Part shown: in pieces, positions 1 through 64,000 of the stretch
How positions within the stretch are numbered: the first letter of the stretch is position 1
Layout: the number at the start of each line of letters is the position of its first letter
NCBI RefSeq assembly: GCF_003704095.1
Contig: NW_020843716.1
Span: forward strand, 186,001-250,000
Length of the DNA: 64,000 bases
Direction: 5' to 3'
From: Pocillopora damicornis
Lineage: Eukaryota
Made by a program: the position numbers and the translations under genes
Notes under the pieces: generated by a model
Database searches by the model: none
What the model was told of the DNA's origin: nothing
Seen by the model: the letters and a program-made list of their open reading frames with translations, nothing else

Positions 1-1636
1 CTTTCGCGCCTTTGCTAATTTGTGTGTTTAAGAGATTTTAGTATTTTCCGAGGAAATATCTTTGATATTTCGTTGTAATTTGAGTGAAGTTATTGGTGGT
101 ATGTTGCTCTTTTTTTTTTTAAAGAAATTGGAATTAGCCAATCACACTGATAAGACAAAACAGGGGACAAAAATGATGTTTTGCAAAAATACTCGACGAC
201 GTAACTACACGAACCGAATGCAGTACGGGTTTCCAAGATGCTTAACCTAACAAGGTTCTCTAAGTAAGTGAAGAGGGGGCTCTCAGATAGAAAATTATCC
301 AAAATCCACCTTCAAACCGCCTTGATACAAACTAAACGATTTTTGTGGAAACCCCACACAGCAATCGCCCACGACTGCGTCTATAATCCTTTTACAATTA
401 CACGCAGTGAATTTGAGAATTAATGGCCGATCTGATCCATGAACGCTTTAAATTTTTGTAAATCATTCGCTTTGTTGTTTGAAATTTGAGTGTTCTTTCA
501 GCTTCGAATATAAGTATATCATGCTATAAAATTTCCATAGTCGATTGAAAAATTTTATGTATATGCAAGTCTAACCTCATAGAGAAACAATAAAACCCGG
601 TGTTCATTTTCCTCCAGATCATATTTCTATTTTTTGTGGTTTTTCAGTTAGCTTAGTTACTTTTTCAAAGTCGTGAAAATGAAATATTGCCTTTCTGGTT
701 TAATTCGAGAGTGGTTTTTAATGGACGGAAATCATGTTTCTCATGTAGAATTTCTGGATAATGTTAACGATTCATCTCCAAATGATGCTTTGGCCGACAA
801 GCTGACGCTGTTTAACATCGTATGGTTCTCAAGAACGGCTGGCCAAAACTGCCACTCACCCACCAAAAGAAAAATTAACGCTTTAGCACCGATGATCCAG
901 GTGGAAACGAAATAGGGAACTGACGAAAGAAATAGAAGAAAACGTAACGAGAGCACAACATAAGATTATTTAGTATTTCTCAGTTTCCACGGCGATTTTC
1001 AGAAAATTATATTCCAATCGTGACAACCTCTTGAAATTGAAGTATCATATGGGTGGATGGTTTTGAAGCCCATATTAAGTTTTTTGACCGAGTTCTTAGC
1101 CTTCATATAAAGACTTGCTCCAGAAATGTAACATAAAGTAGTTATTTATTTGGTTTGATAAATAAATGAAAGATTTTTTTAAAAACACTACATCTGAATT
1201 CTTGTATCACGCATGACTTAAGTAAATTGACTAAAGAAATTGAAAGGTAAACGAGCCAAAAAATGTTTAACTATGTGTGTCATGTACTCTTTATCGACTA
1301 TTTTGTCAGTTTAACAAGAGTGTTTTACTTTCTCCGCTTTAGAGCTGAATTCATTGGTTAAAATTTCAGAGCCTACTGAAAGCAACCTTATAGCATCCCC
1401 GATAGATCGGTCAAGTGGAACTTAAAGGTGCATTTGGTCAAATTACAGCAGATGTTTCAATTTGAATTGGAAACCCTCTGTCAACTGTGTTCGGCCATTT
1501 TCTGATGGACTATTTTTTTTTGTCTTCTTCTAACATTTAAAGTTGTCGTATCAAGCTTATCCTAAAGTTTTTTTTTTGCTATAGAAACTAATTAAATTGT
1601 GTTTAGCACTTTTATTTTGTTTCTTGTATTTTGAAA

Positions 1637-2163
1637 CATGTCAAAATATTTGATATAAATAGAAAAATTCTGGCTGAAGAAGTGGTTAGGAAACCTGGAA
1701 AACCAACCACAAAGAAACAAAAAACGATGCTGTCGTTGTTGCAAGCTCTTAATGTTCACAAATGATGTTCACGTTGTTCTAAGACTACGTAAATCAATAA
1801 AACTTTCTGCTAGTCAGCCAGTTTAATATGATTGGAAAGCTGTTGAACAGTGCATCGCTAGATTCTTGTTCGGATAAATCTAAAAGTTGAGAGCTGAATC
1901 ATGTCAAAATATTTGTTATAAATAAAAAAATTCTGGCTGAAGAAATGGTTAGGAAACCTGGAAAACCAACCGCAAAGAAACAAAAAACAATGCTGTCGTT
2001 GTTGCAAGCTCTTAATGTTCACAAATGATGTTCACGTTGTTCTAAGACTACGTAAATCAATAAAACTTTCTGCTAGTCAGCCAGTTTAATATGATTGGAA
2101 AGCTGTTGAACAGTGCATCGCTAGATTCCTGTCCGGATAAATCTAAAAGCTGAGAGCTAGATC
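1637..2163. repeat. Direct tandem duplication, 2 x ~263 bp
   Basis: catgtcaaaatatttg... starts at 1637 and again at 1900; the copies are near-identical through ...gagagctg/tagatc. Confidence 0.95.
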
Positions 2164-3494
2164 GGGTCCCCTCACAAGAAGTGATAGTTTTAAAAGATGT
2201 GATCCTAGCCTGTGTGTAGTATTTTACACCAAAAAATAATTAACGATAACAGCGGCAAAAATTATTATTTCTTGTGTTATACCTACCCAAAGTTCCTTAC
2301 TCCTCGTTCAGATGGAAAGTTAGACCAAAGGAGAAATAAAGAGATATCAATATAATAATGGAAGTAAAGTTTTCGGTCAAGTATGCCAGAATTTCAGGTC
2401 TGTGGCCAAATTCTTAATACCAGCTGTCAATATTCGACTGTTTGCGTGATCAAACTATTGAACAGATTGCAGACGAAGAAACGCCCAAACAATTATTGAT
2501 CGAACTGCACGCAATTTTCATTGGTTGCACATCATAACTCACAGCAAGCTTGTGTTTAACAACAATATTTGTGACAATTATAAGCGTTTCATCCCCCAAA
2601 CTGCTCTCATCCAACTTTTAATTATTCGGTTGATCTCGGAAAACAGTACATACGAACTTTTACTCTTTCAATATAAGATTTTAAAAGCTAGAAGTCTGAT
2701 AACAAATCCGACAATAATTTCATTATTCCACTTATAAAGATACTTTGATGGTGCGTATTTTTCTTTGATATTTAAAAATCATTCACCAAAGTGGAGGTGA
2801 ATAGTGATGGTGTTTACAGAGCCGCGGAGTAGGTGGTGGTAAATAATCACCACTTCCACTGATACTGTGGTGAGTATTTTTTTCGTATATACCGCACAGA
2901 AACCAAAGAGATTAGTTTATCTCTCTAAATTTGCCAAAAAAATGGTCGGAAATTAAATTATTGACGCGCGATTTTGACTCTACGGCCACACAGAGGTGAA
3001 TAGTACTTGGTAATCACTTACAAACCACCAATCAGAGCGAAACAAACGAACTATTAACTGTGTAGTTTATATTAATGTTGTAGGTATATCTTTTTAATTG
3101 CGACGTCTTCGCTATTTTAATTACACAATTTGTAGACTTTTTTCCATCATGGAACACCACAGAAATACACCTATATCAATAAAGCAACTTCCATTTTTAT
3201 TTCACGAAACAAATTACTAACACAAAAGAGGACTTGGTTGAGAAAAAGAGCGAAGAAACAAACAAAAAAAATAACAAAAACACTTTCACTTTGTTTTGGA
3301 CCAAGTTAGATAATGAACTGAATTTTATAATTATAGTAGGCGGTGACGTATACGATAAGATTTTAAGTTATTACTTAACTTTTCCGGTTTTTAAAGATGC
3401 CATGATTTAAAAGGAAGTCCATTCGTGAATCGCGTCTCTCAGGGACCGGTTATTATTATCGATTGGGAGAAGGGAAGGTGGGGGGGGGGGGGGG

Positions 3495-3682
3495 NNNNNN
3501 NNNNNNNNNNNNNNNNNNNNNNNNNNNNNNNNNNNNNNNNNNNNNNNNNNNNNNNNNNNNNNNNNNNNNNNNNNNNNNNNNNNNNNNNNNNNNNNNNNNN
3601 NNNNNNNNNNNNNNNNNNNNNNNNNNNNNNNNNNNNNNNNNNNNNNNNNNNNNNNNNNNNNNNNNNNNNNNNNNNNNNNNNN
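3495..3682. other. Assembly gap (N run) following a poly-G tract
   Basis: Run of Ns; smaller 10-N gaps at 30396-30405, 47974-47983 and 56787-56796. Confidence 0.99.
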
Positions 3683-4214
3683 TCGCATGATGCTAAAATA
3701 CGGCGAGTGAAATACTGCAGCCAGAACCCAAGTTGAAGTTACCTTAAGACGACGTGTTTACTTGGAGATACTCCGATACGATGAGGATAAGCAACTGCTA
3801 AAAGCGCTCACTGGTGATTAATTTATAGCAAGCTTAAGGTTTAAACTGACGGCGATATATCGTCCAGGAAACTGCACATCTTGCGGAGGAAGCTTGCGAA
3901 CACTCCATCGACGAAGAAGGCGTAACACACCGTGACTTCCGTTGTAACGAGATGGGGAATTTCAATAACTGTCACAAGTAGGTCGGATGCAGCCCTGTTA
4001 GCTATGAGAAGCATAAGTTTTTCTTTCATTCTCACGTATGCGGTTATAAGAAGGAAATTTCCTATAGGCAATGCTAAGAGAGTGAGGATGAGTATCGCCA
4101 TGGTAACTTCAATCGGAACTACCCTGATGATACACATTTCAGATGAAGGGTGTCGTTGCTGTTTCCGATTTTCTCACCTTCAAGAATGGACGTGTTTCGT
4201 CTTGAAGCCATCAT
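3683..4214 (-). pseudogene. Class A GPCR pseudogene (N-terminus to TM4), paralog of the cluster genes
   Basis: ATG at 4214 gives MMASRRNTSILE...NDTLHLKC, then a frameshift into ORF 3841-4137 (GNFLLITAYVRMKEKLMLLIANRAASDLL...KMCSFLDDIS). Stops and frameshifts follow through the ERF-LAV-YP region and STWVLAAVFHSPYF, ending at the gap. Confidence 0.88.
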
Positions 4215-7200
4215 TTCGGCGATGAGGAAATAAGAACTGGTGCTTGTTATCTCTGATCTCACATACGGTCAACTGCGCTTTTTTAACATCGCAACGCAAT
4301 TAAATTTGAGTAAGTGCCCTTAAATTCATGGAGTGACGTTGTGCTAAGAGCTTGAAAATTTGTGTCTGTGTGATTTAGTTATTTTCGAGGAACTGAACCC
4401 ATAATTCTTTTCAAGAAAATTTATTGTATGTTTTCGCCAACCGTTTCTCCTTTGTAAAAAGGTTTCTTTCAATGGTTATACATTCCCTTGAAATTAAATT
4501 AATTTTTCCGTTCGGCAAGGACGTAATAAATCACTGTCACTTTCTGTTAGGAATGAGATGATAGCTGATAGTCACAGCTGTCACCTTTTGTATGTAGGGC
4601 AAATATTTTAATTGTTGTTGTAAGGCTTATTTTGATAACAATACATTCATGAATCTGTGGAGAGCAGGAGGACAAAACTCCTTTAAACGATTGTAACAAA
4701 AAGATGCAAGTGAATGGAATCGTTGTAAGATGCCGGGGTTGTGAGGATCCAGAGTAGGAAGTTCTTAGCCTACATTGTTGCAAATGGAAACGCACAATGC
4801 AATCATTACGAACGTTTTTGAAGTCTCCCCCGCTTCATTTGAAACCTACTGGATCTTTTATTCTTCTTTCAAAACTTTTCTCTTTTTCTTGCAAAATTGG
4901 ATCTCACTCTCTGTACATAGTAGACGTACCACTTGTAATTTATTCAATAAAATGTATGCCAAAATTACTATCGGCCAGCTGTTACTCTAGGTGACCAATT
5001 TAACCTTGAAAGGAAACGATGTTTGCGCTAGAAAAGAGCTAAGAAGAATCAGAAAAATTGAAATTTCAAGGAAAAATGATAAGGTGTTACCTCAAAAAGT
5101 TTATATGAATTGGGCGATTTTAACAGACAGAATAATTTTAAGAAATAGGATTTTTATACCTTGAAAGAAAGCTAGGAAAACATAACCCTAACCCTAAGCA
5201 ATGTGATTTGATTGACACGTCTCATGGAAGTTGAGTACAAATCTATAAGCAACACGTTACTTAGGGAATAATAAGGTTACTTAATGCTAGCTCAAGTATA
5301 AATGCGTCATTTCATTAGAACGCTAATTTATCAGCTCCATTTAAACTAGCAATAAAGGAAATAGTTTCTGCTTGGCGATGTTAAAAAGCCATAGGTAATT
5401 GTTTTCCAAGGGTGATATCACTCATTAGAATTGGGTGGATCTTTCACTTTTAGCTCCTAGAGTTGCTCTATGTTCCATTTTCGAGCATTAAGTTTAATAT
5501 GTTATCGAAAAGATCAACAGGCTTAGTTTTCCATTTTCGTTTCCTTACGTCACCTTTCTTCATTAATATAAAAAATTCTATTTTAACTCTTGAAATCATC
5601 AGCATTGGTGGTAGAACTCATTTTTGCTTAGTTTTTTCCTTCGTTATTTTTCGTTTCTTTGATATAAAACTGAACTATACGCTATAGTATAGCAACTTTC
5701 CAGTTGTCAACTTTATTACTTTCTAGAACATTGCATACTCACCTTGATTTCTTTGGAAGCATACGTGTATTGATCGTACGTGTGTGGTTTTGCATAACGA
5801 TAGATGTTACTGATATGAAGATTGCGTTAATTCAAATAGCGAGCTTGGTTTAATAGATAATATGTAACTATCATAGCCTCGATATATCAGCCACCAATAT
5901 CATTGTCTTTTGACTAAAAAGCTCTGATTTTCTTCCTCCTGTTACACCCTTTGATTCTTTGAGCACTTCGGAGAAAAATTGAAAAAGAAAAATTGACGGC
6001 AAGCGAAGGCAAGGACGATCATGAAGAGGATGGATGGATGGATGATATCAGGAGTTGGTCACAACATTTCACTCGACAGAACAATACGGAGAAAGCTTAC
6101 GGATACATCCGTAGTCCCCTACCTTCGGTCATGAGTATGGTAACAGCCAAGCCAGGAAAATCCCTAGTAAGTTTGTTTTGAGAAAGATATTCAGCGGGAT
6201 TAGTCATTTGCATACTTTGTTTTATTTCAGCTCATAATTTGCAACTTCGGCGTAAGAATTAGAAAAGACAAGATATTCTAGTTTTACGTCGACATCAACC
6301 ACTCCTACTTGACAACAACTGTTTTCGAATAGATTCGAATTGAAAGTGGTTTATGAAAATGATCATAAATGTAAGTTGTTGAAGGAATGTTGATACAGAA
6401 TTGAAAGTGCTTCACATGCAAGTAAAAAACAGACATTTCCTCTAATCTGAACACCAGCTCTACATTCATTTCCAATTGGCAGACCTGCTAATTAAAACAT
6501 TTTCTTTTGAGGAGAGAAAGTTCAAGTCTCAAGAACCGAAAATTAGCCATGGCCACAAAAATAGAGTACTAATGGGCATTCAATGAATGGTTTTTCTGGC
6601 GGAAACATTTAGGTTTTTGCATTCATTAGGCCTTTTAACTTCAAACAAAGGTTCTGCTGACAACGATCAACTAGAATCAACCAATAACAATTTCTACGCT
6701 TGTATCTCATATAGCTCTAGACTTGTGACTGAGAATTTTATCGAAATGCAATCACGCCATCGGAGAGAAGAAAGAATCTCAGAATATGAGTTACCTCATT
6801 GGGCTGACAAAGACCAACGCGCTTGCAAACATTGGATTTTGGCTTACTGGTCGAATGAAATTAAATTAACTTTCTGAAACTTAAAAGTTTAGGTGCTTTT
6901 GGGTATAAAATGGTCCAATGTGTCCAAAGTCACAATGCATTATCAGGCATCAAATGAAACGACACGTCAAAAGATTGCGATTGATAATATTTTTCATGTT
7001 AATTTTACGTTAAGTTGGCGATATATACCGGAATCGAAGGAAACGAGGAGGGGGTAGGGGTGGGGTTGGGCTTTTCCCCCAAAATTTTTACTTGTGGGGG
7101 GAGAGGGGGGGGGCACTGATTTCCCCCTGTTCCCATTCCCCTTCTCCGTCGCCTATGGAGAAGGCTGAGGCTGTATTGAGACAAAATATTGATCCTTCTT

Positions 7201-8849
7201 GACTATGGTGACGTGAGGATGCCTTCACAACATCAGCCGTCATCACAGCTATTCCCGAGGACTTGTTTACAGCTTTTATCAAAACAGCGAAAGAGCGAAC
7301 GATTTTGAAAACAAATGATGTCGATAGCGAATAAACTATATGGCTAAACCTTTGCATCGCATAGCTTCGTTTTCCAAAGATTTAGCAACTTTAGATTCCA
7401 GTATCACTTACACAAAAACGGCATCAATTTTTCGGGTAGAATTTCTGCAGCCTTTATTTATATTTGTTAACATGGGTTAACATGGACTGAAAGTTCCTTT
7501 CTAAGTTCACTTTTTATACTTAAGCGCTGATTCACTCAAGCTCTAATAGATTAATATTTTCGGGATTTTGACGATCGGTATTTATTTATTGGAGAGCACG
7601 CATTCATTTTTACGATGATATTGTAAATTATTTTAATCATCTGTTATTGTTATATTTTCCACCTTGGTTTTCGGTGTCGTTTTACCATAAGATGTTGTTT
7701 TCGTCGTTTTTTTTCGCCAGCTGTTAATTGAAGAATCCCGCCGATTTTAAGAGCTTTAAGTATTGATGTCTCGGGTACGTTTACCATTTGGATCCGAATC
7801 AGCAACTTTATCACGAAAATAGAACATAGTTATTTTTCTACGATAAACAAAATTCAAAGTTAAATTAAAACAGTAGCAGATCGACATGATGTCTGTGAAG
7901 GTGACATCCAGCAGGAAGGCGAAAGATATGAAATTTATACTTTAGGGAGATGATTATTATTGTTTACTGTTTCATCTTTTAGTTCATCTTTCATTTGCAT
8001 AAGTGCAAAAAGGGCTCACAGACCGTTTACCAATACTCACGGCGCGACGAAACGACTCCTAAATTGAAATATTGAAAGCATACTCGAAAAGCTTACAAGC
8101 CAGGAGCGGAAATGCTATACCGATTTACGAGCTTTTTGAGTGTTCTTGTAGTATTACATATGGTATAAAGATAAAAATGGAATCTACACTGCTTACACTT
8201 AAATCCATAATCTACTATTTTACGCGAAATTTATTTGTTTAAGCACTAAGGAGCCGTTCTTAAAGTTCGTGACAAAAGCTGCTGCGTTCAAGAAGGACCA
8301 AGCTTGATTCTGGATATACCTTTAAATGTAACTGAGAGCCACTTTCAGTAACAGGACAAAAAGCATTTAGTTTCGTTTCGTTGTGTATTAGTCCATGCCA
8401 AAATTCGTTTTATATTCAGGGTAAGAGGCAAGTTAAAATTTTAACTCAGTCCAATATTAAACGTAGAAGCAAGAATTTTCCTCGCGCCAAATCTTATTAT
8501 CCTTTAATCACACGTGGGTAAAATTACGAGAAGCATGGATTGGGTGTTAATTACTTTTATTGGTGCGTTAGTTAGTATCATTAACGGTTAGATGGGAAAA
8601 ACTCAGCTTTGGAAATAAAACCTGCTTTATAAAGTGCCTGATGAGGTTTTCTCAGTTCACTTGAGCCAAGCATTTGATCCAATAATTGGAAATCGAAGCA
8701 AAACACGAATAAATTTGATATAAACATTATGAAACTAAAAAGATAGAGAGCAGTGTTTCACCAATAGAAATCCGTCAGACGTCCTTACTATCTTGCAAAT
8801 TGATTTTGTTAAGGTCGCAAAATAAAGCGAAAATTTTCGTTTATCAACA

Positions 8850-9018
8850 GCGCCTAGTTGTATAAAGGGTGGATAAGGCTATCCAACAGATAAATCGCTA
8901 TCCAGCGGATAGGTGATTGCAAATCCGTCTCTCTACCGCCGTATAGAGTTTTATCCGTTGGGTAGCGTTATCCAACCTTCAAACAACCTTCAAACAACCT
9001 TCAAACAACCAGGCCCAG
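8850..9018. mobile_element. Short palindromic MITE-like element
   Basis: Inverted arms (ggataaggcta.../...tagcgttatcca), ends gcctagttgt...acaaccaggcc, and an internal ttcaaacaacc x3 slippage. Confidence 0.6.
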
Positions 9019-9486
9019 AAGGTGTAACGGGCAAAATGAGTGTTTTAGGGCAAGAAAGGATGAGGATTAATTGAGGCGACTGAAGTAAATTCTCTCCATT
9101 ATATCTTTAGAGCATGACAATATCACGTTCGAGCTGGTAAATCAAGGTCAAGAAATTAAAGGAATGAACGAAGCCAGGATTTGGCTCTCTATATCGATGA
9201 TTTTATGTAGCAACGCAAAGTGCCAATATTTCAACACTGCTATGTTACGGAACTCAGGTTATCTTATCTTTTGTACAATAGAAAAATGAAATAGCTTACT
9301 GGGCAAAAAAATAGCACACTTGGAAAAAATAACCAGAAATTAGAGGAAAACGTGTTATTGAGGAAAGAGATATAAATTAAAGGAAACTACGTGTGGAATA
9401 TTATGTAACAATACGGACCAATGGACTTATCAATTATCAACAGGAAATGTGTGGCTTGTTCTTGGCGAACCCTGGTGAAGCCGGAG

Positions 9487-9690
9487 TTAACTCTTTCACT
9501 CCTCAGTATGCATATTCTCCATACTGTTCTCTATACATTTCTTAATGTGCTGGCAAGGAGAATTTGTTCAACAATCAAGAGTTTCTCCAGTTGATTATCA
9601 TTTCCTTTGTTATCGTAACTTTAATGTTTGATTCAGAGCTGACATTGAAGGATAATTTAATGCTTGTCACTCTCAGGGATTAAAGAGTTA
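9487..9690. mobile_element. Short non-autonomous element with ttaac(c/t)cttt...aaagagtta ends; related copy at ~39305-39516
   Basis: Terminal inverted repeats with TTAA-like flanks; a related element lies at 39.3-39.5 kb. Confidence 0.55.
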
Positions 9691-10816
9691 GTGCACTTTC
9701 TTCATTGTCAACTTTTCATGCACATTAAAAAAAAAGGGTTTAAATTAGTAGATGGGTGCTGGCCATAATACCTCACAAGCATACATAATTTGTAATGAAC
9801 AGATATTTTGATTTCACATCTTGTTCAGCGTAAATATTCAATTCCTTTTTAAAGAATTTTGTGTACTTTCAAACTTCTGTCTCATACCCGAAAGCCAGCA
9901 AGGGAACATATATAAGTTAGAAATAAATTGAATGCGTTGATTATTCTCATCTCCGAGATCAAAATCGACATTTACAACTTTATGAAATACCTGTCACTAA
10001 CGTTAAAATGTGTTTCTTACTGTAATAAATTGTGGAGACACATATTGTTTAAAAAAGGCCGCTAATTTCAATTTATTGCTGATATGAAGCGACAGTTTTT
10101 CCTCTACTTCCAGGCCAAGAGCATTTCGTAATTAATTTTTTGTCTCACGAGCAAGGATTGTGCTTTAAAACATGAATTTAAAGGGGGTTCAAATTTCAAA
10201 GAACTAGCGCATGTCAAATAGCATTCATCACTTTCATTAAAAGTAGGCAACAACTGGTGGAGGAAAATTATTTGAAGTGCCCACAAAAGGGAAGGCTGTG
10301 TTCAGTAAAAAAATGTTGTCAAAAACAAGAAAAAGGGCCGGGTTGTAATGGAACAAGGCCAAATATTTTCTTATTTTCGCGAGGAATTAATTGGAATTTA
10401 ATTGAATGATTAAAAAAACAAAATTATTGATGCGGAAGCCTCTGAGGAAAGCCGGACTTCCGTTCCTTTGAAGATTGGCGAGCTTTAAGCAATTTGCAAA
10501 AGTTTGGGAATTTTTTTAAAACCTGGGTTGCACTTAGTTTAAGCTACATGTTGACAGATTTATGACGTATACAAACAAAATAAGCTGTAGTGGGGAGGAA
10601 GATTGCAATTAACTTCCAAAGTAAAGTTTTGACAATTAATTTTCTACTGTAACAAAACAAAACCTTCCAATTTTTTTTTGTACTTATTACATTGACCCTA
10701 AAACGAATATAATTGCACCCACAGACCTCCGCAACGAGCGATAACTCGTCCACACCAGCTGGTGTAGCAGTTGCATATAACTCTTGTTTATAGCAGACTC
10801 CCTTGGTTGAAATATC

Positions 10817-11971
10817 ATGGCGGTATTTAAAAATGTCTCGCTCCAAGGCAATGGCGAAACAACTGCAAGCAGCAATAGTACTCCTTCTCAAGAAGAGTGC
10901 TTTGGTCTTCCAACACAAGTTATTATCGCGTTACACGTTTTCACGCTCTTTGCATCCCTGATGGGAAATTCCCTTCTAATCACTGCTTTTGTTAGAATGA
11001 AAGAAAAAGTCATCCTAGTGATCGCTAACATGGCTGCATCAGACCTTCTGGTAGTAATCTTTCTACTTCCTCGCTTCATTGTAGCGGAGGCGCTCAGGTC
11101 TAATGTTTTTCTTATCCACGGAGGAGGGGGCACATTTTTGTGCAAGGTGTGCAGCTTCTTCAGCGACATGTCGTTGTCGGTGTCAACTCTAAGTTTGGTC
11201 GTGATCGCGGTTGAGCGCTTTCTAGCTGTGGTGTATCCTCTTCTGTATATGAAAACCTCTGGCAAGAGACGTCGTCTTCTCGTAGCTTCAACTTGGATCT
11301 TGGCCGCAGCATTTCACTTGCCGTACTTTTACACTTTTCGACTGGTGAGAGAAGTCGATAATCAAGGTTATGACTATCATGTCTGTCAATCAAGCTGGGA
11401 ACCAGCTTTCAATGACCAGTCTGCGCGTCGTCGCTACAACATCTTTCTCTATACAACCGTTTTGATTATACCATTGCTCGTTATTTCTGTTTTGCACATT
11501 ACTGTCGCTTTTCATCTTCGAAAGGACAAAATGAGTTCATGTCGAAACGAGAACGGAACAAAACGGATTCGAAAACGCACCCGGAGCCTACTCATGATGG
11601 CCATTTCTACTGTTACAGCATTTCTGATCTGTTGGACGCTCCAAATCGCTACAGCTTTCGTCTCCCTCTTTTCACCCGGGTTGTTTCGAAAGTGCAGCAA
11701 AATGCACACGGTCGTGTCTTCTCTCTCGCACATTTTGGCAAGTTGCTATTGCGCAATCAATCCCTGGATATGCCTCTTCTTAATTCCAAGGCTTTTTCGC
11801 GAATTGAAAATTATGGTGCATAGAAGAACATTTCGGCAGTATGCAATGAAGGGCCAAAAAATGGGGTCTGAGACCGAAAGTAGTAATGTCCGGCTTCGAT
11901 TTGAGAGTCGCACGTGTTCATTCGCACCCAATGGCGATAATCACGAAAAATCGACCGAAAGAAGTTACTGA
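10817..11971 (+). CDS. Orphan class A GPCR (neuropeptide-receptor-like), 384 aa
   Basis: Seven hydrophobic helices; TM1 GN, TM2 NMAASDL, TM3 C...ERF, TM4 W, TM6 FxxCW, TM7 NPWIC. Confidence 0.95.
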   Translation: MAVFKNVSLQGNGETTASSNSTPSQEECFGLPTQVIIALHVFTLFASLMGNSLLITAFVRMKEKVILVIANMAASDLLVVIFLLPRFIVAEALRSNVFLIHGGGGTFLCKVCSFFSDMSLSVSTLSLVVIAVERFLAVVYPLLYMKTSGKRRRLLVASTWILAAAFHLPYFYTFRLVREVDNQGYDYHVCQSSWEPAFNDQSARRRYNIFLYTTVLIIPLLVISVLHITVAFHLRKDKMSSCRNENGTKRIRKRTRSLLMMAISTVTAFLICWTLQIATAFVSLFSPGLFRKCSKMHTVVSSLSHILASCYCAINPWICLFLIPRLFRELKIMVHRRTFRQYAMKGQKMGSETESSNVRLRFESRTCSFAPNGDNHEKSTERSY

Positions 11972-14900
11972 TGACTCGATGCTTATGCAGTCTCTCGTCG
12001 CCTCTCTTCAGTGCACAATGTCATGTACATGAAAATTTTGTCAGGACTCCTATTTTAAGGATTTCAGCTTGATGAATGAAAACTTTCACTCCAGTAAGGA
12101 TGTCCAAAGCCAATATTTCCGTGATACATTTATTTTTTTTGTCTAGTATTTGTCACCATCGATGTCAAAGATTGCTAACAAAATATAAATTACATTTTAT
12201 GTGCCTTGATTGATATATTTTATTTTTATAATTTTATGGTTTATCTGTCGTCTATTACTCCTTAAAAAAAATACTCAAATTGCCTTAAATTATTAAGTTT
12301 CAGTACCAGTGTTAGTGTATATTGAGAAAAATAAAAAATAGGCGAGTTGATGTAGAATCTTGATGAAATATGGTGAAATACATCTTTCCAAAGCATGTCT
12401 TAAATTTTTAAACCATTGGATGTTTGAGTACAAGTTTTTTTTCTATAGGGCCCCAACTGATAAGTGAAGGGGCCAGAACGTTTAAATTAGTTTGATCAAT
12501 TACCACTATTAAGATCGCCCACTGTAACGTGGGAAACAGATTATAAAATGATAAAAAGATCAGATTTTGCTGCTTTTGTTAAAGGGTTGAGTACTTACTC
12601 GTGCATATCCAATGAAGTCACGAAGGACTGCACCAATGTCAAAACAATTCAACAGACATATAGAAAGCCAGCGATAACAACAGCAAGAAAGATGACCATG
12701 AAAGATTCGGCCATTGATTCACTTGTTTTCCACCAGTTTTCGCGTGATAATCAAAGTTTCATGAGTGGAAATGACGCTAATTTGTTAATATTTTAGAGTA
12801 TGGTGTCAAATGGAAAAAAGGTTATTCCAGAAAAGTTGTATTTAGTATGAATTATTGTCTTCTTGTAGAGCTAATGTAAAAAAAAAAAAGAAAAAAATAA
12901 TAAACTTGGGATAATAAAAGAAAAGAGAAATCACATCGTATTCCTTGAACGTAATCTTTCAGGTGTTTAGGACAAACAGAAAATATCAGCTTTAACCTAC
13001 TTCTCTTCGGAAATGGTAATTAACGTAAAGAAGGTTTGAGGAAAGACGGATGAAACTTTGAAAACCATTAAGAAAATTGAGGACAGATGTGTTATACTCG
13101 TCCGGCCATTTAGAGAATTTCATTCTTTCTGATTCATTATCTGAGCTAAGTAGCTCTTTGTAACTTTACTCAGACGTTCGTAAAATAACTCCTAGCTCAG
13201 AAAACCGGATATTCACGACTTTTAATATCAAATTATGGTACAAATGATAAAAGTTTTTTAAATGACAAGAAAGCAACTACCAATCGGAAACGCACATCAA
13301 CCACGTTTCAAATTGAACAATATGGCAAAACATGGCTGTTTCAAAAGAAAATTGGATTTGACAAGTACAAAAGCTAAAAAAGCAATATTTTTTTTTAAGA
13401 GAAAAAAAATTATTATTAACAAGTGCCATTTCGGGGGAGGTGACGGTTTTTAGATTCCCACCATATTAAATAGTGTACATACAATTTGATTGGGTTTTAC
13501 TTGGGATCTATTGGAGGACAGACAAAAAGATGACGTCATCGTTAAAAACGTCTTGCTTCAGTTAACATATCAAGAAAAATAGATGTCATGTTTCTCTGGG
13601 TCTTTACAGTAATAGATCATAATGAAGACGTCAAATTGTGGTGATCCATTTCTAAACAGACGGACAGAAATATGGAGGCTATTTGTTACCTTTTACTTAG
13701 AAAAGTGGGTGGGCAGCCATTGTAGAAAAATAAATAACCTAAAAATTGCGTCTATGGTGGTGGGTTATTAGTTGACTAAAGTAGCGATGTTAATTTTAAT
13801 CAGGAAAATAAATACGAATATTAAAAAAAATACAAATTAATGAGAAGAAATATTTCGAATGTAATCCATCAAACATTTTCGCCAGTGCACAACGGGTTAA
13901 GGCAAATCAGACGTTGTGACGAGCCTCAAGTAAGACTCACCTGCCTACGAATATCTGAGGGATATTCCCTGATTGATGTTCCCCAGTTTTCAAGTTTTCC
14001 ATCGGATGAGATTCGAGGCTTTTTTCCAATCTAGGTTAATAACAAGATGGCAAAGCGTTAAGCTTTTGTTATAGAATCGAAAACTTTTTGTTAATACTCG
14101 TACTAGAAAACTCTCAAAGTCACCAACCTACAAGTGAAACACTTATTAAACAGCAACTGTTCGGTAACATACGATACCATGATGCATTTGCTTTGAAGGA
14201 ACCTTGGGATATCCAACATCGTAGCCTTAAATTGTATCAATTTTTGGGTCATGTCCGCAGATGAACAGTAGTTATATGCGCGTTTATCACAAGTTTTCCT
14301 CTCGTCTCTCACTGCTCGGTTTTCATACCAGTTGTTCGTTTTAAAATAGCATCAAAAGTCTTTGATGATATTGCGAGGCCGTGCTAGGTGACGTCACAGA
14401 CTCCAATAGTGATCAGGACCCGAGCAATTTCCTTACCAGGTTGTTCATATTAATGGTTTTATGAGGGTAATCAGATATTTGATTGAATATCTTCGTTAAT
14501 TTGATACAGTCATCTAATATCATTATTTGTTTCGCATGTTGCACTTTGTTACATTGACTGGCCCTGGTTAACGCTTGAAACATCAGCTTTAGAAACTTTT
14601 GACTGTGGCTAATTTAAATTATCAACTCAGTGCTAAAACCGAATTATCTTGTTGTCACCCCCGACGACGCGGTACAATGGTTTCTCTGGAAAGGTACACC
14701 TTTTATTCAATTGAGCTAGTCTTAATACAAAATAAAAGATACGTAAAGTATATGAACATGAGAAACGAAGAACGAATTATTATTAACATGTTACGAAATA
14801 TCAGTTACTGCCACAGACAGCATAAACTTGTAAATCAGTGCATATTTATACAAGCAAGGATTGTTACTTGAATTCTCAGGATTATTGCGTACTAACTAAG

Positions 14901-15277
14901 GTTCTCTATTGCTACTTCGTACAGACCATTATTTATGATTTGTCTATTTTCATCTAACTTTCGAAATGATTTGTGATATGTAAATGTAGGAATTTTTGTT
15001 CGTTCAAGATTTCGCTATGTATAGTGCTGAGTTTCCTAAAAATAAAGTACTACCCAGTACTGAAATTATCACGATATATCTTGTTCGCAACCAGAGTTGT
15101 TCGAGCTCTCCAAATTTCCGGATTTTCTCCGTCCTAGGCAAGTGATAAAGCGTAACTAATCTGTTTTAAATATAATTCAAAAAGTCTGTCTCCATAGAGT
15201 CACTGAGAAACACCATGAACAACCTGTGTGCATTGCTTGAATACTTCACACAGTAGTTTTCTTTGCATCTGATGATA

Positions 15278-16090
15278 CAATGGAACCCCTCTAAATCGGA
15301 CACCCTTGGGACTGGAGGAAATGTCCGGTTTAGAGGGGTGTCTGGTGAACTGAGGTTTTACCCATAAGGCAATTTTATGCCGCATATTGTATTGTCTGAC
15401 TGTAAGTACCAGCACACGGTACACGAGTACTAAAATAAATCACGCAAAGGAACAAACAACATGGATCACAAGGAAGCTTTTCAACGTCATTTTATTTAAT
15501 TTACGAAAAAATTCAGTGTACACAAGGGTAATATGATTGCCACTTTTAAATCATGTAAACATGGAATGTTCTTTCCCAGTCCCCGGTGTTTTCTTCTGTA
15601 GGCAGTTCAATGTGAACGTTTTGCAAAATCGACTGATCAACTCTCAACTGTTGAGCAAGAAGCGACAGCGGAGTGTCGTCTTCATCTTCGTAGTCATCTA
15701 CTTGCTTAGTCATTTACTTGCTCGTCAGTCACAGGAAAGCCAGTGGTTTTGAAACATTTTGTAAGTGTCAATGATGCTGTCTCAGACCATGCCTTGGCTA
15801 TCCAGTTGATAGCGTCAAGTAAGGTTATTTCTTTACAGAGTTCAGAACGCTTTCAGCCCTTTCGATCTTGCTTAAAAGCGGTCGTAGTAGATGTTTCTTG
15901 TATCGTGCATTGAAGGCACAGATAATCCCTCCATCACGTGGCTGTAAATGCAGACGTTCCATAGTCGTTTCCTTTTCGCTGAAATGGCTCACGATTTGAT
16001 TTTGAAATACCGCGAATGGAAACAATATTTCCTCGGAGATTGAATGCCATCAGTTCTTTGTGCTGTTGGAAGGAGCAATACTGACTCAAA
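15278..16090 (-). mobile_element. Decayed pogo/Tigger (DDE_1) DNA transposon, 3' portion plus TIR
   Basis: The minus strand reads LQPRDGGIICAFNARYKKHLLRPLL...ITLLDAINWIAKAWSET...TKCFKTTGF across a frameshift, the typical C-terminal part of pogo-type transposases (LQPLD.GII..FK..Y...LLDAI....AW). A TA + caatggaacccctctaaatcggacacc terminus lies at 15276-15304. Confidence 0.8.
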
Positions 16091-16673
16091 AATACAGTTA
16101 ATCCATGTTTTATCCGTCATCTGATATGACCTAATGAACTGTGCGTTCCATTAATCAGGTGGGTTTTACTAGCGTTTTAGGCTAAACTCTAGAGTTTTAT
16201 TGATTGACGGCGTTTCCGGATACATTTGGTATTTTGTTTATGAAATGTTTGTCTATCAGTCGTATTCAAGAAACAATGAGTAGAAATATGATGAAAAAAG
16301 ATTAAAATGACCTTTTTTTCGAAAAAAACTTAGCCTTTAAGTCCATCAACAACTTTACAAACTTTAAAATTCCTAGGACTCAAAAAAAACCAAGTTGACT
16401 GAAATTGACGTACGGTATTTATACGGATCAGAGGTGAGAAAAACTACTAAAAATATTGAGGTGAATTAATATTAAAATGATGACTGGTCTAATTTTTTTC
16501 TTCTTTTATGTGAAACTTGCGTCCAGCAATGACAAAAAATATTCAGCACGTTATTGTGTTAAACATTAATTGCAGGCAACTCGCCAAAAGGACGAGGGTT
16601 CGATTCATGACTAGGTCTTCCACGAGACTGTCATCTGACTCATTCTTTCCTTCCACTTTGATTTCTAAACGCT

Positions 16674-17705
16674 TCATTTACAGAAGTTCTTTTTACAGAT
16701 TTTACTAAGCTCACGCGAAAAATTTCGAAGGAAAATTAGGCAAATACATGGATTAACTGCACAATATGAAGAGGCTAATATCCGCGAGATATATCGCATG
16801 ACTTTCTGTATCTTACTACACTCGGGAACCGGTCTTAGTGAAAAGAGGTCAAGGAAAGAAAAAACAACATAAGGAGTCCAACATATAAAAAGTGCCGTTA
16901 CAGTAACGGCGGCCATTCGGTGCAATTTTTTGATACGTTCTCGGTTTCGTCTTTTTCCCTTTTCGGTACGACTTTCAGCCAGTTTATCCTTGCGTGAGCC
17001 GCATACTACAATAGCCGATAGAACAGAGATTGTAAATAGTGGTATTAACAGTACTGTGGTGAATAAAAAAATATTGTAGCGAAGGTGCGCCGATTCGTCT
17101 TCAAAAGCTGGCTCCCAGGTAGGAATGCACAATTGGATCTTGCTGCCGTTGGAGTGGAACGGAATTAGGCGCATGATGTAAAAGTACGGTGCATGAATTG
17201 CTGCAGACGTGATCCACGTAGAAATGATTGCTCTCCAGCGTACATTGAGCGTGATTTTCTTATAGAGCATGGGATAAACAATCGCTAAGAGACGCTCAAC
17301 GAAGATTACGACCAGAGTCTGTGTCGATACCGCCAATGACATGTCACTAAGAAAAGTACACATCTTGCACAGAAATACGCCTCCACTTCCATGAACGAGA
17401 AAAGCGCTGGACCTGATGATTTCTCTTGTTATCACGCGTGGAATTAGAAAGATTGCCATTAACAAGTCAGACGCAGCCATGTTGACAATAAGAAGCATCA
17501 TAGAATCCTTCGCGCTTAAAAACGCAGTGATGAGGAAGGTGTTTCCAAGCAAGGCAACCAGCAGAGTGAGAACATGTATCACTATTGTAACTTGCTCTGG
17601 ACCTACAGGAGCTTCATCATCGGCACAAAGATTTTCTAAAAAGGTGTCGTTGCGGCTCGCATTTTGACTGTTTTCCAGACGATCTGCAGAGACGTTTGTA
17701 TTCAT
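16674..17705 (-). CDS. Orphan class A GPCR, 343 aa
   Basis: 7TM; GN, NMAASDL, ERL, CWTP, NPCIC; clear paralog of the other cluster members. Confidence 0.95.
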   Translation of the reverse strand: MNTNVSADRLENSQNASRNDTFLENLCADDEAPVGPEQVTIVIHVLTLLVALLGNTFLITAFLSAKDSMMLLIVNMAASDLLMAIFLIPRVITREIIRSSAFLVHGSGGVFLCKMCTFLSDMSLAVSTQTLVVIFVERLLAIVYPMLYKKITLNVRWRAIISTWITSAAIHAPYFYIMRLIPFHSNGSKIQLCIPTWEPAFEDESAHLRYNIFLFTTVLLIPLFTISVLSAIVVCGSRKDKLAESRTEKGKRRNRERIKKLHRMAAVTVTALFICWTPYVVFSFLDLFSLRPVPECSKIQKVMRYISRILASSYCAVNPCICLIFLRNFSRELSKICKKNFCK

Positions 17706-20700
17706 TTTGGCGGAATTCGCTGTAACTTACAGTTGATCGACCTTAAAATGAATCACGCTTAGGGTTATGGTCCATTTATATATTGTTGTACTGCATGAAT
17801 TTAAAACAGTTGTGCTATTCCTAGCGGCTACAGCGACGTTAGGTGCCAATAAATCGGACCAATTTGGCATCCCTTGAGATAAGCCAAATTCATTAGTCTT
17901 TGTACGCGTGACCTTTACCCACTATTAACAGGAAACGATATGGTGATCTAAAGAGAGCTGATAGATAACTCAATATTGCACAGTATACAAAACATTATAA
18001 ATAAAAAAGATCTTGAATCTATCATAAAACTCCTTAGTAATATTATTTATAGAAAATCATTTAAGATTATTCTTTTTCGGAAGTTGTTATCTCTATGGCG
18101 AGACATTACAAACCTCTTTCTTAACAGCCCTCATATAAAAGTGTATCATGGGTAGTGATGCATGTTCGTTCGTCTGGTGGGGTATATCCGTTTATAAATA
18201 GCTGAAAACCCATATGATTTGAACAAGTGCCAGTGTGTCTTTCCACACTGCCGAAGCATCCAACAGGTGCACGTTCAAAGCAAATTGGCTCCTAAAACAT
18301 GTACAGGTTAAAGTCGATATGAATTCTGAAGAACCGAGCCTCACGTAAGCGGTCTGAAGTGAAAGCCAAAATCTCGAAACATGTTGTCAAATTCGTTCGA
18401 CAAATACATCATAATGCGAAATGAAATGAATGAATACGCGAAGGAATCGATGATAAATAACGTATGGTTCTGACAAATATTTCTGTCAGATAGCAGCGAG
18501 TAAAGTTAATTTAATTAGGGAAAATGAAATGTCAAAGTACAAAGAACAAAACGAACCAAAACGAAAACAATAAAAAAGCAAGCCTGGTAAGTACGGCGGA
18601 GGGAAGAGTTCTTGTCATGAATTTGAGGCTTATGCATGAATAGCATGACTAAACACTCCAAGGATAATCGTACATTATCAATGAACGAAATTGGCACGGT
18701 ATGGAGGGCTAAAATTTCGTTACTGTTTTTCAGAAATTTCTAAACATCATTCGTAGCACAAAGAACATCAACGGTACCGAACGACTTTAATATATGGAAC
18801 AAAGTGCATATCGTTATCAGTTGATATACGGAGCAGCACGTGAATGTTATCCTAGATAATCTACGGCAGAGCATGTTTTGCACAATTACAAAAGACAAAC
18901 ACCGCCGGAAAGGCTAATTTTGCACTGTCAGACATGTTGTAAAATACGGTTCCTCTATTTTCGAAGACACCATACAACCTACAGCCCATGTTTTTCAATA
19001 AAATGGTAATCAGCCTCAACAATAACATGCAACAGTTACTTGGGTCGGATGTATAGATGTGAGCATAAGACCGGTGGTTATGATCTGGACTCTACATTCG
19101 CTACGTGAAGAATGACTGAGTAATATAAGGCTCGAAAAAGAAATTGATTTCTCTAATAAATTCATTTAATGTTGCGGAACATGTGCGCTGTGTATTGGTC
19201 AGTTACCACACGCTTCCCTCATAAACCGGTGAAGCGAGTTTGTTATTTTCCTCTGTCTCAATGGTTAAACAAATGAAAAGTTGTTGGCTCTTGCTGTAAG
19301 AAGCTATTCACCTTCTCGAGACCCAATATCGCGTTATCTTCTTGAAGCATTTGTACAGCCAACAGCCCTCCATTCCCTTCACTCATCGACCTTATCCCCT
19401 GAACAGTTCCTAGAAGAGTAGTTGGACCGTGTGTACAGCAGTACAAAGTCGAAACGCCCAGTTCCACATCGGATGTAACTACAACGGGAGACAAACGAAC
19501 AAGAATGCTTCACTATAAATTTGTCAACTACCAAAAAACATTTTTCCATGGTTGGCTGGTTTGTCCATCTTTTAATACTGTGAATAAATCATAATTGCTT
19601 TTCTATATATTTTAAAATATATTTCAAATGTTTAAAGGATTCGCTCGATTTCTTACTTCGTTTATGTTTCCACCAATAATTTTCCGACCGAGACTGCTAT
19701 GTTTGACTACACAAACAGCCATAGATAAAATGCTACTTCCAATTATAAATATGGCTCCAAAGTATACTTATCAAATAGATTTATGCGAATAAATAATACT
19801 TAAACTTCAAAGTGAGCTAAAGCTTTTGAGAAAATAGACAGGATTTCTCTATTGAGACACAATAACTGGGCTAAAGAATTATAAATAACACCTGTCCATG
19901 CCAGAGCTTTACTGAATCAATTTGTGAAACCTTTAAATTTTTAAAATCAATCTTTGCCCTCTGTTCGTAAAAAATATCTTATGATGTAGGCTCTTCCCTG
20001 AGGGAAGGAATTTAGTGTTTAATTAAAAGAATATATGACAGGTTATTTTTTCAAGGTCCTAAGCGGTTTTTTACTGGACAATGTATTGATATTGTGGGGA
20101 GACATTAAATTGCAAGAGGTCTGATAGCTCGTGCGGTTCACTTGTGGAAAGAAAAAGGAAAACCCTGTTAAAAAAAGAGCATGATTGATTAAAGATTTTG
20201 TCGATATTTTAATAAAATTGTCGGAAGGGGAAGACATTTAATCATAGTTTAAAGTTAAACTTTGAGTATTCACCTTTTGACTCAAAATCATTTTGTGTCT
20301 CATTTGTGGCTAGTGACATCTGAAACACGGAAACATTTACATTAAAACAACGAAATGTTGGTATGGCCTAACAAATAGGCAGTGAAGTCTTTTTTGTTGC
20401 CGTCATAAACGGCGCTGCCTGAGGTAAGGTGTTTTAATTTTACGTAAAGAGGTCGCGTGTTAAGTTTCTTACGGCCATGTTAAGGTTCTTCAAAAATGAC
20501 TTGATTTTTTGTGCCCTAGTTTCTGCCAAAAAGATTTCTTGTAGGGTCAACGATGCATAATCAATCACTCTGAAGCTCGTTGCAGCTCGAAAATCTCTGT
20601 TGTTATAAACGTGAACCAATGAGATTGTTCATGTGTTGGGTCTTTGAGCGTGGGTGGATTTATACAATTACGTTGTGAAGCACGTACAAAACTGAAAACT

Positions 20701-22074
20701 CTAAACTCCCCAAGTGAATGTTATTCAAAACTAATTAAACCTTTTAACACCAACGTTACATTTCCAAAACGCCTCACCACATTTGCGAATTATACCACTC
20801 CTTGCCTTCTATTTTTAATATGGAGTGCTGAGGGAAATGATTTTGCGATAAACACGCGCAAATGAAACGGTTGTTACCAGAATTGCTGTGAGGTGGGATC
20901 AGATTAATGCCATTCCAGCATAATTTTTTCGGCTGGTCCAACGTAAATATCATTAACTTATCCACTAAGTTAGTTCGGGTCGGACGGGAGTTCCATGGCA
21001 TGAGGTTGTGATGTACAATTCGAGCGCAGCGGATCTTACCAATGAACGAACGCCCTCTAGTTTCCCATCAGGCCGAGCTAACTTACCCAATAAGCATTAT
21101 AAAATTTGGGAAAGGTGTGCTCTTTTTCTTTCTTACTGCTTCACGGATAATGCTAACGCGACATTTGCTAGTGCAGACGCTGAACATATGAATTATTGCC
21201 GTATAATCATGATCCGACTTAATCATGAGTATATTCATTGTTATCAGCCAACAACCTGACCTTAAATTTGTCAAAAAAAGAGTCGATGTTAATTGTATCG
21301 AGGCCAAAGTTCTGGACATTTTCAGAATGCGGAACGAATGAAATTTGCTAAATCCCTCGGGGATTACATAGACCAATTCCTGGATTAGGATTGTCATGTC
21401 GAAAATGTTTAAAAGAGGTGTACATGGTGCAATAAAGCGAATATGACATCGTATTCGATTCAATGCTATAATCCTCACTTTCAAAATGCTAAATTGTTGG
21501 GGAAACTTTAACAAAGCATTAGCTGAATAGCTTTAAAATTCCAAAATTGCCCAGCGCTTGTCGATGTGGGCTACCTGTGGAGGCAATTTCAACGATTTTT
21601 TCAAAGCACTAGGATGGCGGAAACTCTCTCATCAAAGATTAAAAAAATAAAGCTATCGTGATGTATTAGACCTTTAAAGGGATGACAACAGAATATTTAG
21701 ATCAAGAATGTCTTTTTTTGTGACGAACCTGAACGCTGTATTGTTTTTAGGAACACAGAGAACAAACTAGCTTTTCCTCAAACGCGCACTGATTACCTAA
21801 AGATAAGTTGTTGGTACTGTGGAGTCCTCTTGAAGAACAACATACCACCAGAAAAACGGAAAGCGGTTTCTTTACACGATTTGAGACAAAATTTAGTTGC
21901 AACAGCTCGTAGTATATAATACTCTAAGTACAAACGACTGTGAATATATAAAAGTCATATATTTGAACCGTGAGGAATACAGCCTTCCAAAAAAGCAGCC
22001 TCTATTGGTTAAATTGTGTAGGTAGCTAGTCGATTATAATTCTATAGGGCTGAAAGAAATATGAAAGAAATATT

Positions 22075-25000
22075 GAGTAGAGGTATCTTATCTCTAATCT
22101 AATTTTTTTTCTTCTTGCATTTCATTTCGTGCGGGAAAGTGTGGTTTTTTAAAGCCTTTTATGCGCCATTTTGAGCGGCCCTTCAAAGAGGAGACTTCAG
22201 CAGTGGTAAATCTTCGCTACAGTCTGGCAAACAAGTTAATCAAAACAAATTCGTGACAAATTTAAGTCGATTAAGTTTGCTTAAAGGAGCATTTGCATCG
22301 ATCAATTGATAAATAAACTGTGATTGTAATATTTGCCAGAAGGAGCCCATCATACAAACGCCCTAATGTCGTTTCCCGTAAACTTCCTCACCATCCTTGG
22401 TTTTGTCCCCTTTTTTTTTTTTTCTTCCGTTTAGCGCTTGGGTAACTTGATCTTAAATTTATGGCAAAAATTAAAAATGGAATGAAAATAATATTAAAAG
22501 AATGATCAAAGACGTTGCCGCGGTTTAAATGAAATTTGTAATTGGCAGAATCCGGAGACACTTAATCTTGGTAGTTGCATGGTTTTTGAATGTTCATTGT
22601 TTGATTCCAACTTTGTGTCGATCGCATTTGCAGTCAATGGCAGCTAAAATAAGGCGATTTTTTTTTATCTATCTGGCCTACGAAATAGTAAAGGCGGTGC
22701 AGATTGTCAATGTAAATTAATCTTATTCGCTTCTCCCACAACTCTGTAAGACATTTATCAAGCTGCATAATAAAAATCCTCCGCACTCGAGCCAATCGTA
22801 TAAGTAAATGGAGATCTCTAAAGATCTGTCAACGATTTATCATGAACAGATTTAAATACATACATCCACGAATATGGATGTATGATTTTTTTTAATTTGA
22901 TTTCCTACCCTAAAAAAATCACCTGTACCGACAAATGCGAGTTCGTGACATTAACCATTTGTTTCTCGTTTGAAGATCGCACATTTAATACTCGTTAAGA
23001 AATTAACGATCGTCTCTAGTACGAGAGCGAACCAACCGGATTACTTATTGTGCAAGGTCGTTAAGTATGGATCTACCCAAATAAATATAAATTGTCCGTG
23101 AAAATGAAGGCTTCGAACTTCTAGGTTGTTTTGTCATTCAAAGCAAATTAAGTTTTAAATACAAACTTGGCATTTTAATAAAACGCCAAACACGTTTATG
23201 AAGCATAACACTTCCTGCCAAGTGTGTGCTGAGGCAAATGATTTAGTTTCACTTTTTCCTCTTGAGAGTAGTTTATTCCGACGGTCACGACTTTCTAGCA
23301 TTTTAAACTCTCGCTTTCGTTGGCTTAGTAGCTACATAAACACGAGTGGCTTTGAAGTTGTTACCAAAAGTACCTTTTGCGTATTCAGTATGGACCGAGA
23401 GGAGGTTTATAAAAAATTCCCAAAAGAACGACGCTCATATCCAATCATCTTAACCGGACAAGCTTCGTCAATAAATTATTTTTTTATATGTAATTTGATT
23501 TCGCTTTTTCAAGAACCAAGAATGACTTGTTATTTATTTTTAATTTATTTTATTTTATTTTGGAGAGCGGTTACAGAAAGCCACCTGTGTCTCTAGCAAA
23601 ACCCCCCCTCCTGCTTTTTTCGACTCCATCGCCGATACTGCCTCAAAATTACTAACTTTGTAAGTCTTCTCCATGCAACGTTCTTCTTGCGTGGGATCTA
23701 AGCGGACAATCCCGAACGGGCAAGCTGTGCCCATCTTGCTAGCTCGGATAGCCAATCAGAGTACAGGATTCCCCTTCGCGTTTCCCAAGGGCGCTGCCAG
23801 CGAAATGATAACATGCTCTTATTACTTGGTAGGAGGGGCGGACGGGTAACCATTTGCCTCCTGCAGGTTATGAATACGGTCTAAGCGCAGCGAGCTTCCA
23901 ATTCACGACTAGGAGACATATTTCAGTAAATAGTTAATGTGCATTTTAGCATATGACGGCCAAATTTTGTCTATTGGACTTCTTTAGTGAAAGATGGGCT
24001 CTCTTGGTTTTGCTCATTAGCGGTTCGCACTGAGGTAAGCTTTACTTCGACTATAAAATCCTTATCGCCAGAAGAGTCCGCGAATCGATATTCGCTACTG
24101 AAACGTGACATTTTTGGGGCGGGGGAATATTAGCCTTTAATAAGAGAAAATTCATGGGCAAGATTGATACTGAAATCGAATTTTTTCGAATTCACAAGCA
24201 TCCTCCTATCCAGTTATGATCACACCTTTTTGTAGATTATTTCAAAGCTATGTTTGGCACGAACAATTTGAATATCATTTTGTAAGGTTGCTTTTTACAA
24301 CACCATATTTTAAGTAATTGGTCAAACATATCGCCAGATGCGAAACCAGTTTTCGTTTTCTACTTGAATATAAGCAGCTCTCATCTTGCTCCTCGTTCAA
24401 TATTTACGTTGCATCACCATACTGTCTGTCCCTTTTTTTCTTTTTTTTATATTTTGTTAATTTGGATCCCGAATTCGGTTCGAATGTTTAAAAGCTGCCG
24501 CTTTACCACATTTTTGTTGTATGCAAATGAGTTATGGATCTCATCACAACTCACATGACTCATGTATAAACATAACTTTTTTTCTTTTCAAATCATCAGC
24601 CGGGCCATATCTCGTTATGATTACACCTTTATTAAGAAGCTACGTCCGGCATGAATCACCTGAACTTCGGTTCGGTTTTGCAAATTGTGTAAAGCTGAAT
24701 TTTAGGACGCCATAATGTTTGTAAATGAGCCAAAAAATACTACAGATGCGAATCCAATTTCCCCCTTCTATTAGTAAACAAGCACTACACATCTCGCCTC
24801 TTATTCGGTAGATAAGCTCAGTCTTAAGATCAGTCCGTGTTTGAACAAGCTTTCGTAATCTTTTATCCCACGAACTCGTTTCGGTTCTGTGGGTCCTTTT
24901 CGTGCAATTGTTCACGTTCAAATCAGTGCGTCATGATGGTATATATTCGCTATCATCTCAGGCGTGTTTTTTTAATTGAAGTATGAGAGGCTAGAAACAA

Positions 25001-25260
25001 ACCTTGATAGAGGTTTGCATTGCGCGGGCTTTAACTAAAAAATTAAGAAAAGATTTTCAAGTCAAAAATGTGTTGTTGGCTTTTTTTTACATATCCTCTG
25101 CTTCCAACTGGCGGAAATATTTTATCTACATTACTGAATTCCCGAATACAAAGATTTCGTTTGTGCGTCAACTTTAAAAAAGCAATAGCGAGGCATGCTG
25201 GCTTAACATATATTTAGAATAATACATGGGCGCGCGCAGATATGGAATTTCTCTTTGGGT
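22075..25260. repeat. Segmental duplication copy A (non-coding)
   Basis: Collinear similarity to 26.36-30.69 kb, e.g. gcatcgatcaattgataaataaact (22296/26595), ggctctcttggt...cattagcggt...ctgaggtaag (24.0/29.6 kb), agtccgcgaatcgatattc (24075/29676). Confidence 0.85.
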
Positions 25261-25439
25261 TGCACGAGAGAAGAAATTCATCACAGATTAAGACGGTTAA
25301 CAGGAAACAACACTCATCGCGTTTGATCTCAAATAGCACAAAAGACTAAGTTTGCTTCCAATCACGATTAAGACAGAGTCTTTTTATAGCGGTACTATTT
25401 GCATGCGTGGCGAAGAGTTGTTACAAGAAGTGCTGGGAG

Positions 25440-26362
25440 GTAGGATCAGTTTAGTACCAATCCAGGCCAATTTTTTTGAGCATGGTTAACGTGGCTTTAC
25501 AAGCCCTGATGCTGAAGTTGTAGATATAAAAGATTGCCTTAATCATGATTTGAGTAAAGTGTACACACTCAGGCTTTTCTTTGCCAACAGGGTTATCTTG
25601 AATTTGGCAAAAGTTTATTTCATGTTTATTGTATCAAGGCAGAAATGCTCGACAGTTTCAGAACGCAGAACAATTAACACCAGCTTTATCTCTCGGGGTT
25701 ACAAGGACCATTTTCTAAATTGAACTTGGTGCAAGAAGACGACATTATATTCCACTGAATGTAATAATCCCAGAATGTAACAATCTTATTCACCCTAATT
25801 TTGGTCATTGTAATATTGTGTGGGGAAACTGTAATAAAGGCTTATCCGAAAAGCTTCAAATGCTTCCAAATTGCACAGCGCACCTTTTAATGCATGCTAT
25901 CTATGATGATAATTTGATAATAACGTTCCCTAACTAGGGTACCGGAAACCGGCTCATTAAAGATTAAAAAAGAAAGCCATCATGCCGTAAAAGACCCTAT
26001 CCGGGAATGCACCAGAATATTCAAGACAGAGATTGTTTTTTTTCCTTTTTGCGACAGCCTGAATCTTTTATCGTCTAAAGGGAAACGGAGAACAAACCAG
26101 CTCTTTTTAAACTGTACAATGATTTCCTAAAGAGGTTTTTCATACAGTGGAGTCTAATTGTGGAACAAATTGCCGCCAGAAAAGGCAACTTCTGTACACT
26201 ATTTCAAGCCAAATTGAGCCGCCACAGTTTTAAATGTAATATTTTAACACAGCCTATAAGATTAATTCTGTTAATCTCATTTTCTTGTAATTGTATTTGG
26301 GTGGTAGATAGTTACAAGATTAGAATTCTATACGGTCGTACAAAGTGCCGTGTATGAATAAA
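25440..26362 (+). mobile_element. Highly decayed 3' end of a CR1/L2-type LINE
   Basis: Remnant translation around 25790-25870 resembles HP.F.YC.IVWGNCNKGLSEKLQ (post-RT region); ends at aataaa near 26357. Confidence 0.7.
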
Positions 26363-29300
26363 GGTATCTTATCGCTCATCTTCATTTCCTTTTGCATTTC
26401 GCTTCCAGCGGGGAAGTGTGGCTTTTTACTAGCCTTGTTATGCCATCATGTGCGGCCCTAATACAGGGAACTACGTGAAGAATCTTTAAGAAGGGTAAAT
26501 TTTCGTCATGTTATATTTGTTAAAAAAAAAAAAAATGAAAAATGAAAAATTCGTGACAAATTTAAGCAGGCCAAGTTTGCTTAAAGGAAAATTTGCATCG
26601 ATCAATTGATAAATAAACTTCGATTACAACATTTGTTAGCGGGAGCCCATAAAAGTTTAACTTTATGACAAATTACTAAGAAATACAAGAAATAAAAAAA
26701 ATTGCCTGTAGTTGTTGCCGCGGTTATGGTGAAATTTGTCATTGGATGAGGTCGGAGACATCTAATCATGCTAAGCATTCGGACTTTGAATCTTCACCAT
26801 TCGATTCCAATTTGAGTCGCCTTTGTAGGCAAAGACAACTAAAACACGGCATTTTTCATAGCAGGAAAACGAAATATTAACGGCGGCGCGGCTTGTCAAA
26901 ATGATTGCTACCAAGGTGCCTGGTTTGTTGGAGTCAATAGCGGCGCTGACCGAGATAAACAAGCTTTGCTTTCTTGTTTACACTTCTCGTGCCTTATCTC
27001 TTTCGGTAAGGAAAATAACTCGTTTCCACCGAAGCCAATTGACGTTTATTGGCGATCATAGTGATCACATTTAAACATTTATGAAAGTACTGCTTTCACT
27101 TATATTTTGATTTCCTATCCTGAAAAATACTTTATTCAAACGCATATTGCTCTCTTTCTTATCTTGAGACAGATGCACCAGCAAATGTAAGTTTACGACA
27201 GCTACCTTTTGTCTCTCGTTTCAGGATCGAGCAGTTAACCCTCGTTGAGGAGCTAATGATTGACCTTAGAACGAGAGTGAACCAATCAGATTGTTCATTG
27301 TAAAAGGTCGTTAAGATTGGATTTACCCTATCAAGGTTTTAAATATACATGAACTTCCCGAATAATCTTATGCGCGAACTTGACATTCTGAAAAACGCCC
27401 AAACTCATTTGCAAGGCATAACACTTCCTGCCTTCTATTCAGTATGCCGAGGGAAATAATTTAGTTAATTTTTTTTTAGAGGGCACGGCAACGAATCCTG
27501 CAATCTGATTGGTTCTTTACCCGGTCAGTATTTTCCTATCTCTGCCCACGGGCCACGGTAACGCTTTCGTGGATCGCCGAGTACACCCCAAATTTCGTTG
27601 CCATTTTTCATAAGTATATCTCGTTTTTCCGGCTGGGCAGTATTTTAAAGCAAACACGTCGATCACTACCTCAAGCCGATAAATAACTTATGAATCCTCT
27701 CTTTTCTCTCTCTCAAATCACTTTGGTTGAAAGAAAAATATTGGTTTCAGAATGAATTTGCTTTAGCAATAGTGTCATTACGTTGGTTGACAACAAGCAG
27801 CCTAAAAACCGTCTGTAATTAATTTTAATCGGTCACAAAAAGTACCCAGAAAGTTAAAACGTGAGGTATTTGGTTACAGTTAAACTGAACGATGGAACTT
27901 TCATTCATTAAATATCTGAATTTTCTCAAACAATTTGTTCATAGTCAAAGAGCGAGTGAAGTTTTAAATTCAGTCCTACAACAAATATACGCTCTCAGTG
28001 GGTCTTTCCGAGTCCGTTCAATTTGGACATTTGTACCGTAAATTACACAACAGAAACTGAAGGAATTTATTGAGAAAAGGCCGCGTTAAATCCCCTCGTG
28101 TCTCGTTGGAGTGTGCCATTCGAATTACGTTTTTGTGGAGGAAAGACCAGATTTACACACACCATAGCAGCAAACAAACGAGCAAACTCTCACAACTTCA
28201 AAATAAAAAATTTGAATTCACTCACAATCACTTTCCTCGCCGTTTACTCAATGAATAGAGGTAAATCTTCGTACATGAATGAATCGTCGATGAGAGTGAA
28301 TAATACTTTCCGTTAGATCATTGAATGTTTTTGAAGAAAACATTGTCGTGACAGTCCTTGCCAAACTAGTTCCGTTGTTTTTCAAATGTTATTGCGCTTT
28401 TTTTTTTCTTGCGCGCTCTCTAATTAACAGATGTCAGATTGTGACAGATACTTGTAAAAATAATGTTTCAAAGTTTGTTTGGAAGCCTTTTAAATCGCCT
28501 TTATCCTTACGCAAATGAAAATGTCTCGCTGAGGCATCTCTTTTTTAATTTGCATCACCTCTATTTAACTACCATTTACTCGCTCAAAAATTGTTCAGTT
28601 TATAGAAGATCTTGCCGTATTTACAGCCCTAAATCATTCGGGTTCTTTCGGAAAGAATTTCGTCAAGTTTAAAAAAAATAAATATGTTATTTACCGGCTA
28701 AGGGTCGGTCCGTATGGTAAAAAACTGTGACCTCGGTCTTGAAAATGCTGCCCTCGGAAAATGCTTCGGCCTCGGTCAGTATTTTCAAGACCTCGCTCAC
28801 AGTTTTTCACCATACGGACCTCCCAGCCGGCAAATAACATATATTTCAGTTATTCCCCATGAGCTGAGGTTCTTCCGAACATTAAGACTCCATACGATTT
28901 CGAAAGTGCTTTCTTCCGCTAAATAGCTAGTTAAGAACTCATGGTAATGTAGTCGTTATTAGGATTGCTGCAGAGTGGGTGTAATGCAGATCCAAACGAG
29001 TTATTAACTTGGCCAACGTTAATCTCATGCATTTAGTTTACAAAAACACAGTCCGAGCGCAGCAAGCTCGCCACTCAAGAGCTATAAATAGTCTACCAAT
29101 ATGGCCGGATATAACTCAGTTAATAGCTAAAATCTACTTTGCCATATGCCAGCGGTACTCTCTCTTCCTTCCTTTCCTCTTGCTTTTCACGTCGTGCGAA
29201 GTGGGGTGCGCAAACGTTTGGCTTTTTACAGCACCTCTCACAGCTTTGTTTACAGTCCTCATGCAGGGATGTAAAAAAGGCAAATTTGAATTTTCATAAG

Positions 29301-30690
29301 GATTATTTCAAAGCTGGTAGGCAACTTGGTCAATTTAAATCAAATACGTGACATATTTAAATGACAACCTGCTAACAGGAACCTTTGGACTTTTCAATGA
29401 AATCTGTAAATGCCGGAATAACGAGACACCTAATTCTGCCATGACGTTGAGCTTTGAAAGTTTTGATAGATCAAAAAAAAAGGTTGCGTCGCAATTTGAC
29501 CAATAACAGCTAAAATACAGAAATTTTTGTCTCTTTGAAAGACAACGGGCTTTTAAAAGACGCCAGTGTGGGCTGATCAAATGATTCGTGAAAGGTGGGC
29601 TCTCTTGGTCGTGGTCATTAGCGGTGCAGACTGAGGTAAGGTTTTCCTTTATTGCAAAATCCTCATCGCCGGAAAAGTCCGCGAATCGATATTCACAGTT
29701 GAACCGTGAGACTTCGGGTTTTTGGGAGTGAATATCAGCCTTTCAAAAGAGAAAATATATGCGGAGAGTGTTAATTTTCTCATAGAATAAAACTTTTTCG
29801 AATTCAGAAGCAGCCCCGTATCTAGTTATGATCGCTTTCAGCAGATTACTTCAAAGCTATGTTTGGCATGAAACAGTCCAGTCTCACTTCGGTTTGGAGC
29901 TGTTTGTAAACTTGCTTTAGACGACACCAAATTACATGTAATTGAGTTAAAGATCTCGCCAGACGAGAACTCAGTTTCTATTTCCTACTTGAAATTGAGC
30001 GCCTCACACCTTGCCTCGTATCCGATGGATAAGTTGTATCACTATCCTTTTTTTTGTTTTGTTTTTGCGTTTTAACAAAATGTCGTTGTTTTTGATCCCG
30101 ATCAAGCCCGAATTTTGTAAAGTTGCAGTTTAAGAACACCTTTATTGTATGCAAACAGGACACGGATCTCAGTAGGAGAATAGTCATTAATTTTCTCATG
30201 CATAAATAAAATTTTTCTCGAATTCAACAAATAGCCCTTATCTAGTTATGATCTCACTTCACGGAGGAATATTTCACAACTTTTCCGGCGTGAAACTTCA
30301 AATTTCGGTTAGGTTTAGATTATAAGTGCGACATAATTGTCATCACTCGATGGTTTAGACGAGAAAAACTAACTATTTTCCCCTTTTTACGAGCCNNNNN
30401 NNNNNTGACAAATTGTGGGACTTCCCAATTAATTAGCCAGCCATTTTTCGAAAAAAGACAAAAAGAAAGAAAAATTGCAAGTCAAAATTATGTTGCTGAC
30501 TTTTTGCGACATGTCCTCTGTGTGCACTACACACTGAAAAAAATTTAATCTATACAGGTGACTCTTCCTTAAACAAGTATCGTTACAACATTAAAATAGC
30601 AATGGCGTGCACGTGGCATCCTGGCTGAAGATAAACAGAGATACATGGGCTCGTGTAGATATGGAATTTCTCTTCAAGTGTTCAATGTCG
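26360..30690. repeat. Segmental duplication copy B, interrupted by inserted repeats at ~27.48-28.85 kb
   Basis: Same collinear blocks as copy A. Confidence 0.85.
28682..28842. mobile_element. Foldback MITE (~160 bp hairpin)
   Basis: atatgttatttaccggct...ggtccgtatggt..aaaactgtga..ggtcttgaaaat pairs with attttcaagacc..tcacagtttt..accatacggacc...agccggcaaataacatat. Confidence 0.85.
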
Positions 30691-31440
30691 AGTTGAACAT
30701 TCGAAGAGAAATTCTATATCTACAAGCAACCATGTATTATTTTGTTTATTATGTAAACACTGATAGCCCTTCACTGACAAGAAAACTCGTCTTAATTAAT
30801 GAATGAAAATATCAACAATCCCGGCTAATGAGAATAGTGGAGTGTGTTGGCGCTTAGGCTCAAGATGAAAAAATGTGTTAAAACACAACGATGGGCGTAA
30901 TTTTTGATATACAAAATTCTAAGTTATTGACTTTGTCTGAAAGAAATCTTTCAGGTACATAGTCAAAATCGGCCTGTGGCAAATCTCCCAATTGTCGATT
31001 TTCGTTCTCAGCCGCGAGAAATGCTATCACCAAAGTCCCTGATTACGTAACTTTCAGTTTTTCTTTTCGTATTTGGGTTTTCTTCACCTTCAAGGAAAGT
31101 TTGAACGTCACTGTCCGTAATCGATAGGGATCTTTGTAGTAACGCTAAGAGAAAATTCCGACAAGCGACCATCGACTGAGTCAACCTAGCCGAGTGACGC
31201 GAAAGGTGTGTGACGTATCAGTAGCTGATTGGCGATATCAAACGTACGTAAAAATTATATCTTATTTTTCACGTGTGTTGTTACGGCTTTTCTCACTGGC
31301 TGGAGATCCTTGTAACACACCACAGTATAAATGGTAAAACCTTTTTTCCACTTGGACACGTGCCGTCAAGACCTCACGCATTTCATGATGAGTGCATACC
31401 AATTAGATGTTTCCCAGGACAATCAGAGGATTGGTAGCTA

Positions 31441-32463
31441 TGGGCGGCCGTCACCACCAAAAGGATATTAAATAGATCAGCAAATACAAAGCTGGTCTAA
31501 GAGGATGGCAAAGGGTTTTTGCGTGACGCGCGATGGCCCCAAAATTTGCTGGGTGACGCGTGATTGTACCCAAATTATCAGCGTGATGCGGACCGGACAT
31601 CACAACATGAGGCGTGATTTGCTATTTTTACAAGCGCGTGACGCGTGATTTACAAGACTTACTAATCAGATTTCCGTGATAAGTGAACGATCTTTGATCT
31701 AGAAGGGTACCAGACATTCAAAGTAAATAGAGTCTTAACAAAAATCAATAAACCAGGGCAGCTGTGACACTGTCCTTTGGTCTTTTCCGTACTTTGCTAA
31801 ACTTTGCTTGACCTTGGATGTCCTTGATTTTCGTGGTAGGTCCAAACAATCGTGACACAATAGGCATAAGTTAATAAAGTTAAAATTTGCACAAGGACTA
31901 TGACCTTCTGTGGTTGTATTGTCGATCTCGTGGTCGTGGTAGTGCGTGGGATCCAGAAGACTAGGAAGTCCACGGGTCGGTCCACGAATTCTACAGCTTG
32001 AAAGATAGCCAAATTAACAAAGTTCATACTAGTTCTCACGAGATAACCATTAAGCCATATAAGAGTTCAAACTACGAAAACATTGACAAAACTACGACTA
32101 CTGACTCCTTGAACAACGAACTATGATGACTATGATGCCCAGACGACACCTCAGACGTTGGAAAAAACCAAGACTCTTCGTTTTTATTGTGTTCGATACT
32201 TGTAAAGTACGATTTGATATTCCGATACGAAGCCCGAGTAAACGCTCTCGGAGCGTCTAGTTTCAACAAGTAAGTCGTCTTTATTTGTCTAACAAAAAAG
32301 AAGTATGCCATGTGAAACGCAATTCATTCCAGAAGGAAAACGTTGGATGGAATATAATTTCTAACAATACATGCTGAAATCTTACGGTATTAGCTGAGCG
32401 TACTTACTCCTTTTTTACGTGATGCGTGATTTAATAGAAAAATTCTGAGTGATGTGTGATTGG

Positions 32464-32533
<70 letters not shown>

Positions 32534-34102
32534 TTTGCCACCCTCGTCTAAGGATCAGCTGCAGGATAGCATAGCTAATAAAGGAATGTCATGGCCAAAT
32601 TGTAGACGGTTTAGTTTTCCTTGATGAACACCCTAAACATGAAAAGTTAGCCAAATGATAAACGGTCTAGTTGCCTATGTCGAGTGAGAACATGAAATTG
32701 TGAAATGGACTAGCTCAATTACGAATATCCTAGCACTCATTTGCGACACAGTACACAAACGGTGTAGCGTTGCGTGAAATGGCTCAGTGTAATGTCGAAT
32801 CGTACAGCGTATAAACAAATGGTGTAGCATTACGTTGAATGGTTTTGTAGAACATCAGACGCTCTTGCTGAACATTAAATTGCTTAGCATTACACGAAAT
32901 ATTTCGATGTTGTGGCGAATCGTCGAGCTTGCTTGTGGCGTGACGTGAAGGCTATCTCGCCGAAACCACCAAAAGTACAAACCGCAAATGGAAAAGCGAT
33001 CTGCTGGGGGTATGACGTCTTCGAATGTAAAGGTTGGCGCGAAACCATCATGCACATGGTGTAGTCGCTGTGTTGAAGATTCTTCACTTCGTCTTGCCGT
33101 AAAGCAGAGCCAATTCCTAACTTTTCGGTAAGTGTGTCCTCTTTCCCTGCCGATATTGCATTTATTTGTTATCGTTCATGAAAGCGTTTATTGAAATAGC
33201 GACGAGACTGAATTCTACCACGGTTTGTCGGCCTACCTGTTTACCACAGTTTGCACGTGTCGGTTAGCTTAAATGTTTATGATATTAGTTAGTATTATGA
33301 CGTGTATTAAATGTCGCTTGTAGAGCTATCTTTTCTTTTCTGACTCGCGCTTACTTTTCAATAAGAGTTTGACTTCAACGGCTCTCTGAACATTGCAGGA
33401 GTACGTGAGAAATTGGAGTTTGTGTGTGCCTTTGCGCGCAGAGTTGAACGCCATAGTAAGAAAACTGATACCCTTGATCTGTTTTGACATTTTTCAATCA
33501 AATCGGAATGCTTTAATTGCTAACACTATTTTTGGCACACCAATAAAAGCATTCCGATATCACTTTGATTTAAAAATGTCAAAACTGATATCCTTGATCT
33601 GTTTTGATATTTTTCAATCAAAGTGACATCGGAATGCTTTAATTGCAAATGCTATTTTTGGCACACCAAATAAACGGCAGCGAATAAATACAATATCGGC
33701 AGGACACACTTACCAAAGTGTTACGAATTGGCTCTGCTTTGCGGCAAGGCGAAGTGAAGACTCTCCAACACAGCGACTACACCATGTGCATGATGGTTTT
33801 GCGCCAATCTTTGTTCTACACTGCTTGTGTGCTGTGTGCTGAATGCTAAGCTATTCATCGGTTTTCACATAGTGCATTTCACAATTTCATGTTTCAACTC
33901 GACATAGGCGACTAGACTGTTATCATTTGGTTAAACTATTCATATTTAGGGTGTTCTGTTTTACGAAGGAAGACTAAACCGTCTATAATTTGGCCATGCC
34001 ATTCCTTTATTAGCTATGCTATGCTGCGGCTGATCCTTGGACCAGCTTTGTATTTGCTGACCCATTTGACATCCTTGTATTTTTGGTGGTGACGGCCACC
34101 CA
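31441..34102. mobile_element. Large non-autonomous foldback DNA element with long inverted arms and TA flanks
   Basis: tgggcggccgtcaccaccaaaa (31441) versus ttttggtggtgacggccaccca (to 34102); arm 32552-33160 is the reverse complement of ~33685-34045; TA on both sides. Confidence 0.88.
31501..32545. mobile_element. Nested non-autonomous DNA transposon with 6-bp target-site duplication (GTCTAA)
   Basis: TIR gaggatggcaaaggg...ccctttgccaccctc; gtctaa at 31495-31500 and 32546-32551; removing it restores the host's left arm. Confidence 0.88.
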
Positions 34103-36569
34103 TACACTTGCTCTTTAATTTTAATAACAAATAAGTCTAGTGGAGCTAATCAGGCCACAAAATAAAATCAATGTCACCGAAGCGAATTGTTTGAAGATCT
34201 TTGAAATCGATTGAAGATCGATCGGTATTTCGAATTTTTGATTTCGGCTATATTTCCACAACTGCGTTTCGTAATGTTCAAGAAAAGAAATAGAAAATGT
34301 TGTTACATTGATTTCGAGAATAACCCGTCAGTTACATTTACACAAAACTTTGTTTCTATTTCTCTTTTCATTAAACAACTTCTTTTGCGAATGAGAGTTT
34401 CATTCCAGCTTCCGCGAGTTATCTAATCGGTAGGGAGTCAACGCTCGACGGGAAAGGGGGCAAGCCAATCAGATTGCCTGTGTTTTACGATAGTTTAGTG
34501 AGCATTTAACTAATTTAAAAGGTATAGAGCGCCAATGATCCCTGAAGACCGCAAATATCTTGAGTCATCCGCCTACGCCTGTCGGATCGTTTTTGCGAAC
34601 GTGACATTTAAGAAAACGCCCGAACACTGCTATTTTTAACTTAAACTTTGCCTCAGTTACTCGACTGGAGCGAGGTCTCCTGTCAAACCCAGTTTCTGAA
34701 AGTATCTTGCTCGGCATACGTGCTCAAACTCCCTTGCTTCCCTCTGTCCGAGGGTTTCTGTAAGTCGTGAATATAGCATACACAATATGTGAGCAATATG
34801 AATGAAATTTCATGAAAATTTAGTCTAACTAAAATTGTTAAAGATTTGCTTTTCAAGTTGGCCTAAATCAATTCAGGCTCAACTCCGTCCAATTTTCCCT
34901 ATATACATCCTGTCATAGTTTTCCTCGGCTGTTGTCTATTTAATATTACCATCTTTTAAATTCCTTATTTTAGGATTGTAAATTATCAGTTCATATTCCC
35001 TTTGACCTGCATTTGACAGGTAGTTGAAGAAATAGCGTAATTACTCGATGAAACGCAGCGGTGTTAATCAATAGTTTAGCGTTTTGATGCGGCCTCTACT
35101 CAAAATACGTTTTCATTTCTTAGACCATGAAAAATATCTCTATAATTTACTCGTTAATCATGACCATGCCGCACTACAAAAACATGGTTAAAGTTGCAGT
35201 ATCCTACTCTTTATTTTATTGAAATGAAATACACTTATTTATGCACTTGGGTCAGATGCAAAGTAATTTCCTCGTTACGTTTCATGAGTAATACGTACGG
35301 CACATGAGACGAAGTTCTGCTTGCTGTCACAGTGAAATACCGGAAGACGAGGGCGATTAAGAGAGACTTCCTAATTCCCCTTCTTCTCTCCACCTGGGAA
35401 TCTCCACGCAATTTTTGAAACATTGTATTGTTTAGCTGGCCATACAGTTTGGTAAAACAAGTTGCATCAGAATTAAAGAAACTTATTTGAATCATGATTA
35501 TTAACAGGAATGACAGCTATCAATGGGTCCACTTACCCCCCGACCATCTATACACGGTTTATTGCAAAGTGCGACAAGAGTGGTTACAAAATGCGATAGC
35601 TTTCGGCGTGATGGTCGCAGTGTGCGACAGTTTTTTTTTCTTATAAAGTGCGATAAGTGTTTACAAAGGGAAAATGTTATTACAGAGAGCGACAGAAAAT
35701 ATCTTGAAGTGAGGCCAAGACTTACGGCAAGCCGGCCGCTTTCAATTAAAACAGTATCGAATGACCACAAGAGAACACGAGTGATCGTGATATGTCTGGA
35801 GACTTTAGTACTGTCTTTGTTTCTATACACGCTATAAAGATAACGGGCTCGTATTTATGATAGAAATAACTCATTACTTCGAACTCAGAACGGTCACCAG
35901 TTAGCGATCGGGTTAAGATATATAATATAAGATATATAAGCGGGTTAAGATATATAAACACGGTAAGCTTTTTAGCCATCTTTCAAAAACCGTTAGAACA
36001 GACATTGCCACAGGGGTCGTCGCTGTGTCCGCTTTGTATGACATAGCGGAGTGATATGAATTCAGGTGTAACAGCATGATTTGTTCTCAATCTATCGCAG
36101 AAGTTGAAGTTAAGAACTTTTTGAGTCTTATCTCTCAAGGTACATGTGAGTGCCTTAGTCTTACTGCCTCCTAGGCATGAGTCGTTAAAAGCGTTCAATG
36201 ACTCTGATTAACAAGTGTTACATAATTTGGTGGCGTCATTTCCTCTCAAGGACGTCACGCAGACTACTTAACTAAGTAGTGTAAATGAGTCTCCTGTATT
36301 ATTTATAGTCACATCTTTTTCTTGAGTTATTAACGGAGAAAGGACCCATTTAACTTAAGCTCTTTATTGGAATTCGTAGGATTGGCCACCTTTCTGATGT
36401 GTTGAAAGTAACTCAAGACACAAGGGAACGATTTAAGGGCCATAGAAGCTGCAAATGCTCCATAATAATCCTTTGTTAGAGTTCGTAGCTACGGACGCTG
36501 CGGTGAAACCATCCTAGTGTGACCTATGACGGGAGGAATATTTCATTCCCTCTAAAGACGGAGCGAAGA

Positions 36570-37547
36570 ATGCTTGGAAACAATTCCTCAACGATTTTGC
36601 ATCGACCTGGTTCAGACAGCAATGAGACAAAGTGTGCTGCTTTCACGGTTGGACTAGTTGAAGTTTATATCACAATCCATTTTGTCACTATTCTGGTGTC
36701 CTTGGTGGGAAACATTCTTCTGATTATTTCCTATGTGAGAATGAAGGAAACGTTAATGCTCCCTATCGCCAACATGGCTGTATCTGACCTGCTGACTACA
36801 CTTTTTCTAATGCCTCGTCTTCTTAGACGAGAGCTCACCGGATCCAACGATTTCCTCATTCGTGGAGTTACAGGTACATTACTGTGCAAACTATGCTCCT
36901 TCCTAAGCGACATATCGCTATCTGTGTCGACCCAGAGCTTAGTACTCATAGCTGCTGAGCGATTTCTCGCGATTGCTTGTCCAATTTTATATAGGAAGGT
37001 AATGACGGTGAAAAGACGCTATCTCTTCGTAGGCTTAACATGGATAATATCCATGGGAATTCATTCGCCATACTTTTACGCTTTCCGTCTGTCTACTAAT
37101 AATATTTGTGAAATGAACTGGGAACCAGCTTTCGATCATAAGTCGACGCAGCCACGCTACGTGCTTTTTCTTTTCGTAACAGTTTTGCTTCTACCGTTAA
37201 TTACTATCTCTGTGCTTTACTGCATTTTCGGCGTCAAGATTCGGCGAGATAAAGTAGCTTCGTCTCGAACCGAGAGAGGGACCTTGAGACACCAGGAACG
37301 CAGCAGAAAGTTACAAAGAATGGGAATAGCTACTGTAACGGCGTTCTTAATCTGTTGGCTCCTTTATATAGTGATAAATGTTTTCAAAGAGCTTTCTTCA
37401 AATACTGATCATGAGTGTAGCCAAGGTTTTAAGATAGTAGACAATATATCTCGCGTTTTAGCAAGCTGTTACTCTGCTGTAAATCCCTGTATTTGCTTTA
37501 TATTTGTGAAAAGCTTTTCTCGTCAACTTTTCGCGTTATGCAGATGA
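36570..37547 (+). CDS. Orphan class A GPCR, ~325 aa from ATG 36570, C-tail truncated
   Basis: 7TM; NMAVSDL, ERF, CWLL, NPCIC; the ORF-track start at 36519 is a GTG; closest paralog is 43575-44729. Confidence 0.92.
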   Translation: MLGNNSSTILHRPGSDSNETKCAAFTVGLVEVYITIHFVTILVSLVGNILLIISYVRMKETLMLPIANMAVSDLLTTLFLMPRLLRRELTGSNDFLIRGVTGTLLCKLCSFLSDISLSVSTQSLVLIAAERFLAIACPILYRKVMTVKRRYLFVGLTWIISMGIHSPYFYAFRLSTNNICEMNWEPAFDHKSTQPRYVLFLFVTVLLLPLITISVLYCIFGVKIRRDKVASSRTERGTLRHQERSRKLQRMGIATVTAFLICWLLYIVINVFKELSSNTDHECSQGFKIVDNISRVLASCYSAVNPCICFIFVKSFSRQLFALCR

Positions 37548-39829
37548 GAAGGTTCACTGAAAGGGATCATAGAGATAGATGTTTGCAGGAAATAATACCT
37601 ATTGTGTTCAATTTTGATCAGCACGCTGGGGAGCCATCACTCCGAAGTCATAGCCGTTTTGGCAAGGACGTTGAATTGGTTTTTAGCCACAAGTGAGCTC
37701 CATAACCATTAGCCAAGCAGTCTACTGACTGAGTTTCAACAACATTTTATTTTTAACGATGACTACGGTCTGAAGCCTTATGGAGTGTTATAAGTATTTG
37801 TATGTAAAGGAACTTTATTCAGTTAAACACTTACAGATCAAAATAGTGCCAATATCAGTGATGTAAATTTCGTAATCATATCTTGAATTTATGCCAACAT
37901 GGATCGCATATCCCTTGATTTAATATATATCGCTCACCGGTGTAGGAAAGTGATGATTGATGGCAATGTTTTGTTAGTTGGTTAGTGTTTTGAGGACGTC
38001 GAAATAGTAGTCAGTCTTAAGCACATTAGTACAGAATAAAGAAATTCAAAAAGCTGACAGGTGTACGTGCTAAAGCGTGGCGAACGGATGCAGCTTAATT
38101 ACAATCATTTCCTGTGACGCACGAATAAGCATCTTTCTGCGAACAAAGGCCACTTTATCTAATTAACCTAATTTCTGGGATAATGTCGTCACATTTAGAT
38201 AATAAAGCACTGAAAAAATATAGCCAAATACATTACACTAGTCAAGGCGCCTAATTGAAAGTTTATTTTTCCTTCCTTTCTCAAAGAATATTTACCATAA
38301 CTGTGCTGCTATGCTATCAGTGAATATGTGAAATTTCTTCCTTTGGCGTGACGTCCTCCTCAACGCTGTTTGATTTTTTTTGCCTTCAGGCTATCTCAAA
38401 TATTGCATTACGTGTCGATTTCATTAAATAGTTGAATTAATTGAATAGTTTGGTGCTGATTCACCTGAAAAACGCCGCGTACCTCTTCTATCTTTAGAGA
38501 AAATGAAACTGTGCGTTCATCTACGCAACCGAGTTAATCTCATTTACTGACAACTATTTAGATGCAGAAGACAGTGCCTTGAGCTTCCTTACCGTCAAGG
38601 AATGACCTTTTAAAGTTCAGTCAGTGTCTTAACCACGTATCTTTCCACACACGAAATTTACAATATGGGAAATATGTGGTTTTTGTCTTAAAAGCCTTGC
38701 GGCTGAACCTAGTCAAACTTTCTACATTCGAACCTGTATTTAGCGGTCACGAATGAATGGTCATTCAGGTCAGGAATGGCGACCGCTAAATACAGGTTAG
38801 ATAGAATAGGGGTTTGATTAAAAACAAAAAAAGGAAAAAAGCCGTTTAGGATCAATATCAGTGGATCATCAATCAGTTCATGAACAAATACTCGCACCAA
38901 AATACTACTAGCATTAATTTTTCGGGAAAAAAAGACGGATTTAATTTTAATTGAAACTTGTTCTTAGTTTCATTTGATTGGTTCCGCTTTAACTGAACGT
39001 TCAGTACAGGTAGAAGAAAATACAAAGGGGCCGTTGGTACTCACTCATAGGTGACTAAGACCGCTTGATAAAAATTACCGCTGAATAGAAGTAAAAATTA
39101 CAGTTGTTAAGTGGAAACAAATTCGGCACTGACAAGCGACCGCTTAATACTGCAGGGTGACCGCTTTATACAGGTTTGATTTTGTAAAACATCTCCGTCC
39201 CCTATCCTCCCTTTACGTCCGGGCCGAGCCGCCTCGCCTGCCAGGTCTACCATTTGTATTTACTAAAGAACGCGTGCAAAATGTTCATTTACCAGAAGGA
39301 TTATTTAACCATTTAACTTATATTAGTGACCAAGACAGAATTTCCCCTTACAATAACAATACAATATCTACAAGATAAGTGATGAGAATAAAGAAAAATA
39401 TCCGTTTTAGGGATAATTGGTTGATCCAATACTAACTTCTCTGGACTAACATTATAAGAATTGTATGGTTGACAATAAGGAGAATTACAAATTTGATCTG
39501 GGAGTTAAAGGGTTAATTTGTCACCATAAAATTGCTCAGAGGGTCGATTTGCATATGTTGAAACTGAAAACGCTTCCTGAGTGCCAGATCGAACCATAGC
39601 AAACTATGGCTCACGAAAAACTGCTCCGATCGGAATGGAAAAGTCATTCTAAGAGTCTAAAATTATTTTGAGATGATAGCATTTGTTTTGTCGATGGTGA
39701 AGTAATGGGATAGGTCTCTTTTTAGATAACACTTGCGAGCTCCACATACTACATGTCAAAAAAGGGCCTTGCGGCGATCGCTAAAGGATCGTTCTCTCGG
39801 TAGAAAAGAGCATTTACGCTCCCTTTATT

Positions 39830-42800
39830 TACGTCTTGAAACAACATTCATTTTGTTTTTAAAGTATGGGTGAAATTTCTTTGGCATTGTTGTTATTATA
39901 GCCGAATATCTTAATTTTGAGCGTGTTGACATCTGCACCAGCGATGTTGAAGCTCTATAGTTTGAATTATCTGAACCGAAAAGTAGAAAGATCCTTTTTG
40001 GGCTGTTTACCGACGGCCGCCAAATCTAGATGCCACAGCAAAGTCTGGAAGAAATGTTAAATCGGCGAACAAACGAAATATCGAAACAGTCCTTCTCAGA
40101 GATTTTAATCGTGACTACATCTCACCGAATGCGGCAACAAAACATTTCCAGCGTATTCGAACCTCTTCAATTTGAAGCAGCTGATTATCGAACCCACCAC
40201 GATTACTCATCACTCCAGAACTTTTATCGATTTAAATCTTTACTTCAAAGGCTGATATTTATGTACCTGGAGTATGTTTCTCCGATCACTTGGCTATTTA
40301 TGGAACTAGGAAACTTCACAGAATCCCTCTCCGACCACCAAGAATGGTAGAGATCAGGAATTATAAACATTATGATGCCGCTTTGTTTTGTGAGGCTTTA
40401 AATAACATCCTCGTGGACCTTGAAAAAAATCCTTATGAGGAGTGGCTTTCTTTCAAGGATCTATTCCTGACAGCAGCGGACAAACACGCACCAATGATTA
40501 AGCGCCGTGTTCGCGGAAGATCAGCCTGCAGAGCAAGCGTAATTTTGGCGAGCGAGTGCTCAGTATTTTCTTAACGAAAATTATGTCCGCCACCTTTGAT
40601 TTTAATGGCAGCGGAAGGCTGGGAGGAGAAAGAAATTTCTACCAAGGGGGCGGTCGACGGTCAATTAAAAGGGATGGGGTGGGGTAGGGGAGTGTAGATT
40701 ACGCGTTCTCTCGCCCCTCCCTCCCCCCACCCCCTCTGTCCACTCTAACTCCCAATCAAACATGGCCTGTCGGATAAACGATCGCGTTTTTATAACGTTA
40801 GCTCGCCCTTATAAGACGCCTGCATTGCGGGTTAACAGAAGATCGGTGTCTTGATTGTTGGTTGACGCCTGAGACTAAATTAAAGACTTCATGCATAAGT
40901 GCGATTATGAACATAAGAAAGTCATATCAACAAACAGTGGGCTATATTGGAGTAATAACAAAAAATTACGCAAAGCTCTCATCGCGAAAATGCGTAAAAA
41001 AATGTAATAATTATTCCACAAAGCTCCCAAGTGACAAGAACCTCAAAGAGATGAGACAGACACTAAATAATATCTTGCCCAAAGAAAATAAACGCGCATC
41101 GGGTGGTGACTCATCAAATCTGTCAGCGACAAAGTTCAACGAGTTTTTTTGCATCAATCGCATGGAATTTATGCAATGTCTTAAAAGACCGAGCCTTTTC
41201 TCAAATTTTAGTTCCCAGAGTTAACAAGGACTTTACTGTTGCAGTCAGTTTTGAAAGCTATGAGCTGTCAAAATTAGAACTATCGAAAGCTACTGGGCTC
41301 GACAAAATCCCTGCAAAACTGCTCCAAGACGCAGCGGCTCCGTTATAGCCAAGGCAGTATATAGCTTATCTTATAAACCTCACGATCTCGACAGGTGAAA
41401 TTCCGTCACAGTGGAAGGAAGATAAAATAACTCCAATTTATAATACTGGGAGAAAAGATGATAAGAACAACTATCATTCAATTTCAGTTCTCCCCTTGAT
41501 TTCTAAAGTGATGGAATTTGCAATTCAAGCTCAACTTTTGGCCTTTCTTAACGAAAACAAAGTTCTATCAGTTTTTTAATCCCTTTTCCGTAAGAAGCAT
41601 TCCACTGAAACTGCAGTTGTCCACCTGGTTGATCATATATTAGATTACATAGACAGTTAACAGGTAACCGGTGCTGCCCTTGTCGATCTGAAAAAGGCCT
41701 TTGAACTTGTTGATCACCACTGCCTCCTTCACAAGCTAGAGCACCATGGAGTTAGAGGATACAGTCTTACCTGGTTCAGAAATTATGTCACTACTCGTTC
41801 GCAGACAGTTCAATATGGAGAGGTGTTATCATCCAGTCTTCCTCTACTGCTTCGGTGTTCCCAAAGGTTCCTTACTGAGATCATTTGTGACATACATAAA
41901 TGACCTGCCTCAATGTTTGCTGCACTCGGCGATAAGTATGTATGCCGATGGCTCAGTGATCCATTATACTGGGTCCAATATTAACATCATTAGAGAAAAT
42001 CTACAAGAAGACCTCAAACGAGTCAAGCAGTGGTTGATGAGTAGCAGATTAATACTGAATCAGAGCAAAACGAAAGGAAACTACTGCAAACCTCATCAGA
42101 CTTTGTGCTGCAGATCTAAGGTTCAATTATCTTGGGGTTATGCTCGATGAACAGCTTCTGGAGAGAGCATACCGACTCCCTTTGTAACAAAGTCAATAAG
42201 TGTTTGGGACTTTTAGCACGGATAAGATCTTGCCGTACTCTTAAAGCAGCGAAGTGTGTCTGCAATACCCTTATTGAGCCAATCCTGTGTTATACCGAAA
42301 CTGTATGGGGTGAACTGTCAGCCACCTCCAGCAAAACCCTTCAACGTTTTAAGGCGTGACTCCTCTTAAGACACTTTTAGTGTTTTAGGGTGGGCTGAGT
42401 AGGAAATGAAACAGAAAAGACACAAATGTGCTTTAGTTTATAAATGCTTAAATAAGCAAGTACCTCAGTATCTATGTAAGTATTTTATTAGAAACTATAA
42501 TGCACGTAGCTATGACACTCTCAGAAGAACCGATTTGCACCTGCCCAAACCGAAGTTAAGTCTTAGCAAACGAACTTTTAAGTGTTCGGACTCAGCCCTT
42601 TTTCATTTGTTGCCTTGTTACATTCAAAACGCGGAACCACTTTCTTTCTTCATATTTTTACTGAATACTAACGATATTTAACATTTTGTTTTTTTAAATT
42701 ATTACATTTTGTATTTTTAAACTAATATTTATTATATTTTTGAATAAATATTTACTGTATTTTTAAAAAATTATACTCTTTATTCCAAGTTCCCCCTGGA

Positions 42801-42845
42801 TACCAGCCTTACGGCTAATTGGGCCACCCAGGTAAAATAAAGTAC
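39830..42845 (+). mobile_element. Degenerate CR1/L2-clade non-LTR retrotransposon (endonuclease-RT ORF2 remnant)
   Basis: Frameshifted fragments KATGLDKIPAKLLQDAA, NY..ISVLP..SKV, FRKKHSTETA, DLKKAF..VDH..LL.KL, GVPKGS, YINDLP, MYADG, then the C-terminal LHLPKP...KRTF and an AT-rich 3' tail. Confidence 0.92.
40522..40834. mobile_element. MITE inserted in the LINE, ~9-bp degenerate TSD
   Basis: Ends cagcctgc...gcgggtta; flanks gcggaagat (40513-40521) and acagaagat (40835-40843); it interrupts the LINE peptide VRGRS|V. Confidence 0.72.
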
Positions 42846-43574
42846 CCTAAATAAAAAGATATGTGCCATTTCCTATGAACGCCGGAAGATATCAAGGCTG
42901 CTGGCCCTTAAAAGGCGTGAAAACGGCAGCTCTCTGTCAATTTGTACTTAACTGTGGGATTTAATTATCCAGTTTGCTGGGATATTAGATCATGAAAAGC
43001 ATTAAACCACAAGAAACCACCGTACCCGCAAACATTGCTCCAGGCCTTGACACTACTACCCTTTGCATGACAAAGCAATCTGATAGTATTAATTCTTTGT
43101 TCTCAGTCTATTTTTAAAACGAAGGCTCAAAGCTGTTCAGTTCAGATCAGTTAACAATGTCTATTAATTGATCGCTTCCAAGTTTGACAGAAATTGAGAG
43201 CGCTATGACGTAATTTTGTGGTGTGCCCAATCACTTGTGTTTCTTCATGAGTGACGAACGGTGTATTCAAATCTGCGAAATAGGTGCGTTGTTATGTTGA
43301 TTGTGGTTGAAACTGTCTTTACAATCAGACACAGACAAAGCAGCTGCTGAGTTTTACCTTCTTGAACGGAAGCTTTTGAAAGGCATGGTTACTTCCCTGC
43401 TGGGGCTACAGCGGCTGAATGAAAAAATTCAGCTCAATTTATAACTGAAGACCCTGATTGCGCAGCGTGGTGTCTTTGAGTCTTTCTAGAAAGTGAAAGC
43501 GTCCAACTGTGACCTGTTAACGGGAGAAACCTATTTTATCCCGGCCCTAAAGACAAAACAAACAGCTTGTCACG

Positions 43575-44729
43575 ATGATTTCTTCAAACGCAAACAACAT
43601 ATCCGTGGTTTTGGACCATGCTGGTTCGGACAGAAATGATACTTCTACGCCAACAAAATGTGCCGCTTTCACTGTTGGACCCATGGAAATTTATGTCACA
43701 ATACATGTTCTCACTCTTTTAGTGTCCTTGGTGGGAAACATTCTTATCATTGCTGCTTATGTGAGAATGAAGGAAAATATTTTGCTCCCTATCGCCAACA
43801 TGGCTGCATCTGATCTGCTGACTGCACTCTTTCTAATGCCTCGCCTTTTAACAAGAGAGTTCACTCGATCCAACGTTTTCCTCGTTCGAGGAGGTACAGG
43901 TACATTTCTGTGCAAGATGTGTACTTTTCTAAGCGACGTATCGTTGTCTGTGTCGACCCAGAGCGTATTGCTTATAGCCACTGAACGATTCCTTGCTATT
44001 GTTTATCCACTTCTGTATAAGAAGGTGTTCACGGTGAAAAGACGCTATCTCTTCGTCGCTTTAACATGGATAGCTTCCATGGCGATTCATTCGCCATACT
44101 TTTACATTTTCCGTCTGTCTGCCGATAACACGTGTCAACCCAACTGGGAACCAGCTTTTGATCATGAGTCGACGCAGCCACGCTACCTGATCTTTCTATT
44201 CATAACAGTTTTGTTTTTACCGCTGCTTTCTATTTCTGTGCTTTATGGTATTATCCATGTTAAACTTCAGAGAGATAAATTGGCTTCGTCTCGAACTGAG
44301 AGAGGGGCTGTAAGACATCAAGAACGCAGCAGGAAGTTACAAAGGATGGGAATAGCTACTATCATTGCGTTCTTACTTTGCTGGACGCTTTATATTGGAA
44401 TAAGTGTTTTCAAACTATTTTCCCCAAATGCTCAACAGAATTGTAATATAGGTTTCAGGATGGTTGATCATATTTCTCGAGTTTTGGTAAGCTGCTATCC
44501 TGCGGTAAATGCGAGCATTTGCTTCATTTTCGTACAGGGCTTTACTCAGCAGCTTATAGGTATGTGTAGACGAAAACGCCAACCATCAGTCACTACTGAA
44601 ATAGTACAAGATTGGTCTGCGGAGAACAACTGCAGTCGCATACGATCTGAATCAGCGCAAACATTGAGCTCGTTACTGATCACGAGAAACGGGAACAATT
44701 GCTCACTCGTTGATTCCCATCTAGTCTAA
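43575..44729 (+). CDS. Orphan class A GPCR, 384 aa
   Basis: 7TM; NMAASDL, ERF, CWTL, TM7 NASIC. Confidence 0.95.
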   Translation: MISSNANNISVVLDHAGSDRNDTSTPTKCAAFTVGPMEIYVTIHVLTLLVSLVGNILIIAAYVRMKENILLPIANMAASDLLTALFLMPRLLTREFTRSNVFLVRGGTGTFLCKMCTFLSDVSLSVSTQSVLLIATERFLAIVYPLLYKKVFTVKRRYLFVALTWIASMAIHSPYFYIFRLSADNTCQPNWEPAFDHESTQPRYLIFLFITVLFLPLLSISVLYGIIHVKLQRDKLASSRTERGAVRHQERSRKLQRMGIATIIAFLLCWTLYIGISVFKLFSPNAQQNCNIGFRMVDHISRVLVSCYPAVNASICFIFVQGFTQQLIGMCRRKRQPSVTTEIVQDWSAENNCSRIRSESAQTLSSLLITRNGNNCSLVDSHLV

Positions 44730-46067
44730 GACCCATCTTTTCTTTGTCTTAGACTAGTCTAGAATTGATTAATAGAAATGCCCAGTTGAAAACAAGCTAA
44801 TTTGCATACTTAGATGTGCGACTTTCTGATGAAATTTACATTCTAATTTCATCATGTTATTGTTTTAAGCGATCGAGTGCAAGTCTGGTAAACCGATGTG
44901 TTTATGAAGCACTTTTCCCTCGAGATAGTTACTCGCAAATGGTTAAGTATGCAATTTTTTATCAACTTAATGAGTTTTGGAAATAAAATATTCACGAAAT
45001 GGAATTTTTCGAAACTTGTTTCGTCGATCTTGCGGTCGCTTCTCGTGACTTGGGTGAACGTGTCGAGTATCATTTGGCACGCAAACCTTAGATTAGGGCA
45101 CTTCAGTTGCTCATAGCAACGCTACCTACCCGTACGTGAATTTCATTCAATCATTAACATGAACAGTGTCTTAAGAAGAACGTTAATGAAAATAAATCGG
45201 CCTATGTAGATCAGTACTGGACGAGGAATCAATGATGCAAATACCAGCTGCTTTTTTTTTTCCCACCTGCCATTTGTCAATCTACCGTTTTCCATAAAGT
45301 ATTTCTACATCAGTTTTTCTCCACTCATCTCTTATTCTCCTTCTTAGAAAAAAAATAACTCCCAATCCCAAAATCAAAATATTCTACTAAAAAGAAGCTG
45401 CAGCCTACTGGTGCTCTTAGGGAGAATGTGACACGTGGTACAGATCCAAGGGATCTGTAAACTATCTATTCTTTACCTCTACTTGTGAATCATTTACCCA
45501 ATCCAATTAAATAATCGTGGTGATGAACCCTTCCTAGATTTTTTTTGAAGGTCCGTTTTTTGTTACCATCCCTCTGGGGAGGAGTAGTGGATAGAGTAGA
45601 CTCGATCTGGCCTGCCTAACCCGTTCGGTTTCTCTGATGCACGTACTGCAAACATGTATACCTGATTTAGGTGTTCTGTGTTAATCATATGATTTGATAA
45701 CATGAGGCTTCTGTTAAATGTTGGCAGGTCAAGTTTGCGAGCGTATCCAGTGTCTTGCCTAAGAACACAACACAGTAAATAGACAAGGGCCCAGACCTCG
45801 GCCATTCGATCCGAGATTTAACTGGTGAATGCTTATAGACTTCTTTCAAAAATGCCGAGCCTAATTTCTATACTTTCACTTCACTGCAAGTGATTTTCAA
45901 GCATCTTTGCGTCTTCTCTCTACATCCTACCTGGTTTCATCATGTTGTAAAATCCAGGAAACGATTTTAGTGCTTTATTGATAAAAAAGAAAATTTACAT
46001 CTAAAATGACATGACTCTTAGCAAGCCGAGAGGTGTCCCATGCAAATTACTGTGATATGTTTTCACT

Positions 46068-47168
46068 TCAAATAATATGCGTGGGCAGCTTTTTCCTATA
46101 TCGTCGCATTTTACCCCCATTTGTATCGCGTTGATGGTTCCGTTTGCACATTGCACTCAATTCGCGAGAAAAGACTTTTAGGAACATAAAACAAATACAA
46201 GGATTAACAGCGCAGTAAGAGGTTACTAACACCCGAGATATAAAATAAATTATTTGAAACGTTTCGCTGCATTCAGGAACTGACGTAGGTGAAAAAAGCT
46301 GCAGAAAAGTAATAACAACAAAGAGCGTCCAACATGTCAAAAACGCTGTTAAAGTAGCTGTGACCATCTTTTTTAAATTATTGTTACGTTCATATTTTCT
46401 GCGAGCTCTATTTTCACTCAGACCTGTCACCATTTTGTCAACCCTCCGAAGCTTAATCATCGTCGTAAGGCACAAGATTGCCACCACAAGGAGGGGTATA
46501 AATACAACTGTAACGTATAAAAAGGTGACATAGTGTAATTGAGCTGATCCATTGCTAAAGGCGGGTTCCCAGCTTGGCACACAAAACAAGGTTCCTGTGC
46601 CATTTTGTTTTTTATGTGTAATCAGTCGAAAAATGTAGAAATAGGGCGAGTGCAATGCCATGGCCAGGATCCACGTGACGGCAATGAGCACATAGCGAGT
46701 TCTCACGGTGACTTTCCTGTACAAGAAAGGATACACTACAGCCAAGAAGCGCTCCGCGGCGATCAATATCAAGTTCTGTGTTGATACCGACAGAGACACG
46801 TCACTCAAGAAAGTGGACATCTTACAGAGAAGTAGTCCTCCTAATCCGTGAACAAGGAAGGCGTTGGATCTGGTGATTTCTCTTGTTATCAAGCGAGGGA
46901 TCAGAAAAACTCCGACAAATAGATCAGAGGCCGCCATGTTGGCAATAAAGACAGCGATCTTTTGTTTCATTCTTGCGAACGCAAGTATAAGAAGTGTGTT
47001 TCCTGCTAGAGCAATTAACAACGTAGAAACATGTATTAAAACCATTGTTACTTGTATCGGACTCATGTTTACTCCAAGTTTTTCGCAATTTTCTTGTGGA
47101 GAAGTTGTGGTGTTGTGGAAACCTCCAACGTCCAAATTATCAGAGGAAACATTTACTCCGAGAGCCAT
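46068..47168 (-). CDS. Orphan class A GPCR, 366 aa
   Basis: 7TM; NMAASDL, ERF, CWTL, NPCIC. Confidence 0.95.
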   Translation of the reverse strand: MALGVNVSSDNLDVGGFHNTTTSPQENCEKLGVNMSPIQVTMVLIHVSTLLIALAGNTLLILAFARMKQKIAVFIANMAASDLFVGVFLIPRLITREITRSNAFLVHGLGGLLLCKMSTFLSDVSLSVSTQNLILIAAERFLAVVYPFLYRKVTVRTRYVLIAVTWILAMALHSPYFYIFRLITHKKQNGTGTLFCVPSWEPAFSNGSAQLHYVTFLYVTVVFIPLLVVAILCLTTMIKLRRVDKMVTGLSENRARRKYERNNNLKKMVTATLTAFLTCWTLFVVITFLQLFSPTSVPECSETFQIIYFISRVLVTSYCAVNPCICFMFLKVFSRELSAMCKRNHQRDTNGGKMRRYRKKLPTHII

Positions 47169-50100
47169 TGTGCCGCTGTTTGTTTAAGAACACTGCCTCC
47201 TCTTTCGATCTTTTGTTCAATTAGTCTTAGCGCCGTCTTGGGCCCGGTTATTATAGACTCGAACAATGAATTGATTTAAATTGAAAAATTATTCAGCCCA
47301 GCATATCTCCCAAGCAAATTAATTCGAGAAATCATCGAGATTTCTGTAGAAATTCTGTATTTATAGTTATACAAAAAGCCTATGCTATCGATATGGTCCA
47401 AGTACTTTTAAATTCTAAAGTAAAAACTTCATTTGTCTCGGAAATACAGCATTAGAAAGTTACAATACAATTTGATAGTCAAAATATCGATTACGAATTG
47501 ATAATATCTGAATTGTTGATACAATTTTCAAATTCACAGGTTTGTTTGACCGAAATAATGATCTACCTGGAAAGGATTCATCAACAATACCATTACACTT
47601 GAGAAAGACCCCTATTGATTTTCATGTTTGTTTTGTCATTTCATGTTTGTTTTGAAGGGAATCTCCAGAGGACATACTTGCCAGAATTTAGAACAAAGTC
47701 TAATTTCAAGCGATCTCTCTTGGATGAAATTGATCTTCGTAAAAACTATTTATAATTTAAATGCAAAGCCTCATATCCTCGCCTGATGCGTGACTCATCA
47801 AATAAATCGGCGAGCCTTACTTGCGCCCGAGCTCTGAGAGGAGTTAAACTCCTCACGAAGCAATTATAATACTTTGCTGATGCTCTCTGTATCCATAGTT
47901 GCGGTTGATGTGAAATAATTACATAATTGTGAAAGAAACCTGTCACCCAGTGCACCAGCATGTTGCACAAGGANNNNNNNNNNTGAGGGGGAGGGGGGGG
48001 TGGAGGTTTATAAAATGGTTTTACCATAATCAGTTTTAGTAGTCGACTGAAATATCGTATAGACAGAAGACCACAGATAGCATATAAATTAGTTATAAGA
48101 TATGAGAGTGCTTTCGTTTGGAAGATTATTATGAATTTTTGCATGAGTTATCTTGGAATAACAGTGGAAATAATGGAAAATAAAAAGAAATGAAAATTTC
48201 CTCTAAAAGGAGGCTTGTCTAATAATTCACGGTCGTAATTAATATCACAATTTTATATACCACCGTGCGCGACTGGCTTCAAATTACGCCAAAAAAAATT
48301 AACTGCATCGTTTTCATGTCGACATTAACTCACCTTCAGGGTTGTTTGAGGCACAAAATGTTTCAATACATATCTGCGTGTCGAACTGGGTTTCAGGTGA
48401 ACCATTCTCACGCGGAGGTAAGTTAAGTCAAATTGCTGATTGTATTCCTGCTTTTAATAACGTTTTTAACCCTCGAGTCATTTTGTTGCGACCAACTTTT
48501 CCATGTGGCTCTTATCTGACTTAATTATCTTACCCAGCGTGGGCACGCTTATGGATTACCTCTTTGTGTTTTATAAAAAAGCTTTTTGTTTAAAACACAC
48601 CTCCATATTATTTGGCATGCTGACATTTACTGTCGATTGTATGGCGAATCTGATTGTTAGAAGCTTAACAGATGCAGATCAAAGACTATTATGTCGCAAA
48701 AGTGTTGTTTATTCTTCATCGAAGTTATAATTTTACAGGAACCTTTAATAGCTTACCTCACGATTCAGACTACTTGGGAACTTAAGCAAACCGCCACCGC
48801 GAAAGTAACGAGGACATGGGAAAACAAAAGAACAAATGGAAGAACAATAGCTTAGCTCTTGCTTTCTAGAACTCATATGCAAAACAAAACGTGAAAGTTT
48901 CGTGGTCTGAGAACGGAAATCCTGACGGAAAATGATTTAAGATCCCGTTTTGAGCTTAATGCTGCTCATATGCCCTATGCTTAAGTTAAGGTGTAGCGCT
49001 GTAATTGACCGTAAACAAATCCAGACTGTTGCAAAATTCTACCTTAAAATTGAAATTTATTTTTTAGCGCCTTCAGTCTTCCTCGGCGTTGACGTAAAGA
49101 CTGCAACTGGTAGTTATCAATATTCCATCTCGCCGCTTCGATAAAACTAGTCGTGGTCTTCATCAAGCGATAAGGCCGAATGATCATGACACCACGTCAT
49201 AAATGCATGTCGTAACAAGTAGGCCGCCCTATCGAGGGGGAACAAGCGGAGAGGAAACCCGTGGGAATAGAGCGTGAGAGGGAAACAGAAGGATGAAAAT
49301 GCAATTGGAAGCTGTCTGAATGAGCTCAATTTGTTATTCAATGCTGTTTATGGAACGTTTTGTTTTGCTTTGTTTTGTTTTTTTCTTTTAACAAGAAAAA
49401 GTAAGTGATCCACTTAGGTAAGTCGCAGCACATGAAAGGAAAGGAGGGGGTTAATTTCTAAAGAAAATGTGGTGCTGCGTCCGTGGGAGAGTATAACAAG
49501 GTAATTTGGTATTCGCAACTTAGTTGACAACTTAAATTGGCCACTTCTAAGAGTCTCAAAGCTGACGTTTCGAGCGCTAGCCCCTAATCAGAGCGAATGT
49601 GATCCTTCCGAAGTTTCGCTTCATTTAAAAAAAAAAGCCTTTAACTGAAAATTCAGGCTTTGATGGATTCCAACCCGTCCCTCACTTCCAGATTTTATTA
49701 GGGCGCTGTTACCAGTTGAGCTACAAAACGTATTGGGAGCGAAGCAAATTTCGTGAAATTTAGTAGGAATATGCATGACCATATTTTGCCCTGCGGTTGA
49801 CGATGAACGAGTGATAAACAATTGAAGATCTGATCCTCTCAGATAAGCTGCGAGAAAGCGAGCTTACCTGCGCGGATCACTTATTTATAAACCACAGTTC
49901 AAAATATGATTAATTTCATTCACTTATGGGACATTTTTGGTTGTCTGCGTAGTTTGCTGTTTCAGACAGAGTTAACTCCCACCTTTTATCCTCTCCACAC
50001 GGGTCAAATTAAGTCATCAGAGCTGATTTAATAAACTTCAAAGAGTGGTTCATGTGCCAAGGCTATTTCATCACCTGTTATCAAATAGAAAATTCTAAAT

Positions 50101-53100
50101 ATTTTATGGTTCATTTCACGTTAATGTGAAGTATCAGGCGTCTGAGTTTATTTATAGCTTCATCCTTTCACTCTCAAGTTTACAAACCAATAATACCCAT
50201 TCAGTTGCACCGTCAGCTCTGAGTATTGATGTAAAGTCAAACGGTATCGCCGCCTAGTTGATATTTCTTTTTCTTTCCATTATCATTCTGCTTAAGAGTA
50301 TCGTGATATGTCGAGGATAAGTTCCCTTTTGGTCCCTGCTGGGGAGAAAATGTAAAAGAAAAAGGCGACTTACAAGATTGATCTGTGACCACATGTAAGC
50401 GCCGTTTGTTGCCCAGACGAACTGGATCCTCGCTTCTTGTCTATAGCTAATTTGTGATCGCAACATTTAATCTGTTTCACTCCAATAAATGATAGATTAC
50501 AATTAAGGATAACAGCGATAACTATGATTTCAATTCACGACAGGCAAAGTCCATCTCCCTTTAGAAAAGATCACACAGGGAGAGTTGGGTACAGGTCGGT
50601 AAACGTCCCACCGATTTTCGCATAGATTGATCAGTAAGCTTCCTTTAGCAGAAAAAAAAAATATCTTATATATCCTCGTTAAACCTTAATCTCTTTTTTT
50701 AAACTTCATGTGAGGTAACAACAAACCAACTAACATTCCATCTCGGTCTTTAGCAAACTTCTTAGAGAAATGAAAGGGCAATTATTGATAAGTTTGGCTC
50801 AACTTGTAGTCAGGGAACGAGAGCAATATATCTAAGTGAGGGGGGGAGGGGGGAGGTGGAAGGACGGGGCACAAAAGTACCTCGATGGAAGAGTGAGGTG
50901 GATAAATGAGAATTTTTGTTCTCATTTCGTATTTCCTTGTGCATACCGAAAATAAAACATGCTTACAAATTTCTTCATCATTGTAGTTTTTTTGTTTTCT
51001 ACGAATTAATTAATCCAAGGAAAAACGATGACTTTGATTTGGAGTTTTTTCCTGGTTATTTTCGGTACTTATCGTCTCCGCCAAAAGAAAGAGAAAAAAC
51101 AAGACTTTTGTAACTTTATATCCCGCTGTTTTTATAGTTTGCTTTAAAAACTCCAATGGTGTTTATGGGTGTTCATTTATCAGCTTCAATCGGGCAGCAA
51201 AGCTAAGAATATGGAATTTTGTAGTAATGGTTCACGTGATACGTAATTAAGAGCACATGAATGATAACTACATTCTATCCTTTAGGCTGATGCTGCTGGC
51301 GTTACAGTAATTCTAGCCACGAATGTGAAAGTTCGATCCAATATTCGACTCCCGTCAGTTGTGGTTATTTTTGGTCAATTATATTGCTCTCAGAGTTGAT
51401 CGGATCCACAATATGACGATTATCGTCGGTAGGTGTTCGTTTATCAAAAAAAATTATTCGTAATGTTTCTCTCGTCGTGGCTGCAAAACAGACCTTTTCT
51501 GGCCCAGTTTTCGTCGTCTGTGGTAAGCTTTATGTCCATGGTTTGTTCAGGTTGTCCTTTTTGTGTGGCGGTTAAGGTGTTGTGAAAGTAACGTAATGAA
51601 AGCAATATCGTTTGTCGCGAAGTCGTAAGAATGCACCTTTGTTTGAAGTTCTAAATGATAATTTCTGCAGCAAACATAACAAAACGGTGTTCAGCGATTT
51701 AATTGCTTCTCTGAGCATCTCGCATAGGGTGCAACCGTTTGAAGTGTTTACCGTTGTGGTTGGGTGGGCTTTCAACACGCTTTCGTGTTCATATGTCCTT
51801 TTTGTTTGCGAACAGTAGTGAGTATTAGAACAGAAGGACGTCTGATAGCGACCTTAAGTGACACACTTCAGCCAGCTTATCTGTCAAAATGAAATACTTT
51901 GAGCCTGTTTAATCAACAGTGGCTACAAATACATTCTAAGGAGGCCAACATTATTATAAAATTACAAATCCTGTGACTACAATGACCAACCATATTGTGT
52001 GAGGTCACGTCTATCAACGACTGACTCTAGGAAGCAATGATTCGACCTATCGATCGAAACTGGCAAAAGCTGCCTAAGTCTTTTAGCCAAAACATCTCAG
52101 CCAAGAGGAATTAAATGTTCCACTTTGTTTATCAAGGGGGAATAAAAGGCAAACTTTTGTTTGTCATCAATCATCTTCAATTTCCTTTTACTTCTCTTCT
52201 AGCAGCTGGCAAGACTTAAGCTACTTTGTGTGCCATGTGTTGATTTAATGTGATGAATTTCCTATTAGAATAATTTCAGTAGATCCAACCCTTAGCGCAC
52301 GGATCACATCTCTCGATAGTGAGTGAGATAAAGTTTTACCTGTTGAGAGCGTTTTATATATATATATATATATTTCTTTGCTTTTTCAGCCTTAGAATAA
52401 AGTTTCTTTTCATTCATACAGAACACACCAATTCAGACCAGATACGCTTTTCTAAGAGAGTTCGCCATTGTCCTCCGCCGGGTTCGTTGTTAGGGCGATA
52501 AGATAGGTTCGTATGCTGTAGACATAATAAAGCTTCAATAGAATTACGTCTTGCAGCAGTTCTTTTTCAAAAAGAAGAAATAAGTAAAAAAAAAAAAATG
52601 AAACAACTTTCAACAATTATTCACCGGAGTGCAGGTAAATATTCACCACTCTCATCGACACTGAGGTAAATTATTGTTTTGGTATATATCAGACAATAGC
52701 CAAAATATTTGTAAATTTCTGTTAGTCTAGCGGAAAAATGTCGGAAATGTAACTCTTAATGCGCAGTCTTGTCTCTTCGGCTTGCTAATCACCTCCGAAC
52801 TAGCCAGTTAGCGCGCGCAAAAGGAACTATTCACCACTGTAGTAAAATAACACAAGTTTATCAATTACTCTGACTTTCTCTAATAGTGTACCATGAATTT
52901 ATGTAACAGCAGCCTCGGAAAAACCAGGAGGCCGTGTATCAAATTTCTCTGTCAGTATATCATCTGCCTTATGTTAAGCAGATATCATAACAAAACAAAT
53001 GGGCCATTGGTATACCAAATATTAGTATTCCGACATAAGATACGCAGATAAACTCAGATAAATGAGAGAGAGATTGTTTTTGTTCTCACGTGCCCTAACC

Positions 53101-53299
53101 GAATACATATGTTTCGTATCCCTACACGGACAAGATATTTTCGAAATGGAAATGTGGAAAAAATTTGAAAACAATAGGAACAAACTGCCAAAAAGTATCC
53201 GCTTTAATTGGTGGCACAATTTTACCACTCACTGTTTCCTTTGAGAAGTTGTTTGCATTAATTCAAATGAACAAAGGGCGTAAGTTTCTAAAAAAAAAA

Positions 53300-53535
53300 A
53301 ATACTGTGGCGCTGCGTCGATGGGAGAGTCACGGTATTACAGGGTAATTTAATATTATCAACTGAGTGAATGGCGTAAATTAGCCACCGTAGAGAATTTC
53401 AAAGCTGACGTTTCGAGCGTTAGCCCTTCGTCTATCGCTCTGACGAAGGGCTAACGCTCGAAACGTCGGCTTTTAAACACTTTTCGGTGGCCAATTTACT
53501 TCATCAACTAAGTTGATAATGCTAAATTACCCTGT
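53300..53535. mobile_element. Penelope-like/retrozyme terminal repeat in inverted arrangement; partial copies at ~49465-49600 and ~14560-14700
   Basis: Palindrome aaagctgacgtttcgagcgttagcccttcgtc...gacgaagggctaacgctcgaaacgtcggcttt flanked by inverted ggtaattt...atcaact arms. Confidence 0.75.
53436..53472 (+). ncRNA. Minimal type I hammerhead ribozyme motif
   Basis: CUGACGA (53440-53446), stem II GGGC/UAAC/GCUC, GAAA (53460-53463), CGUC putative cleavage site; this matches minimal hammerheads of Penelope-like elements. Confidence 0.7.
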
Positions 53536-53853
53536 TTACATTAAGGCCTCATTATATTAAGAGTTTGTCACTAATTTTCGACTACATATGCTTGTCACGT
53601 GCAGTTGAATGTAGTTACTTGGCAGACGGAGGAGGAAAAGGTTATCAATATTTATGCAGTTTGTCAATACGATTGCACAAGGACAAGCATCGTCTGACAG
53701 AAAGACCAACAGCGTCATTACTGGTTATTTCGGTAAGGTGAATACTGAAGCATGCACTCTTTGATCTATGGATGAATTAGGCATTTCGGCCAGAAAAATA
53801 CTTCCTTAAGTTCCATGTTTTCTCTGCTTTTTTTCAGGCTTTGTGATCAAGTT

Positions 53854-54966
53854 ATGAATTCAAGTACACAATTCGCTTTAGAGGCTTCGAAGGCTGTGAA
53901 TGCCAGCGACAACAGTACCCTTACTCTGGAAAGTTGTGGTATTGTATTTCCAAATGAGATGATAATCACTATACACTTTTTGACGCTCTTTACGTCCTTG
54001 ATAGGAAACACTCTCCTCATCGTTGCATTTCTGAGAATGAAAGAAACGATACTGCTCCTCATTGCCAACATGGCTGCATCTGACCTACTCTTAGCGCTGG
54101 TTCTTATGCCTGAATATATTATATATGAACTAACTGGGTCCTTCGAATACCACGTTCGTGGTGGTGTAGGTACTTTTCTGTGTAAGATCTGCCCTGTTCT
54201 AAGCGACGCATCATTGTCAGTATCAACCCAAAGCTTAGTCTTGATCGCAGTCGAACGGTTACTGGCACTAATGGCTCCTGTACTCTATAGGAGGATAACC
54301 GATAGTAAACGGAGGATTATCGTCATCTGCACTTGGATTGTGGCCATACTTCTTCACTCGCCCTATTTCTACGCGATGCGACTAGCTTCGATCCATCACG
54401 AAGGTACCTTTATCCAAGTTTGTTATCTAGACTGGGCACCAATTTTTGAACACAGAACAGCACAACTTCGTTATGGTATTTTTTTATACATAACCGTTTT
54501 AATTGTACCTATTCTTGTAATTTCTGTGCTTTACGCTGTAATCGTTTTCAACCAACGAAATGACAAAATGGGCTCCAGTCGAGGTGAAAAGTGTGCAATA
54601 CGAAAGAAACGAAGCGTCAAGAATTTAAAACGGATGGCTGTAGCTACAGTAACGGCACTATTTTTATGCTGGACGCTTTATATCATAGTGTTTACATTCA
54701 AACTTGTCTCTCCAGAGACAGTTCCCAAATGTAGTAAATTTTTCCAAGCGGTGGAAAATGTGTCTAACTTGATAGCAAGCTGTTATTGTGCAGTTAATCC
54801 CTCCCTTTGTTTCATTTTCATCAAAAGTTTTTCGCGTCAGCTAAGTTTTTTGTGTCAACGAAAATCTAATCGACAGCGTGGCGCGAAGTGTACTCACGCG
54901 AATGTCAAAATGGGAGAATCTGGTTCTGTCAGCTGTCTGACGAGATTAAGTTTACGTGGCAGTTAA
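53854..54966 (+). CDS. Orphan class A GPCR, ~370 aa from ATG 53854 (probable 5'UTR intron 53733-53837)
   Basis: 7TM; NMAASDL, ERL, CWTL, NPSLC. The ORF-track ATG at 53815 lies just before a pyrimidine tract ending ttttcag (53837), with a donor gtaag at 53733. Confidence 0.93.
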   Translation: MNSSTQFALEASKAVNASDNSTLTLESCGIVFPNEMIITIHFLTLFTSLIGNTLLIVAFLRMKETILLLIANMAASDLLLALVLMPEYIIYELTGSFEYHVRGGVGTFLCKICPVLSDASLSVSTQSLVLIAVERLLALMAPVLYRRITDSKRRIIVICTWIVAILLHSPYFYAMRLASIHHEGTFIQVCYLDWAPIFEHRTAQLRYGIFLYITVLIVPILVISVLYAVIVFNQRNDKMGSSRGEKCAIRKKRSVKNLKRMAVATVTALFLCWTLYIIVFTFKLVSPETVPKCSKFFQAVENVSNLIASCYCAVNPSLCFIFIKSFSRQLSFLCQRKSNRQRGAKCTHANVKMGESGSVSCLTRLSLRGS

Positions 54967-57472
54967 ACTAAATAATCCTTATCAATAGCTCTGTCAAAAC
55001 AAACTGAAATGTGATATTAAAGAAGGAAAAAACAAGAAGGTGAAACATAAATTTATTATGCTTGAATTGTATATCGCCCTCAGGCAAAGCGACTTTTGTA
55101 TCTTGGTTATTATTCGACTGAAACTTTCCCTTTTGTTAAGCCTCTTCGTTTTCTTGATACTTGGCACAATATTATGGAAAGGAAAAAAGGTATATCTCCA
55201 ATCTATTTGCATAGGAAATGTTGCCCACATAAAAATCATAATATATCAAGGAAATTCTAGTCAAAGAGACCCCCGGAACACCTGCGGTGTTAATGGAAAT
55301 GTGTCTAGTTAACATTTAAGTGTGAAACGTACGTATGGAGTTTTAATTTCCCAGTGATTGTCGTTAAGATTATTTTGTTTCAAAATAAGTACGTTAAAAG
55401 TACAAAGTGTCAAAAATGTATCTCATTGACTTCCGTTAGAAGTCAGGTTTCGAATATCCTCGTCACTTGTCGACCACTGGCCCCTCGGCATATGGTAAGT
55501 AAGATGGCCTCTTTTACTCGAAATATGACTGAGAAGTTTAACATCAGGCAAGGTGAGATAGCCGGTGCAGTTCAGGCCTTTGATATTAGTTCATCCAGCT
55601 ATTTGTCAGAGGTAAACCACTTAATGTGCTTCCATATACTGCGATAAAGTCCATTACTTGATATCTAAGATTAAACAGCATCAAGCATAAATGGCATAAC
55701 TTACTTGGTATGGAAATGTTCACTTCATTGTTCCGGAAGCCAAGTTGTGAGGCTTTGTTATTAAAGAGCTGATTGAGATTTTAAGAAAGGAGTCGATTTT
55801 GGAGCAGACGATTTGGAAATCTCTGACGCTGCTTTCTCTATCTTTTGGCGGGATAGTTTAGCCCCTTCATGATCACATTGCGCTTACTCACGAGTCCTTT
55901 AAAAGGCTTTATATTGCTAAAGATCGTTGCAATGAGGAGAGGATGATATTCAGTACTTTTTTTTTTGTTCAATTTGAACAGAAAGCTAATACTATGTTTT
56001 GGGAGCGAAATTGATTTTTGCATTAAATTTTAGCCTGAAACTAAATGTATACTAAATCAAAAAGGAATAAATTAGACATATCAATCACATTTACTTTCGA
56101 CTTTTGCCAGCTTTTGGTGTCAACCTTTGCAGTTTTCGCTTTTGAATTCTTCATGGAGTGGAATTACCAATAATTTCCCATGGAATAACACAAATGCGGC
56201 AGCGAAATCTAACCACGTAGAGAAATATTGATTATATTTTCCCTACCGTGTCTTATTTGTGTGCATTCATTGTAGGCGTCTTAATAAGCAGGCTATAGAT
56301 GGCTTACTCTGAGACAGGAAAAAGAATCTGCGGCGAACGCCATGGACTGTTCATTTTTCTTACAGTGCTGTGTGAAACGTATAGTTTGAGGGTAGAAAAA
56401 ACCATCACACTTTTGGTCACTCTCTTTTTTTACTTCTGCGTTAAGTACAAGAAGATAATTGAAAGGAGAAATTTGAATTATGTTATTTTCACTTTTATCT
56501 TCCGCCTTTCTCCATTTCTAAGTTGGAGAAAAATTCAAATGTTGTTTTTCTTGAATTATCAGCCGTACTGGCTGTTGATTCCTTTTTATTAATCTTATCA
56601 ACTTCTACTTGTTATTACTATAAGATCTTAACTATAATCAGTCTTTCAATTGAATATATTTAACTGCCACTCTTATGTCAAACTGCTATTTCCTGTCGCC
56701 TTTTTTAAAGGATCATAGAAACATTAATTAGCTTTATTGGGAGAGGGGGAAGGGGAAGTCGAGTAAAAATTTATAGTGACACAGCCNNNNNNNNNNCCCC
56801 CTCCACAAGGCGATAAGTAATGCAGGTCCCTTGTTCTTTGCAGCCAATCGATCTTGAAGGAATATATTTAATGATTCAAAATGTAGACTTTTGATGACAT
56901 TACCCATAATCCTTTAGCGTTGCAGTTTATGCTGGAAGAGAGCTGTGTTGTAAAGCATTAGCTGATTACATTCTTGATTGTATTGTTTTCGTGTGTTCTC
57001 GATTGATTTTGGCGGATTACACTTCAAGTTGTTAAAATTCTTGGCTAGTTTACATTCTCTGGCGTCTCGTGAGATTGTTTGTTGTAATAGATCTTAAGAA
57101 CAATTATATTGTGTCTAAAATTTTTTTTTCAGGACTACCAGTATATCAACAGTTGTTGCTGAAACTTGACCAAAATTTAACTGTCAAACTTCTATCGGTT
57201 ATCAGTGTTCATTAAACAAAAACAGATTACGGAAATCGACACCCCTTATTCATACCGCTGTAAGCGTGCCCACCACATCGGATACATTATACGTTAGTGT
57301 GAAATAGGGTTTATTGATCATGACAAGAGAATACAATCTTTTGTTCGTGATTATTCTAGGCAGTAGATGAACGAGAAAACTCATACAAAAGGAGAGAAAT
57401 TTATAATATTTCCTGTCGCAAAAATAAAACTGAAAACTATCACAAATGACATGACTGTGCTTCCTTTCCATT

Positions 57473-59567
57473 TTAGACCGAGGATCCTTTCTCCTTATTC
57501 TTTGGCTGAATTATTTTTAGTATTCCTTGGACTAACAGCTGTGCAATTTCGTTATCATCCGGATGCTTCCCAGGCCGCTGACTTTGCTCTGATGCAGCCT
57601 CTTTAGATCGGTTATCGTCAGATGCTACATCATCTGCACGATCTGCCTTGTCATCTTCCTTTTCACCAGATTTCGAATCGTTAAAGTTTCCTTTTTCCTT
57701 GACTGGTTTTCTCAAAGAGATCGGAAAATCTTCGTTTCCAATACTCAATGTGGCCTCACCATCAGGAAAATTAGCTGGAAATTCTATTGCAAAATCTCGT
57801 TGTGCAAAACTTAGTGCAACGCATAGATCGTGGGTCTCTTTGTCTCTGCTTGTACCAGTTACTTGAAATTTCCCCTGGAGAGCGCCATGGATCTTTCCAA
57901 AAAGGTCCATGCCTTCTTTCACCGAGTACCATTGCTCTCTTTTTGTTTCGGCCTGTTGCGATGAAGTTGAAGTCCAGCGAAACTCGCCCGTTACCAGATC
58001 ATTGTGATATTTCTTTTGTGTTCCACTGAAAGGATTACTGAGGCGGAAAGCGCTGTCTTTCGGCAGTACCTCTGTGAAAATAAATCATAGAATGTTTACA
58101 ATAATTGGAAGAACAGATGAGTAAATAATCCAAGTGTAGGTTCTTAACTAACCGTATTTTGAAAGCATCCTGAGTCTTAGAAATATTCAACATAGCACTG
58201 AAAATCTAACGTTGCAATTACCTGAGAGCCACTACAGGGCAATGGCTTTTGCTGAAAACGATTAAAATTTTGGCCATTTTACAGCTGACGGCTAATGAAT
58301 TTCTGTTAAGTTAACAAAATAATTTTACTTATTTACGCCTGACGGCTCAATTATTTTGCTGCTTTACAACAAGACCCTCTTTTTTAAACAACCACGAAAC
58401 AGTTAATACGCGGTAAAACCGTCATTTGCGCCTAAAATTCTCATTATCGTAATTTCATTACTGTTATTTTCCCCCTATGGAGATATGAAAATAGCTAATC
58501 TTTCGATTATGCCTTGACGGGGAAGGGAGAGCGTTGCAAGACAAGACGAAACATGATCCTGCTCAGCAGTATGTTAAAAAGAAAAATTTATACGACTGAT
58601 AGGGGGAATCTAATCTTGCCAAGTTTCCCATTATTGCAAGGTCCTGTGTTTGGTGGAAATCATGATAACGAGGGCGCGTGTGTGCACCGATTCATGAATA
58701 ATTATTGTAGTAAATACTCTAACGGCGACTGGTTCCCCAATTTTTTAAAATAAACAATCGAATATTTAAGGATATTACCGAGTATTCCCTTCAATGAAGC
58801 TTCCTTTTCAACGACACAAACTTGCTTCACGTCCAGTGTTTCGTTGTCCACACCAACCTTCATATATACAAAGCAGGGCTTTCCTTCACCTAGGTTTACA
58901 CCTTAAACAAAATATATGAATCATCATGAACTAAACAAAATGAGACCTCGCAGTGAACTTTTCACTACCTGCAGAACTTAAGTGGCTATATAGTTACTCT
59001 TCTTGGCCAAAAGCTAACTCAATTTGATGGACAAGACATCTATTGCTTAACAATTGTTCATTTTAAGTAGAGGGAAGGGGTGAGTGAGTATTCTATTTCG
59101 TTTGCCTCCAGTTCTAGGAAATTGATTCTGTAGTCAGGCCTCGTTTATATTTCACAATCGTATAGTCAAATTTCATTTGCTTCGATAAATTTTGAAATAT
59201 TCAACAAGGCGAACCACCCTCCCAAAAAATTAAATTAAAGACGAAACAAACCGAGCGAAAGTGGTACTAGTAGTTGACTTTAGCACATAGAATAAAATAG
59301 ACACTGTTACTTCCCCTAATAGGACACTGAATTTCGTTTCTTACCGCCAGATTCTTTTGTGCTCCATATCCCAACGCGTCGAAGAGCATGGGGTTTGAAC
59401 AACTCTTCTTCATCTTCGTCCTTAAGACTACCAGTGATATACTGCACGACTGGCTGATTTGAATGAGTCCACAGACCAAACAGATGTCCGCTCTCAATCC
59501 GTTTTTCTACAACATGTTGCTTAATCTGCCTAAGTTCACCCTCGTGGATTGTCACTGTCAGACTCAT
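57473..59567 (-). CDS. 3-exon gene, ~310 aa: N-terminal degenerate JAB/MPN-like domain + E2/RWD-like domain + acidic tail (exons 59567-59345, 58889-58779, 58071-57473)
   Basis: Canonical GT-AG introns, both phase 1 (G|gtaag, tag|GT, G|gtaat, cacag|AG), join into a 933-nt stop-free frame: MSLTVTIHEGELRQI...ESGHLFGLWTHSNQPVVQYITG...VGIWST...CFVYMKV...LKGILEVLPKDSAFR...QWYSVKEGMDLFGKI...IEFPANFP... An alternative in-frame exon 2 acceptor lies 12 nt upstream. Confidence 0.8.
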
Positions 59568-59696
59568 CTTGGCTCGTACTGTCAACCGAAAAATATCAGT
59601 AAATAAGTCGCAATACCGAAGCAGCTTGGTGCGATCAGAGCAAAATGTTTTTCACTTTTTATTGTGATGAGCTTTTTCATGGGCCGTAAATAACAT

Positions 59697-59751
59697 TTCT
59701 AAGAAATCGTGACGTCATGTGATACTCTGAGCCTACCGGTTTTTCCCGGAA
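59697..59751. promoter_or_regulatory. Putative promoter cluster: GAS TTCTAAGAA (59697-59705), CRE TGACGTCA (59710-59717), GAS TTCCCGGAA (59743-59751)
   Basis: Exact consensus matches 130-185 bp upstream of the JAB-like ATG. Confidence 0.55.
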
Positions 59752-60027
59752 ATGTTTACATGTCAGTTAAGGATATTCAGATTTTATTAAAGTGAGTATA
59801 TGTAACGAGAGTTAATGGTTCCATGACAAATACCAGCTAGAGAAGAAATGGAATGAAAAACCAAAGAAATCAGTCACAGTGTCATAAATTCACAAATCCT
59901 ATTTTCTCCGCCTGAGCTTGTTGAATCAACTCTTCGTCAAAGCTGTATGAAAATCGCAAAAATTTCGATCGGCTCTTGCGAAGTTTTGAAATAATAATGC
60001 ATCTTATTTGACGGAAAGTGCGAGCTA

Positions 60028-60038
60028 TTTCGGTTTCC
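60028..60038. promoter_or_regulatory. ISRE/IRF-type motif TTTCGGTTTCC in the divergent intergenic region
   Basis: Matches GAAANNGAAA on the minus strand. Confidence 0.4.
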
Positions 60039-61035
60039 AAATACAGCCACGACTATCGCTCGGTCCCGAAAGTGTGTAGGATTAATAATTGCTCTGGCGA
60101 ATCACGTTTTTGCGGTTAAATTTTGCTGTTGTCCTGTCTTTCTAACCTGCGTAAACGAAATGATTTGGGTTCTAGGAAAAAGGCTTGGACGAATCAACAT
60201 TTAACATGGCAATCTTAATTACGAGCCACAAAAGTTGTACAAAGCGAAAGTCTTTAAATCTGCCTTCCCACTTCCCAAATCCCTGCCAAAAGATTATTCT
60301 AAAAGCAATTTCGAAGCTAAGAGGTATGACATAGTGCTTGCTTAATATGGAGCAGCGAATGAACTCGCTAAATAAGCAAACCGGTTTATCCAATATCTTA
60401 AAACTTTACATTAACTGCGTCTATAACAATTTACAATTTGTCATCAAACATTTCTTTAGAGTGGGATTAGAGAGCTCAATGACAACTAGTGTCAACTGCA
60501 TAATAATCTTAGGATCTTTTATTTTTGTCTAACAAAAATATATACATTAAAGACGTATCAGTTCGTAGATTTAGGTTAATAGAATATTAAGTCGATCAAT
60601 CTTTGGAATTTTTCCTTGTGTCCTACTACAGTTAAGGGGCGATATTAATAGCAGGGACCCTATAATTTTGAAAGCAGCATTTCTCTCAGAGGTTCGATTA
60701 TATTGAGGGAATTGAAGGCATGACATTTAAATGTTGTCATGAAAAAAGGATTGAATTGATAAATGTAGTTTATGTACATGAAAAGTACATAGACAGACGA
60801 AATTATGTGACCTTACATGGTAGTGCAGCCCTGCTCGGGGTGGACATGACGTAGCGAAATTGCTCGAGGCATTTTATTTCCTCAAATTGCTTTCTTTGCG
60901 CATGAGCGCATCATTCCTAATTCAAAAAACAATATTTAATGTTAACAACTATACCTCCCTCACTTAAACTGGAGAATCATTGCTGTGCACATCCTATCAA
61001 GAGAACAGAACAGCTAAAACAACCAACTTGAAGTG

Positions 61036-61485
61036 ATGCCCTGGTCACAGGCCCAGAGACAGAGGCTCGGCTTTGAGAAAACGTTGCTGGAGAGCTATTT
61101 TCGTGACAGAGTGACATGGATTAGTCCCGGAGACCAAACGATAGTGGAAGTTCGAGCTACATGCACCAACGACAGACAGTACACGCTGAGGATTTATCTG
61201 CCAACTGATTTCCCCAATTCCTGTCCCAACATGGTTGTCAAGGCATCGGCTAGATTGAGGGCGCGTAACGGAGATCTTCTAGAGTGCTATCCAGGAGACA
61301 ACCACATCGGGAAAACCGTAGAAGGCTACACAGGCATCTGCCATTTCAGGCCAAATAGATGGAGGAACGATAATACTTTGTATCAGGTGACGATGAAGGG
61401 TCTGATATGGCTGGAAGCTTATGAGGCGCATCTTCGCACCGGCCAACCCTTGAGCCAATTTTTGACCGATATGCCAGATCGTTAA
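61036..61485 (+). CDS. Non-canonical E2/UBC-fold protein, paralog 1 (149 aa), putative catalytic Cys102
   Basis: UBC-like pattern in order: QRLGFEK helix, YTLRIYLPTDFPNSCP, NH...G..GICH, W...NTLYQV; ~58% identical to paralog 2 by manual alignment. Confidence 0.85.
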   Translation: MPWSQAQRQRLGFEKTLLESYFRDRVTWISPGDQTIVEVRATCTNDRQYTLRIYLPTDFPNSCPNMVVKASARLRARNGDLLECYPGDNHIGKTVEGYTGICHFRPNRWRNDNTLYQVTMKGLIWLEAYEAHLRTGQPLSQFLTDMPDR

Positions 61486-63070
61486 AATATAAATTATGGT
61501 TGGTCGGGTAGACAGAACGATTCGATAGTTGTACACCAAACTGTTCATAGACTTTATAGAGAAGATGCTTGCTTTCATTCGATCAAGATTACTGAATGAT
61601 AACTTTTGGTTGTAGTTGTAAGCGGAAAATACTTAAATATGGATTACAGCGATGTCATTTTTTCTTTGTTCCAGTACGAAGACAATGAGTTATACATGGT
61701 CCTCTCTCCCGGGTAACGATAGTTCATGAAATAAACGATCGGCAGAGCAATATTTCAGATCTACAATTTAACAATTGTAAGGTGTTGGTCTTAAATTCAA
61801 CATACACTAAAATAGGCTTGTCGTTCAAAATTGCGTTTCTAGTCACGATTTTTCTGTAAATTCACCCAAAAGCATTGAATTTCGCAATATTCTTGGAAAC
61901 CAATGTAAACAGATGGATGCAGTGTAATATTTCAGAGAGAGATTTTCAAAAAGTCTAATGCTGAAAGGACCGCTCGTGATAACACATTTGTCTGGCGATA
62001 TATCTAATCTGGAAATGCCAATAATCACGATGTGGGTCCCTTCTTCTATGCGACAGGAGCGATAAGAAAGCGCAACTGAATGCTAATATTCATTCATAGA
62101 AAAATTAATGCAAAGTCGGAAGTTTGCATTTCACTTCGAAATGATACTCTCAACTTCACTAGTTATTTGGATTTTTCAGTCTCTTGTTATGGAGTTATCA
62201 TTTTCTCTGTTGTAAAAAAAACTCTCAGCTTTGAAGACTAAGTAAATAGTGGGTATTTACAAGCTTTTCTAGCATTCCATGAAACGAGTGTTGTTTGCGG
62301 ATAGGCCTTTGGGGGGAAACGAACATCTTGTTCGATTCCAAGAAGAACTCACGTGTATAATTTGAGTCAAACTACCGGTCTTTCTAAGAAAAAACATATA
62401 ATTAGAAAACAATTTTTTAAGTATCTTTCCTAGGACGACTTTCATATTCCTCTCATTTTTTAATTGGGCAGGTTTATAAGAGTTCTGGGTCCACTCCAGT
62501 ACGGTCCTTTCCGCCCCAGCTCATTGCAGAGTTCCATCGCGCTTCGATAGAGTTCTTAGGCATGAAAAATTTTGAATGATACAAGGAACTTGAACCATGA
62601 CCGCGTAACAATGGTAGGTTAACAACATTTTCGCCGAACTTTCGAGAGCGTTCCGATTGTTATTGTCTTTTGTTTGAATCACCATACCATGCAACATGTA
62701 TGCTAGATATTATTTTCTTTCCTTATCCTTTCTTCTTTTTATTTGATGGAAATGTTGCCCTTGTCGACGGGCTCAACGAAGATAAAATCAGAGCGTGTGT
62801 TCTAAGAATTGTTCACTGTCCACATTGAGACAGAATTCGTCATTAGAAGTGCCCGTAAGTTAAAGTTTAAATTTTTAAGACGGTCAGTTTTAGTTTCCGT
62901 TGAAATCAGAAAGAAATTAAAATAAATTACCTGCTTCGAAGAGTAGCAGTCAGTCGTACACAAAAGTCTGTTGTATTGTAAACAAAGTTTTCCACGAAAA
63001 ACGCTCACGCATCATTTACTTTTATCTTCCTGAATTTCCGAGAGCTACGCAATGCTATCTACGCATGCTC

Positions 63071-63087
63071 CCATTTCCGGGAAATGG
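63071..63087. promoter_or_regulatory. Extended palindromic STAT/GAS site CCATTTCCGGGAAATGG ~110 bp upstream of E2-like paralog 2
   Basis: TTCCGGGAA core (63075-63083) inside a 17-bp palindrome. Confidence 0.55.
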
Positions 63088-63189
63088 AAGCGGTTCGAAA
63101 ATAGTTGTCCGCAGCATTTGAATTTAGCGAGTGTTCCTCGTTTGAAACCTGTACAGACAAACTAAAAGTTGCTTTTATCTTTCTTCAAA

Positions 63190-63633
63190 ATGTCATGGTC
63201 AGCAACTCAGCAAAAAAGGCTTGGATTAGAGAAAAATATTCTCGAGAAGTACTTCGGTAACAGAGTTTCATGGATCAATCCGACTGGCGATACGAAGGTT
63301 GAAGTAAGAGTGACAACCACCAGTGATAAACAGTATACACTCAGGGTGTATCTTCCTGGAGATTTCCCAAATTCATGTCCACAGATGATAGTCAGTAATC
63401 CTTCGTCCTGTCTAAGAGCGAAAGACGGTTCTTCGCTGAGCGGAATGAGTGGGATTAACCATACATTAGGCAGTATAGATGGTTGCACTCAGATCTGCCA
63501 TTTTAACTCGTCCTTGTGGAAAGATAACAACACACTGTACCAAGTGGTTATGAAAGGGCTGATATGGCTGGAGGGGTACGAAGCACATCTTCGCACCGGG
63601 CAACCTATAAATAAATACTTGCAAGAGATGTAA
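63190..63633 (+). CDS. Non-canonical E2/UBC-fold protein, paralog 2 (147 aa), putative catalytic Cys103
   Basis: KRLGLEK, YTLRVYLPGDFPNSCP, NHTLGSIDGCTQICHF, WKDNNTLYQV, MKGLIWLEGYEAHLRTG; ATG in aaaATGt context. Confidence 0.87.
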   Translation: MSWSATQQKRLGLEKNILEKYFGNRVSWINPTGDTKVEVRVTTTSDKQYTLRVYLPGDFPNSCPQMIVSNPSSCLRAKDGSSLSGMSGINHTLGSIDGCTQICHFNSSLWKDNNTLYQVVMKGLIWLEGYEAHLRTGQPINKYLQEM

Positions 63634-63708
63634 ACAAATCGACTGAGGACAGGAAACTAACTAAGGATCGGGACAAACATTTCTGTGACAATACCATTTC
63701 TACCTGAG

Positions 63709-63764
63709 CCTAAACCTTGATCCTTCGGTATCGGTGACCTAAACCTTGATCCTTCGGTATGGGT
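63709..63764. repeat. 2 x 29-bp tandem duplication in the putative 3'UTR
   Basis: cctaaaccttgatccttcggtat(c/g)ggt at 63709 and 63738. Confidence 0.9.
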
Positions 63765-64000
63765 AAATTTCATTGATTACTGTTTAGATTTAGAACTGGA
63801 TGAAGTTTATTTTTTAAAATGCTGGCTAAACCTTCACCTCCGCGCTTTGAAGTCCAGATTGTAATTATCATAATTATTATTCCCATTTTTCTTTGTGTGG
63901 CTTTCCTGTATTATTCGATTTCTGTCAATTTTTTTGGAGTCTGGCGAAGGATCTTACTCTCCAGAGTGTTAGCAATATCGTGGAAGACTCGATCACATCC

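Follow-up and report, generated by a model that had tools for sequence, protein, structure and literature searches.

Gene organization of the locus

The window, a 64,000-nucleotide stretch of the Pocillopora damicornis genome, contains three genes of interest between positions 57473 and 63633: a spliced minus-strand gene (the dead-MPN/RWD gene) and two intronless plus-strand genes (E2-like A and E2-like B). Exon 1 of the minus-strand gene (59345..59567, start codon at 59567) encodes most of an MPN (JAB-like) domain, is followed by a GT donor at 59344-59343 and aligns with the N-termini of P0122 and P0123. Exon 2 (58779..58901), which is in phase 1 at both ends and bounded by an AG acceptor and a GT donor, encodes the end of the MPN-like domain and is collinear with residues 78-118 of P0122. 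Exon 3 (57473..58071; coding 58071..57476, stop codon 57475-57473) contributes a linker, a possible RWD/UEV-like domain in which no Cys is conserved, a disordered acidic stretch and a C-terminal helix. Both introns are of the GT..AG type and in phase 1, and P0122, a full-length database relative of 315 aa, is collinear through all three exons. RNA contigs of four runs, drawn from four studies, reproduced exactly the two junctions, 58071^58779 and 58899^59343 (+2 cut). Part of exon 3 is also homologous to each unit of a fourfold repeat protein encoded on contig C3576.

E2-like A (61036-61485, 149 aa) and E2-like B (63190-63633, 147 aa) are 58% identical and both carry an invariant Cys-His pair, Cys103-His104 in B. 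An RNA contig spanning 61020-61607 covers E2-like A, and contigs for E2-like B were present in all four runs. A third tandem copy, which shares 89% identity with B, is found 4.4 kb past the end of the window. The start codons of the dead-MPN/RWD gene (59567) and E2-like A (61036) face each other head-to-head at a distance of 1469 bp. The initial annotation, which described a JAB-like/E2-like fusion gene head-to-head with two tandem intronless E2-fold genes and ATGs about 1.47 kb apart, therefore held for the arrangement, the distance and the placement of all three genes. The divergent promoter region (59568..61035) contains TTCN3GAA at 59697, 59743 and 60170, and nine TTCN3GAA (GAS/STAT-type) sites are clustered 5' of E2-like B (61890..63083). 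No cognate ThiF-type E1 and no small protein of the FDP/Gly-aromatic type (described below) were found in the window or in the next 20 kb, the latter containing only the third E2. Since E1, modifier and intact JAB are all missing from the window locus, its E2s could have other partners.

Fold and conservation of the E2-like proteins

The E2 genes are not chance ORFs, because the family comprises 127 close relatives (E down to 1e-91) and 490 representative clusters in a library of 1.8 billion proteins. The AlphaFold2 model of E2-like B reached a pLDDT of 93.3 and a pTM of 0.88, and every top Foldseek match of this model was an E2 enzyme (probability 1.0, E ~4e-3). VIA-align returned 38 of 48,161 aligned chains at Z >=8, all of them UBC, UEV, RWD or UFC1 folds, with BubB, the Tsg101 UEV domain, CBASS CdnG-E2 and UFC1 as the best matches (Z ~10). 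On the evidence of the predicted model, E2-like A and B adopt the UBC/E2 fold.

Membership of the UBC/E2 group is also supported by a conserved cysteine: Cys103 is invariant in 25 coral sequences and in 28 mixed coral and bacterial sequences. The coral alignment retains Cys103-His104 and an upstream His without exception, the Cys-His pair being found in every coral E2 copy, and the Cys and upstream His are likewise invariant across the 28 coral and bacterial sequences. Equivalence of Cys103 to the canonical E2 cysteine was not matched residue by residue in the structure, and its catalytic role is inferred. The HPN motif is absent from both proteins, which have instead the invariant His 12 residues upstream of the Cys. 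Pfam RWD and UQ_con gave only weak signals (UQ_con 12.5 bits on the E2s, below the cut-off of 27), no canonical family passed, and the curated libraries gave no recognition of the E2s above threshold. The dN/dS value was 0.105 for E2-like A against its Oculina ortholog and 0.08-0.31 for E2-like B, and 0.08-0.15 for the orthologue pairs tested (one JAB and the E2s). The genes are thus under purifying selection (dN/dS 0.08-0.31).

Domain composition of the dead-MPN/RWD gene

The coral dead-MPN/RWD family was aligned by hhalign with a bacterial JAB-RWD protein at a probability of 97.8% (E 1.1e-12) over 219 columns across both domains. The structural model used for the fusion protein was that of the relative P0122 rather than of the joined window protein, and it was poor (pLDDT 55.7). 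All top Foldseek matches of this proxy were MPN domains, with the MPN domain of CSN6 at Z 7.2, and the N-terminal part of the gene product is accordingly assigned the MPN fold, as predicted from this low-quality proxy. Every element of the JAMM motif (catalytic Glu, HxH and S..D) is missing in the window gene and in six of six coral orthologs, whereas intact JAB relatives carry E-T-G-G-D, W-H-S-H-H and P-S-x-x-D. The window MPN domain is therefore a catalytically dead MPN-minus pseudo-peptidase whose catalytic residues have been lost.

The C-terminal domain of P0122 was predicted as a helix, five short strands and a late helix (local pLDDT ~80). It matched FANCL, Tsg101, VPS37A, the Cap2 E2 domain, Ubc9 and the Yih1 RWD domain at Z 5.5-6.7, but unrelated folds matched equally well. 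In hhalign, the RWD-like domain and the E2 family gave a probability of only 1.3%, the F-P-x-x-F-P strand alone being aligned, so no sequence-profile link exists between them, and the alignment of the RWD-like domain with its relatives showed no conserved Cys after that strand. An RWD/UEV-like fold for this domain is hence a model-based possibility. The fold assignments of the initial annotation, UBC for the E2s and MPN for the fusion gene, held on modelling and Foldseek search; its description of a JAB-like domain fused to an E2-like domain held only in part, since the MPN fold is supported but the catalytic residues are gone, and the second domain is possibly RWD/UEV-like and has no conserved Cys.

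A homologous four-gene operon in bacteria

Profile searches with the E2 family recovered bacterial members, including one from Ca. Cryosericum (E 9e-24) and one from a Planctomycetota genome, and the nearest non-coral relatives of the E2s (E 1e-20 to 1e-24) are genes of a bacterial operon occurring in at least seven phyla. The operon consists of a JAB/MPN peptidase gene fused to an RWD/UEV-like domain, an E2 of ~145 aa with a Cys-His active site, a small protein of ~65 aa and a ThiF-type E1 of ~420 aa. The small protein has an L-x-F-D-P motif and, ~30 residues from the FDP motif, an invariant Gly and then an aromatic residue, 2-13 residues short of the end. Loci were fetched from Caldisericota and Planctomycetota, together with 15 further loci of 14 genomes; the E2 adjoins the JAB-RWD gene and the E1 in most of them, and the small-protein gene was detected in about half. 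The adjacency of an E2 and a JAB-RWD gene is found in bacterial loci, in the window (head-to-head) and in Oculina, and the window E2s and fusion gene are homologous to an adjacent gene pair of the bacterial operon. This homology, and the neighbourhoods of the bacterial relatives, support the suggestion of the initial annotation that the module may be of bacterial origin.

The operon JAB, E2 and E1 score best against PADLOC/NCBIfam models built from CBASS-type proteins and against ThiF/MoeB, not against eukaryotic E1/E2 families, and all scores against the CBASS-type models are below curated cut-offs. No conserved effector gene was found among the operon neighbours (97 Pfam families among 80 neighbouring proteins, the 25 commonest being inspected for DUF6527). 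The operon has no demonstrated function, and no published description of it was found.

Other components in the coral genome

An intronless E1 gene is located on contig C687 as a 429-aa open frame with 51% identity to the E1 of Cryosericum (E 8e-97). It encodes a single ThiF domain in which GxGxxG and both CxxC motifs are preserved, as is a crossover-loop Cys that hardly varies within the family, and it lies beside another E2 gene and two JAB genes that are intact. The coral genome has a minimum of five intact JAB genes, one of which passes the Pfam Prok-JAB gathering score. Small-protein genes on contigs C268 and C687 share the invariant positions of the bacterial ones, lone E2 copies are present on C4113 and C2983, and one E2 lies beside a JAB and an E1 in two corals. 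The coral genes of the system are mostly intronless. Consequently, all four components of the operon type are present in the coral genome, split among loci. The idea that the E1 and Ubl might lie beyond the 64 kb failed for the E1 in the downstream 20 kb, the E1 being on C687, and the expectation of a Ubl has to be corrected, as the likely modifier is the short FDP/Gly-aromatic protein, which is not of beta-grasp type. The family was also observed in Exaiptasia.

Residence in the animal genome, promoters and phylogeny

Six rhodopsin-type GPCR genes are found in the window on the same contig, and the GC content of the locus (0.38-0.40) is host-like. The gene order of the window, including the head-to-head arrangement, is kept beside a GPCR gene on a 34-Mb chromosome of Oculina patagonica, so that the linkage is conserved in a second cnidarian, and a C687-type locus occurs on a 1.39-Mb contig of a second coral. 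Splicing in polyA RNA, GC content, GPCR neighbours and Oculina synteny show that the genes belong to the coral itself.

The promoters contain TTCN3GAA at 3.3/kb versus 0.40/kb in background DNA, an approximately 8-fold enrichment common to all components; control words were not enriched in the promoters, and the TTCN3GAA pattern was repeated in two other corals. These dense STAT-type sites, recognized by sequence, suggest co-induction, plausibly in immunity or stress, which is an inference.

The E2 tree, which is unrooted, splits into a eukaryote-containing and a bacterial group (48 versus 91 representatives). The eukaryote-containing group is supported by an SH-aLRT of only 87 and most of its members are without a taxon label; the eukaryotes named so far are hexacorals only.

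Origin and proposed function

The window most likely holds one locus of a dispersed conjugation system of bacterial source, which was acquired by a hexacoral ancestor and then domesticated. This reading rests on what is shown, namely homology, folds, catalytic-residue loss, exon-intron structure and splicing, conserved gene order, purifying selection and the enrichment of promoter motifs. According to the proposed mechanism, a JAB peptidase would trim the tail of the small protein to expose the Gly, the E1 would adenylate the exposed Gly end, and the modifier would be transferred in thioester linkage to the E2 Cys and from there to targets, the JAB also removing the mark. The coral copies have been duplicated and spread among loci, with three tandem E2 paralogs here (two inside the window), while the E1, the intact JABs, one more E2 and the genes for the modifier are on other contigs. 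The JAB-RWD descendant in the window has gained introns and lost every catalytic residue, and the resulting pseudo-peptidase would probably serve the intact JAB paralogs, or the E2s, as a scaffold or partner, much as MPN-minus subunits do for MPN-plus ones. Every biochemical step of this scheme is inferred, and so are its biological role and the direction in which the genes were transferred. The proposal of a protein-conjugation module is in this sense largely supported and extended, its chemistry being inferential, and its relation to immunity remains an inference.

Bacterial-derived genes could have been domesticated but uncoupled, the window E2s and dead MPN/RWD protein serving the host ubiquitin, NEDD8 or SUMO machinery or acting as non-catalytic adaptors, rather than working with a bacterial-type E1 and small protein. 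The lack of any E1, modifier or intact JAB at the window locus, its dead JAB domain and the solitary E2 copies on C4113 and C2983 speak for this, and UEV/RWD-type pseudo-E2s are commonly adaptors. We nevertheless consider it unlikely: the same genome keeps open frames for the cognate E1, for intact JABs and for modifiers, the tested JAB and E2 orthologue pairs have dN/dS of 0.08-0.15, one E2 stands beside a JAB and an E1 in two corals, TTCN3GAA enrichment extends to the promoters of all components, and the Cys-His is invariant in all E2 copies. Reverse transfer, in which the family originated in cnidarians or another eukaryotic group and moved to bacteria, is permitted by the unrooted division of the E2 tree and by the fact that E2, JAB and E1 are classic eukaryotic machinery. 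It is very unlikely given a compact four-gene operon in at least seven bacterial phyla, the greater sequence diversity in bacteria (91 versus 48 representatives), the restriction of named eukaryotes to hexacorals, the best scores of the components, which fall to ThiF/MoeB and to bacterial models of CBASS-type JAB, E2 and E1-E2 proteins instead of eukaryotic E1 or E2 families, and the mostly intronless coral genes.

Ordinary eukaryotic E2/UEV and MPN genes that are neighbours by chance would fit the weak Pfam RWD and UQ_con signals and the eukaryotic UBC/UEV structures among the best fold matches. This explanation is also very improbable, as no canonical family scored above threshold, the closest relatives outside corals belong to the bacterial operon, the gene next to the E2s has its homologue next to the E2 of that operon as well, and the linkage is kept in Oculina. 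Bacterial contamination or misassembly, to which intronless genes with bacterial affinities might point, can be all but excluded by two GT..AG introns spliced in polyA RNA of four studies, a GC content equal to that of the host, six rhodopsin-type GPCR genes on the same contig, the same locus next to a GPCR gene in the 34-Mb Oculina chromosome and the C687-type locus within the 1.39-Mb contig of another coral.

With a domesticated, dispersed system of bacterial source as the preferred reading, a bolder version is conceivable, namely that hexacorals run a complete STAT-inducible bacterial-derived tagging system, in which a short non-beta-grasp peptide, processed to a C-terminal Gly, would be activated by a ThiF-type E1, directed by dedicated E2s to viral or host targets, and regulated by expanded JAB, dead-JAB and RWD paralogs. 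If true, this would represent a new class of E1/E2-handled modifier and a rare whole bacterial conflict operon retained in an animal. CBASS Cap2/Cap3, Bil and Bub are bacterial E1/E2/JAB systems that have been discussed both as anti-phage defences and as kin or forerunners of eukaryotic ubiquitination. In the present case, an animal genome retains all four parts of one operon type, with window genes that are spliced and expressed and with genes under purifying selection, expanded into families and apparently co-regulated. The locus offers a testable example of how a multi-gene conflict system may have passed from bacteria to animals, together with a candidate new modifier that is non-beta-grasp yet served by E1/E2 enzymes, and the coral and anemone genes form a set for asking whether cnidarian innate immunity uses the system.

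Comparison with known systems

BilABCD comprises a modifier, an E2, a JAB peptidase and an E1, conjugates via thioesters and has a demonstrated anti-phage role (PMC10557695, PMC11601596). Bil, which is Iyer 2006 operon type 6c, is likewise a four-component bacterial set, and the BilC-Ubl complex 8tyy was among the MPN fold matches. However, the Ubl of Bil is an ISG15-like protein of beta-grasp fold, its E1 is multidomain (IAD-AAD-CYS) and its E2 is of the CEHH type, whereas the present system has a single ~420-aa ThiF-type E1, a Cys-His E2 and a modifier too short (~30 residues from FDP to Gly) for a beta-grasp. Identity with Bil was rejected on these three grounds.

BubB (9eav_D) was the top structural match of the coral E2 (Z 10.2, rmsd 3.1, 113 residues), a JAB and an E1 are associated in Bub too, and the Bub JAB processes a precursor before use (PMC11601596). 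Bub differs in working via Ser/Tyr oxyesters without catalytic cysteines; its Ubl is fused to the E2 and its JAB to the E1, and it includes a DUF6527 protease. In the present system the E2 Cys is invariant and the E1 keeps its conserved crossover-loop Cys. DUF6527 was not seen among the 25 commonest of 97 Pfam families in 80 neighbouring proteins. An assignment to Bub (6E) was consequently rejected, given the invariant E2 Cys, the near-invariant E1 crossover-loop Cys and the lack of DUF6527 among those 25 families.

Pup is a short (~64 aa) non-beta-grasp modifier attached via its C-terminus. It is ligated by PafA, a glutamine-synthetase-like enzyme, without E1 or E2, unlike the small protein here, which has E1, E2 and JAB partners, shows no homology to Pup and is only inferred to be conjugated.

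Pairs of MPN-plus and MPN-minus proteins with UEV subunits (Rpn11-Rpn8, CSN5-CSN6 and BRCC36-Abraxas with BRE) resemble the coral set in combining a dead MPN and a putative UEV/RWD-like domain with intact MPN paralogs in the same genome, and the best N-terminal fold matches were the inactive MPN subunits CSN6, Rpn8 and KIAA0157. There is no sequence-level kinship with these pairs, the window gene most likely descending from a bacterial JAB-RWD gene, and pairing of the dead MPN with an intact JAB is no more than a hypothesis by analogy.

Type II CBASS (Cap2/Cap3) and E2-only CBASS (CdnG-E2) provide the models against which the JAB, E2 and E1 score best in PADLOC/NCBIfam; Pfam E2-CBASS matches the bacterial operon members weakly, and structural comparison places CdnG-E2 and the E2 domain of Cap2 among the best matches. 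Identity with Type II CBASS was rejected, as NCBIfam Cap3 gave 17.8 bits against a cut-off of 200 and the E1 and E2 are separate, and no CD-NTase, nucleotidyltransferase or effector gene was seen among the operon neighbours. Cap2 is an E1-E2 fusion, whereas E1 and E2 are separate here and it is the JAB that carries a fused RWD-like domain. The presumed modifier here is a dedicated protein of ~65 aa, compared with the cyclase C-terminus in CBASS, and in neither system is the conjugated item a beta-grasp Ubl.

Structure and transcription of the window genes

The minus-strand gene of the window, termed here the dead-MPN/RWD gene, consists of three exons (59567..59345, with the start codon at 59567; 58901..58779; and 58071..57476, followed by the stop codon at 57475-57473), and both of its introns are of the GT..AG type and in phase 1. 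The database protein P0122 (315 aa) is collinear with all three exons, which confirms the gene model. Expression and splicing are shown by RNA contigs of four runs, drawn from four studies, in which both predicted junctions were present exactly and spliced contigs were much deeper than those retaining introns. These assembled contigs document presence and splice junctions, not expression levels. On the plus strand, the intronless genes E2-like A (61036-61485) and E2-like B (63190-63633) encode paralogs with 58% identity, and 1469 bp separate the divergent start codons of dead-MPN/RWD and E2-like A. The tandem array has a third E2-like member, which shares 89% identity with E2-like B and was found on the same contig 4.4 kb beyond the window end (stretch L009, 4080-4520, i.e. 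G000:C351:254080-254520). The window contains a 10-N gap at 56787-56796.

Fold and active site of the E2-like proteins

RWD, UQ_con and E2 signals were obtained for the E2-like proteins from curated libraries, all of them sub-threshold; Pfam, PADLOC and NCBIfam returned no match at all for dead-MPN/RWD, nor for the small protein described below. In sequence searches of the PDB the E2 profile reached E ~1 at best and the JAB-RWD profile had no match. The E2-like model built from a 25-sequence alignment had a pLDDT of 93.3, and every top Foldseek match was a ubiquitin-conjugating enzyme. An exhaustive structural scan placed BubB, the Tsg101 UEV, CBASS CdnG-E2 and UFC1 at the top (Z ~10), and all 38 matches with Z >=8 belonged to the UBC/UEV/RWD superfamily. 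Every sequence of the coral E2 alignment has Cys103-His104 and a His 12 residues upstream of the Cys; this Cys and this His remain invariant when bacterial members are included, and the canonical HPN motif is absent from the alignments of coral and bacterial members. The two small window genes encode E2-fold proteins of unusual type with a conserved Cys-His, the fold being that predicted by the model. Separately, in the database proteins P0147, P0148 and P0155 two E2 units stand in tandem, and the first of them lacks the Cys-His.

A dead MPN domain joined to a probable RWD-like domain

Alignment with intact relatives shows that the dead-MPN/RWD protein has lost the JAMM residues: catalytic Glu, HxH and S..D are all missing. 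The framework around the lost residues is retained, as are the downstream L-x-G-E-S-x-F-R motif, the helix and the F-x-V-x-F-P-x-x-F-P strand. The exons were searched singly, not joined, and P0122 (59-77% identical to the window exons) was used as a folding proxy; its model was poor (pLDDT 55.7). The N-terminal part of this model matched MPN domains, chiefly inactive ones (CSN6, Rpn8, KIAA0157). The C-terminal part matched FANCL, UEV, VPS37A, Cap2-E2 and Ubc9 at Z ~6, and since unrelated folds appeared alongside, we regard an RWD/UEV-like identity as probable, not proven. Comparison of the RWD-like domain with the E2 family by hhalign was not significant. In the assembly of Oculina patagonica (stretch L026, 18385-18723) a stop codon interrupts the dead-MPN/RWD ortholog directly behind the F-P-E of its RWD-like strand, where the annotated protein P0127 also ends; the gene might be truncated there, an intron might have gone unrecognised, or the assembly might be in error.

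The initial annotation had proposed three genes in this stretch, with ATGs about 1.47 kb apart, comprising a JAB-like/E2-like fusion gene and two tandem, intronless, non-canonical E2-fold genes. The gene structures were upheld by exons, splice joints and spacing, the tandem E2 pair was upheld and extended by the third copy, and its E2 nature was supported by the fold matches and the absence of HPN. The fusion was upheld only in part: the MPN fold is present with its catalytic residues lost, and the second half is probably RWD/UEV-like.

A homologous operon in bacteria

A profile search with the E2 family recovered 490 representative clusters in 1.8 billion proteins, and its bacterial members include proteins of Ca. 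Cryosericum hinesii (E 9e-24) and of a Planctomycetota genome. In Cryosericum the gene order is a 376-aa protein with intact JAMM, the E2, a 66-aa ORF and a 419-aa ThiF-type E1. The coral dead-MPN/RWD family aligned with the 376-aa protein over both domains (hhalign probability 97.8%, E 1.1e-12); therefore, the coral gene pair is homologous to the bacterial operon pair, and the resemblance to bacterial operons suggested by the initial annotation holds as homology to adjacent operon genes.

When one genome was scanned for each prokaryotic species, at least 15 further loci were revealed in Pseudomonadota, Actinomycetota, Binatota, Bacteroidota and Chlorobiota, the number being a lower bound because the scan relied on a single peptide pattern from a narrow alignment. 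Chryseobacterium and Actinoplanes are among the genera with a version of the four-gene operon. Inspection of the bacterial gene neighbourhoods, a check proposed at the outset, showed that in most loci a JAB-RWD gene (310-390 aa) occurs together with an E2 and with an E1 (~420 aa, shortened in some draft contigs); in about half of the loci a gene for a small protein (~65 aa) was detected as well. Among 80 neighbouring bacterial proteins, a Pfam survey revealed no conserved fifth gene and no clear functional signal, the matches (CHAT, TPR, Cas, integrase, transposase) being scattered.

Components at other coral loci

When the coral genome was queried with the Cryosericum E1, a 429-aa open frame with 51% identity (E 8e-97) was found on another contig, C687. 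This intronless ThiF-type E1 gene (stretch L008, 4109-5398, plus) encodes GxGxxG and two CxxC motifs, and nearly all members of the E1 family share a crossover-loop Cys. The neighbours of this E1 within 7 kb are a further E2 (L007 7822-8262, minus), two intact JAB genes (L007 9199-9942 and L008 1105-2217, both plus), one of which exceeds the Pfam Prok-JAB gathering score, and small FDP-motif ORFs (L007 6373-6885; L008 6361-6603, minus; L008 6915-7268). Further JAB fragments are located at the contig end (L008 8003-9562).

On contig C3576, a kinase gene (L040 2303-3352, plus) is followed by an RWD-repeat gene (L040 3529-4980, plus), whose 483-aa product carries four tandem RWD-like repeats, each homologous to window exon 3 (E 7e-8 to 2e-6). 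After these come two intact JAB genes (L038 2929-5643 and 7341-8198, plus), and one of the encoded proteins has 904 aa with ~20 copies of a ~30-aa low-complexity repeat. Solo E2 copies are present on C4113 and C2983. A broken E1 remnant on C3895 (L034 4746-5264, minus) has residues 326-426 beside 10-68 and an in-frame TGA in the genome search. The window genes, the coral E1 and the intact JABs are homologous to operon components.

The initial annotation had seen no E1 or Ubl gene in the window, which held, and had supposed that they might lie beyond its 64 kb. That supposition failed for the next 20 kb, where the third E2 was the sole system part, no other component being found in the 15 kb after it; the E1 was located instead on C687, and the small proteins on other contigs.

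The small protein

The bacterial small protein comprises an N-terminal helix-like segment and an L-V-F-D-P-x-T-G-x-L motif. Some 30 residues past the motif stands an invariant Gly with Phe, Tyr or Trp directly after it, and the tail beyond varies from 1 to 12 further residues. By analogy, the arrangement recalls ubiquitin precursors, which are trimmed to a C-terminal Gly; judging from its length, the segment is too short for a beta-grasp fold. Its role as a modifier is inferred, no structure or complex being at hand. In an uncultured Pseudomonadales (L011 ~6450-6900) two units are arranged head to tail in a single ORF; both end R-E-G-F-F, a layout that calls to mind a polyubiquitin precursor. 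One database protein, P0262, has the motif region fused to an E2 of this family, with two FDP-type motifs N-terminal to the E2.

A search of the coral genome with the small-protein ORF of another eukaryote gave no match, and the coral small proteins were identified by reading the ORFs adjoining JAB genes. On contig C268, a gene whose 399-aa product pairs an intact JAB domain with a degenerate JAB-like second half (L039 3861-5060, minus) is followed by two small-protein genes (L039 2577-2984 and 379-744, minus; 121-135 aa). Their products keep all invariant positions of the bacterial protein (L, F-D, D, Gly + aromatic), which tie the coral small protein to the operon, and end A-Q-G-F-F plus nine residues. 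They are the leading coral candidates for the inferred modifier role.

A shared upstream motif

Over the full window TTCN3GAA occurs at chance level (33 sites, 32.6 expected), with 13 of the 33 sites within 59112-63083. For the 15 system genes of this genome, taking 800 bp before each, 37 unique sites were counted in 11.2 kb of upstream sequence (3.3/kb), an approximately 8-fold enrichment over the background of 0.40/kb in 117 kb of other DNA of the same genome; upstream of GPCR genes the density was 0.21/kb. Composition-matched simulations of the 15 upstream regions gave 6.9 +/- 2.8 sites, against 41 observed before overlap merging, and control words of equal composition were not enriched (ratios near 1). 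Enrichment was also seen in Oculina (2.3 vs 0.67/kb) and a second coral (3.75 vs 1.0/kb). The regions concerned are window 59112-63083 and stretches L007, L008, L009, L032, L033, L038, L039, L026 and L027. Promoters of paralogs are not independent; the enrichment covers unrelated gene families on separate contigs, and the sharing of the motif is shown. Binding of STAT factors at these GAS/STAT-type sites is inferred from the consensus only.

Animal ownership and selection

The rest of the window is occupied by six intronless rhodopsin-family GPCR genes (10817-11971, 16674-17705, 36519-37547, 43575-44729, 46068-47168 and 53815-54966; Pfam 7tm_1, E 1e-31 to 1e-37), and GC is 0.38-0.40 at every system locus. 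On a 34-Mb chromosome of Oculina patagonica, five tandem E2 genes are followed by dead-MPN/RWD, to which the E2-like A ortholog is oriented head-to-head, and the cluster has a GPCR gene as its neighbour; the JAB-E2 linkage, which had been proposed for checking in other cnidarians, thus held there. The C687 order E2, JAB, JAB, E1 is repeated on a 1.39-Mb contig of the second coral. The E2 family also occurs in the anemone Exaiptasia diaphana and in tandem clusters on large eukaryotic contigs, once with a small-protein gene. GPCR neighbours, GC and synteny show that the system genes belong to the animal. Selection is shown by dN/dS of 0.08-0.10 for E2 orthologs (dS saturated), and 0.28-0.31 for recent paralogs; exon 1 of dead-MPN/RWD gave 0.22, and one JAB gave 0.15.

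Origin, putative mechanism and relation to known systems

The E2 tree proposed as a check comprised 139 sequences and was unrooted, with most rows lacking taxon labels. All 13 coral rows grouped with 35 unlabelled representatives (SH-aLRT 87), and all 16 known bacterial rows fell in the other group of 91. The direction of transfer is an inference; passage from bacteria to corals is the likely one, because the compact operon occurs in many bacterial phyla with greater bacterial diversity, and because the named eukaryotes are all hexacorals and the coral genes mostly intronless. A 'thif family protein' of Seriatopora, which Bhattacharya et al. 2016 (PMC4878875) listed as one of the anthozoan genes with a bacterial origin, could be the coral E1 of this system.

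In the putative mechanism, the JAB would trim the small protein, the E1 would adenylate the trimmed form, the E2 would carry it on Cys103, and the small protein would be attached to targets and removed again by the JAB. By analogy with MPN-minus and UEV subunits, the dead-MPN/RWD protein may serve as a non-catalytic partner. An immune or stress role is conceivable. It is inferred, without functional data, from the part that CBASS Cap2/Cap3 and Bil play in defence, from the expansion of the gene families and from the STAT-type sites. Of the bacterial origin and immune function tentatively proposed in the initial annotation, the former is supported by homology and the latter remains only inferred.

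We found neither this operon type nor a cnidarian E1/E2/JAB module described in the literature searched, and the retention of a bacterial E1/E2/JAB conjugation set at several loci of an animal is unexpected. In PADLOC and NCBIfam the operon parts were nearest to CBASS-type JAB, E2 and E1-E2 models and to ThiF/MoeB, all below curated cut-offs. The operon architecture fits none of the five types of Iyer et al. 2006 (PMC1779556) and differs from those described for Bil and Bub (PMC10557695, PMC11601596). The operon belongs among the bacterial E1/E2/JAB conjugation systems, as a variant undescribed in that literature.

What the first reader, a model, noticed from the sequence alone, without database searches (positions are those of the whole stretch)
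57473..59567. Hidden 3-exon gene: apparent double pseudo-enzyme (dead JAB + Cys-less E2/RWD)
Seen: splicing joins ORF fragments 59316-59585 and 57473-57922 through an unlisted 111-nt exon into ~310 aa. The N-terminus has the JAB/MPN pattern (strand-helix, E.G.LFG.W, VVQYITG, VG.W), but the Zn-binding HxH...SxxD is replaced by WSTKESGG. The second domain (QWYS..EG..LF..I...L...SRD..T.DL......IEFPANFP) has the RWD/UBC FPxxF/YP turn but no downstream catalytic Cys. Inference: a non-catalytic adaptor, decoy or regulator of the adjacent E2 enzymes. Its introns show it is a domesticated nuclear gene.
Basis: partly seen in the sequence, partly recalled or inferred. Interest (0 to 1): 0.75.

Follow-up and report, generated by a model that had tools for sequence, protein, structure and literature searches.

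The report
Dead JAB protease gene in coral
A spliced, expressed coral gene encodes a bacterial-type JAB protease domain that has lost its metal-binding catalytic residues, joined to a little-known domain that resembles the front half of a ubiquitin-conjugating enzyme, so it probably regulates protein tagging rather than performing it.

Summary
The gene is real. RNA contigs from 4 of 4 runs show it spliced. The first is 12 nt off: exon 2 is 58901-58779, 123 nt, not 111. An untranslated 5' exon ending at 60955, beside the first E2 gene, was missed. The CDS is 314 codons with one stop, at the end.

The N-terminal domain is homologous to intact Cap3-like JAB genes of the same genome (BLASTP 4e-8; hhalign 98.8%, E 7.7e-17). 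It lacks both zinc-binding His and the Asp, as do all 9 family members examined.

The C-terminal "QWY...FPxNFP" domain has no Pfam model. It defines a family of 145 clusters whose named members are all anthozoan. It occurs with active JAB, dead JAB, kinase and Death domains. Its likeness to E2/RWD is only moderately supported (hhalign P 1.9e-4, 0 of 200 shuffles).

Most likely it is a non-catalytic MPN-minus adaptor or regulator in the coral's bacterial-type E1/E2/JAB kit. That function is untested. Earlier notes of this scan flagged the same kit at other loci of this genome.

The parts
60955..60986 (-). 3' end of an untranslated 5' exon. The transcription start is not mapped and lies at or above 60986, within or beside E2a.
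   Evidence: Contigs of X6 and X12 leave the stretch at 59580. Their 30 loose letters map once, with 1 mismatch, to 60957-60986. The GT donor is at 60954-60953.
59579..60954 (-). Intron in the 5' UTR, 1376 nt, GT-AG
59345..59578 (-). First coding exon. ATG at 59567. Encodes residues 1-74 plus the first base of codon 75. An in-frame TGA lies 12 codons upstream in the spliced 5' UTR.
58902..59344 (-). Intron 1, 443 nt, phase 1, GT-AG
   Evidence: Joint 58899->59343 (cut +2) in 4 of 4 runs; dinucleotides.
58779..58901 (-). Coding exon 2, 123 nt.
58072..58778 (-). Intron 2, 707 nt, phase 1, GT-AG
   Evidence: Joint 58071->58779 in X12 and X1.
57473..58071 (-). Coding exon 3, ending with stop TAA at 57475-57473
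57300..57472 (-). 3' UTR, reaching at least here. AATAAA lies at 57315-57310; the transcript end is not mapped.
   Evidence: Contigs cover 57300-58072 at exon depth; sequence.
58040..59567 (-). Span encoding the MPN-minus (dead JAB) domain, residues 1 to about 126 up to the DSAFRL motif. It is interrupted by introns 1 and 2.
   Evidence: stored Atlas model of homolog P0023
57707..57946 (-). QWY domain (QWY...SRDxxTHD...FPxNFP), possibly E2/RWD-like, with no conserved Cys
57476..57706 (-). Charged low-complexity stretch followed by a conserved C-terminal segment (DxxxIAQLLVQGI...) that ends in G-S-S-V
   Evidence: Alignments. Its likeness to the helix that closes the QWY repeats of L003 is judged by eye.
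61033..61485 (+). Neighbouring bacterial-type E2 paralog E2a, head to head with this gene
63169..63633 (+). Neighbouring E2 paralog E2b. A third copy lies just past the window at C351:254080-254520.

Best explanation
This is an expressed nuclear gene of a stony coral with four exons, three of them coding. It encodes a 314-aa protein with two modules.

(1) MPN-minus domain. It descends from the Cap3-like (CBASS-type, Prok-JAB) isopeptidases that anthozoans carry beside bacterial-type E2 and E1 genes. The two zinc-binding His and the Asp are gone. The catalytic Glu is not conserved in the family. It cannot be a JAMM metalloprotease.

(2) QWY domain of about 95 residues. It probably has the fold of the front half of an E2/RWD domain (helix, beta-meander, FPxxFP flap) and has no catalytic Cys. 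A charged linker and a conserved C-terminal helix follow it.

SHOWN: splicing, expression, homology of the first module, loss of the catalytic residues, the family's spread across Anthozoa, and linkage to E2 genes.

INFERRED: the protein works without catalysis inside the E1/E2/JAB conjugation kit. Either it pairs with an active JAB paralog, as MPN-minus partners do with MPN-plus enzymes, or it holds conjugates or E2 through the QWY module. It would then tune or read tagging rather than remove tags.
For: SPLICING AND EXPRESSION. Joints with GT-AG ends appear in RNA contigs of 4 of 4 runs. Exon depth is 150-2100 against 5-30 in introns. There is one stop in 315 codons.

FIRST MODULE.
- Exon 1 against own-genome JAB ORF L011:1453-2193: E 4e-8, 38% over 50 aa. 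That ORF passes the Pfam Prok-JAB cut-off, 28.4 against 25 bits.
- Family N-domain against 26 active JABs: hhalign 98.8%, E 7.7e-17, 130 columns.
- Exon 1 frame against an active-JAB HMM: 2e-8.
- Stored Atlas model of homolog P0023: aligned over residues 1-127 to a 145-aa Prok-JAB peptidase, TM 0.67 by that row.

LOSS OF CATALYSIS. Of 61 JAB-bearing sequences, 24 have E/H/H/S/D and 35 lack both His. The 35 include 9 of 9 members of this family.

AGE. The family sits in a 14-member dead clade (SH-aLRT 100) that includes a sea anemone (Actinia) and an octocoral (Dendronephthya) protein.

THE KIT. Active paralogs hit PADLOC CBASS JAB models at 3.5e-16, and the E1 hits E1-E2 models at 5.7e-32.

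LINKAGE.
- This locus holds dead JAB-QWY plus three E2 genes.
- C687 holds E2, JABs and an E1.
- C3576 holds kinase-QWYx4 plus two active JABs.
- Five family hits share a contig length with an E2-family hit in other assemblies.

QWY DOMAIN. hhalign against the E2 family gives P 1.9e-4 over 60 columns; 0 of 200 shuffles reach it.

PRECEDENT. MPN-minus partners are essential for BRCC36 activity (abstract of PMC4579573, seen in the listing).
Against: - The only model is a stored one of a homolog with mean pLDDT 0.58.
- The E2/RWD likeness of QWY is weak. Probability is 47.6% against E2. Only 16 columns align against RWD. PDB hits to UBE2D2 have E 0.83 and 1.9. Pfam RWD is hit in 1 of 87 and 1 of 34 members, below threshold.
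- Column shuffling is a lenient control.
- Pfam, PADLOC and NCBIfam give no hit for the family itself.
- Between this genome and a 95-99% identical form in three runs, the listed CDS differences are 17 non-synonymous to 4 synonymous, pN/pS about 1.2. The list is truncated. That could mean relaxed constraint.
- No interaction, zinc or activity data exist.
Confidence: 0.6

Rival explanations
1. QWY is not an E2/RWD derivative. It is a separate adaptor module, used like Death or CARD domains for homotypic or heterotypic assembly. It wires JAB enzymes, kinases and Death-domain proteins into anthozoan immune signalling complexes. The dead JAB-QWY protein would then be a scaffold or a dominant-negative competitor in those assemblies, with no direct link to E2.
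For: - QWY occurs in 1-4 tandem copies with active JAB, dead JAB, a protein kinase (Pkinase 1.2e-29), a Death domain (1.1e-11), TPR and coiled coils.
- It has no Pfam model.
- Its sequence links to E2/RWD stay below the usual thresholds.
Against: - The best profile match of QWY is the neighbouring E2 family. It runs in the right order from helix 1 to the flap: score 27.0, against 13.5 for a JAB control and a maximum of 18.7 in 200 shuffles.
- Both QWY genes of this genome lie beside kit genes.
Confidence: 0.25
2. The gene is a decaying paralog. It is transcribed and spliced but functionless, having lost catalysis and now drifting.
For: - pN/pS is about 1.2 on the 21 listed CDS differences.
- No hit to any curated family.
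Against: - The frame is intact at 314 codons, and homologs are intact in Montipora, Oculina and others.
- The dead clade includes anemone and octocoral members, so it has been kept since early anthozoan history.
- About 28 positions are invariant or nearly invariant among 27 homologs.
- Exon depth is high in poly-A RNA.
Confidence: 0.08
3. The protein is still an enzyme. It would cleave or transfer a tag with other residues, for example the conserved His of GLWTHS and HxLR(H/R)xG.
For: - Some His residues are conserved near the former active site.
- In this species a Glu lies one residue out of register with the catalytic Glu.
Against: - The HxH pair is deleted along with 7 residues, and the Asp is V here.
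- That Glu is not conserved even in the 60%-identical P0002.
- No JAMM enzyme without these ligands is known to me (recalled, not searched).
Confidence: 0.04

Closest known systems
Cap3 / Prok-JAB (PF14464): JAB isopeptidases of CBASS type II and related bacterial E1/E2/JAB systems
   Same: The N-terminal domain is homologous to own-genome JABs. Those JABs hit PADLOC CBASS JAB models (3.5e-16) and Pfam Prok-JAB. Like Cap3, the gene sits beside E2-type genes.
   Different: The Glu, both His and the Asp of the JAMM site are lost. The gene has introns and carries a C-terminal QWY domain. The family itself hits no JAB model. No CD-NTase/Mab-21 gene lies on C351 or C687, among 51 matches in the genome.
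MPN-minus pseudo-deubiquitinases (Abraxas and KIAA0157/ABRO1 with BRCC36; Rpn8 and CSN6 recalled)
   Same: An MPN domain without zinc ligands coexists with active MPN-plus paralogs. Such partners are essential for BRCC36 activity (abstract of PMC4579573, listing).
   Different: The origin is independent, from the bacterial-type JAB branch. No heterodimer has been shown here. In BRISC the pseudo-E2 (UEV) domains are on a separate subunit, BRE (recalled). Here both modules are on one chain.
UEV / RWD / UBC-like non-catalytic E2-fold domains
   Same: The order helix, beta-strands, FPxxFP flap is shared, and there is no catalytic Cys. Weak profile links: E2 family P 1.9e-4, coral RWD P 7.8e-4, UBE2D2 E 0.83.
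   Different: QWY is shorter (about 95 aa) and has its own QWY...SRDxxTHD signature. It passes no curated threshold. The fold has not been verified.
Active JAB-QWY proteins of anthozoans (e.g. P0156, P0157, P0165, P0192 of Dendronephthya)
   Same: They share the architecture: JAB, ESPFR-type linker, then QWY.
   Different: They keep E...HSHH...PSxGD and often carry a CxCxxC motif after QWY. This family has lost the site and has a charged insert before the last helix.

Membership tests
JAB/MPN superfamily (fold-level homology) | Sequence or profile homology to bona fide JAB domains across the whole domain | tested here: met
   hhalign 98.8%, E 7.7e-17, 130 columns against 26 active JABs. BLASTP 4e-8 for exon 1 alone. 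Active-JAB HMM 2e-8.
JAB/MPN superfamily (fold-level homology) | MPN fold in a structure or model | tested here: inconclusive
   Only the stored Atlas model of homolog P0023 was available (pLDDT 0.58).
JAMM/MPN-plus metalloisopeptidase (Cap3, Prok-JAB PF14464) | Catalytic motif E ... HxH ... S ... D | tested here: not met
   The aligned columns read S/K/E/P, S, then E/D/G/A/K/Q, then gaps, in 9 of 9 family members. 24 of 61 JABs read EHHSD. The window has WSTKESGG-V.
JAMM/MPN-plus metalloisopeptidase (Cap3, Prok-JAB PF14464) | Score above the Pfam gathering threshold or a PADLOC JAB model | tested here: not met
   No family hit at E<=10 for exon 1 or for P0002 and P0018. Only unrelated hits at E 0.29-3.2 for P0004, P0009 and P0023. 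No PADLOC or NCBIfam hit for P0002; no PADLOC hit for P0023.
E2 / UBC (PF00179) catalytic enzymes | Catalytic Cys after the flap, and an HPN-type motif | tested here: not met
   There is no Cys after FPANFP in the window. No conserved Cys column in 34 or 188 domain copies.
E2 / RWD / UEV fold (non-catalytic) | Significant profile or curated-model match | tested here: inconclusive
   Against the E2 family: probability 47.6%, P 1.9e-4. Against RWD: probability 25%, 16 columns. Pfam RWD in 1 of 87 members (0.0028) and 1 of 34 (0.12); UBC_like in 1 of 34 (0.063). UBE2D2 E 0.83.
E2 / RWD / UEV fold (non-catalytic) | Alpha/beta core of helix 1 plus a four-stranded meander plus the flap, seen in a structure | not testable with these tools
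The Atlas holds no model of a QWY-only protein.
CBASS type II-like operon context | JAB next to E1/E2 (Cap2) and a CD-NTase | tested here: inconclusive
   E2 genes are adjacent here, and the E1 with E2 and JABs lies on C687. No Mab-21 match on C351 or C687. Three lie on C3576, about 670 kb from the JAB/QWY locus.

The most novel reading that the evidence does not exclude
Anthozoans turned a bacterial Cap2/Cap3-like conjugation kit into an immune signalling network. They invented a new reader module, QWY, from the front half of the kit's own E2. They also evolved, independently of the BRCC36-Abraxas and Rpn11-Rpn8 pairs, an obligate MPN-minus partner. This gene is that partner. It would dock on an active Cap3-like JAB and use QWY to select which tagged proteins are deconjugated. 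It would be co-regulated with E2a from a shared bidirectional promoter.
Probability: 0.25. Interest if true: 0.8.

Novelty: new variant of a known kind. Interest (0 to 1): 0.62.

Why it matters
Bacterial E1/E2/JAB systems such as CBASS Cap2/Cap3 are seen as relatives of eukaryotic ubiquitin signalling. How such kits behave once inside an animal genome is unknown. Here a coral has kept the enzymes. It also has a long-lived, expressed pseudo-enzyme branch and a companion domain that Pfam lacks. That domain joins proteases, kinases and Death domains. If the dead JAB-QWY protein proves to be a regulatory partner of the active JABs or E2s, it would be an independent re-invention of the MPN-plus/MPN-minus logic of the proteasome, COP9 and BRISC. 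It would also give a handle on a cnidarian immune pathway that nobody has described. Six literature searches found no account of it.

Tried and rejected
LED NOWHERE.
- Pfam on the three exon products at E<=10 gave nothing. On the full-length homologs it gave only unrelated hits at E 0.29-3.2.
- PDB profile search with the whole-family alignment gave only DENR at E 0.41.
- Pfam on 34 QWY copies gave noise, with single UBC_like and RWD hits.
- The first hhalign, with a shallow QWY profile, gave probability 7%. A profile of 188 copies superseded it.
- The Atlas feature search with JAB families left out gave no usable hit.
- Mab-21/cGLR genes are not next to the kit loci.
- Literature searches and passages of PMC8195603 gave no description of a JAB-QWY family. 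Only the passages around my search terms were read, not the whole papers.
- PMC4878875 lists a "thif family protein" as a bacterial transfer into Anthozoa (passage seen). I could not check that it is the E1 on C687. Its supplements were not asked for (the session brief said they are closed) and might settle that.

REJECTED.
- A prokaryotic contaminant: the gene has introns and the contig carries animal receptor-like genes.
- A chance ORF chain: RNA joints and collinear homologs speak against it.
- An N-terminal extension: an in-frame TGA lies 12 codons upstream.

NOT DONE.
- The joined three-exon protein was never built for, or sent to, any search. Exons were searched apart.
- Exon 2 was checked only by Pfam and alignment. 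Exon 1 was not sent to the large protein databases.
- The third homologous-protein search was left unused.
- About 7 of the 145 hits (P0155, P0168, P0179, P0228, P0233, P0239, P0261) look by eye like unrelated repeat proteins. I did not remove them from the count of 145.
- The 61 JAB sequences were picked by a motif pattern from 163 proteins. The other 102 lack an N-terminal JAB motif or are truncated, and were not examined.
- The tree is the quick tree. The careful search did not finish.
Full report
WHAT IS THERE. The window is part of contig C351 of a 234-Mb coral assembly. Its GC content is about 38%. On the minus strand between 59567 and 57473 lie three open pieces whose translations I read separately.

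RNA EVIDENCE. I laid Logan contigs of four RNA runs, from four studies by their codes (P3, P5, P2, P1), on 57300-59700.
That is GT..AG on the gene's strand. It is seen in X12 and X1. In X6 and X5 contigs end exactly at those two places.
- All four runs join 59345 to 58901, the listed 58899->59343 joint read with the cut two places on.
- Exon 2 is therefore 58901-58779, 123 nt. The extra four residues bring the protein to the length of the homologs P0002 and P0003.
- Word depth is about 150-2100 on exons and 5-30 on introns.
- Contigs of X6 and X12 leave the genome at 59580. Their next 30 letters map once, with one mismatch, to 60957-60986. With the two shared letters this gives a third GT-AG intron, 59579-60954, and an untranslated 5' exon that ends 78 nt before the start codon of the neighbouring E2a ORF.
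- In that spliced leader an in-frame TGA lies 12 codons before the ATG.
- Read codon by codon, the coding sequence has 314 codons and one stop, at the end.
- One X6 unitig of 1452 nt abuts this junction. I could not see where the rest of it lies, so the transcription start, and a possible antisense overlap with E2a, stay open.

HOMOLOGS.
- The exon 3 product finds 27 proteins. They include full-length proteins of 299-345 aa from Montipora capricornis and M. foliosa. An Oculina patagonica model of 310 aa is misannotated: it has a spurious N-terminal extension and is cut off inside the QWY domain.
- Two 315-aa proteins sit on 1.4-1.6-kb contigs, too short to hold the introns seen here.
- All these proteins align collinearly with exon 1, exon 2 and exon 3.
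- The M. foliosa isoform X2 lacks exactly the exon 2 equivalent. That suggests the intron positions are old.
- In the coral's own genome exon 1 is single-copy.

THE FIRST DOMAIN.
- A search of the own genome with Pfam Prok-JAB finds an intronless 247-aa ORF on contig C687. It passes the family's cut-off, 28.4 against 25 bits. It carries E-TGG...HSHH...PSGGD.
- Exon 1 alone matches that ORF at E 4e-8, 38% over 50 residues.
- A profile of 8 family N-domains matches a profile of 26 active JABs at 98.8% probability, E 7.7e-17, over 130 columns up to the shared (E/D)S(P/A)FR motif.
- In that alignment the active "GEWHSHHxLxLxxPSxGD" faces "G(I/N)WST...ESGG(D)" with a 7-residue deletion.
- I picked 61 JAB-bearing sequences by motif from 163 proteins. 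Of these, 24 read E/H/H/S/D, two nearly so, and 35 lack both His. The 35 include all 9 members of this family.
- In this coral the Asp position is Val, the first residue added by the corrected exon 2.
- A Glu lies one residue out of register with the catalytic Glu. It is not kept in P0002.
- The ESM Atlas holds a model of homolog P0023 with pLDDT 0.58. Its nearest structures are Prok-JAB (TM 0.67 by row over residues 1-127), EMC8/9, BRCC36 and Rpn11/eIF3F. By the tool's own warning this is a lead only.
- My own structure prediction was not possible.

ORIGIN OF THE FIRST DOMAIN. The active paralogs hit PADLOC's CBASS JAB (Cap3) models at 3.5e-16. The 429-aa ThiF-type ORF on C687 hits the E1-E2 (Cap2) models at 5.7e-32. 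The domain is therefore a dead descendant of a bacterial-type, Cap3-like JAB.

AGE OF THE DEAD BRANCH. A quick maximum-likelihood tree (the careful search did not finish) puts the family in a clade with SH-aLRT 99. That clade lies inside a 14-member dead clade (100), which contains an Actinia tenebrosa protein and a Dendronephthya gigantea protein. A second dead clade of 21 lies elsewhere. Two inactivations are likely, though the starred branches alone do not exclude one.

THE SECOND DOMAIN.
- Exon 3 also matches, weakly, a 483-aa ORF on contig C3576. That ORF consists of four repeats of the same unit (QWY...SRxKDTHD...FPxNFP...helix) and follows a protein-kinase ORF.
- A profile of the five copies, run against 1.84 billion representatives, finds 145 clusters at E<=0.001 and 57 at E<=1e-10. 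About seven look by eye like unrelated repeat proteins.
- The unit occurs after active JABs, after dead JABs of several kinds, after kinases, with a Death domain, with TPR repeats and with coiled coils. It is often followed by CxCxxC.
- Every member that carries an organism name is anthozoan and "uncharacterized" or mis-named.
- Pfam has no model for it.

IS QWY E2-LIKE? A profile of 188 copies matches the neighbouring E2 family with probability 47.6%, P 1.9e-4, score 27.0. The match covers 60 columns running from helix 1 through the strands to the FPxxFP flap.
- Controls: none of 200 column shuffles reaches that score (maximum 18.7). A JAB control scores 13.5. The reversed profile scores 10.0. 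Column shuffling is a lenient control.
- Against eight RWD domains of the same coral the match is P 7.8e-4 but covers only 16 columns at the flap. The E2 family itself matches RWD at 87.9%.
- A PDB profile search gives UBE2D2 at E 0.83 and 1.9.
- No column holds a conserved Cys.

I read this as about 60% for an E2/RWD-like half-fold. It is not shown.

CONTEXT.
- The gene lies head to head with E2a (61033-61485). E2b follows it, and a third copy lies just past the window.
- C687 holds an E2 head to head with a JAB, a second JAB, the E1 and a further JAB frame.
- C3576 holds kinase-QWYx4 followed by two active JABs.
- Both QWY genes of this genome therefore sit beside kit genes (one search found no third QWY gene).
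- In other assemblies, five family hits share their contig length with an E2-family hit: 1,471,221; 232,159; 66,795; 527,559; and an Oculina chromosome. This hints at conserved linkage.

SELECTION. Three runs carry a form 95-99% identical to this genome. Of the 21 coding differences listed, 17 change the residue, giving pN/pS about 1.2. The list is truncated. This fits either fast, immune-type evolution or relaxed constraint. The intact frame and the family's spread across Anthozoa argue against decay.

MECHANISM. Shown: the gene is expressed and spliced, the protein has an MPN-minus domain of Cap3-like descent, the JAMM site is lost, a Cys-less companion domain is present, and the gene is linked to E2 genes. 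Inferred: a non-catalytic role in the kit. It could be a partner of an active JAB, as Abraxas and KIAA0157 are for BRCC36 (abstract of PMC4579573 in the listing). Or it could be a reader or decoy for conjugates or E2 through QWY. The main rival is that QWY is a separate assembly module unrelated to E2.

NOVELTY. Six literature searches and the passages read found no description of this family. Earlier notes of this scan had flagged the kit on this window and on C3576. I checked their gene content in part. I could not find the "tag peptide" they mention.

Noticed in passing
window 10817-11971(+), 16674-17705(-), 36519-37547(+), 43575-44729(+), 46068-47168(-), 53815-54966(+): Six intronless ORFs of 342-384 aa are clearly paralogous to one another (shared NMAASDL...ERFLA...NP motifs). 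By eye they look like class-A G-protein-coupled receptors in a tandem cluster. No family search was run on them.
   Followed up: no
L016 (G000:C687:97000-106999) 2106-3218(+): The second active JAB on C687 (370 aa) has a repetitive acidic tail and ends in CCKCCSVM. By eye this looks like a CaaX or palmitoylation-type lipid anchor signal. It would put a Cap3-like protease on a membrane.
   Followed up: no
L041 (G000:C3576:4900-14899) 3030-5744(+): An active JAB of 904 aa carries about 15 near-identical repeats of roughly 36 residues (GEEGTAKTATSDS.EDNDSHGSQADDP.KGKS) after the catalytic domain.
   Followed up: no
family C-termini; window 57476-57487: The family ends in a conserved G-(S/T)-x-V carboxy terminus: GSSV here, and GTDV, GTYV, GTMV, GTSV in others. 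This fits the class I PDZ-binding pattern (recalled). Other dead JAB-QWY subfamilies end differently.
   Followed up: no
window 59551-59580 and 60955 onward: A 1452-nt RNA unitig of run X6 (depth 75) touches the stretch only with its last 30 letters, at the 5' splice junction. If it is collinear with the genome it would run antisense through the whole E2a ORF. The first exon may therefore overlap E2a, or the two genes share overlapping 5' ends.
   Followed up: partly
P0311, P0313, P0312: In Montipora capricornis a dead JAB-QWY protein and a kinase-QWYx2 protein have consecutive accession numbers. In M. foliosa they are annotated as one 850-aa fusion. The two genes are probably adjacent or co-transcribed there.
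   Followed up: no
L016 8971-9999(+) (G000:C687:105971-106999): A further open frame at the edge of the fetched stretch has two matches to the active-JAB profile (1.3e-34). It may be a tandem-JAB gene downstream of the E1.
   Followed up: no
G000, 51 places: The genome holds at least 51 Mab-21 (cGAS-like) matches, with a cluster of nine on contig C2558. None lies on C351 or C687.
   Followed up: no

Follow-up and report, generated by a model that had tools for sequence, protein, structure and literature searches.

Predicted bacterial-type ubiquitin-conjugating (E2) enzymes in the genome of a stony coral

Background

Bacterial E1/E2/JAB cascades (type II CBASS, Bil and Bub) were only recently shown to conjugate proteins in antiviral defence, and they are discussed as antecedents of ubiquitin signalling. 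In type II CBASS, an E2-E1 fusion (Cap2) and a JAB peptidase (Cap3) act on a CD-NTase whose C-terminal tail is the conjugated species. In E2-CBASS, a stand-alone E2 such as Serratia marcescens SmE2 (PDB 8HSB chain B; Pfam PF26395) works without an E1 or JAB and is covalently tied to its CD-NTase through C101 and K159 (PMC12948482). The Bil and Bub systems follow a four-component Ubl/E2/JAB/E1 logic in mobile defence islands, with conjugation demonstrated and with beta-grasp Ubl modifiers of one to three domains (10.1101/2024.11.21.623966). Canonical eukaryotic E2s (UbcH5/UBE2D; PF00179) share the UBC fold and carry an HPN motif upstream of the catalytic Cys.

Here we analyse two small genes in a 64,000-nt stretch of Pocillopora damicornis DNA (contig NW_020843716.1, positions 186,001 to 250,000; hereafter the window, which contains 218 N). 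They encode proteins of a bacterial E2 family, part of a four-gene kit (tag peptide, E1, E2 and JAB protease) that corals seem to have taken from bacteria and expanded. In our literature searches we found no paper linking this family or cassette to cnidarians or describing it in other animals, nor any biochemical data for this family in any organism.

Results

The E2 genes and their surroundings

The features of the locus, in window coordinates, are as follows.
61036-61485, + strand: E2-1 coding sequence, 149 aa, with FPNSCP (58-64), His90, Cys102-His103, Trp109 and C-terminal helix 115-135.
63190-63633, + strand: E2-2 coding sequence, 147 aa, an ancient paralog with Cys103-His104.
60836-62836, + strand (inferred from the coding sequence): approximate extent of an unspliced E2-1 transcript, with a 5' UTR of about 200 nt, the coding sequence and a 3' UTR of about 1.3 kb.
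63117-63990, + strand: approximate 5' part of the E2-2 transcript, which runs on past 63990.
57473-59567, - strand: divergently oriented neighbour gene homologous to the bacterial JAB protein, with the coding part of exon 1 at about 59343-59567, a middle exon near 58775-58879 and a last exon ending at 57473.
63075-63083, no strand assigned: perfect palindromic GAS-type site TTCCGGGAA, about 40 nt upstream of the start of E2-2 RNA coverage and one of 14 TTCNNNGAA sites in 58790-63083.

The observation made in the initial annotation, that two E2-fold paralogs keep the active-site Cys but lack the HPN motif, is confirmed. Both reading frames are intact, with an in-frame TAA at 61015 upstream of the first ATG, and BLASTP aligns the two proteins at 85/147 identity (58%) with one gap, exactly the value given there. 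Both proteins carry FPNSCP, NHI or NHT (89-91), ICH with Cys102 or Cys103, and the C-terminal WLEAYEAHLRTG helix, in which the one position that differs is A or G. Identity by decade is lowest at residues 81-100 (6/20) and amounts to 11/30 over residues 81-110. The ICHF motif and W109 are themselves conserved, and the low-identity stretch is the loop plus beta-hairpin just before the Cys. This region is also the most variable part across the whole family.

A third tandem copy, E2-3, lies just past the window end (G000:C351:254080-254520 on the same 345-kb contig, about window 68080), and three more copies are elsewhere in the genome. E2-2 and the third copy are 89% identical with a dN/dS of 0.31, while the comparison of E2-1 with E2-2 gives a saturated pS of 0.79 against a pN of 0.27, so that the genes are under purifying selection. 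Both coding sequences are colinear with polyA RNA-seq contigs and contain no intron. For E2-1, a contig in run X6 spans 60836-62836, with a depth of 0.25 in the bin just upstream (60670-60836) and 0 in the bin just downstream, and for E2-2 contigs from 63117 onward are present in runs X6, X1 and X2. These are assembled contigs, which do not give the strand and cannot exclude some DNA carry-over. The neighbouring JAB-like gene is spliced, with a junction at 59343 in four RNA runs.

This neighbour was identified by tblastn with 12 JAB queries (10 bacterial and 2 coral), of which 11 hit exon 1 (E 1e-9 to 1e-4) and 4 bacterial ones hit the last exon colinearly (E 0.001-0.03), each exon having been searched separately and never as a joined model. 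Its JAB metal site is lost (GIWSTKE where active copies have GEWHSHH), whereas its C-terminal FPxxFP (RWD-like) domain is kept. The window keeps the JAB-E2 adjacency, but its JAB is degenerate. The genes lie among 7tm_1 GPCR genes, at a GC content of 0.37-0.44 and 1-2 kb apart, and the orthologous locus of another coral (L070) shows the same order of GPCR, JAB-like gene and E2, including the same three JAB-like exons, with only exons conserved.

Predicted fold and active site

The AF2 model of E2-1 (pLDDT 92, pTM 0.87) is a UBC fold with topology a1-b1-4-hairpin-Cys-a2, and the top Foldseek hits are all E2s. VIA-align gives Z scores of 10.3 for the Tsg101 UEV domain, 10.2 for the CBASS E2 8hsb_B (132 residues aligned), 9.8 for BubCD and 9.7 for UFC1. 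To place the active site, we aligned the family against a canonical coral E2 with hhalign, which puts H90 on the HPN His, ICH on ICL with Cys102 on the catalytic Cys, and W109 on the conserved Trp. This alignment has low probability, because the template was a single sequence, and the placement of the Cys rests on alignment and topology rather than on a coordinate superposition. Conservation of the Cys across homologs, which had been named beforehand as a condition that the reading could fail, holds: among cluster representatives the Cys is kept in 121/131 (about 92%), H90 in 133/136 and W109 in 126/128, and the Cys is invariant in the bacterial alignments. A few eukaryotic paralogs have lost it and read ISH, IRH or IDH.

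Compared with canonical eukaryotic E2s, the proteins share the UBC fold, the YPxxPP-type motif and the structural His, catalytic Cys and Trp in the same order and spacing. They lack the Asn and Pro of HPN, the local motif being (D/N)-H-(T/I), have a 17-residue insert before the His and a His immediately after the Cys, and lack helices a3-a4. Matches to every curated E2 or RWD model are below threshold for the window proteins: the PF00179 score is 12.6 bits against a cut-off of 27 and covers only residues 35-68, and the Pfam RWD scores are 13.8 and 14.6 bits against a cut-off of 22.8, although some relatives pass the latter (for example family member P0101, at 35.2 bits). NCBIfam returned no hit. 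Searches of PDB sequences with the protein and with family profiles found only matches of the N-terminal YPxxxP region to FANCL, RNF25 and E2s, and no Bil, Bub or CBASS chain.

A bacterial family encoded with JAB and E1 genes

Bacterial members of the family are 43-44% identical to the window proteins over the full length (43% for E2-1 and 44% for E2-2 against a bacterial operon E2). A search seeded with a 14-sequence alignment recovered 47 bacterial loci from more than 10 phyla, in which a JAB gene sits beside the E2, directly upstream of it in nearly all, and a ThiF-type E1 is adjacent in most. The cassette also carries one of two further components. In one subgroup a SMODS CD-NTase ending in LFGxxFG follows the E1, with Cap4/SAVED downstream, which makes it a CBASS with E1, E2 and JAB unfused. 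In the other, which has no CD-NTase or effector, there is a small, mostly disordered protein, frequent among these loci, with an LxFDPxTGxL hairpin and a C-terminal G-[FY]-[FA] motif.

The nearest known relatives are the CBASS stand-alone E2 and Cap2, and not BilB, which the initial annotation had placed beside Cap2 in its comparison set. With SmE2 the family shares a length of about 150-160 aa, the short UBC fold (a1-b1-4-loop-a2), the conserved Cys in the loop after the last strand, and the motif C...W...WLxx[YF]Ex[HW]Lx[ST]G. C101 of SmE2 lies in the loop before the C-terminal helix (PMC12948482), matching Cys102 between strand 98-101 and helix 115-135. The family form of the motif, C...W...WLxxYExHLxTG, parallels C...W...WLFYFEEWLxSG of E2-CBASS; a search of 401 genomes of one bacterial class for CBASS E2 sequences gave one broken fragment, which was used only piecewise, after its stop codon. 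The family differs from SmE2 in its genomic association with a separate JAB and, in most loci, a separate E1, in having CH instead of CL after the residue preceding the Cys, and in lacking the GGG-H tail. In profile searches, the PADLOC E2 model PDLC00876 hits E2-1 at a sub-threshold E of 0.006 and does not hit E2-2, while bacterial members reach E 2e-6; PF26395 is on record for family member P0065, and the nearest ESM Atlas clusters carry "E2-CBASS", but PF26395 did not appear in our own Pfam scans.

With Cap2 and Cap3 the cassette shares the same three predicted activities, and its E1 and JAB score strongly on the PADLOC CBASS E1-E2 and JAB models. It differs in that the proteins are separate, in that the coral-related subgroup has the small FDPxTG...GFF protein in place of a CD-NTase and effector, and in that the JAB carries an extra RWD-like C-terminal domain. 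With respect to Bil and Bub, the candidate modifier here has a conserved core of about 40 residues, predicted as a hairpin plus low-confidence helix (pLDDT 60) and not as a beta-grasp, no solved Bil protein was hit by the family profiles, and the Bub E2 is only a fold-level match.

Origin and the remaining components in the coral genome

In the phylogeny, the coral E2s form one clade (support 100/99) nested within the small-protein group of bacterial E2s. E2-1 pairs with an Acropora protein (99/98), and the named eukaryotic members are scleractinian (Acropora and Oculina). The E2 that is basal within the coral clade belongs to a full cluster on another contig of the same genome (C687), which carries, beside the E2, two or three JABs with an intact EWHSHH...S..D motif, a 429-aa E1 that is 44% identical to a bacterial E1 (ThiF 120 bits), and an 80-aa small protein (E 1.6e-8). 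In the coordinates of this locus (L053), the E1 lies at 7109-8398, an active-type JAB at 2199-2942 and the small protein at 9361-9603 on the minus strand. The E1 and the small protein are single-copy, whereas the E2 and JAB genes have multiplied, since before the two major stony-coral lineages split. No nucleotidyltransferase is present within the approximately 22.6 kb of this contig that was read, up to the contig end (85001-107582), and no CD-NTase was seen in the window.

Discussion

We propose, with a probability of roughly 0.7, that the two genes encode stand-alone E2 enzymes of a bacterial UBC-fold family related to the CBASS E2 and the Cap2 E2 domain, rather than divergent members of the eukaryotic UBC family, and that an ancestor of stony corals acquired the small-protein version of the cassette. 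In this view, JAB would trim the small protein after GFF, E1 would adenylate its new C-terminus, and the acyl group would pass as a thioester to Cys102/103 of an E2, with His90 shaping the loop as the HPN His does and the invariant His103 beside the Cys taking over part of the role of the missing Asn, before the E2 passes the peptide on to target amines. The paralogous E2s would probably aim at different targets or partners. What the analysis establishes is the fold, the residue conservation, the homology, the gene neighbourhoods, the phylogenetic position, the coverage by polyA RNA-seq contigs and the purifying selection, whereas catalysis, including thioester formation on the Cys, the identity of the modifier, the targets and any immune role are inferred. 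The relay may differ from the textbook E1~E2 scheme, because the E1 alignment shows only four invariant cysteines, two CxxC pairs that are probably a zinc site, and no obvious catalytic Cys. The role of the small protein as modifier rests only on gene neighbourhood and its C-terminal motif, the JAB neighbour in the window is catalytically dead, and a complex prediction for the coral E1 with E2-1 scored 0.03, which is evidence neither for nor against binding.

The interpretation given in the initial annotation is thus supported in part. The E2 fold, the alignment of the Cys with the catalytic Cys and the non-canonical nature of the family are borne out, and of the two origins suggested for the intronless genes, horizontal acquisition is the one that the data favour, because the coral clade nests among bacterial E2s and the E1, JAB and small-protein partners are also in the coral genome, while retroposition of a eukaryotic E2 is not supported. 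That these are active enzymes remains an inference from sequence and predicted structure. The claim that the paralogs diversified in substrate or modifier specificity is only weakly supported, since the divergent stretch is variable throughout the family and only three sites are fixed differently between the two orthogroups, although the E2-1 lineage does keep its own conserved loop, YPGDNH..GYTG.

An alternative that we consider unlikely is that the proteins are non-catalytic UBC-fold adaptors, like UEV or RWD domains, which would bind a modifier or another E2, with the conserved Cys being structural or redox-related. The best Pfam hits are indeed to RWD, the top structural hit is the Tsg101 UEV domain, the HPN Asn is absent, a few eukaryotic paralogs have lost the Cys, and the partner JAB proteins themselves carry an RWD-like domain. 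However, true RWD and UEV domains lack the Cys that is retained across bacteria and corals in this family, the E2 is encoded beside a JAB and, in most loci, an E1, which is the setting of an active relay, and the related CBASS E2 forms covalent adducts (PMC12948482). Slightly less likely still is that the coral E2s act as in CBASS, with the C-terminus of a nucleotidyltransferase (a cGLR or CD-NTase-like enzyme) as substrate and conjugation priming or restraining cyclic-nucleotide immune signalling. The sister bacterial subgroup sits in CBASS operons and the nearest characterised relatives are the CBASS E2 and Cap2, but the coral clade nests in the small-protein subgroup, and the coral cluster contains a small-protein homologue and no nucleotidyltransferase in the region read. 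Fast-evolving or retroposed copies of an ordinary eukaryotic E2, or bacterial contamination, are contradicted, despite the intronless coding sequences and weak similarity to UQ_con, by the 43-44% identity to bacterial operon E2s (against 11-20% in structural alignments to the eukaryotic E2s matched), by the tree, and by the host contig, its GC content, the conserved synteny, the RNA coverage and the spliced neighbour.

Here an animal genome carries not one stray domain but all four parts of such a cassette, which gives a tractable case of whole-pathway transfer from bacteria into animal immunity-like loci. It also points to a bacterial variant whose modifier seems to be a short peptide that is not a beta-grasp, something like a detached CD-NTase tail, which could explain what the CBASS E1/E2 machinery recognises. 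A Pfam scan of longer eukaryote-like family members (211-520 aa) showed no informative fused domain.

A further possibility, which we put forward only tentatively, is that stony corals run a complete conjugation system of bacterial origin that does not use ubiquitin, in which the short disordered peptide is handed to a multiplied set of stand-alone E2s that tag different targets. This would probably serve as an inducible innate-immune pathway, given the GAS/STAT sites at the locus, and the same peptide-tagging cassette would be an unrecognised fourth kind of bacterial ubiquitination-like defence operon beside type II CBASS, Bil and Bub. The total of 33 such sites in the window equals chance, but 14 of them fall within 4.3 kb, where about 2 are expected.

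Sequence and predicted fold of the two E2 proteins

To assess whether the two E2-like proteins of the initial annotation are real, we first re-examined their reading frames and found two intact ORFs in the window:

61036-61485, + strand, E2-1, 149 aa
63190-63633, + strand, E2-2, 147 aa

BLASTP between the two proteins gives 85/147 identical residues (58%), exactly the value in the initial annotation, whose observation is correct. Both proteins carry FPNSCP, an NH(I/T) motif, ICH with Cys102/103, and the MKGLIWLE.YEAHLRTG segment, and an in-frame stop lies 21 nt upstream of the first ATG. Identity per ten residues is lowest at positions 81-100 (6/20), which correspond to the loop and hairpin just before the Cys, whereas ICHF and W109 are themselves conserved. 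A third tandem copy (E2-3) sits about 4 kb past the window end, and three more copies are found elsewhere in the 234-Mb assembly.

Curated models detect the proteins only faintly, with 13.8/14.6 bits for RWD, 12.6 bits for UQ_con, 13.3 bits for E2-ntca, and an E-value of 0.006 for the PADLOC 'E2' model. An AF2 model built on 78 homologs is confident (pLDDT 92, pTM 0.87), and its predicted layout consists of a helix at 5-25, four strands, a long ordered loop, a hairpin at 91-101, then Cys102, a short 3-10 turn, W109 and one long helix at 115-135; the a3/a4 helices of canonical E2s are absent. The best 50 Foldseek matches to this model are E2/UEV chains, and an exhaustive VIA-align search ranks the Tsg101 UEV (Z 10.3), the CBASS stand-alone E2 8hsb_B (Z 10.2, 132 residues), BubCD (Z 9.8) and UFC1 (Z 9.7).

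The initial annotation would have been contradicted if the Cys did not fall on the E2 catalytic position or were not conserved among homologs, and we therefore aligned the family profile to an intronless canonical E2 from the same genome. In this hhalign alignment H90 is placed on the His of HPN, ICH on ICL (the catalytic Cys), W109 on the conserved Trp and NTL on NTL, with a 17-residue insert before the His. The placement rests on sequence alignment alone rather than on coordinates, and its reported probability is low because the template is a single sequence. Conservation is strong among representatives taken at one per 50% identity, with the Cys kept in 121/131, H90 in 133/136, W109 in 126/128 and H103 in 105/131, and the Cys is invariant in the bacterial alignments. 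The same genome also holds an intronless canonical UBC-family ORF (contig C2329, locus L058 1465-1986) that keeps HPN but has Gly in place of the catalytic Cys (IGVDML), and that looks like a retrocopy-style pseudo-E2.

A bacterial E2 family in two genomic contexts

A word-indexed search found 136 relatives, of which the named ones come from Acropora and Oculina, and a full HMM search of 1.84 billion representatives found 490 clusters. Many of these are bacterial, and one metagenomic bacterial protein is 43-44% identical to the coral proteins over its whole length. A pattern scan of GTDB genomes then returned 47 loci from many phyla, including Actinomycetota, Pseudomonadota, Bacteroidota, Acidobacteriota, Planctomycetota, Verrucomicrobiota, Cyanobacteriota, Myxococcota and others. 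In nearly all of these loci a JAB gene ends where the E2 starts, and in most a ThiF-type E1 is adjacent, giving the order E1-JAB-E2 or JAB-E2-(small)-E1.

The loci fall into two types. In the first (Bradyrhizobium, Mesorhizobium, Acidobacteriota and others), the E1 is followed by a 290-aa SMODS CD-NTase with a conserved ...LW(R/K)xLFGxxFG C-terminus, plus a Cap4/SAVED effector and a TIR protein, so that these operons are a CBASS with Cap2 and Cap3 split into three genes for JAB, E2 and E1 (Bradyrhizobium locus L020 4976-11335; also bacterial loci L012, L015, L017, L021, L023, L028, L035, L036 and L040). In the second type there is no CD-NTase, but instead a 60-130-aa protein next to the E1 with the conserved core LxFDPxTG(E/Q)L ... 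D ... (D/E)G(F/Y)(F/A), followed by 0-20 more residues (bacterial loci L001 2939-3139, L004 8651-9043 and L006-L033). This small-protein family is absent from Pfam. The core is sometimes present twice in one protein, like a polyprotein precursor, and some members carry two or more repeats, each ending in REGFF, reminiscent of polyubiquitin-type precursors. The neighbors of this second type are typical of mobile conflict islands and include WYL regulators, dynamin-like GTPases, a CHAT protease and integrases.

Three further links tie the family to E2-CBASS. ESM Atlas neighbors of the coral protein carry Pfam PF26395 'E2-CBASS', one coral family member has that hit on record, and an E2-CBASS fragment shows the parallel motif C...W...LWLFYFEEWLxSG and aligns to 8hsb_B. 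In SmE2 the conserved C101 lies in the same loop, before the C-terminal helix (PMC12948482).

Partner genes in the coral genome

Searching the same genome with the bacterial partners revealed a complete coral cluster of the bacterial-type system at the end of contig C687 (94.4-107.6 kb; contig segments L052 9373-9885, L053 819-9603 and L054 1-2582), which contains:

an E2, minus strand
two JAB genes with the intact E...HxH...S..D site, one of which scores 28.4 bits on Prok-JAB, above the cut-off
a 429-aa E1, 44% identical to a bacterial E1 over 277 residues (ThiF 120 bits)
an 80-aa ORF that aligns along the whole small-protein core, LVFDPATGKL...GGFF (E 1.6e-8)
a 170-aa ORF with two FDPxTGK repeats
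a long ORF with three JAB-like repeats, two of them degenerate, of which only the last keeps EWHSHH...S.GD

GC is 0.37-0.44 and the genes are 1-2 kb apart on both strands; this is host DNA, not a bacterial contig. The cluster reaches the contig end.

In the window, the divergent neighbor gene (57473-59567, minus strand) is a homolog of the same JAB protein. When its exons were searched separately, eleven of the 12 JAB queries (10 bacterial, 2 coral) hit the first exon, with E-values down to 1e-9, and four bacterial queries hit the last exon colinearly, at the C-terminal FPxxFP domain. The metal-binding HxH segment is replaced, so this copy is probably inactive. The bacterial JAB-E2 adjacency therefore survives in the coral.

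The E2/JAB locus sits at the edge of a GPCR gene cluster. The window contains a series of intronless ORFs of 342-384 aa (10817-11971, 16674-17705, 36519-37547, 43575-44729, 46068-47168 and 53815-54966), and the two that we tested are rhodopsin-family GPCRs (7tm_1, E 1e-31 to 1e-35). In an orthologous locus from another coral assembly (L070), the order GPCR, three-exon JAB-like gene, E2 is kept, with similarity confined to exons. In the same locus (8287-8739 and 12820-12976), extra partial E2-like stretches flank the intact E2, and an LTR-retrotransposon pol ORF lies 5 kb downstream, which suggests ongoing birth and death of copies.

Origin and age of the coral E2 genes

We built a maximum-likelihood tree (LG+C20, 47 rows) from bacterial E2s of the named GTDB loci, plus two metagenomic contigs, with at least 110 aligned profile positions, together with four copies from this genome and the five named Acropora and Oculina proteins; the unnamed metagenomic representatives were left out. 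The nine coral sequences form one clade (100/99), and that clade sits inside the small-protein bacterial group, with an actinomycete-rich group as its weakly supported sister (91/57). The CBASS-linked E2s lie across the deepest branch, although the root is placed at the midpoint only. The E2 of the complete C687 cluster is the earliest coral branch. E2-1 pairs with an Acropora protein (99/98), so the duplication that gave rise to E2-1 and E2-2 predates the split of the lineages leading to this coral and to Acropora. The selection figures agree with this age: synonymous sites between E2-1 and E2-2 are saturated (pS 0.79) while pN is 0.27, and the younger pair, E2-2 and E2-3, has a dN/dS of 0.31.

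Transcript evidence

PolyA RNA-seq contigs from three studies cover both genes colinearly with the genome. In one run a 2-kb contig spans 60836-62836, with next to no depth just upstream and none just downstream, and a separate block starts near 63117. These are assembled contigs, and they show presence in RNA libraries rather than strand or expression level. The neighbor gene shows a splice junction at 59343 in all four runs examined. One contig (run X2) joins 62612 to 63202 across a GT..AG interval, linking the E2-1 3' region to a point 12 nt inside the E2-2 CDS, so it may be a read-through or alternative transcript, although only 29 nt lie on the shorter side of the joint. Fourteen of the window's 33 TTCNNNGAA (GAS/STAT-type) sites fall within the 4.3 kb at 58790-63083, including the perfect palindromes TTCCCGGAA (59743) and TTCCGGGAA (63075), whereas the window-wide count equals chance.

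Classification and proposed mechanism

The interpretation in the initial annotation was partly supported, in that the E2 reading is right in kind, whereas the evidence that the paralogs have specialized is modest. The proteins are best filed as coral members of a bacterial Cap2/E2-CBASS-related E2 family, acquired together with E1, JAB and a candidate peptide modifier. They do not qualify as canonical UBC enzymes, because they lack the HPN motif and fall below the Pfam threshold, nor as RWD/UEV domains, because the Cys is present, nor as CBASS proper, because there is no CD-NTase. We found no paper describing the cassette in animals or the small-protein variant in bacteria, although the literature searched was incomplete and this absence is only weak evidence that the system is new.

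By analogy with type II CBASS, Bil and Bub, where conjugation has been demonstrated (10.1101/2024.11.21.623966; PMC12948482), we propose that JAB trims the small protein after its GFF motif, that E1 adenylates the new C-terminus, that the acyl group moves to the E2 Cys, and that the E2 transfers the peptide to target amines. While residue conservation, homology, gene neighborhoods and the position in the tree come from the sequences analyzed here, catalysis by these E2s and the role of the small protein as the modifier are inferred. In this view, His90 would play the structural role of the HPN His, and the His next to the Cys, kept in most representatives, may replace the missing Asn; a conserved His C-terminal to the Cys was noted in another bacterial E2-like family by Iyer et al. 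2006 (PMC1779556). The E1 alignment, however, shows only two CxxC pairs as invariant cysteines, so an E1 thioester step is uncertain, and the small protein is predicted as a hairpin plus a low-confidence helix, not a beta-grasp. The resemblance of its aromatic-Gly C-terminus to the CD-NTase tails of the sister operons is suggestive, but it is an inference.

With regard to paralog specialization, only three sites are fixed differently between the E2-1 and E2-2 orthogroups; however, the E2-1 lineage conserves its own pre-Cys loop (YPGDNH.G.T..GYTG) where E2-2 relatives vary. Some family members (P0123, P0134, P0141, P0154, P0155 and P0161), including two-domain tandem forms of about 310-320 aa, have lost the Cys, reading IDH, ISH, IRH or IAH, while keeping the rest of the motif, and are possible pseudo-E2 partners.
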